NCBI RefSeq assembly: GCF_000012905.2
Contig: NC_007493.2
Coordinates: 1,530,001 to 1,562,000, forward strand
Direction: 5' to 3'
DNA: 32,000 bases
Origin: Cereibacter sphaeroides 2.4.1
GTDB taxonomy: Bacteria > Pseudomonadota > Alphaproteobacteria > Rhodobacterales > Rhodobacteraceae
A program made the translations under genes and the position numbers. Position 1 is the stretch's first letter; every line of letters starts with the position of its first letter. Of the stretch, positions 1-32,000 are shown one piece after another. The notes under the pieces were generated by a model that was given only the letters and a program-made list of their open reading frames with translations, had not been told where the DNA came from and ran no database searches.

Positions 1-1089
1 CTGGGCCTCGATCCGCCAGAAGTTCACCGGCCAGCCCACCGCGAAGAACTGCGCGACCTTGTGGACATAGTGCTTCTTCGTGATCCGGTTCCAGGCTTCC
101 TGCACGTCGTCGTGGTGGACCTTGATCCCGTATTTCTCGAGCGGGAGCATGTAGGTGCGGTAGTAGTCCTCGAAGATCCAGCGGTGCCACATCTCCGCGT
201 AGGATTCCTTGTCCTTGTCGCGGTTGGTGGTGCCGTATTCGATGAAGGTGCCGATGGCCGCATCGACGATGGCGTGGTTCTGCCAGAAGGCATAGCGCAG
301 GTCGCGCTCGAGCAGCAGGTGGTTCTCCGGCTCCTTCAGCGCGGCCATCAGGAGCGAGTGGCCGTTGCCGATGTGCCGGCTCTCGTCCGACTGGACCGAC
401 AGGAAGACGGTGGGCAGCGCATAGTCGCCATTGCGCGCCGCTTCCGACGGCATGGCCACGAAGAGCGTATTGGTGAAGGCGGTCTCGGCCACCACCGTCA
501 GATACATGCAGGCGGCCGTCATCGTGTCGCCGGTGATGAAGCCCTCGCCGAACTGCCGGCCGATGGTGGTCGCGTAGCACTTGCCGAAGGCTTCTTCGGT
601 GATGTCGAACCCGGCCGGGTCGATGTAATTCTCCATGTACCACTTCTTCAGGTTCATCTGGATCGTGGAATGGCGGAATTCATCGACCATCTGCATGGTG
701 AAGCCGGTGCGCAGATCCTCGCCGGGGGCAAGGCGGGCCACCATGGCCATCGAGCGCGCGGCCGAAATCTCCGGGAACGGGATGATCGCCAGGAACAGCT
801 TCATCCATTCGACCCAGCGCGGCTCGACATTGCGGAACATGTCGCCGCGCAGCGCCGCATCGAGGGCGCCATAGACGCGGTTGTCCTTCTCCTCCTGCAT
901 GGGGAAGTAGGACCGCAGCACCTGTTTCATCGGGTCGCGCGGCGCCTTCGAGATCTTGTAGTCGGTCGGGAAGGTCGCCGCCTCCTGAACGTAGGTGGGG
1001 TTCCACCCGAGGTCGGAGATCTTCTTGGTCGCCTCGCCCACGGAGATTCCGCGCTGCGAGGTGATCTTGTTCAAGGTGAGGGACGTCAT
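1..1089 (-). CDS. Soluble di-iron monooxygenase (SDIMO) hydroxylase alpha/large subunit, PrmA/MimA-like (propane/acetone/phenol-type). N-terminal 363 codons only; the C-terminus runs off the left edge.
   Basis: Not in the ORF track because it is edge-truncated. My own minus-strand translation starts at ATG 1089 (GGAGG 8 nt upstream) and stays open in frame to position 1. It reads MTSLTLNKITSQRGISVGEATKK..SYFPMQEEKDNRVYGALD..FPEISAAR..MVDEFRHSTIQMNLKK..IGRQFGEGFITGD..YLTVVAETAFTNTLFVAMP..SVQSDESRHIGNG..ERDLRYAFWQNH..ESYAEMWHRWI. The di-iron ligand pattern is E107/E137/H140 plus E202/E236/H239, with the same 30/3 and 34/3 spacing as MMOH-type hydroxylases. Confidence 0.88.
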   Translation of the reverse strand, partial: MTSLTLNKITSQRGISVGEATKKISDLGWNPTYVQEAATFPTDYKISKAPRDPMKQVLRSYFPMQEEKDNRVYGALDAALRGDMFRNVEPRWVEWMKLFLAIIPFPEISAARSMAMVARLAPGEDLRTGFTMQMVDEFRHSTIQMNLKKWYMENYIDPAGFDITEEAFGKCYATTIGRQFGEGFITGDTMTAACMYLTVVAETAFTNTLFVAMPSEAARNGDYALPTVFLSVQSDESRHIGNGHSLLMAALKEPENHLLLERDLRYAFWQNHAIVDAAIGTFIEYGTTNRDKDKESYAEMWHRWIFEDYYRTYMLPLEKYGIKVHHDDVQEAWNRITKKHYVHKVAQFFAVGWPVNFWRIEAQ

Positions 1090-1110
1090 GCCATGAGCCT
1101 CCATCTATGG

Positions 1111-1130
1111 CGTGGGAGCCTGCTCCCACG
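1111..1130 (-). other. Hairpin (8-bp stem cgtgggag/ctcccacg, 4-nt loop) in the monooxygenase 5' leader, about 20 nt upstream of its start codon
   Basis: Perfect inverted repeat read directly from the sequence. Function unknown; it could be an mRNA-stabilising 5' stem or a regulatory structure. Confidence 0.3.
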
Positions 1131-1373
1131 GAATGCGGCCGGGGGCCGCCCTGGGTCTGCGGATCACGGCAAAGGTTCAGGTCACTGCCCCGCGGCGCAC
1201 CGTGCCGCCGGGCCTCCTCCCTTCGTTCTTGCGCCTTTGGGCCCTGAGGGCCGTTCGGACTTGTTGTGATCCTCCTGCCGCACAGCCGGTGCCACCGGCG
1301 GCAAAAGGCCGCGATGAAATGGCTTTTCAAGCGTCAACATTCTGAGACTGAAGGAAATATTTTTTCTGCGGCA

Positions 1374-1391
1374 TGCGCCACAGGCGTGCCC
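1374..1391 (-). promoter_or_regulatory. Candidate sigma-54 (-24/-12) promoter facing the monooxygenase gene
   Basis: The minus strand reads gGGCACGcctgTGGCg. GG-N10-GC spacing is correct. The -24 element GGCACG matches 6/6 of TGGCACG after the first base; the -12 element TGGCG matches TTGCW at 3/5. An A/T-rich tract lies just downstream. It would give a ~275-nt leader. Comparable partial matches occur by chance inside coding DNA here (e.g. 17928), so this is tentative. Confidence 0.3.
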
Positions 1392-1430
1392 GGCGCATCC
1401 CCATCCGTCGTGGCTCGCGGTCAAGGCCCG

Positions 1431-1442
1431 TTACAGCTGTAA
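1431..1442. promoter_or_regulatory. Perfect 12-nt palindrome TTACAGCTGTAA (dyad 1), a candidate regulator/enhancer-binding-protein site
   Basis: Read directly. An A/T-rich 12-mer is very improbable in ~69% GC DNA. A TTACAGC half-site recurs at 1462-1468 and the dyad recurs at 1556-1566. Confidence 0.45.
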
Positions 1443-1555
1443 TGGGCACTGTCACGGCCCTTTACAGCGCCGGGTGCCGCGGCATGATTCGCCGCCGTTT
1501 CAATCGTTTCCGCGCCGCGGCGCACCCTTTTGCAGGTGCGAAGGTAGCAGGACGA

Positions 1556-1566
1556 TACAGCTGTAA
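1556..1566. promoter_or_regulatory. Second copy of the dyad, TACAGCTGTAA (10-nt perfect palindrome TACAGCTGTA)
   Basis: Read directly. Centre-to-centre distance to dyad 1 is 124 bp, about 12 helical turns. Confidence 0.45.
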
Positions 1567-1659
1567 CGGTGCGCCGTAACATCCTGCGACAGTGCTCCGC
1601 GCCCGGGCCGAAAAAAGTCACCCCGCATATCCATAAAAGGCCATCGGAGCCGATCCGCC

Positions 1660-1675
1660 CGGCGCGGACCCTGCT
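1660..1675 (+). promoter_or_regulatory. Candidate sigma-54 (-24/-12) promoter for the orf1-rpoN operon
   Basis: The plus strand reads cGGCGCGgaccCTGCTa. GG (1661-1662) -N10- GC (1673-1674) spacing is correct. GGCGCG matches GGCACG at 5/6 and CTGCT matches TTGCW at 4/5. The predicted start (~1685) lies 10-25 nt before the orf1 start codons (1695 GTG / 1710 ATG). The dyads lie ~100 and ~225 bp upstream, a typical UAS geometry. Confidence 0.35.
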
Positions 1676-1709
1676 AGGCTGAGGGCAGCGGACAGTGCGG
1701 AGACAGCGC

Positions 1710-2174
1710 ATGCCAGCCAGTCAGGTTCCCTCCTTCCCGCCCGAAGCCGCCTCGCGGCGCATCGCCAATGAACTCGTGGCGCGCGCGCCGCAGGACCTGA
1801 TTTTCACCATGCGTTTTCTGGGCGAGAGTCAGGATCTGCTTCAGTCGCATTTCCGCGCCTTCCTGACCCGGAGCCTCGCCCATGCCGGCGCCACCCCCGA
1901 GGAGCATCCGCTGCTGCCCTTCTTCGTCGACAGCCATGCGGCCGAGATGCGCGACTTCGTCTTTACCGGCGCGGCCCTCGCCCGCCCGTTTCACCTGCAG
2001 GAGATCGAGGCCCTGACGGCGGATGCCGAGACAATGCTGCGCGTCGATATCTGGGATGCGATCGCCAGCCTGATCGAGATGGCCGAGGCGCGCTTCGCCG
2101 AGGGCATCGGCACCGTGGTCGAGCGGCTTCGCGAGCAGGAGGCGGCGGTGCGCCCGCCGCGGCGCGACCCATGA
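1710..2174 (+). CDS. Hypothetical protein (orf1, 154 aa from ATG 1710; alternative GTG at 1695)
   Basis: ORF track 1695..2174. High GC3 with host-like codon usage. GGAGA lies 6 nt upstream of ATG 1710. Its stop overlaps the next start as ATGA (2171-2174). I recognise no family. Confidence 0.65.
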   Translation: MPASQVPSFPPEAASRRIANELVARAPQDLIFTMRFLGESQDLLQSHFRAFLTRSLAHAGATPEEHPLLPFFVDSHAAEMRDFVFTGAALARPFHLQEIEALTADAETMLRVDIWDAIASLIEMAEARFAEGIGTVVERLREQEAAVRPPRRDP

Positions 2175-2392
2175 TGGAGCGGGCGGGTCTGGTGGCGGAG
2201 GTCGCGCGCCGCATCGCCGAGCAGCAGCGGGCGGCACGGCGGCTGGCCGGCCTGCAGATTGCGGACGGGCCGGACGAGGCCATCGCCGAAGCGCTGGCAG
2301 AGGTCCGCGAGGCCACCCTGCGTGTGGAGGAGGCCGAACAGCGCCTTGCCGCTCATGACGATGCCGCGAACGGCACAGGAGGACGGACGTGA
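2171..2392 (+). CDS. Hypothetical small charged, Ala/Glu/Arg-rich, probably helical (coiled-coil-like) protein (orf2, 73 aa)
   Basis: ORF track 2171..2392. ATGA overlap with orf1 and GTGA overlap with orf3 (2389-2392) indicate translational coupling. GC3 is high. Confidence 0.55.
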   Translation: MMERAGLVAEVARRIAEQQRAARRLAGLQIADGPDEAIAEALAEVREATLRVEEAEQRLAAHDDAANGTGGRT

Positions 2393-3474
2393 ACCAGAGC
2401 TTCAGCCCCCGACTTCTCGACCTTCTGGCCCGAAGCTGGCAGCGCCCGGCCGCCATCGCCGAGGTGATGTTCGATGCGGCCGGCACAGCCGTCCTGTTCC
2501 GGGACGCCAAGGGCGGTCTCACCCTCGGCGCCGTGGCCGACGGCGAACCCGCCTCGGCGCGGATGCGGATGGAGGGCGACGTGGGCCGCATGACCATCCG
2601 GCCCCGGCGCCGGGCGCTGCCGCCCCTGATCGAGCCCGAAGCGCTGCCCGCCGCCGCGGCGGTGGCGGTGCTGCCGCGCGGCGGCTTCGCCGTGGGCGGA
2701 GCGGATGGATCGGTCCATCAGGTCACGCCGCGCGGACAGGTGGTCCGGCTCCGCGCCGCCGGAGGAGATCCGGTGCAGGCGCTGGCCGTCGATCCCACCG
2801 ACGGGCAGCTGGCGCTGGCTCTTCCGGGCCGGGTGGTGCTGCGCGAGGATGGAAGCGAAGGGACAGTCCTCGAGGCCCGGGCGCGCGCGCTGGCCTTTGC
2901 CGAGGATGGCACTCTTGCAATCTCGACCGCGGACGGGCTGTGGCTCTGCGCCGGGCAGGCTCCCCGCAGATATCCCCTGCCCTCGGCACAGGGACCGCTC
3001 GCCCTCTCCGGGCGCTGGATCGCCGGGGCCTGCGAGGGCGCGGGCATCTGGCTTCTGGAGCGGGACAGCGGACGGCTCGCCCATCTTGCCGGATTTCCGA
3101 CCGCCTCCCGCTCGGTGCTTCTTGCCTCCGGCGGGACGCTCGTCGCCTCCGGCGCCTTCCGGCTGGTGGCCTGGTCGCTCGACCGTCCGCCCTTCGCGGG
3201 CGATCACGGCGGCGCCCTCGCCACGGGGACCGCCTCGGCGGTGGCGGTGACCTGCGCCGCGGCCCATCCCACGCGGGATCTGGTGGCTTTCTCCCGGGCG
3301 GGAGGCGAGCTGGTCCTGGCCCGCCTCGGCAGGCCTGAGGAGCTGGTTCTGCTTCCCGGCAGCGGCGACGAGATCACCGCCCTCGCCTTCGCCCCCGGCG
3401 GCCGCCACATGGGCCTCGGCACGGCGAGCGGGACGGCAGCCCTCGTCGAACTTCCCGACATGATCTTCAAGTGA
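2389..3474 (+). CDS. WD40-like / beta-propeller repeat protein (orf3, 361 aa), function unknown
   Basis: ORF track 2389..3474. GTG start with GGAGGA 6 nt upstream. There are roughly 7-8 repeats of ~40 aa of the type ..ALAF/AVD..DG.LA...DG.v.l (e.g. VQALAVDPTDGQLALA, ARALAFAEDGTLAISTADG, ITALAFAPGGRHMGLGTASG). GC3 is ~88%, whereas the competing frames (2259..3338 +, 2353..3408 -) are Arg/Gly/Pro junk. Confidence 0.72.
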   Translation: MNQSFSPRLLDLLARSWQRPAAIAEVMFDAAGTAVLFRDAKGGLTLGAVADGEPASARMRMEGDVGRMTIRPRRRALPPLIEPEALPAAAAVAVLPRGGFAVGGADGSVHQVTPRGQVVRLRAAGGDPVQALAVDPTDGQLALALPGRVVLREDGSEGTVLEARARALAFAEDGTLAISTADGLWLCAGQAPRRYPLPSAQGPLALSGRWIAGACEGAGIWLLERDSGRLAHLAGFPTASRSVLLASGGTLVASGAFRLVAWSLDRPPFAGDHGGALATGTASAVAVTCAAAHPTRDLVAFSRAGGELVLARLGRPEELVLLPGSGDEITALAFAPGGRHMGLGTASGTAALVELPDMIFK

Positions 3475-3503
3475 GACCCGATCCGTAAACGAAAGGACCC
3501 GTG

Positions 3504-3695
3504 ATGACCCCCGATGCCAGCCCGGACGCCAGCAAGGACGACTTCTTCGCCCGCCTCGCCGGGATCTCCGACGAGATGATCGCCGCCCACGGTCCGGACT
3601 TCGCCATGGGTGCGCTGGTGCTTGCCGCCCGCTTCATCGCCTCGCGCAAGGGCGGCGAGCCGGGCGCCCCGCCCTCGCCCACGGCGGCTCACTGA
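3504..3695 (+). CDS. Hypothetical small protein (orf4, 63 aa; alternative GTG at 3501)
   Basis: ORF track 3501..3695. AAAGGA lies upstream. GC3 is high. The gene is 26 nt after orf3 and 19 nt before rpoN. Sequence: MTPDASPDASKDDFFARLAGISDEMIAAHGPDFAMGALVLAARFIASRKG.. Confidence 0.55.
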   Translation: MTPDASPDASKDDFFARLAGISDEMIAAHGPDFAMGALVLAARFIASRKGGEPGAPPSPTAAH

Positions 3696-3714
3696 GCGCC
3701 ACCGAGGGCACAGA

Positions 3715-4989
3715 ATGGTGTCGATGCAGCTCCGGCTGGGCCAGCGGCTGGCCCAGCGGGCCGTTCTCGTGCAGCGGGCCGAGATCCTTGAGGCGACCGG
3801 AACGGACTGGGCGGAGCGGATCGCGGCCGAGGCCCAGCGGAACCCGTTCCTGCGGGTGAGGCAGCCGGCCACCGCCGCGCCGATCCCCGAAAGCGCAGCC
3901 CTGCCGCCCGACCTGCACGCCTGGCTCGGCTCGCAGATCCGCATGGCCATGGCCGATCCCGAGGACCGGGCGCTGGCCTTCCGCCTGCTCGAGGCGCTGG
4001 AGCCCTCGGGCTGGCTGGGCCAGCCTCTGTCGCGCCTCGCGCCCGGCGCCGAAGAGCAGGCGGCGCGGGTGCTCCACCGCCTGCAGCAGATGGAGCCCGC
4101 CGGCATCTTCGCCCGCGACCTGCGCGAGTGCCTCATGTTGCAGGCGCGCGACCGGGGACAGCTCGATCCCGCGATGGCGGCCGTGCTGGATCGCCTCGAC
4201 TGTCTTGCCTCCGACGGACCGGCAGCCGTGGCGCGCGCAGCCGGGCTCGAGGAGCAGACGGTGCTCCGCTGCCTCGAGCTGATCCGGCGCATGGATCCGA
4301 AACCGGGCGCTGCCTTTGCCGCCGAAGACGCTCCCCTGCGCGAGCCCGACCTTATCGCGCGCCGCACCGCCTCGGGCTGGAGCGTCGAGCTGAACCGCTC
4401 GCTTCTGCCGGAGGTCCGGGTGGCGCCCCTGCCGGACGGCAGCCCGGCCGATGTCCGCCAGATGCATCAGGAGGCCCTGTCACTGGCAAAGGCGACCGGC
4501 TTGCGCGGCCGGACCCTCCTTGCCGTGGGGGCGCTGGTGGTGGAGCGCCAGCGCGCCTTTCTGGATGAGGGGCCGGCCGCCCTCGTCGCCCTGGGGATCG
4601 GCGAGGCGGCCGATGCGCTGGCCCTGCACCCGAGCACGATCAGCCGCACGGTCACTGGGTTGCTGATGGCGACCCCGCGCGGGCTTGTGGCGGTGCGCGA
4701 TCTCTTCTGCGCGCGGCTCGCGGAGGGCACCGGAGCGCTCAGCGCACCGGCCCTTCAGGCCTTGATCCGCGAGACCATTGCCGCCGAGAGCGCTCACGCG
4801 CCGCTGGAGGATGGCGAGATCGTCGAGGCGCTGGCCCGGCGCGGCATCCATGTCGCGCGAAGAACCGTGGCCAAGCACCGCACGCTCGCGGGTCTGCCGC
4901 CTGCCGCCGTGAGACGCAGGGCGGCTCCCTCGGGCTCGGAGGCAGTGGCCTTCGGCCGGCAGCCTGTCCCGCTCGGCGGCAGGAACTGA
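3715..4989 (+). CDS. rpoN: RNA polymerase sigma-54 factor (RpoN paralogue), short form, 424 aa
   Basis: ORF track 3610..4989 trimmed to ATG 3715 (GAGGG upstream). The trimmed start gives a region I-like N-terminus, MVSMQLRLGQRLAQRAVLVQRAEIL..NPFL. The DNA-binding HTH is LHPSTISRTVTGLLMATPRGL. The RpoN box ARRTVAKHR lies at 4855-4881. The acidic region II is essentially absent. Confidence 0.92.
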   Translation: MVSMQLRLGQRLAQRAVLVQRAEILEATGTDWAERIAAEAQRNPFLRVRQPATAAPIPESAALPPDLHAWLGSQIRMAMADPEDRALAFRLLEALEPSGWLGQPLSRLAPGAEEQAARVLHRLQQMEPAGIFARDLRECLMLQARDRGQLDPAMAAVLDRLDCLASDGPAAVARAAGLEEQTVLRCLELIRRMDPKPGAAFAAEDAPLREPDLIARRTASGWSVELNRSLLPEVRVAPLPDGSPADVRQMHQEALSLAKATGLRGRTLLAVGALVVERQRAFLDEGPAALVALGIGEAADALALHPSTISRTVTGLLMATPRGLVAVRDLFCARLAEGTGALSAPALQALIRETIAAESAHAPLEDGEIVEALARRGIHVARRTVAKHRTLAGLPPAAVRRRAAPSGSEAVAFGRQPVPLGGRN

Positions 4990-5107
4990 CCTCCGGCCCG
5001 CAGTCCGGATGCAGAGGGGTCTGCCGACCTACGATGGCAGAGCTCTGTCTGCGCGGCCTCCGGGAACGGGTTCCGGCCGCTCTCATCCGAGATCCTTCGG
5101 CCGGTTG

Positions 5108-5136
5108 CCGTCCCGGGCAACGGCTGCCCGGGACGG
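5108..5136. terminator. Perfect 12-bp stem / 5-nt loop hairpin between convergent rpoN and guaB
   Basis: ccgtcccgggca-acggc-tgcccgggacgg, read directly. It sits 10 nt from the guaB stop. There is no U-tract on either side, which is common in high-GC alphaproteobacteria. Confidence 0.5.
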
Positions 5137-5145
5137 AAGGGCACG

Positions 5146-7762
<2,617 letters not shown>

Positions 7763-7884
7763 GGAACGACCTTCGAGAAGCGGTTACTGCGCAAGCGCAT
7801 CCGGCGGCAGAGGGTAGTCGCCCCCGCCGCCGGAAACAATCGCCCGCCGTTCCGGTTGCGCAGGGAAGCAACCCGGAGGATCCG

Positions 7885-8235
7885 ATGAGCGACGACAGAC
7901 CCACCCGAGGCCCCGCACCCGGCGATGCGGCGCAGCAGCCCGGCCCCGCCCGCCAACCCGAGGCCGGTCCGCCGGCCGAGCGGCACAACCCCGGCGGCCC
8001 CGTCCCGGAGCGCGGGGCAGACCCCCGCCCGCCCGCAGGCCCTGCCGGAGCCGGGACGCGCCCCGAAGCAGCCACGGCCACTCCGGCCGAAGGGACCGGA
8101 CGGACGCAGCCTCGCCAGCCGCCGCGCTCGAGGCCGGTCCCCGACAAGAAGAAGGAATCGCGACGCGTCACCTGGATCGGCGTCGCAGCCCTCGTGCTTG
8201 CCCTCGTGTCGCTCTACGCCTGCTCGCAGGGCTGA
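7885..8235 (+). CDS. Hypothetical Pro/Ala/Gly-rich protein with a single C-terminal TM segment (116 aa)
   Basis: ORF track 7885..8235. Strong GGAGGA 4 nt upstream of the ATG. GC3 is ~80%. The C-terminus is KKKESRRVTWIGVAALVLALVSLYACSQG. Confidence 0.5.
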   Translation: MSDDRPTRGPAPGDAAQQPGPARQPEAGPPAERHNPGGPVPERGADPRPPAGPAGAGTRPEAATATPAEGTGRTQPRQPPRSRPVPDKKKESRRVTWIGVAALVLALVSLYACSQG

Positions 8236-8291
8236 ACCGCGGCACGAGACGCGGGCCTTGATGGCCGGCAAGGGGAGCGCGCGTTCCTCCC

Positions 8292-9401
8292 TCAGGCCGG
8301 GGCGAGCTCCGTCCGGTCGCGGTAGAGCAGGGACTGGCCCTCGTGGAAGAGGTGCAGCCGGGCGGGGTCGGCGCCGAGGCGCACGGTCCGGTGGCGCAGG
8401 TCGGCCTGAATGCCGGGCAGCTTCGCCACCACCTGCCCGCCCTCGTCGCGCGGCACGAAATAGAGCAGCGTCACCTCGCCCAGGGCCTCGGTAATCTCGA
8501 CCTCGCCCTCGTAGAGCGGAGGGCCGTCGGTCTTGACCAGATCTTCGGGACGCACACCGAGATCGACCAGAAGCCCCAGATCCTCCGGGCTCGTCGGAAT
8601 CGCCGTGCGCGCCACGCCGCCTGAATCGAGCCGCACGACCGTCTCGGGGCCGGTCTCGACGATCTCGCCCGGCAGGAGGTTCATCGCGGGCGAGCCGATG
8701 AAGCGGGCGACGAAGGCATTGCGCGGGCGGGTGTAGAGCTCGAGCGGCGTGCCCACCTGGCTGATCCCGCCACCCTCCAGCACGACGATCCGGCTTGCCA
8801 GCGTCATCGCCTCGACCTGATCGTGCGTGACGTAGATCATCGTCCGGTCGGGCATCTTCTCCTTGAGCTGGGCGATCTCGATCCGCGTGGCCACCCGGAG
8901 CGCCGCATCGAGGTTCGAGAGCGGCTCGTCGAAGAGATAGACCTTGGGATCGCGCACGATGGCCCGGCCGATGGCGACCCTCTGGCGCTGCCCGCCGGAG
9001 AGCGCACGGGGCAGCCGGTCGAGATAGGGCGTGAGCTGCAGGATCCGGGCCGCGTTCTCGACGGCGAGGGCGATCTCGGCCTTCGACTGGCCCGCGATCT
9101 TCAGCGCGAATTCCATGTTCTGCCGCACGGTCATATGCGGATACAGAGCGTAGCTCTGGAACACCATGGCGATGCCGCGCTGCGCGGGCGGCACGTCGTT
9201 GACCACCTGCCCGTCGATCTCGAGCGTGCCGCCGCTGATCCGCTCGAGCCCCGCGATCATCCGCAGGAGCGTGGACTTGCCGCAGCCCGAAGGCCCGACG
9301 AAGACGATGAGTTCGCCCTTCTCGATGGTCAGATCGATGTCGCGCAGGACGCGCACCTCGCCATAGGCCTTCTCGACCCCGGTCAGCTTCAGATCAGCCA
9401 T
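8292..9401 (-). CDS. Sugar ABC transporter ATP-binding protein (MalK/UgpC/AglK type)
   Basis: Walker A GPSGCGKST, signature LSGGQRQR, Walker B VYLFDEPLSNLD, H-loop THDQ, and a C-terminal MalK-type regulatory domain. GGGAGGGG SD. Confidence 0.94.
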   Translation of the reverse strand: MADLKLTGVEKAYGEVRVLRDIDLTIEKGELIVFVGPSGCGKSTLLRMIAGLERISGGTLEIDGQVVNDVPPAQRGIAMVFQSYALYPHMTVRQNMEFALKIAGQSKAEIALAVENAARILQLTPYLDRLPRALSGGQRQRVAIGRAIVRDPKVYLFDEPLSNLDAALRVATRIEIAQLKEKMPDRTMIYVTHDQVEAMTLASRIVVLEGGGISQVGTPLELYTRPRNAFVARFIGSPAMNLLPGEIVETGPETVVRLDSGGVARTAIPTSPEDLGLLVDLGVRPEDLVKTDGPPLYEGEVEITEALGEVTLLYFVPRDEGGQVVAKLPGIQADLRHRTVRLGADPARLHLFHEGQSLLYRDRTELAPA

Positions 9402-9425
9402 TGTCCCCTCCCTTCCGGCGCACGC

Positions 9426-10547
9426 TCATTTCACCGACCCCGCCAGCAGCCCGCGCACGAGGTAGCGCTGCATCGCGAAGAACACGACGATCGGCACCGC
9501 GATCGAGACGAAGGCCGAGGCGGCGAGGATCTCCCAGTCGCCGCCGCGCGATCCCAGCAGCTCGCGCAAGACGCCCGTCATCACCAGCTGCTCGGGCGTG
9601 TTCGACAGGAACACGGTGGCCACCAGAAGGTCGTTCCACGTCCAGAGGAACTGGAAGATCGCAAAGCTCGCCAGCGCCGGAAACGACAGCGGCAGGATGA
9701 TCTTGACGAAGATCTGGAAGTCCGTGGCGCCATCGACGCGGGCGCTCTCGATGATCTCGCGCGGCAGGCCCACCATGTAGTTGCGCAACAGGTAGATCGC
9801 GAGCGGCAGGCCGAAGGCCGAATGGGCGAGCCAGATCCCGAGGTAGTCCTTGCCGATCCCCACCGCATTGTGGAGCTGCAGAAGCGGGATCAGCGCCAGC
9901 TGCAGCGGCACCACCAGAAGCCCCACCACGGCCGCGATCAGAAGCGCCCGGCCGGGAAATTCCATCCAGGCCAGCGCATAGGCCGCAAAGGCCGCCACGA
10001 GGATCGGGATGATCGTGGCCGGGATCGTCACCGTCATGGTGTTGAGGAAGGCGCGGCCGATCCCTTCGGCAAAGAGCACCCGCTCGTAATTGGCGGTCGT
10101 GAAGCGCGGCGCGGTATCGACCGCCACGAAGAGGCGCGGGCCGCGGTCCCCGAAGGGCTGTGCCGCCTCGGCGCGGTAGCTGCCGTCGGCCTCGACCGTC
10201 ACGCGGCCGCCGTTCGAAAGCTCCCCCGTCTCTCCGGCGGCATGGGCGAAGGGTGCGCGCGCCGAGGTGCCGAAGCGGTTCAGCGTCCCCTCCTCGGTCA
10301 GATCGCCCTCCACGATCCAGAGATCGCCGTCCTGCCGCTGCTCGTCCGCCCCGGCGAGCCGCACCACCATGCGCTGTTCCGCCGGGAAGAGCGCGGCCCA
10401 CCAGCCGGTCGCCGCGATCTGGTCGCGGTCGCGGAAGGACGAGACGAGGAGGCCCAATGTGGGCAGCGTCCAAAGGAGGACCAGCGCCACCACGGCCAGA
10501 TGGACCGCCCAGACGAGGCTCGATCGGGTGCCGGCGATGTTGTCCAT
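9426..10547 (-). CDS. Sugar ABC transporter permease (MalG/AglG-like), 373 aa, with a ~129-aa periplasmic insert after TM1
   Basis: This is the C-terminal part of track ORF 9426..11564, trimmed to ATG 10547 (MDNIAGTRSSLVWAV..). The start overlaps the upstream stop as TGATG. The EAA-loop region is ESARVDGATDFQIFVKIILPLSFPAL. Confidence 0.9.
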   Translation of the reverse strand: MDNIAGTRSSLVWAVHLAVVALVLLWTLPTLGLLVSSFRDRDQIAATGWWAALFPAEQRMVVRLAGADEQRQDGDLWIVEGDLTEEGTLNRFGTSARAPFAHAAGETGELSNGGRVTVEADGSYRAEAAQPFGDRGPRLFVAVDTAPRFTTANYERVLFAEGIGRAFLNTMTVTIPATIIPILVAAFAAYALAWMEFPGRALLIAAVVGLLVVPLQLALIPLLQLHNAVGIGKDYLGIWLAHSAFGLPLAIYLLRNYMVGLPREIIESARVDGATDFQIFVKIILPLSFPALASFAIFQFLWTWNDLLVATVFLSNTPEQLVMTGVLRELLGSRGGDWEILAASAFVSIAVPIVVFFAMQRYLVRGLLAGSVK

Positions 10548-11539
10548 CAGCGGGTCTCCTTCCGGGCGTTGGCGATGTTCCAGATCATGATCGGCGTCAC
10601 GAGGACCATGATGACCAGCGCCACGGCCGACGCCCGGCCCGCGTCGTTGCCGCGAAACATCCAGTCGAACATGAGGTTGGCCAGCACCTGCGTGCCCCAC
10701 TGGCCGTTGGTCATGGCCAGCACGATGTCGAAGACCTTGAGTACGAGGATGGTGATCGTGGTCCAGACCACCGCGATCGTGCCCCAGATCTGCGGCACCT
10801 TGATCCTGAGGAAGATCTGCAACGGCGAGGCGCCGTCGAGCACCGCGGCCTCGACCGTCTCCTCGGGGATGCCGCGCAGGGCGGCCGAAAGGATCACCAT
10901 GGCAAAGCCCGTCTGGATCCAGATCAGCACCGCCATCAGGAAGAAGTTGTTCCAGAACGGGATGGCGAGCCAGGTCTGCTCGGTGCCCCCCAGCCCCTCG
11001 ATCACCGCGTTCAGGAGGCCGATCTCCTCGCGCCCCTCGCCGCGATAGTCGTAGATGAATTTCCAGATCACCGAGGCGCCGACGAAGGAAATCGCCATCG
11101 GCATGAAGATCAGCGCCTTCGCGAGGTTGCCCCAGCGGATCCGGTCGGTCAGCGCGGCCGCGACCAACCCGAAGAAGGTCGAGGCGGCGGGCACGACGAG
11201 TAGCCACAGGAAGTTGTTGCGGATCGACTCGCGGAACTTGGTGTCGTTCACCAGCCACTCGTAATTGGCGAGGCCCACGAATTTCTCGCCGCTCGCGTCG
11301 CGCAGCGAGAGCCAGATCGAGACGAAGACCGGATAGACGAGATAGATGCCGAGCAGCAGGATCGCGGGCAGAAGGAAGAGCCAGGGCCGGATCGCGCTCG
11401 CCCGGGAGATGTTGGCGCCGGCCCGGGGACCCCTGGCGGGATAGATCGCATCGAGGATCAGGTTGGCGGCAAAGAAATAGGCCACGCAGCCGAACACCCC
11501 CACCACGATGGTGCCCCCCGCCATCATCAGCTGGTCCAT
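10547..11539 (-). CDS. Sugar ABC transporter permease (MalF/AglF-like), 330 aa
   Basis: ORF track 10547..11539. Multiple TM segments. The EAA-loop region is EAAVLDGASPLQIFLRIKVPQIWG. GGAGGAAGGAGG SD. Confidence 0.9.
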   Translation of the reverse strand: MDQLMMAGGTIVVGVFGCVAYFFAANLILDAIYPARGPRAGANISRASAIRPWLFLLPAILLLGIYLVYPVFVSIWLSLRDASGEKFVGLANYEWLVNDTKFRESIRNNFLWLLVVPAASTFFGLVAAALTDRIRWGNLAKALIFMPMAISFVGASVIWKFIYDYRGEGREEIGLLNAVIEGLGGTEQTWLAIPFWNNFFLMAVLIWIQTGFAMVILSAALRGIPEETVEAAVLDGASPLQIFLRIKVPQIWGTIAVVWTTITILVLKVFDIVLAMTNGQWGTQVLANLMFDWMFRGNDAGRASAVALVIMVLVTPIMIWNIANARKETR

Positions 11540-11584
11540 GCCGCCTCCTTCCTCCCCGCGGCAAGCGCCGCCTCCGGCCCCGGA

Positions 11585-11603
11585 CTGCCCGGGCGCCCGG
11601 CAG
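11585..11603. other. Imperfect GC hairpin in the binding-protein/permease spacer
   Basis: ctgcccgggcgcccggcag, read directly (5 bp, then 3 bp after a bulge). Its position after the SBP gene is typical of intra-operon mRNA-stabilising or attenuating stems. Confidence 0.25.
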
Positions 11604-11615
11604 CCGCCCGCCGCC

Positions 11616-12968
11616 TCACTTGAACGTATCCCAGGTCCGCTGGATGTCGGCGCCCACGCGCTCGGCGCTCTTGCCGCCCATGTAGTCGATCATGCCGGTC
11701 CAGAAGGCCCCCGCCCCCACCGCACCCGGCATCAGGTCCGAGCCGTCGAAGCGAAAGGTCGTTGCATTGAGCAGGATCTCTCCCATCTTGCGCAGCGTGG
11801 GATCCCCGTAGACATCGGTATTCACGCCGGTGAAAGGGGTGAGGAACCCGGTCTGCGCCATCCAGACCTCGTGCGCGATGGGCGTCTTCAGGAATTCGAG
11901 AAAGGCGCGCGCCGCCGGCGTGTCGCGGGTAAGGCCGAAGACCGTGCCCGCCCCCAAGACCGGCTGGCCCAGATCGCGGTCGGCATAGGCCGGCAGATAG
12001 AAGAAATCCGCATCCTCGCCGATCACCGTGCCTTCGGGAAAGAACGAGGGGATGAAGCTCGCCTGCTTGTGCATGAAGCACTGGGGCGGCGCGGAGAACA
12101 GGCCCTTCGGGCTGTCGCGGAAGTCGGTCGCGGCCACGGCATTCGGGCCTCCCGCCACGAAGTCGGGCGTGCGCGCGAACCAACCGAACTCCTCGATGGC
12201 GGCCACCACCTGCGGATCGTCGAACGGGATCCCGTTCGAGGTCCATTGATCGTAAACCTCGGGAGGGTTGATGCGCAGCATCATGTCCTCGACCCAGTCG
12301 GTCGCGGGCCATCCTGTGGCCCCCCCCGAGGCGAGGCCGATGCACCAGGGCGTCACCCCGTCCGCGACCATGCGCTCGGTCAAAGCGCGCAGCTCCTCCA
12401 TCGTCCGGGGGATCTCGTAGCCGAAGTCCGCGAAATTCTCGGGCACATACCAGACGAGCGATTTCACATCGATCTTGTAGAAGAAACCGTAGAGCGCCTC
12501 GGTGCCGTCCCGTCCGGGAAAGGTCCCGAGGCTCACCCAGCTCTCGCCCGCGGCGTAATTCTCGCGCAGCCAGTCGGCTGTCGCCGGATCGAGCGGCGCG
12601 AGCTGGCCCTTCGAGGCCAGATCCCGCGCCAGACCCGGCTGGGGAAAGACCGCTATGTCGGGAGGCGAGCCCGCGCCTGCGTCGATCACGATCTGCTGCT
12701 CGAAATTGTCCGAGCCGTTGTAGGTCACCTCGGCGCCGGTCGCGGCCTCGAAATAGGCGATGACCGAGTCGAACAGAGCCTTGTCCGGCCCCAGCCAGGG
12801 CCCGAGGATCGTCAGCCGCTGCCCGGCGAGATCCTGGCTCTTCAGCGCCTCGAAACTGTCCCAGTGAAAGCGCGCATCCTCGCCCGGGGGGAACCTCAGC
12901 TCCTGCCCCGCAAGCGGGCCGGAAACCAGTGCCAGCGCGGCCGCAATCGCGGGACCCCTCGCCTTCAT
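11616..12968 (-). CDS. Periplasmic sugar-binding protein of the ABC importer (AglE/GgtB-like, family 1 SBP), 450 aa
   Basis: ORF track 11616..13178 trimmed to ATG 12968 (GGAGG upstream). The signal peptide is MKARGPAIAAALALVSGPLAGQ. Length and pattern fit alpha-glucoside-type SBPs (from memory). Confidence 0.88.
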   Translation of the reverse strand: MKARGPAIAAALALVSGPLAGQELRFPPGEDARFHWDSFEALKSQDLAGQRLTILGPWLGPDKALFDSVIAYFEAATGAEVTYNGSDNFEQQIVIDAGAGSPPDIAVFPQPGLARDLASKGQLAPLDPATADWLRENYAAGESWVSLGTFPGRDGTEALYGFFYKIDVKSLVWYVPENFADFGYEIPRTMEELRALTERMVADGVTPWCIGLASGGATGWPATDWVEDMMLRINPPEVYDQWTSNGIPFDDPQVVAAIEEFGWFARTPDFVAGGPNAVAATDFRDSPKGLFSAPPQCFMHKQASFIPSFFPEGTVIGEDADFFYLPAYADRDLGQPVLGAGTVFGLTRDTPAARAFLEFLKTPIAHEVWMAQTGFLTPFTGVNTDVYGDPTLRKMGEILLNATTFRFDGSDLMPGAVGAGAFWTGMIDYMGGKSAERVGADIQRTWDTFK

Positions 12969-13267
12969 CGCGTCCTCCCCACCAGATACACAAGAGACCG
13001 GGCCCGCCCGAATGGGCTGTCGCGGGCTTCTGCCTGCCCCTCCCGTGGCAGGAAAGCCCAACCGCAGGCGGCAGATGCCCGGTTGCCTCGAGGGCGCAAC
13101 GTCGCCCGGCGACCCGCGGTTCCCCTTGCGGCGGAACCGCCGCCGCCGGACGACCGTTCGAGAGGAGCCGGGGATCATCCGTTCCGGCAGGGATCCGGCA
13201 TGCCCCGCCCCGGGGGACCACTCCCGCCCGACCGCAGCCGGCCGCCCCGATCCGCGCGGGCCCCGCC

Positions 13268-13293
13268 GCCCGACAGCCTTGCCCGACAGCCTT
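13268..13293. repeat. Perfect tandem duplication of a 13-nt unit (gcccgacagcctt x2), 13 nt upstream of the beta-glucosidase ATG
   Basis: Read directly from the sequence. Confidence 0.9.
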
Positions 13294-13306
13294 GACGGAG
13301 CCTTCC

Positions 13307-14629
13307 ATGACCTTTTCCCGCGCCGACTTCCCCGCCGATTTCCTGTTCGGGGTGGCCACCTCGGCCTACCAGATCGAGGGCCACGGCGCGGGGGGCGCAG
13401 GACGCACCCACTGGGACGATTTCGCCGCCGCCCCCGGCAACGTGGCTCATGCCGAGGATGGCCGCCGCGCCTGCGACCATTACCACCGGTGGGAGGAGGA
13501 TCTCGATTTCGTGCGCGATGCGGGCTTCGACAGCTACCGCTTCTCGGCCTCCTGGGCGCGGGTGATGCCCGAGGGCCGCGGCACGGTGAATGCCGAGGGG
13601 CTCGACTTCTACGACCGTCTCGTCGACGGCATGCTCGCCCGCGGCCTGAAGCCCGCCCTCACGCTCTACCACTGGGAACTGCCCTCGGCGCTGCAGGATC
13701 TGGGCGGCTGGCGCAACCGCGACATCGCAGGCTGGTTCGCCGATTATGCCGAGGTACTGCTCGGGCGCATTGGCGACCGGGTCTGGTCCACCGCGCCCGT
13801 GAACGAGCCCTGGTGCGTGGCCTGGCTGTCGCACTTCCTCGGCCATCATGCGCCGGGACTGCGCGACATCCGCGCCGCGGCCCGGGCGATGCATCATGTG
13901 CTCCTCGCCCATGGCGCCGCCGTCGAGAGCGCGCGCGGGCTCGGCGTGGGCAATCTCGGCGCGGTCTGCAACTTCGAACATGCGATCCCCGCCGACGGCA
14001 GCGAGGCTTCGGCCGCAGCGACCCGCCGGCACGACGCCCTGATCAACCGCTGGTTCGTCTCGGCCCTCTTCAACCGCCAGTATCCCGAGGAGGCTCTGGA
14101 CGGGATCGCGCCGCACCTGCCCAGCGGATGGGAGAAGGACCTCGACCGCATCGCCCAGCCGCTCGACTGGTTCGGGATCAACTACTACACCCGCAAGCTG
14201 GTGGCGGCCGCACCCGGCCCCTGGCCGGGCCTGTCCGAGGTGGAGGGCCCCCTGCCGCGCACCCGGATGGGCTGGGAGATCCATCCAGAGGGCCTGAGCG
14301 ACATCCTGCTCCGCATTCACGAGGGCTACACCCGCGGTCTGCCGCTCATCGTGACCGAGAACGGCATGGCCGCCGCCGACCGGGTGCAGGCGGGCGAGGT
14401 GCAGGATCCCGACCGCATCGCCTATCTCGAGGGCCATCTCGCCGCGGTGCAGAGGGCCATCGCGCAGGGCGTGCCGGTCCGGGGCTACCATGTCTGGTCG
14501 CTTCTCGACAATTTCGAGTGGGCCTTCGGCTACGACCAGCGCTTCGGTCTGGTTCATGTCGACTTCCAGAACTTGCAGCGCACCCCGAAAGCATCCTATC
14601 ACGCCCTGGCCCGCGCGCTGGCGCGGTAA
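13307..14629 (+). CDS. GH1 beta-glucosidase, 440 aa
   Basis: ORF track 12929..14629 trimmed to ATG 13307 (GGAG 6 nt upstream). The N-terminus is MTFSRADFPADFLFGVATSAYQIEGH. The acid/base motif is NEP (VNEPWCV) and the nucleophile motif is TENG (IVTENGMA). WSLLDNFEWAFGY lies near the C-terminus. Confidence 0.94.
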   Translation: MTFSRADFPADFLFGVATSAYQIEGHGAGGAGRTHWDDFAAAPGNVAHAEDGRRACDHYHRWEEDLDFVRDAGFDSYRFSASWARVMPEGRGTVNAEGLDFYDRLVDGMLARGLKPALTLYHWELPSALQDLGGWRNRDIAGWFADYAEVLLGRIGDRVWSTAPVNEPWCVAWLSHFLGHHAPGLRDIRAAARAMHHVLLAHGAAVESARGLGVGNLGAVCNFEHAIPADGSEASAAATRRHDALINRWFVSALFNRQYPEEALDGIAPHLPSGWEKDLDRIAQPLDWFGINYYTRKLVAAAPGPWPGLSEVEGPLPRTRMGWEIHPEGLSDILLRIHEGYTRGLPLIVTENGMAAADRVQAGEVQDPDRIAYLEGHLAAVQRAIAQGVPVRGYHVWSLLDNFEWAFGYDQRFGLVHVDFQNLQRTPKASYHALARALAR

Positions 14630-14647
14630 GCCAGTCCGGAGAACGCC

Positions 14648-15601
14648 ATGGCCGACGCGCCCCTTTGCCTCGTCGCCGACATCGGTGGCACGAACACCCG
14701 CGTGGCGCTGGCGGAGGGATCCCGGCTGCGGCCCGAAACGACGCGCCGCTTCCGGAATGCCGATTATCCTGCTCTGGCGCCGGTCCTGCGCGACTTCCTC
14801 TCCGTCGCCGGCAGCCCCGAGATCGACGGCACCTGCGTGGCCGCCGCGGGCCCGGTCCGGGACGGGGTGGCCCTTCTCACGAACCTCGCCTGGACCGTCG
14901 ACGGCGCCGAACTGCAGCGCGCGACCGGCGCGCCGCGCGTGGCGGTGCTGAACGATCTTCAGGCGCAGGGCCATGCGCTGGGCCATCTGGATCCGGCCAA
15001 TCTGCGCGTCCTGATCCCGGGGCCTACTCCCCGCCGCGGGGGCCCGATGCTCGTCGTGGGCGTCGGCACCGGCTTCAACGCGGCGCCCGTCCACGATGTC
15101 GCGGGCCTGCGCCTGGTGGCGGCCTCCGAGTGCGGCCATGCCGGGATGCCCGTCCGCACCGCGCGCGACCTCCGGCTCGCGGAATTCGTCCAGACGGCCC
15201 ACGGTTTCGCCGGCGTCGAGGATGTGCTGTCGGGCCGCGGTCTCGAGCGGCTCTATGCCTTCACCGCCGCTGAGGCCGGCCTCGAGGACCGCAAGTCGGC
15301 GGCCGAGATCATGGCGGCCATCGCCGAACCCGGCCCGGCGCGCGCCGCGGCCGAGCTCTTCGCCCGGCTCCTCGGCGCCGAGGCGGGCAATCTCGCCCTG
15401 ATCCACCTGCCCTTCGGCGGCCTCTATCTCTGCGGCGGCGTGGCCCGGGCCTTCGCCGCCCATCTGGGCCCGATGGGCTTTGCCGAGAACTTCCGCGACA
15501 AGGGCCGCTTCTCGGCCTTCATGGACGATTTCCCGGTCTGCATCGTCGAGGACGATTACGCGGCCCTCACCGGCTGCGCAGCCTACCTCGCCACCCTCTG
15601 A
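14648..15601 (+). CDS. glk: Glucokinase (Glk family)
   Basis: ORF track 14648..15601. ATP-binding N-terminus LVADIGGTNTRVAL, and ..GGLYLCGGVA.. further along. It starts 18 nt after the beta-glucosidase gene, with a GGAGA SD. Confidence 0.9.
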   Translation: MADAPLCLVADIGGTNTRVALAEGSRLRPETTRRFRNADYPALAPVLRDFLSVAGSPEIDGTCVAAAGPVRDGVALLTNLAWTVDGAELQRATGAPRVAVLNDLQAQGHALGHLDPANLRVLIPGPTPRRGGPMLVVGVGTGFNAAPVHDVAGLRLVAASECGHAGMPVRTARDLRLAEFVQTAHGFAGVEDVLSGRGLERLYAFTAAEAGLEDRKSAAEIMAAIAEPGPARAAAELFARLLGAEAGNLALIHLPFGGLYLCGGVARAFAAHLGPMGFAENFRDKGRFSAFMDDFPVCIVEDDYAALTGCAAYLATL

Positions 15602-15623
15602 CCGCTCTCGGGCGGCACGTCCC

Positions 15624-15648
15624 CGTCCGCGCCATGTCCGGGCGGACG
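15624..15648. terminator. Hairpin (7-bp stem cgtccgc/gcggacg, 11-nt loop) after glk
   Basis: Read directly. A weak candidate with no U-tract. Confidence 0.25.
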
Positions 15649-15697
15649 TAACGCAGACCGCCAAACCTGCCGCTCCCCCCGCCGGACAGTCCGCCCG

Positions 15698-15748
15698 CTT
15701 TCACTCTGCGCAAATATCCTCGGGGGTCCGGGGGCAGACAGCCCCCGG
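15698..15748. repeat. REP-like dispersed intergenic element, copy 1 (conserved box CTTTCACTCTGNNCAAATATCC plus an 8-bp GC hairpin at 15728-15748)
   Basis: It aligns by eye to 29935-29986. Box identity is about 27/31. The hairpin ccgggggc-agaca-gcccccgg corresponds to gcgggggc-gcgaa-gcccccgc in copy 2. It lies between the convergent glk and coxM-like genes. Confidence 0.65.
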
Positions 15749-15787
15749 CGGCCGGCCGAAGCGCATCCTCGGCCGCATTGCTCCGTC

Positions 15788-16573
15788 TCAGGCCGCCGCG
15801 ACCGCCCGTTTCGTCAGCACCTTCACCAGATGCGCGCGGTAAGCCGGTGTCCCGTGCAGATCGCCGAGCAGCCCTTCCGCGGGAAGGATCAGATCCTCCA
15901 CCGCCTCGGGCCGGAAATCGGCCGACAGAGCGCTCTCCGCCTCGGTCCAGCGGAAGACCCCATCCTCGCCCGCTCCCGTCACCGCGACCCGCACCCCATC
16001 GGCAAATTGCGCCACGAACACGCCCACGAGCGCGAAGCGCGAGGCGGGCTGCGCGAATTTCATGTAGGCCGCCCGCTCCGGCAGGGGAAAGCGGACCGAA
16101 GTGACGATCTCGCCCTCCTCCAGCGCCGTGGTGAAGAGGCCCTGGAAGAAGTCCTCGGCCGCGATCTCGCGCCGGTCGGTGACGATGGTGGCCCCCGATG
16201 CCAGCGCCGCCGCCGGATAGCAGGCGGCAGGATCGTTGTTGGCAAGGCTGCCTCCGATCGTGCCGCGTGCCCGCACCGACGGGTCGCCGATCTCGCCCGC
16301 GAGCCAGGCCAGCGCCGGATAATGCGCCTTCGCCTCGCGCGCCACCACCCCGTGCGGCGTGGCGGCCCCCACGACGAGGCCGTCGTCGCCGCGGCAGACC
16401 CCCTTCATCTCGGCGATGTCGGCGAGGCTCACCAGCCGTTCGGGCGCCGCCAGCCGCTGCTTCATCGAGGGCAGCAGCGTCTGCCCGCCGGACAGCGCCT
16501 GTGCGCCCTCCGATCCGAGGGCCGCCACCGCTTCCGCCACCGACGAGGGTTTCACCAGGTCGAAATTGTGCAT
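15788..16573 (-). CDS. Molybdenum hydroxylase FAD-binding medium subunit (CoxM-like)
   Basis: ORF track 15788..16573. Motifs: ALSGGQTLLPSMKQRL and GTIGGSLANNDPAACYPAA. Confidence 0.9.
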   Translation of the reverse strand: MHNFDLVKPSSVAEAVAALGSEGAQALSGGQTLLPSMKQRLAAPERLVSLADIAEMKGVCRGDDGLVVGAATPHGVVAREAKAHYPALAWLAGEIGDPSVRARGTIGGSLANNDPAACYPAAALASGATIVTDRREIAAEDFFQGLFTTALEEGEIVTSVRFPLPERAAYMKFAQPASRFALVGVFVAQFADGVRVAVTGAGEDGVFRWTEAESALSADFRPEAVEDLILPAEGLLGDLHGTPAYRAHLVKVLTKRAVAAA

Positions 16574-16583
16574 GATCCCCTCC

Positions 16584-18956
16584 TCAGCCCTGCATCGCCG
16601 TCCAGACGCGCGAGGGCGTCAGCGGCATGTCGATATGGGTGACGTGACCGTGGCCCGCGCGCCGCAGCGCATCCACCACCGCATTGACCACCGCGGGTGG
16701 CGTCCCGATGGCCCCCGCCTCGCCGCAGCCCTTGGCGCCCAGCGGATTGTGGGTGCAGGGCGTGACGCAGGAATGGTCCACCGTGAAGGAGGGCACATCG
16801 TCCGCGCGCGGCATGGCGTAATCCATGTAGGAGCCGGTCAGGAGCTGACCGTCCTCGTTATAGACCACCCCTTCCAGCAGCGCCTGGCCGATGCCCTGCG
16901 CCACCCCGCCATGCACCTGACCCTGCACGATCATCGGATTGATGACATTGCCGAAATCGTCCGCGCAGGTGAAGCGCACGATGTCGACGCCGCCCGTCTC
17001 CGGGTCCACCTCGACCTCGCAGCCATAGGCGCCGGCGGGATAGGTGAAGTTCGCCGGATCGTAGAAGGCGGTCTCCTCGAGACCCGGCTCCAGCGTCTCG
17101 AGCGGGTAGTTGTGCGGCACATAGGCCGAGAAGGCGATCTCGGCGAAGCTCTTCTGCCGGTCGGTGCCCGCAACCGAGAAGCTGCCGTCGGTGAACTCGA
17201 TGTCGCCCTCGGCCGCTTCCAGCATGTGGGCCGCGATCTTCTTGCCCTTGTCGATGATCTTGTCGGCGGCCTTCATCATGGCCGAGCCGCAGACGGCGAG
17301 GCTGCGCGAGCCGTAGGTGCCCATCCCGAACGGGATCTTCGACGTGTCGCCGTGGACGATCTCGACCGAGTTCGCGTCCACCCCCAGCTTCTCGGCGATG
17401 AGCTGGGCAAAGACCGTCTCATGCCCCTGCCCGTGGCTGTGCGCACCCACCAGCACCGAGATGTTGCCCGTGGCATTCACCCGGATGGTTGCCGCATCGT
17501 AGAGGCCCACGCGGCAGCCGAGCACCCCCACGAGGTTCGAGGGCGCGATCCCGCACGCCTCGATCCAGGTCGAGAGGCCGAAGCCGCGCCACTTGCCGCG
17601 CTGGCGGCTCTCTTCGGCCCGCGCCTCGAAGCCCGCCGCGTCCGACAGCTCGTGCAGCTTGTCCATCGTGGCGTGATAGTTGCCGGTGTCGTAGACGAGG
17701 CCCACCGGCGTCGTATAGGGGAAGGCGCCGGGATCGATGAAGTTCCTGCGCCGGATCTCCCACTTGTCGAGCCCCAGCTCGTCGGCCGCCTTGTCGACCA
17801 CCCGCTCCAGCGAATAGGTGGCCTCGGGCCGCCCCGCGCCGCGATAGGCATCGACCGGCACCGTGTTCGTCAGCACCGCCTTCACATTCACATAGACGAG
17901 CGGGGTCTTGTAGGGCCCCGCCATCAGCGTGCCATGCAGGAAGGTGGGCGTGCAGGTGGCGAAGTTCGAGAGATAGGCCCCCATGTTGGCCAGCGTCTCG
18001 GTCCTGAGCGCGAGGAAGTTCCCCTCCATGTCGGTCGCGAGCTGGATCTTCGTCACATGGTCGCGGCCGTGCGCGTCCGACAGGAAGGCCTCGGAGCGGT
18101 CGCAGACCCATTTCACCGGCCGGTTCAGCCGCTTCGAGGCCGCGAGCACCGCCGCTTCCTCGCCGTAATGGTAGATCTTCGAGCCGAACCCGCCGCCCAC
18201 GTCGGGCGCGATCACCGTCAGCTTGTTCTCGGGGATCCCCATGACGAAGGCCGAGATCAAGAGCCGCGTGAGGTGCGGGTTCTGCGAGGTGGTGTAGAGC
18301 TTGTAGTCGCCCGTCCCGCTGTCGAAATCGCCGATCGAGGCGCGCGGCTCCATCGCGTTGGGCGAGAGGCGGTTGTTCACCAGTTCCAGTGTGGTGACAT
18401 GCGGCGCCGTCTCGAAGGCGGCATCGACGGCGGCGCGGTTCTCCTCGATCCAGCCCCAGTCGAAGACCACATTGTCCTCGATCTCGTCATGCACCCGGTT
18501 CGAACTGTCGGCCACCGCCTGCGCCATGTCGACGATGGCGGGCAGCTCCTCGATGTCGGCCTCGATGGCCTCGCAGGCATCCTTGGCCTGCTCGTAGGTC
18601 TCGGCCACCACCATCGCATAGGCATCGCCCACATGGCGGACCTTGCCGTGCGCCAGCACCGGGCGCTTCGGCTCCTTCATCGTGGCGCCGTTCCGGCTCT
18701 GGACCAGCCAGCCGGTCGGGTTGCCGCCCACTTCGGTGAAGTCTTCGCCCGTCAGCACCGCAAGCACGCCCGGCATCTCCTCGGCGGCGCTGGTGTCGAT
18801 CGAGCGGATGCGGCCATGCGCCACTTCCGAGCGCAGGAAGCAGGCGTGGGCCTGTCCGCGCAGGCTGATGTCGGCGGTGTAGCGGCCCTTTCCGGTCAGG
18901 AACCGGATATCCTCGCGGCGCAGCGTGCTCGCGCCGATGCCTCCGTCCTTCGGCAT
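16584..18956 (-). CDS. Molybdopterin-binding large subunit of an aerobic-type CO dehydrogenase / xanthine dehydrogenase family enzyme (form II CoxL-like), 790 aa
   Basis: ORF track 16584..19016 trimmed to ATG 18956 (GGGAGGAG SD; the longer start would overlap coxS). The N-terminus is [30 protein letters not shown]. The active-site loop AYRGAGR lies at 17829-17849. GGGFGSK is also present. Confidence 0.92.
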
Positions 18957-18984
18957 GAAACTCCTCCCTTTCTTGCTGGCCCGC

Positions 18985-19467
18985 TTATTCGGCGGCGAGC
19001 TTCCGGCTGTCGGCACCCGCGGCGGCCATGACCGCCTTGACGATGTTGTGGTATCCCGTGCAGCGGCAGATGTTGCCCTTGAGGTAGTGGCGCACCTCCT
19101 CCTCGGTCGGGTTCGGCTTCTCGTTCAGCAGCGCGGCCGAGATCATCACCATGCCCGGCGTGCAGAAGCCGCACTGGAGGCCGTGGTGATCCTGAAACGC
19201 CTGCTGGATCACCGAGAGCGAGCCGTCCTTGTTCGCCATCCCCTCGATCGTCGTCACGCTCTTGCCGGCCACGTCCTGCGCCAGCACGGTGCAGCTCTTC
19301 ACCGGCTCGCCATCGACATGGACGGTGCAGGCGCCGCATTGCGTCGTGTCGCAGCCGACATGGGTGCCGGTCAGCCCCAGCCCGTCCCGCAGGAAGCTGG
19401 AGAGGAGCGTGCGCCCCTCGGTCTCGGCGGACATGGGTCTGCCGTTCACGGTCATCGTGACTTTCAT
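18985..19467 (-). CDS. [2Fe-2S] small subunit (CoxS-like), 160 aa
   Basis: ORF track 18985..19470. That start is TTG, and I prefer the ATG at 19467 with GGGAGGG upstream. The two cluster motifs are [12 protein letters not shown] and CGFCTPG...CRCTGY. Confidence 0.92.
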
Positions 19468-19495
19468 CAATACCCTCCCTGATACCGTCTCGGGT

Positions 19496-20026
19496 TCAGC
19501 GCGAGATCATGCGCTTGAACCAGCCCTTCTTCGCGGGCGCCTCTTCCTCGGCGCCGACGGCGACAACCTCGGGCTCGTCCTCGGCAGGACCTTCCACGGC
19601 GGTCTGGAACCGCTCGAAGAACTGGTCGGCCATCTTGCGCGAGAAGCCGTCGATGATCCGGCTGCCCAGCTGCGCGAGCTTGCCGCCGACATGGACATCG
19701 ACCTCGTAGGACAGGAGCGTGCCGCCCTCCGACGGGGTCATCGCGACCTTGGCCGATCCGCGCGCGTGTCCCGCGGCCCCGCCCTTGCCTTCACCCGAGA
19801 TGGTGAGCGACTGCCCCTCCACGATGTCCGACAGCGTGACATGGCCGGTGAAGCGCGCCTTCACGGGACCCACCTTCTGGGTCACGATCGCCTCGTAGCC
19901 CTCGGAGGGGCTGCCCGTCAGGCTCTCGCATCCGGGAATGCAGACCCTCAGCACCTCGGGGTCGAGGATGGCCGCCCAGACCGTCGCAGGGTCGGCGGCA
20001 ATGGTTCTCTGATCGGCTAGCAGCAT
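19496..20026 (-). CDS. CoxG-like SRPBCC-fold accessory protein, 176 aa
   Basis: ORF track 19496..20026. The N-terminal pattern ..[35 protein letters not shown].. is typical of carbon monoxide dehydrogenase subunit G family proteins. An acidic linker and a basic amphipathic C-terminal tail follow. Confidence 0.85.
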
Positions 20027-20158
20027 GGCAGATCCCCCCTTATTGCGCCGAGAGTAGGACCAAACCTGACGCTGCGGCTATGTGACCTTGGTCGTAGTGA
20101 CGCGGGACTGACCGGGCGAGGGATGCCTTTGACGCGCCGCCGCTGCCGTCCGGCAGCC

Positions 20159-22360
20159 CTAGAGGGCGCGCAGGAACTCCTCGAGCACGCGGGCGTCGAT
20201 GGGTTTCTGGATCAGCCGGATGCCCGTCTCGGCGCAGAGGGCGGCCACTTCGGGGCGGCGGGCGGCGGTCACGATGCAGGCGGGCACCGGCCCGTGCCGG
20301 TCGCGCATCGTGCGGATGAACTCCACCCCCGTCATGCCCGCGCCGAGCTGCTGGTCCACGAGGAAGAAGTCCGGCAGGATCCCGATCTCCTCGATCAGCG
20401 CCAGCGCCTCCTCGCCCGAGGGCGCGTCGAGCACGCTCACCCCCCATTTCTCCAGCAGCAGTCCCATCGCCTGACGCAGGTCGTCGTCATTCTCGACGAG
20501 GAAGGCGATCTTGTCCTGCACCGCCACCTTGGCCTGCGCCCGCACCGCCGAGGCATCGGGCACGGACGGAGCGGGCGCACTTTCGGCGCGGGGCACCTGC
20601 AGCATGAAGCAGGTGCCCCGCCCGATCTCGGATCGGAGCCCCAGCGGATGGCCCAGAAGCCCGCAGGCGCGCTCGACGATGGCGAGGCCCAGCCCCATGC
20701 CCTCGGCGGGTGAGGCGGGCGCGTCGAGCCGGTGGAACTCCTTGAAGATGGCCTCCTGATCTGCCTCGGCGATCCCCGGCCCGGTGTCCCAGACCTCCAG
20801 CCGCACCATGCCCGCGGTCATCCGCGCGCCGACAAGCACCCTGCCCTTCGCGGTGTAGCGGATCGCATTGCCGATCAGGTTCTGGAGGATCCGCCGGAGA
20901 TAGGTCGGGTCGGAGGCCACCACCGCGCTCGAGGGCAGCACCGTGAGCCGGAGGCCGCGCGCCGCGGCGATGGGCGCGAATTCGTCGGAGAGCTGCGCCA
21001 TCAGCCGGTCGAGGCGCACCGGCTGGATCGAGACCGCCGCCCGGCCCGACTCGAGTTTCGAGATGTCGAGAAGCGCGCCGAGGATCCCCTCCACCGAGTC
21101 GAGCGCCTTCTGCGCCTTGGTCAGCGCCTCGCGGCTTTCGGGCGCCACCGCCTCGTCGCCGATGGTGGCGATGAAGAGCTTGGCCGCCGACAGCGGCTGC
21201 AACAGATCGTGGCTCGCCGCCGCCACGAAGCGCGAGCGCGAGGCATTGGCCCGCTCGGCATGACCCAGCGCATCCTCGAGCTCCAGCGTCCGCTCCATCA
21301 CCCGCGCCTCGAGCGTTTCGTTCGCACGGCTCAGCGCTTCGATGGCGGCCCGCTCGGCGGTGACGTCGGTGAAACTCATCACGAAGCCGCGGTCGGGCAT
21401 CTCCTGCGCGAAGACATCGAGGATCAGCTCGTCGTGGCGGCGGAGCTCGAAAGAGAGCGGCGCGCGTTCGTGGCGCGCCTGGACCCAGGCCTCGAGATGG
21501 GCCGCATCCATGCCCTCGCCGAAGCTGATCTCGTGCGCGAACCGTTCGAGCAGGTAGCCGAAGCTCACCCCCAGCCGGAAGCGGTTCATCGGGATCGCGA
21601 GCAGCGAGCCGAGGCGCTGGTTCCAGCCGACGAGCCGCCCCTCGGCATCGAAGATGCAGACCCCCTGATTGATGTGATCGAGCGTCGCGCGGATCACGCG
21701 GGCCTGATCGTCGAGCATCTTGCCGCGCTCGAGCCGCTCGATGCGGATGAGGTCGGTCACGTCGGTCTGCAGGATCACCGTGCCGCCATCGGCCGTCCGA
21801 TGCTCGGAGACCTGCAGCCAGCGGTCCCAGATCAGCCGCACGTTGAAGATCGAATGCCGGTCGTAGTGCCGCCGCTTGCGCCGGACCGCCCAATCCTCGG
21901 GTGTCTCCGCCTCGGGCAGCGCCAGATACCGCGAACGGCTCACGCGGTCGATATAGCCGCCGAAGGAGAGGCCGGGCTTCAGATGCTCCTGAATGTCGAG
22001 CATGTGCATCCCGAAGCGCGAATTGCACAGCACGAGCACATCGTCGGCATCGAAGAGCGCGAAGCCCTCCTGCACCGTCTCGATGGCATTGGCGAGGTTC
22101 TGGCGCGCCTCCTCGGCCGCGCGCGTGGCTTCCGCCAGCCGCTCGTTCGAGAGGTTCAGCAGTTCCAGCGTGCGCTGCAGATCCGCTGTGCGCTCGCGCA
22201 CCTGATCCTCGAGCATGGCGGCGCGCTGGAACTGCGCATAGGCCGCACCGCCGTCGTCGGTCGTGCGCTCCACCCGCGCCATCAGCGCGCGCACGATCTC
22301 GAGAAGCTTGTCCCGCTGTCGCTCGGGCGGATCGCTGGGATCGATCAGAGCAAGGCTCAT
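20159..22360 (-). CDS. Cytoplasmic hybrid sensor histidine kinase (coiled-coil N-terminus, two PAS-like modules, HisKA, HATPase, C-terminal receiver), 733 aa
   Basis: ORF track 20159..22360. H-box SHDLLQPLSAA, N-box LIGNAIRYT, G1 DTGPGI, G2 GMGLGLAIV. The receiver carries FFLVDQQL and IQKPI. I saw no TM segment. Confidence 0.9.
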   Translation of the reverse strand: MSLALIDPSDPPERQRDKLLEIVRALMARVERTTDDGGAAYAQFQRAAMLEDQVRERTADLQRTLELLNLSNERLAEATRAAEEARQNLANAIETVQEGFALFDADDVLVLCNSRFGMHMLDIQEHLKPGLSFGGYIDRVSRSRYLALPEAETPEDWAVRRKRRHYDRHSIFNVRLIWDRWLQVSEHRTADGGTVILQTDVTDLIRIERLERGKMLDDQARVIRATLDHINQGVCIFDAEGRLVGWNQRLGSLLAIPMNRFRLGVSFGYLLERFAHEISFGEGMDAAHLEAWVQARHERAPLSFELRRHDELILDVFAQEMPDRGFVMSFTDVTAERAAIEALSRANETLEARVMERTLELEDALGHAERANASRSRFVAAASHDLLQPLSAAKLFIATIGDEAVAPESREALTKAQKALDSVEGILGALLDISKLESGRAAVSIQPVRLDRLMAQLSDEFAPIAAARGLRLTVLPSSAVVASDPTYLRRILQNLIGNAIRYTAKGRVLVGARMTAGMVRLEVWDTGPGIAEADQEAIFKEFHRLDAPASPAEGMGLGLAIVERACGLLGHPLGLRSEIGRGTCFMLQVPRAESAPAPSVPDASAVRAQAKVAVQDKIAFLVENDDDLRQAMGLLLEKWGVSVLDAPSGEEALALIEEIGILPDFFLVDQQLGAGMTGVEFIRTMRDRHGPVPACIVTAARRPEVAALCAETGIRLIQKPIDARVLEEFLRAL

Positions 22361-22430
22361 GTCCGCTCCCGCTCCGCGTGGCGCATGGTCCTTCCCCCAC
22401 TGGGACGCAGGTCACCGCCCCGGCCCGCCC

Positions 22431-23603
22431 TCATCGCTCCTCCGGCGGGTAGATCGCGACCCCGGTCATGGTCTGGTTCACATGCATCCCGTTCAGCTGC
22501 TCGCCGTAGGTCGAGAAGCCCACCACGCGATGCCGCCGCAGAAGGGCCGAGACCGCCCCGATGGACTGGCTGTCGAGCGCCTCCATCCGGCGCAGCACGC
22601 AATCGCACGCGACAATGGCCGAGGGCTCGCGCTCGCGCCCCAGCCCCGCCAGCTCGTCCGTCAGATGCCCGACGAGATCCTGCGGTTCGGCCAGCGCAAG
22701 CACCAGCCCCTCGTCGATGGCGGAAAAGAAGACGAGATCGCCGTTCGGCGCGACCTCGCGGATGGCGCGGACGTGATGCTTGCCGCCGATCCGCACCACC
22801 ACCGGATGGGCCGCGAAGGTGAAGCTGTCGAGCTGCCCCGGATCCTTGCCGAGCAGCCGGGCATATTCCTGCGCCGCGGGCTCGGCATTGATCCGGCGCA
22901 CGATGCGGCGCGCGGGATCGGCCTCGGTGACGACCATGCGCTGATCGGTGGGGCGGAAATGGTCGAGGTTGAACACCCGCACCCGGCAGTCGCTCCGCAC
23001 CAGCGCCAGCACCGCCGCGTCCCTCAGGACATCGGCGCCATGGATCACGAAGGTCTCGCGGAAGCGCACGCCGTCGGCGGCCGAGCCGCCGAAGAGCGGC
23101 ACCGGCCCCAGCCCCGCGGCGAGCGTCGAGGCCAGTTCGTCCTCGCGCGTCGACAGCCCGTCCACCATGAGGAAGGCGAATTCGCTGCCCCAGTCGGGCC
23201 GCTCGCGCGCCAGCGCATCCCGCTCGCGGATGAGGCGGCCGATCAGTTCCTCGCGGTCGAGATCGGCCAAAGCCCCGATCAGGATGGGCCGGACGTGGAA
23301 ATGGGCGGCGGGAAGCGCCACCGCCACCACCTCGCCTTCGGTATAGCCCTCGGCGCTGATCTCGCCGGCCGTGGTGCAGCCGATCACCGGCACGGGGCCG
23401 AAGACCTCCTGCGCCCCGAGGGCGAGGGCCGACACGTCGGTCTCGGGCGTCACGAACAGGATCACGAGGGCGAACGGCCCCTCGCCCAGAGCTTCCGCCA
23501 GCCGCTCTGCGGCTGCGGGCACGTCTCCGGGCAGATGGGCGCTCCGCACCAGCGGGGCGCCGTTCCGCTCCGCCGCGACCGCCCGCTCGCGCAGTCCTTC
23601 CAT
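22431..23603 (-). CDS. FIST-domain (FIST_N + FIST_C) putative sensory protein, 390 aa
   Basis: ORF track 22431..23693 trimmed to ATG 23603 (GGGAGGA 6 nt upstream). The FIST_N-like stretch is ALVILFVTPETDV..VIGCTTAGEIS. The FIST_C-like end is VVGFSTYGEQLNGMHVNQTMTGVAIYP. Family call from memory of the domain pattern. Confidence 0.8.
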   Translation of the reverse strand: MEGLRERAVAAERNGAPLVRSAHLPGDVPAAAERLAEALGEGPFALVILFVTPETDVSALALGAQEVFGPVPVIGCTTAGEISAEGYTEGEVVAVALPAAHFHVRPILIGALADLDREELIGRLIRERDALARERPDWGSEFAFLMVDGLSTREDELASTLAAGLGPVPLFGGSAADGVRFRETFVIHGADVLRDAAVLALVRSDCRVRVFNLDHFRPTDQRMVVTEADPARRIVRRINAEPAAQEYARLLGKDPGQLDSFTFAAHPVVVRIGGKHHVRAIREVAPNGDLVFFSAIDEGLVLALAEPQDLVGHLTDELAGLGREREPSAIVACDCVLRRMEALDSQSIGAVSALLRRHRVVGFSTYGEQLNGMHVNQTMTGVAIYPPEER

Positions 23604-23700
23604 CGCCGTCCTCCCAGCCAGCAAACCTAATCTGCTGCCCGCACGGCTGACAAGCCGTTCGACAGGCCCCCGAAGCGCGCAGCCGCTGCCCAACCGGCTG

Positions 23701-24381
23701 TCAGGAATTTTCCGGCATCAGGCTCGCGAAGCTCGCCTCCTGCACCATGAGCACCGCCTGGGTCCGGCTCTGGACGCCGAGCTTGCGCATGATGGCCGTG
23801 ACATGGGCCTTCACGGTCGTCTCGGCGATGGTCAGGTCATAGGCGATCTGCTTGTTCAGCCGCCCCTCGCAGATGAGCTGGAGGATCTTCGCCTGCTGCC
23901 GCGTGAGCAGCGCAAGCCGTGCGATGGCTTCCTCGCGCTGGCTGGCGGGCGCGCCGGGGGAATGAGGCGTGAATCCTTCGGGCAGGTAGCTGCGCCCTTC
24001 GCGGATCGCATCGAAGGCCGCGCGGAACACCTCGCGGCGGGAGTGCTTGGGCACGAAGCCCGCCGCACCCGCCTTCAGCGCCGCCCCGATCACCCGGTTG
24101 TCGGCGAGGGAAGAGACCACCACCACCGGCACCGCCCCGAGGCTCGCCTTCAGACGGATGAGGCCGTCGAGGCCGTTCACGTCCGGCAGGTTCAGATCCA
24201 GCACCACCACATCGAACGCCGGCTGCAGGTCGAGCCGGGCCAGAGCCGTCTCGAGCCGGTCGGCGGATTCGATGTGGGTCAGTCCCGCCACCGCCTTGAG
24301 CGTCATCGACAGCGCATCGCAGAAGAGCGGATGATCGTCGACGATCAGCGCGGACTGGAGCGGGCGGGAAGGTTCGATCAT
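23701..24381 (-). CDS. NarL/FixJ (LuxR-type HTH) response regulator, 226 aa
   Basis: ORF track 23701..24381. The receiver has LIVDDHPLF and VVLDLNLPD. The LuxR HTH is LTRQQAKILQLICEGRLNKQIAYDLTIAETTVKAHVTAIMRKLGV. Confidence 0.93.
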   Translation of the reverse strand: MIEPSRPLQSALIVDDHPLFCDALSMTLKAVAGLTHIESADRLETALARLDLQPAFDVVVLDLNLPDVNGLDGLIRLKASLGAVPVVVVSSLADNRVIGAALKAGAAGFVPKHSRREVFRAAFDAIREGRSYLPEGFTPHSPGAPASQREEAIARLALLTRQQAKILQLICEGRLNKQIAYDLTIAETTVKAHVTAIMRKLGVQSRTQAVLMVQEASFASLMPENS

Positions 24382-24664
24382 GGCGGTCCCATACGTCTTT
24401 TCACGAGGCTAGCACATCCGCCTGACGCGATAACCCGGCCAAAGGTCGGAGCACCGGCGCCCTTGCCGCTACGGCGCACCGACCTGTTCTTACCGAGAGA
24501 GGCGGAGCCCCCCACTTCCCGGCCGGCCATACGGTTCGCGCATCTGTCGGTGCGGAGCGGTTCCCGCATCCTTCGGCCGCAGGCATGCCCGGATCCGCTA
24601 TGTTGAGCGCCGCGGCGCCTGCCGGACCGAGGGGTAGGTCCGGCGCGCCACCCGATGGCGAGGC

Positions 24665-24686
24665 GCCCCCGGGCCGGCCCGGGGGC
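24665..24686. terminator. 9-bp GC stem / 4-nt loop hairpin, 15 nt downstream of the pgm stop
   Basis: gcccccggg-ccgg-cccgggggc, read directly. No U-tract. Confidence 0.45.
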
Positions 24687-24700
24687 CTCGGCGTCCCGGC

Positions 24701-28442
<3,742 letters not shown>

Positions 28443-28446
<4 letters not shown>

Positions 28447-29897
28447 GCGACGAGCTCCCGGTAGAGCGCCGCATAGGCCGCGGCCGAGGTCTCCCAGCCC
28501 ACCGGATGGCGCATCGCATTCCGTTGCACCGTCTCCCAGGCCGCGGGATCGGCATAAAGATGGATCAGCCGCCTCAGCGCCTCGGCGAAGGCGGGCGGCT
28601 CGGTCGGATGGAAGGTGAGGCCGGTCGCACAGCCCGCGGCCATGGCGGCCGGATTGGCGTTGATGATCGTGTCGGCAAGGCCCCCTGTCAGGGCCACCAC
28701 CGGAATGGCCCCGTAGCGCAGCCCGTACATCTGCGTGAGCCCGCAGGGCTCGAACCGCGAGGGCACCAAAACCGCATCGCCGCCCGCGAACATCAGATGC
28801 GACAGCCCTTCGTCATAGCCGATCCGCACCCCGACCCGACCCGGAAAGCGCACCTCGAGCTCGCGCATCGCCGCCTCGAGCGGCGCGTCACCCGTGCCCA
28901 GAACTGCAAGGCCCCCGCCCGCGGCGATGAAGTCCGGCAGCACCTCGGGGATGAGGTCGATGCCCTTCTGATAGGTCAGGCGGCTCACGAGGATCGCAAG
29001 CGGCCCCGGCACCGACAGTTTGAAGGCGCCCGACAGCACGGCGCGGTTCTCCGCCTTGGCCTTCAGGCTCTCGGCGTCATAGGGCCGCTCCTCGACCTCG
29101 GGCGACCAGATGTCGGTGTCGACCCCGTTCAGGATGCCGGTCACCTGCCCAGCCCGCTGGGCAATCACGCCCTGCAGGCCCATGCCGAACTCGGGCCGCA
29201 TCAGCTCGCAGGCATAGGTGGGCGAGACGGTGGTGATATGATCGGCCGAGACCAGCCCCGCCTTCAGCGACGAGAGCCCGCCGTAATATTCGAGCGCGGC
29301 CGGATGGAACTCCTGCGGCGGCAGGCGCAGCGCCGACAGAAGGCTCGCCGGCGCCCAGCCCTGGAAGGCGATGTTGTGCACCGTCAGCACCGAACTCGCT
29401 CCGCCGCTGCCCCAATAGTTCATATAGGCCGGCGTGAAGCCCGCCTGCCAGTCGTGGGCATGAACCACATCCGGCCGCCAGCCGTCCCCGAGCCCCTCGC
29501 GCGCGATCCGCGCCCCGATCCAGGAAAGCGCCGCAAACCGCTGCGCATTGTCGCCCCAGTCGCCGTCCGGACCCGCATAGGGGCCGCCCTCGCGGTCGTA
29601 GAGATGCGGCGCATCAAGGAGCAGCATCTTCCGCCCGGCCACCTCGCCCGCCATCACCCGCCCCGGCCCCCCGAAGAGATCCTCTTCGGCGAAGACCTCC
29701 TCCATCTCCTCGAGCCGCCATTTCAGCGGCCGGTAGCAGGGCATCAGCACCCGCATCTCCCAGCCTTCCGCCGCCAGCGCCCCCGGAAGCGCGCCCACCA
29801 CATCGGCGAGCCCCCCGGTCTTCAGCAGCGGCACGCATTCGGAAGCCACCGACAACACCCGTCCGCGCGCCGTCTCCATCCTGTCCCTGTCCTTCAT
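28443..29897 (-). CDS. glgA: Glycogen synthase (ADP-glucose type)
   Basis: ORF track 28443..29897. LLKTGGLADVVGALP lies near the N-terminus. The start is ambiguous between ATG 29897 (MKDRDRMETARG..) and ATG 29879 (METARGRVLSV..). Confidence 0.93.
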
Positions 29898-29934
29898 CCG
29901 CTTCCCGTGGCGCGGGCGGTCCCGCCCCCGGCCT

Positions 29935-29986
29935 CTTTCACTCTGTTCAAATATCCCGCGGGGGTGCGGGGGCGCGAAGCCCCCGC
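29935..29986. repeat. REP-like dispersed intergenic element, copy 2 (hairpin 29966-29986), inside the 96-nt glgC-glgA spacer
   Basis: See copy 1 at 15698. Same orientation on the plus strand, so it is antisense to the glg transcript. Confidence 0.65.
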
Positions 29987-29993
29987 CGGGGCC

Positions 29994-31265
29994 TCAGTTC
30001 AGCGCCCGCGCCCGGGCGTCGAGCATGTCCTGCGTCACCAGCACGATGCCGCCCTCCGAGCGGCGGAACCAGCGCGCATCTTCCTCCGCATCCTGCCCGA
30101 TCACCAGCCCTTCCGGCACGACCACGCCGCGGTCGAGCACGCAATTCGTCAGATCCGCCTTCCGGTTCACCGTCACATGCGGCAGTGCCACCACATGGCT
30201 CATCGAGGAATAGCTGTGCGTCCGGCAGCCGGTGAACAGCAGCGAGCTGCGGATCTCGCTGCCCGAAACGATGCAGTCCCCCGAAACCAGCGACGAGATG
30301 GCCGTGCCGCGCCGGTTCTCGCTGTCATGGATGAACTTGGCCGGCGGCACGATCTGCGAATAGGTCCAGATCGGCCATTCGCGGTCGTAGAGATCGAGCT
30401 TGGGCGTGAAGTCGGTGAGGTCGATGTTGGCCTGCCAGAAGGCATCGATCGTGCCCACGTCGCGCCAGTAGGGCTCGGTCTCGAGGCCGGTCATCACGCA
30501 GCTGTCCGAGAAACGGTGCGCCATGGCCTTGCCGTTCTTCACGATGGCGGGGATCAGGTCGTGGCCGAAGTCGTGGCTCGAGTTCGGATCCTCGGCGTCG
30601 CGGATCAGCAGGTCGCGCAGGAATGCCCAGTCGAAGACATAGATCCCCATCGAGGCCAGCGCATTGGCCTCGTCGCCGGGGATGCCCGGCGGGTCGGCGG
30701 GCTTTTCGAGAAAGTCGGTGATACGCAGGTTCGCATCCACATGCATCACGCCGAAGGCCGTGGCCTCGGCCCGCGGCACGGTCAGGCAGCCGATGGTCAC
30801 ATCCGCGCCGGTCTCGCAATGCTGGCGCAGCATGATCTCGTAATCCATCTTGTAGACGTGATCGCCCGCGAGGATGATCACATACTTGATGTCGTAGCTG
30901 TCCACGATGTCGATATTCTGGGTCACCGCATCGGCCGTGCCCAGATACCAGCGGTTCTCGTCGACCCGCTGGCTTGCCGGCAGGATGTCGAGATATTCGT
31001 TCCGCTCCTCGCGGAAGAAGTTCCAGCCGCGCTGGATGTGCCGGATCAGGCTGTGGGCCTTGTACTGGGTGGCGATGGCCATCTTGCGGATGCCCGAGTT
31101 CATCGCGTTCGACAGGGCGAAGTCGATGATCCGCGCCTTGCCGCCGAAATAGACGGCGGGTTTCGCGCGCCGGTCCGTCAGCTCCTTGAGCCGGCTGCCG
31201 CGGCCGCCGGCCAGCACGAAGGCCATCGCCTGCGCGGTCAGCCTGAGTGGGGGTTGCGCCTTCAT
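29994..31265 (-). CDS. glgC: Glucose-1-phosphate adenylyltransferase (ADP-glucose pyrophosphorylase), 423 aa
   Basis: ORF track 29994..31571 trimmed to ATG 31265 (GGGAGGA SD). The N-terminal region is [53 protein letters not shown]. Confidence 0.95.
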
Positions 31266-32000
31266 TCCGTCCTCCCGTGTCGCGGGTTGGCCCCGCTCTT
31301 GAAGTGCCTGCTCCGGCCGGGTCGGACTCGCCTCTGCGCAAGCCCGGCCCGCCTGAAGATCACCGTAGACAGCGGCGGGAGCGTGACAAGCGCCGATTGC
31401 ATCCGACCGTGCCGGCCATCGGGCCCAGAGACGACGCGGCCGGACTTGCAGCGGTTCCCGCCGACGCGGATTTCGGCAGGGGGCGTCCGCGCTTCCCCCC
31501 GTCCCGCCCCCCGAAAGGCCGAGGCGGATCCTTCGTTCGACCGGGGGGGAAGCTCCTGTCGGCGCATTCATCAGAGGGAAGTGAAAGGGCAGGCTTGACC
31601 GTCAGGCCCGAGGTCCGCTCAGAAAAGACATCAGGTCGGGATGAAGGACGCGCCTGCCGGATCGCAAGATCCACGGGATCGGGGACAGGAGACGATGCCC
31701 TCGCCCGCTTCCAACCGCCGAGACGGGCCTTGCAGGGCGTGATCGACGCTCCGATGACACGCGACCCTTCGGCCATCGTGCTCGTCGGCGCGCTTCACGC
31801 ATCCCCGAGATGCAGCGTTGCGGAGGATCGAAGCCGTCACCGCACAAGCCGGGCGCGCGGGTCTGGCCTGCATGGAAGCGTCACGGGGTGGCGGCGGCCC
31901 GTCAGATGCGGACGCAACCCGACCGCGACAGGCGCCGGCCCCGGCTTAAGAAGCCGCCGCAGGCGCCCTGCCCCTCTCCGATGCCCGTCGTCGAGGCGTC

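Follow-up and report, generated by a model that had tools for sequence, protein, structure and literature searches.

We found that the 620 bp at positions 1090-1709 likely control an operon, prmABCD-amidohydrolase-DUF59-cpn60-adh, that depends on sigma-54 and is activated from an enhancer, and that would work with a linked RpoN and a linked activator (bEBP). The stretch of DNA that we analysed in full, hereafter the window, comprises 32,000 nt of Cereibacter (Rhodobacter) sphaeroides (G000 C1:1530001-1562000). The control region carries a conserved putative -24/-12 promoter facing prmA, and further upstream two clusters of CGTTACAG-type sites in the layout expected of an enhancer. The coordinates of these and the surrounding features are collected in Table 1.

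The gene arrangement around the control region is the one described in an earlier note on this DNA: the minus strand encodes a monooxygenase, here its alpha subunit, and an operon, five genes long by our count, runs away from it on the plus strand and ends in rpoN. The start codon of prmA is at 1089, behind a Shine-Dalgarno sequence (GGAGG, 1096-1100), and the full gene, which codes for 555 amino acids, extends past the left edge of the window. By its resemblance to known PrmA sequences, we tentatively take the protein to be a group-5-like soluble di-iron monooxygenase (SDIMO). Left of the window, prmA is followed by genes for the reductase and the beta subunit (prmB, prmC), an MmoB-type coupling protein (prmD), an amidohydrolase, a DUF59/FeS-assembly-like protein, a cpn60 chaperonin (groEL) and a Zn alcohol dehydrogenase (adh). 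Pfam matches in the cluster are Phenol_Hydrox, MmoB_DmpM, Amidohydro_2, FeS_assembly_P, Cpn60_TCP1 and ADH; the reductase and the beta subunit were assigned by sequence reading and synteny alone. The order of alpha subunit, reductase, beta subunit and coupling protein, and then amidohydrolase, chaperonin and ADH, is that of a prm/mim-type SDIMO cluster.

Table 1. Features of the prmA-orf1 control region and of the genes around it. Positions are counted from the first nucleotide of the window, except for the activator gene, which lies outside it.
Feature	Position	Strand	Remarks
prmA, 5' part (SDIMO alpha subunit)	1-1089	-	Pfam Phenol_Hydrox, E 7.9e-62
Predicted prmA 5' leader, ~179 nt	1090-1268	-	Two boxes: AAGAACGAAGG (1229-1219) and GAACCTTTGCCGTGATCC (1178-1161)
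Conserved -24/-12 promoter TGGCACCGGCTGTGCG	1279-1294	-	GG 1293-1292, GC 1281-1280; predicted start ~1268
A/T tract AAATATTTTTT	1355-1365	.	Between enhancer and promoter; A/T run kept in G154 and G155
Earlier minus-strand candidate GGGCACGCCTGTGGCG	1376-1391	-	PWM 7.1; judged a chance match
Dyad 1, CGTTACAG/CTGTAATG	1429-1444	.	Kept in G152, G154 and G155; putative activator site
Third site, cTTTACAG	1460-1467	+	Reads CGTTACAG in G154 and G155
Dyad 2, CGATACAG/CTGTAACG	1553-1568	.	Right half alone (1561-1568) conserved
Further site TGTTACGG (plus strand CCGTAACA)	1574-1581	-	Kept in all four congeners; CCGTAAC at 1574-1580
CCGAAAAAAG box upstream of orf1	1608-1617	+	Conserved in congener alignment
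Earlier plus-strand candidate CGGCGCGGACCCTGCT	1660-1675	+	PWM 6.6; not conserved
TGCTAGGCT	1672-1680	+	30 nt before orf1 ATG; sequence and distance kept in all four congeners
orf1	1710-2174	+	Divergent operon, gene 1 of 5
orf2	2171-2392	+	Divergent operon, gene 2
WD40-like gene	2389-3474	+	Divergent operon, gene 3; WS8N tag RSWS8N_04580
orf4	3504-3695	+	Divergent operon, gene 4
RpoN paralogue, 424 aa	3715-4989	+	Last gene of the five-gene divergent operon
Activator gene, 645 aa	G000 C1:1520058-1521995		Far end of prm operon, convergent with operon end

That the monooxygenase operon has a sigma-54-type promoter, as the earlier note had proposed, is supported by a site about 100 bp nearer to prmA than the one then put forward (1374-1391). 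We aligned the control region with those of three congeners, one of them close (G152, 93% DNA identity) and two far more diverged (G154 and G155); TGGCACCGGCTGTGCG is the lone GG-N10-GC site conserved in all four loci, where it reads TGGCACCG-N3-GTGC. It scores 10.3 on an approximate sigma-54 weight matrix (PWM) that we made from the published consensus, and 0.07 such sites are expected by chance in 620 bp when both strands are counted. For the same length, in a genome of 69% G+C, the chance expectation is 16.8 GG-N10-GC sites of any kind and 0.64 sites with a score of at least 6.5. The sequence fits a sigma-54 context, with a perfect -24 half and a -12 half of GTGCG. Two points count against it, G at both -14 and -11 and a rank of only about 590th genome-wide on the home-made matrix; G or C at -14 is seen in the nif promoters of this genome too. 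The top genome-wide matches fall in the fla1 and nif regions, beside rpoN2/FleQ and rpoN1/NifA. Further, sigma-54-type sites are found 205-294 nt upstream of the prmA ATG in seven other loci.

Upstream of this promoter lie the two dyads of the earlier note, TTACAGCTGTAA (1431-1442) and aTACAGCTGTAA (1555-1566), 124 bp apart from centre to centre as it had stated, together with the half-site TTACAGC at 1462-1468. With up to two mismatches allowed, the dyad occurs twice in the 32-kb window, compared with a mean of 0.06 in shuffled sequences, none of which (0 of 100) reached two. Genome-wide, the 10-mer TACAGCTGTA is present four times in 4.6 Mb, two of them here, and of 44 occurrences of the heptamer CGTTACA/TGTAACG the sole pair less than 200 nt apart is that of the dyad region. 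By these counts, the dyads are neither a product of chance nor a dispersed repeat. The other two copies of TACAGCTGTA belong to a repeated prophage-like element with GATTACAG arrays, not CGTTACAG, and we judged them to be unrelated.

In the four-way alignment dyad 1 reads CGTTACAG/CTGTAAyG and forms the core of a motif, CGTTACAsCtGT, that recurs across genera. Between the left half of dyad 1 and the third site the distance is 31 nt (within an 18-nt direct repeat, D1, of 31-nt spacing), and between the right half of dyad 2 and the site at 1574-1581 it is 13 nt. The CGTTACAG-type sites form two clusters, 1429-1467 and 1553-1581. G155 has six clean copies. With the promoter at 1279-1294, the distances from dyads to promoters given in the earlier note (46/170 and 101/225 bp) change: measured to the -24 GG, the dyad centres are about 144 and 268 bp away. 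The sites as a whole stand 144-290 bp upstream of that GG with an A/T tract between, which is an enhancer layout. The A/T tract is probably a bend or an IHF-type element; the fit to the IHF consensus in 1330-1365 has three mismatches by eye, and we do not claim it as a site. A scan with the sigma-70 consensus gave one match, TTTACA-N16-CATGAT at 1461-1488, which overlaps a GTTAC-type site and whose -10 is not kept in G154 or G155; it was set aside.

The same elements recur beyond the genus. Within the family sample, prmA was found in 12 of 400 genera, and the presence of the prm cluster varies within Cereibacter itself. A family-wide search with orf1 returned one other genus, which understates the spread; when we searched with PrmA and then examined the neighbouring genes, WD40-orf4, alone or together with rpoN, proved to accompany prm in at least 10 genera. 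Three layouts can be told apart: the divergent one of the window (A); one in which WD40-orf4-X-rpoN precedes prmA and shares its strand (B); and one with a divergent WD40-orf4-X-activator unit and no rpoN (C). One conserved -24/-12 element is preceded, at a distance of 110-290 bp, by clusters of CGTTACA(G) in the three congeners and in four other genera. In the latter (L032-L035), the CGTTACA sites are 110-210 bp upstream of sigma-54-type prmA promoters (TGGAACCGGCCTTGCC, CGGAACCGATCTTGCA, TGGAACGCGGTGTGCA and TGGAACCGGACTTGCC), site spacings of 13 and 32 nt recur (L033-L035), and phased A-tracts longer than the one here separate the sites from the promoter (L031-L035). Because these four loci have no divergent gene, with rpoN upstream of prmA in the same orientation, the CGTTACA sites can be assigned to prmA. 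The suggestion that the dyads are promoter-associated and fit an upstream activating sequence (UAS) is supported, with conserved sites upstream of a -24/-12 element in the relatives. Pooling the sites yields CGTTACAsCtGT, a degenerate 16-bp palindrome of which the dyad in the window is the perfect form.

Layout C (G026, G006 and G595) provides our strongest argument. Here the activator homologue has a 16-residue deletion that removes GAFTGA, we found no conserved -24/-12 site upstream of prmA in these three genomes, and one of them, G006, has no sigma-54 gene at all. Two tcGTTACa repeats are kept nonetheless, just upstream of a sigma-70-like TTGGC-N17-CTAnnn promoter. Linked rpoN, the GAFTGA loop and the -24/-12 element are in this way correlated, with the operator kept throughout, which argues both that the sites belong to the regulator and that the regulator works via sigma-54 in layouts A and B.

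The regulator itself is encoded outside the window. The earlier note was correct that the window holds no bEBP gene, and its suggestion that one might lie beyond the left edge proved sound: such a gene is located 9-11 kb to the left of the dyads. Its product has GAF, Sigma54_activat, AAA_lid_14 and HTH_8 (Fis-type HTH) domains and an intact GAFTGA, and so shows the AAA+ domain, GAFTGA loop and DNA-binding HTH expected of a cognate bEBP. A bEBP with GAF, Sigma54_activat, GAFTGA and HTH_8 is linked to prm in most of the loci examined that have enough flanking sequence. By counting genes from the WD40 gene, the activator is RSWS8N_04525 in strain WS8N, which has been described as the fourth bona fide bEBP of this organism, an orphan without an assigned role (Vega-Baray 2025, PMC11999139).

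The genome has four rpoN genes. In the linked RpoN the core-binding and DNA-binding domains are strong and the activator-interacting region is weak; the protein retains an RpoN box, ARRTVAKHR. Of the five congeners, the three with prm, and no others, have the window type of rpoN; all five have the chromosome II type. Eight prm-linked RpoNs make up one side of a branch with support of 96/90. In four genomes that are 99-100% complete (G113, G139, G001 and G109), the prm-linked RpoN is the sole Sigma54_DBD gene. In congeners with PrmA proteins of 98% identity, the RpoN identity is 52-54%. RpoN boxes ARRTVAKHR and SRRAVAKYR accompany a -24 GGCAC and SRR(V/M)V... accompanies GGAAC; there is a hint in this that RpoN box and -24 element co-vary, drawn from few independent events.

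The published pairs of C. sphaeroides are RpoN1-NifA, RpoN2-FleQ and RpoN3-AprX, with RpoN4 and RSWS8N_04525 left without a function (PMC11999139). RpoN3 is defined there by being required, together with AprX, for the expression of xrpA. AprX and an xrpA with a sigma-54 promoter are found in all five congeners, including the two that have no window-type rpoN, and also in G026 and G595, where the chromosome II type is the sole sigma-54; three genomes with the prm-type RpoN only (G139, G001 and G113) are devoid of AprX, and their xrpA lacks a sigma-54 promoter. Since AprX and xrpA follow the chromosome II type, that copy is probably RpoN3, and by elimination the linked RpoN is probably RpoN4. 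Neither rpoN3 nor rpoN4 was found among the database names of the RpoN clusters. Our literature search, within the papers accessible to us, found no statement of the rpoN3 or rpoN4 loci; it likewise found no link between any C. sphaeroides rpoN and a monooxygenase, no target or function for the RpoN4/RSWS8N_04525 pair, and no published start sites for this promoter.

The model of the earlier note was a different one, in which outward-facing sigma-54 promoters at 1374-1391 (minus strand) and 1660-1675 (plus strand) let the linked RpoN activate both its own operon and prmA. We consider it very improbable. Both candidates do have the GG-N10-GC spacing, and the plus-strand one is suitably placed with respect to the orf1 start and persists in G152, but their scores are at the level of chance, with 0.64 such sites expected, and neither survives in the diverged congeners. 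The minus-strand candidate is mutated even in G152, where it scores 2.4, and is absent from both G154 and G155; in the last two genomes, the spacing of the plus-strand candidate is broken by a 6-nt insertion. The four-congener alignment contains no conserved sigma-54 site facing orf1. Further, a sole sigma-54 gene, as this RpoN type is in four genera, cannot depend on itself alone, which makes self-activation unlikely as its only drive. Of the two roles proposed for the linked RpoN, that of a likely sigma factor for the monooxygenase is retained, and that of driving its own operon has no support. For the orf1-rpoN operon, TGCTAGGCT is a candidate promoter of another type than sigma-54: it is similar to an extended -10 (TGn-TAnnnT), and we could find no -35 box to go with it. 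The Shine-Dalgarno sequence of orf1 is conserved in the alignment as well. An RpoE-like GATCC-N-TAGGC upstream of orf1 was rejected, its spacing not being conserved (N18 compared with N14).

Two further explanations were weighed. According to one, the CGTTACAG sites would bind a regulator other than the bEBP (a repressor, or orf2, orf4 or the WD40 protein as a partner), and the bEBP would bind elsewhere or act from solution. WD40 and orf4 do accompany the motif in all three arrangements, and they may be partners at it; the cluster 2 sites all point in the same direction, which is unusual for the sites of a dimeric HTH; and the Fis-type HTH of a family outsider, G512, is almost identical to that of the activator here, yet the region upstream of its prmA is without GTTAC sites, so that the pairing of HTH and motif is drawn from co-occurrence alone. 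We nevertheless hold this explanation to be unlikely. The HTH_8 of the activator is the only recognised DNA-binding domain in the cluster; the position, number and spacing of the sites (13 and 31-32 nt) and the A-tract match an enhancer architecture; the motif is a degenerate palindrome, as expected for a dimer; and it follows the regulator even after the loss of GAFTGA. The other explanation, that 1279-1294 is read by a different RpoN (the chromosome II copy, for example) and the linked RpoN has another target, strikes us as quite unlikely. C. sphaeroides does have three further RpoNs, and G588 manages with a GAFTGA activator, a canonical promoter and an unlinked RpoN, which indicates that other RpoNs can in principle serve such promoters. 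Against this stand the strict co-occurrence of linked rpoN and prm within the genus, the grouping of the prm-linked RpoNs, their status as sole sigma-54 gene in four genera, and a -24 box (GGCAC or GGAAC) that tracks the RpoN-box variant of the linked gene. The RpoNs of C. sphaeroides are also not interchangeable, as far as this can be taken from the titles and text cited in PMC11999139.

From the elements, conservation, gene linkage and co-occurrence patterns described above, we infer activator binding, a start site, sigma specificity and inducer sensing at the prmA promoter, and we propose the following mechanism. The GAF domain of the activator would sense an inducer, and the activator would assemble on the CGTTACAG-type UAS in both clusters. 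Looping of the DNA over the A/T tract would bring it to the closed complex, where ATP hydrolysis by the activator would open the -24/-12 promoter. The sigma factor in that complex would most likely be the divergently encoded RpoN paralogue, probably the published RpoN4. The 179-nt leader and then the eight-gene operon would be transcribed, and the orf1-rpoN operon would probably be driven from a basal, non-sigma-54 promoter.

In a broader proposal, on which we are evenly divided, the prm cluster of the Paracoccaceae is a self-contained travelling cassette with its own sigma-54, activator, enhancer and single target promoter. The sigma-activator pair would drift together because the sigma factor serves essentially one promoter, and the circuit could collapse to sigma-70 control, with the operator kept, once rpoN and the GAFTGA loop were lost. 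RpoN4 and the orphan bEBP of C. sphaeroides would then have their role in this cassette.

Both sigma-54/bEBP control of SDIMOs and dedicated RpoN-bEBP pairs are already known. In methanotrophs, MmoR/mmoX is reportedly a system of this kind, with a sigma-54-dependent SDIMO operon. BmoR, which belongs to the sigma-54-dependent Pbmo of Thauera butanivorans, is among the SDIMO regulators treated in PMC8784404. Like prm, these two systems combine a -24/-12 SDIMO promoter with a cluster-encoded, small-molecule-sensing bEBP; unlike prm, they use the general sigma-54 of the cell and serve group 3 monooxygenases. BmoR and MmoR are only distantly related to the prm activator, and neither is known to work from a CGTTACAG enhancer. 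The actinobacterial prmABCD/mimABCD clusters are of the same type as the one here (amidohydrolase, chaperonin, ADH) and have an NtrC/AcoR-like regulator; MimR is said to be a Fis-type regulator encoded next to mimABCD in actinobacteria. To our knowledge, these bacteria have no sigma-54, so MimR-type regulators there must use a sigma-70-type polymerase, in which respect they resemble the GAFTGA-less variant of G026, G006 and G595. Another parallel to the layout C loci, and not to the window, is the NtrC of Rhodobacter capsulatus, an activator of the bEBP family that lacks a functional GAFTGA contact and acts independently of sigma-54 at sigma-70-type promoters; its regulon is a different one. 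For the Rhodococcus prm regulator, PMC8784404 gives “sequence analysis only”. The RpoN1-NifA, RpoN2-FleQ/FleT and RpoN3-AprX systems (PMC11999139, PMC7277832) share with prm the organism and the principle of one RpoN and one activator for few -24/-12 promoters; the prm system differs from them in having sigma factor, activator and target operon in one cluster, common to at least 10 genera. What the present analysis would add to these precedents, on sequence evidence, is that sigma factor, activator, enhancer and target appear to be inherited as one cluster, and that this cluster appears rewirable to sigma-70.

C. sphaeroides is a textbook case of four non-interchangeable sigma-54 paralogues, three of which are now matched with partners and targets. 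For the fourth sigma factor and the fourth activator, none has been named since 2002 (PMC11999139). Our analysis supplies a concrete set of predictions in the form of a promoter (1279-1294), an enhancer (1429-1581), an activator and a sigma factor. The relatives constitute a natural series, with one operator and regulator found both in the presence of sigma-54 and without it; this series and the possible co-variation of RpoN box and -24 element bear on how sigma-54 specificity evolves. Further, a sensor for the inducer of a propane/acetone-type monooxygenase might be made from this activator and its promoter.

The predicted leader of prmA has features of its own. A leader peptide was considered for it and dropped, as it is not conserved, and an Rfam scan of 1000-1800 gave no match at E values up to 1. 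The boxes AAGAACGAAGG and GAACCTTTGCCGTGATCC are invariant across the Paracoccaceae prmA leaders compared, and in 14 of 15 MFE folds a CGAAGG/CCUUUG pairing closes a variable insert.

Within the prm cluster, the linked RpoN (3715-4989 of the window) is only 52-54% identical to its counterparts in two congeneric species (L018 and L019), although PrmA is 98% identical in the same congeners. Against these two species, the WD40 protein shows 45-47% identity and Orf1 71-73%. The regulatory side of the cluster is thus changing far faster than the enzyme side. Among the paralogues compared, the chromosome II rpoN, inferred to encode RpoN3, evolves the most slowly by a wide margin, being 75-96% identical across the genus; no activator gene lies near it.

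Features discussed in this section
Feature	Location	Strand	Remarks
prmA 5' leader	1090-1268	minus	Two boxes: AAGAACGAAGG at 1229-1219 and (A/G)ACCTTTGCCG at 1178-1161
RpoN box	near window 4890-4920		Compared with promoters in four other genera (L032-L035)
Chromosome II rpoN (inferred RpoN3)	G000 (same genome) C2:701304-702602		Adjoins a site-specific recombinase gene
Prophage-like element, ~2 kb	G000 C1:667.5-669.6 kb, C2:711.3-713.4 kb, C1:248 kb (L001, L004)		Three copies, 88-95% identity

The -24 element co-varies with the RpoN-box variant, GGCAC occurring with ARRTVAKHR and SRRAVAKYR, and GGAAC with SRR(V/M)V.., in a pattern built on few independent changes. We also note that in one locus of layout B (L045, genome G001), in which WD40-orf4-X-rpoN lies upstream of prmA on the same strand, orf4 and rpoN are separated by a 317-aa hypothetical gene that runs the other way (3818-4771, minus), leaving just 83 nt upstream of rpoN.

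The prm clusters of three genera (L048, L049 and L050, from G026, G006 and G595, respectively) have no rpoN, and a 16-residue deletion has removed GAFTGA from their prm-linked activators. The GTTACA operator is nonetheless kept in the prmA upstream region of all three, where it adjoins a sigma-70-like promoter, and one of the three genomes (G006) lacks any sigma-54 gene. This looks like a rewiring of prm control from sigma-54 to sigma-70. The cluster in G037 (L017) is a copy in decay: prmA is absent, only a shortened prmB is left, and the alignments of prmC and prmD are both split in two by what look like frameshifts. This cluster also lacks rpoN, and a sigma-54 gene was not found in the G037 genome; orf1, WD40, orf4 and the GAFTGA activator are still present.

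Both boxes of the prmA leader are invariant across the compared Paracoccaceae prmA loci, whether these are of the sigma-54 or the sigma-70 type. Of 15 folds, 14 show a variable insert of 30-100 nt closed by CGAAGG/CCUUUG pairing; further in, a purine-rich GGGAGG is paired with a pyrimidine run. The leader has no match in Rfam, and it may be a leader RNA not yet described or a site for protein binding.

Finally, a CTGTAA/GATTACAG repeat array, which includes TACAGCTGTA, lies between two minus-strand genes of the prophage-like element.

Follow-up and report, generated by a model that had tools for sequence, protein, structure and literature searches.

The five co-directional genes described here (orf1, orf2, orf3, orf4, and rpoN) are the right arm of a ~14-gene island encoding a soluble di-iron monooxygenase (SDIMO). 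By gene set and gene order, this enzyme is of the Mim/Prm type (acetone/propane/phenol-type). We consider it likely that the island is equipped with a dedicated sigma-54 factor, activator, and promoter, and that orf1-4 serve it as a modulator module acting on its activator. The window is the 32,000-nucleotide stretch of Cereibacter sphaeroides 2.4.1 that was analyzed (NC_007493.2, positions 1,530,001 to 1,562,000), and its island genes are as follows:

1-1104, - strand: SDIMO large (alpha) subunit, 5' part; divergent from orf1, gene truncated at the window start
1710-2174, + strand: orf1, 154 aa
2171-2392, + strand: orf2, 73 aa; ATGA overlap with orf1
2389-3474, + strand: orf3, 361 aa; GTG start, GTGA overlap with orf2
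3504-3695, + strand: orf4, 63 aa from ATG (64 aa from a GTG at 3501)
3715-4989, + strand: rpoN, 424 aa; 19-nt gap from orf4, right-hand end of the island

Organization of the SDIMO island

The sequence-only reading had taken orf1-4 and rpoN for a tightly joined operon of real genes with genome-typical GC3, and an ORF check of the window bears out all five ORFs on the + strand, together with their overlaps and gaps (the orf3-orf4 gap being 26 or 29 nt, depending on the choice of the ATG or GTG start of orf4). GC3 ranges from 0.80 to 0.91 across the five ORFs, and their products are identical to the annotated C. sphaeroides 2.4.1 proteins ABA79024-ABA79028 (WS8N locus tags RSWS8N_04570-04590). 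All five are real genes and did not arise as random ORFs of GC-rich DNA; homologues of orf1, orf3, and orf4 are conserved in many genera at 35-70% identity. No terminator-like site was found between the start of orf1 and the end of rpoN in a scan of the window.

From end to end, the island consists of a MimR-like sigma-54 activator, alcohol dehydrogenase (ADH), GroEL-like chaperonin, DUF59 protein, amidohydrolase, coupling protein, small subunit, reductase, and large subunit, followed by the divergent orf1-4 and rpoN; the genes from the large subunit to the ADH make up the left arm, on the - strand. The alpha subunit is 560 aa long in the full locus (L087) and has a Pfam Phenol_Hydrox match. 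The SDIMO large subunit at the window start had been overlooked in the earlier reading. That reading had placed rpoN outside an lptB-rpoN-hpf-ptsN, nif, or flagellar context, correctly so. The activator, which is RSWS8N_04525 by tag counting from RSWS8N_04570 (orf1), has been described as a bona fide enhancer-binding protein without a known target (PMC11999139). It has a MimR_N-GAF-AAA+-HTH architecture, with DhaR as its best NCBIfam model, and sits at the far end of the island, beyond the window, at a distance of 10 kb upstream from orf1. The claim that none of the partner genes encodes an enhancer-binding protein thus holds inside the window and fails for the island, which is closed by this MimR-type activator.

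The island resembles known systems to different degrees. Soluble methane monooxygenase (mmoXYBZDC, mmoR, mmoG) likewise has a sigma-54 promoter, an enhancer-binding protein of its own, and a helper resembling GroEL, and its MmoX is the nearest solved structure to the island alpha subunit; however, it relies on the single RpoN of the cell, has another subunit order, and lacks a WD40/orf1-4 module. The Mim cluster of Mycolicibacterium smegmatis and M. goodii (group 5 SDIMO) shares the order large subunit-reductase-small subunit-coupling protein, the amidohydrolase, GroEL-like chaperonin, and Zn alcohol dehydrogenase, and an activator with Pfam MimR_N, GAF, and sigma-54-interaction modules. The actinobacterial gene set (MimABCD, MimG, Adh1, and amidohydrolase) equals that of the island (PMC7176365). 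Gene order and the GroEL-like, ADH, and amidohydrolase genes thus agree with group 5, the alpha subunit having been compared with PDB sequences only, where the translation of 1-1104 matches hydroxylase alpha chains, MmoX being the nearest (E 2e-47). Unlike the Mim cluster, the island has an alphaproteobacterial host with sigma-54, a conserved -24/-12 promoter, the divergent orf1-4 module, and, in Rhodobacteraceae, a private rpoN.

Conservation of orf1-4 with the monooxygenase

To follow these genes across genomes, we used 87 loci with an orf3 relative and counted rpoN as linked when it lay within 10 kb. The SDIMO genes were nearly always present (alpha subunit in 82, beta in 80, reductase in 80, and MmoB in 79 loci), as were the amidohydrolase (77), GroEL (77), DUF59 (76), and ADH (71) genes of the island. 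The small genes were themselves well kept (orf4 in 85/87, orf1 and orf2 each in 79/87), and orf1-4 adjoined the SDIMO in about 80 of the 87 loci, accompanying the monooxygenase in more than 130 alphaproteobacterial species. By comparison, rpoN was linked in only 11/87 loci, all from Rhodobacteraceae or metagenome contigs; the other 76, including the whole genera Mesorhizobium, Rhizobium, and Sinorhizobium, carry orf1-4 without a linked rpoN. The rpoN gene is a later, Rhodobacteraceae-specific addition to the island.

These counts bear directly on the model of the sequence-only reading, in which orf1-4 form an accessory, partner-switching, or anti-sigma-like module that binds and controls this sigma-54. 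In Cereibacter, the five genes are indeed joined into a single tight operon without a terminator, and the same five-gene arrangement recurs in a second Cereibacter lineage with the island at another genome site. However, several other Rhodobacteraceae have a gene of the opposite strand between orf4 and rpoN, and no anti-sigma, STAS, PP2C, kinase, or HATPase-type domain was found in orf1-4 by Pfam, NCBIfam, and PDB profile searches. It had been set beforehand that the model should fall if the orthologues lay mostly away from rpoN. They do, and therefore orf1-4 are partners of the SDIMO and not of the sigma factor, so that the model is now very improbable. The orf1-4 products may still have a part in regulating the island through its sigma-54/activator circuit, a part that would belong to the monooxygenase system and not to the rpoN paralogue.

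The orf1-4 proteins and their possible role

The orf1-4 genes encode a conserved four-protein island module consisting of a WD40 propeller and three small helical proteins. The orf1 product is helical and belongs to a small orphan family, which amounts to 43 clusters at 50% identity in a set of 1.84 billion representatives. Its invariant residues include H47, H76, E100, D105, D113, and D116; sequence and fold searches returned no Pfam, PDB, or fold match. The orf2 product is a weakly conserved coiled coil, shortened in the window (73 aa versus about 93-115 aa in homologues), with PDB matches to designed antiparallel coiled coils only. The small orf4 product is highly conserved, with the motif SKDxFFxRxAxxSEEMxxxHGxDFxMGxLVLAARWIA. 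The orf3 product is a WD40-type beta-propeller, and its N-terminal LxDLLARxW helix is conserved. The AlphaFold2 model of orf3 (pLDDT 88, pTM 0.89) has repeated four-stranded blades, about eight in number, that close a propeller, as had been predicted (7-8 blades); the best Foldseek matches were all WD40 propellers (E down to 1e-13, TM 0.5-0.72), and the Pfam ANAPC4_WD40 score was 23.2 against a cut-off of 22.9. Comparison with PDB sequences and folds gave no match hinting at a function for orf1, orf2, or orf4, and no homology, fold match, or gene fusion indicating any function was found for orf1-4 as a whole, which agrees with the initial description of the partners as being without known function, generic WD40 similarity aside. 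The four proteins probably form one WD40-scaffolded cytoplasmic accessory complex, for which translational coupling of the genes suggests a fixed stoichiometry.

An alternative role for such a complex would be to assist the enzyme, with orf1-4 acting on the di-iron hydroxylase as maturation, protection, or metal-delivery factors and rpoN having merely landed beside them. The near-perfect co-occurrence of orf1-4 with the SDIMO structural genes is consistent with this explanation, as are the invariant His/Asp/Glu residues of orf1 on a helical bundle, which recall metal-binding bundles, and the use of WD40 propellers as assembly scaffolds; moreover, SDIMO clusters are known to depend on helper proteins of their own, MimG/GroEL being an example (PMC11825192). 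However, the recognized helpers (GroEL, DUF59, and amidohydrolase) reside in the sigma-54 operon, whereas orf1-4 occupy a divergent, separately promoted arm, and orf1 has no similarity to known metallochaperones. In addition, the actinobacterial Mim clusters, which share this composition, function with no orf1-4-like genes (PMC7176365), and MimABCD is active in Escherichia coli with MimG as the sole helper (PMC11825192). We therefore regard a role in building or protecting the enzyme as possible, with a real but clearly minor share of the probability.

The orf1-4 complex most likely tunes the expression or activity of the island through the activator, as a co-sensor or anti-activator, and does not build the enzyme. 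This regulatory role is favored for the following reasons: (i) the orf1-4 arm is divergent from a sigma-54 operon that already holds chaperone-type genes; (ii) regulatory genes attach to the orf1-4 arm, namely rpoN here or, in Rhizobium and Sinorhizobium, the ADH and activator genes; (iii) MimABCD needs no helper other than MimG to be active in E. coli; and (iv) the module is confined to Alphaproteobacteria, no relatives of orf1 and orf3 having been found outside this class. The invariant His/Asp/Glu residues of orf1 would suit metal handling equally well, which speaks against the regulatory reading. As a functional speculation, orf1-4 could be likened to the PspA-PspF, NifL-NifA, HrpV-HrpS, and DhaK/DhaL-DhaR systems, in which non-DNA-binding proteins beside a sigma-54 system tune its activator; comparison of orf1-4 with PspA, NifL, HrpV, and DhaK/DhaL showed no sequence or fold similarity, and an hhalign comparison against the island activator was negative. 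SDIMOs are valued in bioremediation and biocatalysis and are hard to express heterologously, and an overlooked accessory or regulatory module, conserved and uncharacterized beside the SDIMO in more than 130 species, is of practical interest.

A probable private sigma-54 and its candidate promoter

Since 2002, C. sphaeroides has served as the textbook example of a bacterium with four sigma-54 factors that cannot replace one another. The rpoN gene of the island encodes a sigma-54 with clear Sigma54_CBD (PF04963, 130.5 bits) and Sigma54_DBD (PF04552, 132.8 bits) domains and a visible RpoN box (ARRTVAKHR); Region I is divergent, being recognizable by eye and scoring below the PF00309 cut-off (19.2 versus 23.8 bits), and the full-length equivalog TIGR02395 also falls short of its cut-off (264.2 versus 277.35). 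RpoN1, RpoN2, and RpoN3 each pair with one activator and discriminate the -11/-12 region, the target of RpoN3 with its activator AprX being xrpA, while a 2025 paper states that nothing is known about RpoN4 and the activator RSWS8N_04525 (PMC11999139). The sequence-only reading was right to place this gene among the poorly understood rpoN paralogues of C. sphaeroides, and right about the organism.

The divergent intergenic region between the alpha subunit and orf1 is 605 bp long and contains the following candidate sites:

1280-1294, - strand: candidate sigma-54 (-24/-12) promoter of the SDIMO operon, TGGCACCGGCTGTGC; -12 box GTGC versus canonical TTGC
1431-1442, no strand: palindrome, candidate upstream activator site for the MimR-like enhancer-binding protein, TTACAGCTGTAA; binding predicted
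1461-1488, + strand: weak sigma-70-like promoter match upstream of orf1, TTTACA-16-CATGAT; consensus match only
1555-1566, no strand: second, imperfect copy of the palindrome, ATACAGCTGTAA

No sigma-54-type site directed at orf1 was found in the intergenic scan. The window promoter match is not significant by itself (19 matches at ≤2 mismatches versus ~29 expected) and is credible because of a position shared across loci: nearly all orthologous loci have an equivalent site that precedes the alpha subunit by 175-305 bp. Facing the SDIMO operon, a perfect TGGCAC-N5-TTGC was present in 68 of the 69 loci without a linked rpoN. The promoter was altered in 11/11 rpoN-linked loci versus 1/69 unlinked ones, a correlation that stems from few independent lineages (Cereibacter; the Gemmobacter-Fuscibacter-Neotabrizicola-Haematobacter group; and Leisingera/Primorskyibacter). 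The rpoN-linked promoters had a [C/G]TGC -12 box, a departure from the general consensus near -12/-11, in 8/11 loci and an altered -24 box (TGGAAC-N5-TTGC) in 3/11, and four further loci obey the same rule. The TTACA-N2-TGTAA palindrome is conserved across orders, recurring in the alpha/orf1 intergenic regions of Cereibacter, Gemmobacter, Neotabrizicola, Mesorhizobium, Sinorhizobium, Rhizobium, Acidiphilium, and Methylovirgula.

Taken with the linkage, this covariation suggests that the paralogue, the activator, and the promoter are paired and that rpoN is probably the private sigma-54 of the island, driving the island's own promoter. The left-arm SDIMO operon would be read from the sigma-54 promoter in the divergent intergenic region, where a MimR-like activator bound at the TTACA-N2-TGTAA palindromes would fire upon substrate, with the linked RpoN reading a promoter that has moved from a TTGC to a GTGC/CTGC -12 box. 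Such a set would resemble RpoN1-NifA, RpoN2-FleQ/FleT, and RpoN3-AprX, each with one paralogue, one activator, one promoter set, and -11/-12 discrimination (PMC11999139), the likeness being that a paralogue, an orphan activator, and an altered -12 promoter stand in one island; in contrast to those pairs, the target would be a catabolic monooxygenase and the association extends over several genera. Conversely, the linkage might be functionally meaningless, with the paralogue serving other promoters (for example, RpoN3 at xrpA with AprX) and another RpoN reading the SDIMO promoter. The weakness of the window promoter match when taken alone fits this alternative, and if the gene is the published rpoN3 and not rpoN4, a different target (xrpA with AprX) is already known (PMC11999139). 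We nevertheless find it improbable, since at least seven genera have an rpoN linked to this island, with three different arrangements among them, the promoter boxes change with linkage as counted above, and the island's orphan activator is dispensable for xrpA (PMC11999139). The dedicated sigma-54 reading offers a direct, testable hypothesis from a single monooxygenase island, and the island is a natural system for the co-specialization of sigma-54 paralogues, promoters, and activators.

A bolder version of the preferred reading, which we think rather unlikely, would have orf1-4 as a new signal-input or anti-activator module for a MimR-type enhancer-binding protein, combined in Rhodobacteraceae with a private transcription channel comprising its own RpoN, altered -12/-24 boxes, and, in some genera, an activator without GAFTGA. 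If true, a private channel with such an activator would imply non-canonical sigma-54 activation. The GAFTGA loop normally contacts sigma-54, and the linked activators of three Paracoccaceae loci lack it, an observation that speaks against a simple canonical activation model.

The five-gene arm next to guaB

The five co-directional ORFs proposed by the sequence-only reading were found exactly where it had placed them, and all five products are identical to annotated C. sphaeroides 2.4.1 proteins (ABA79024-ABA79028; in WS8N, RSWS8N_04570 for orf1 through RSWS8N_04590 for rpoN). Third-position GC was 0.80-0.91 in each of the five. The arm is arranged as follows:

1710-2174, plus strand, orf1
2171-2392, plus strand, orf2, ATGA overlap with orf1
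2389-3474, plus strand, orf3, GTG start, GTGA overlap with orf2
3504-3695 (from 3501 if the start is GTG), plus strand, orf4
3715-4989, plus strand, rpoN, 19 nt 3' of orf4

No terminator-like site was found within the operon, and no Rfam family was found in the window. The rpoN product matched Sigma54_CBD and Sigma54_DBD strongly and Region I weakly, scoring marginally below the TIGR02395 cut-off. G+C content was 0.74 over orf2-rpoN (window 2001-5000), compared with 0.63-0.65 over the preceding monooxygenase alpha gene and intergenic region (window 1-2000) and a window average of about 0.69. The 90%-identity cluster of orf4 holds one 387-aa NCBI member (P0059), equal in length to the antisense ORF at 3204-4367 (minus strand); it may be a gene-calling error in a single assembly.

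orf1-4 belong to a monooxygenase island

An ORF truncated by the left edge of the window (1-1104, minus strand) encodes the N-terminal two-thirds of the large (alpha) subunit of a soluble di-iron monooxygenase (SDIMO), with MmoX as its nearest solved relative (E 2e-47). A complete C. sphaeroides genome (L087), examined over 10 kb on either side of orf1, gave the anatomy of the whole island:

Plus strand, island end far from rpoN: activator, 645 aa, MimR_N-GAF-Sigma54_activat-HTH_8
Minus strand, after the activator: Zn-ADH, GroEL-like chaperonin, DUF59 protein, amidohydrolase
Minus strand, then: MmoB-type coupling protein, small subunit, ferredoxin-FAD reductase, large subunit
Divergent arm: orf1, orf2, orf3, orf4, rpoN
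Past rpoN, convergent: guaB

The same gene set makes up the actinobacterial Mim cluster (MimABCD, MimG, Adh1, and amidohydrolase), whose enzyme is a group 5 SDIMO responsible for acetone hydroxylation (PMC7176365, PMC11825192).

An alignment search recovered orf3 relatives in 136 species genomes, the best 80 of which are without exception Alphaproteobacteria, Mesorhizobium being in the majority and the others including Rhizobium, Sinorhizobium/Ensifer, several Rhodobacteraceae, Acidiphilium, and Rhodoblastus. When the 87 loci with orf3 were scored by tblastn with the island proteins, orf4 was present in 85, orf1 and orf2 in 79 each, SDIMO alpha in 82, beta and the reductase in 80 each, the coupling protein in 79, the amidohydrolase and GroEL in 77 each, DUF59 in 76, and ADH in 71, with orf1-4 divergent from the SDIMO operon in a near-constant layout. 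A linked rpoN was found in 11/87, confined to Rhodobacteraceae or metagenome contigs. Because the SDIMO genes co-occur with orf1-4 and rpoN is rarely linked, orf1-4 are part of the monooxygenase island, to which particular lineages have added rpoN. The proposal that orf1-4 form a module dedicated to the sigma-54 paralogue is therefore not supported, their orthologues lying mostly away from rpoN. Among four further loci, rpoN occurs in Haematobacter and a second Cereibacter lineage and is absent from Amaricoccus and Methylovirgula.

The second Cereibacter lineage (L171:12044-13294) has the same orf1-4-rpoN arm, with orf1 71% identical, and sugar epimerases rather than guaB downstream of rpoN. 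Since other genes lie 3' of rpoN, this island occupies a different genomic position; the island may be mobile as one unit. Most Rhodobacteraceae islands carry a conserved opposite-strand gene of 316-331 aa between orf4 and rpoN (for example, L006:9330-10280 and L168:12420-13415, both minus strand; also loci L008, L009, L018, L050, L063, L078, and L085), which is missing from Cereibacter and has no match in Pfam or NCBIfam.

A sigma-54 promoter that varies with linked rpoN

The intergenic region between alpha and orf1 contains a sigma-54 promoter pointing toward the SDIMO operon. It reads as a perfect TGGCAC-N5-TTGC in 68/69 loci without a linked rpoN, the sole exception being a contig that stops 1.2 kb past orf4, and it is altered in all 11 loci with one: TGGCAC-N5-CTGCATGTATC in most Paracoccaceae, TGGCACCGGCTGTGC in Cereibacter, and TGGAAC-N5-TTGCC in Leisingera and Primorskyibacter. 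Four further loci obey this rule. In the window, the relevant sites are:

1280-1294, minus strand, candidate sigma-54 promoter of Cereibacter, TGGCACCGGCTGTGC
1431-1442 and 1555-1566, copies of the palindrome TTACA-N2-TGTAA
1461-1488, weak sigma-70-like match upstream of orf1

Taken alone, the promoter match in the window is not significant; it is credited because its position is conserved and it covaries with linked rpoN, a covariation with few independent lineages behind it. The palindrome recurs upstream of the SDIMO promoter across orders, and its copies are putative activator binding sites. A search for a sigma-54 site facing orf1 found none.

The island probably forms a sigma-54 regulon complete in itself, in which the MimR-like activator would sense substrate, bind the palindromes, and, at the altered SDIMO promoter, switch on RNA polymerase that contains the RpoN encoded in the island, resulting in a private channel comparable to the RpoN1-NifA, RpoN2-FleQ, and RpoN3-AprX pairs known in C. 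sphaeroides. Counting tags backwards from orf1 (WS8N, steps of five), the activator falls on RSWS8N_04525. PMC11999139 lists this gene, without a known target, among the four enhancer-binding proteins of the species that bind DNA, finds it dispensable for xrpA, which needs RpoN3 and AprX, and describes RpoN4 as wholly uncharacterized. By elimination, RpoN3 being paired with AprX, the rpoN of the window seems likelier to be rpoN4 than rpoN3.

Sigma-54 is normally contacted through the GAFTGA loop of its activator. This loop is lost, and Walker A kept, in the linked activators of Haematobacter, Neotabrizicola, and one metagenomic relative. In the MimR-like activators adjoining linked rpoN at three Paracoccaceae loci (L006:11565-13403, L018:13546-15387, and L168:14692-16533, all minus strand), the loss is a 10-residue deletion (..CFG-APGQPGLL.. 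versus ..IFGHERGAYTNARxxGAPGLA... in Rhizobiales), with Walker A retained as GETGTGKE. The missing loop may point to a non-canonical mode of activation. The L087 flank reaches 292 nt into the C. sphaeroides activator gene, and a metagenome scan with the C-terminal 96 aa as query returned generic activators only (≤45% identity).

Possible role of orf1-4

The orf3 product is confidently modeled as a propeller of about eight blades (pLDDT 88), with only generic WD40 scaffolds as Foldseek neighbors. The orf1 product is helical (pLDDT 79), with invariant His, Asp, and Glu residues; its model had no Foldseek match with E < 1, and an exhaustive profile search of 1.84 billion representatives yielded only 43 clusters (50% identity level), with no distant relatives or informative fusions. 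orf2 encodes a poorly conserved antiparallel coiled coil of 73 aa in C. sphaeroides (window 2171-2392), lacking the N-terminal part, versus 93-115 aa in other genera, and orf4 a very conserved two-helix protein of 60 residues without relatives. orf1, orf2, and orf4 had no match in Pfam or NCBIfam, PDB profile searches with their alignments returned nothing or designed coiled coils only, and a family scan of the full set of 37 orf1 relatives turned up nothing above noise.

The suggestion of an anti-sigma-like or partner-switching module found no backing, as none of orf1-4 is similar to such components. Nor do they resemble known controllers of enhancer-binding proteins; comparing orf1 or orf4 with the island's activator by hhalign gave no match, and literature searches on WD40 proteins with propane monooxygenase or on sigma-54 anti-sigma factors found nothing relevant. 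DNA binding by orf1 was considered and rejected: its most conserved motif, DLxFxMRFLGESQxxLQxHF (residues 29-48; window 1794-1856), superficially recalls the Fis-type helix-turn-helix signature AARxLGxSRxTLYxK, but the likeness is not significant (hhalign probability 0.2% for MRFLGESQxxLQxHF), and AlphaFold models it as a single helix at low confidence.

Tentatively, we favor orf1-4 as a regulatory complex. They might instead act as an assembly factor for the enzyme, which we consider less likely because orf1-4 sit on a separately promoted arm that regulatory genes join, whereas known helper genes lie within the sigma-54 operon, and in actinobacteria Mim enzymes with the same make-up function without counterparts of orf1-4.

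Other genes in the window

A three-gene signaling set with overlapping or near-abutting junctions occupies 20159-24408 (minus strand); beyond it and the island, gene content is ordinary.

23701-24408, minus strand, response regulator with LuxR-type HTH, first gene of the set (5' to 3')
22431-23717, minus strand, FIST-domain protein, second gene
20159-22411, minus strand, PAS-HisKA-HATPase-receiver hybrid kinase, third gene
5146-6600, guaB
6788-7762, SLAC1/TehA-type channel
8292-11689, sugar ABC transporter
14630-15601, glucokinase
15788-19506, CoxLMS-like molybdo-enzyme
24701-26389, putative phosphoglucomutase, a guess from translation alone
Within 24701-31601, glycogen genes (glgX-, glgA-, and glgC-like)
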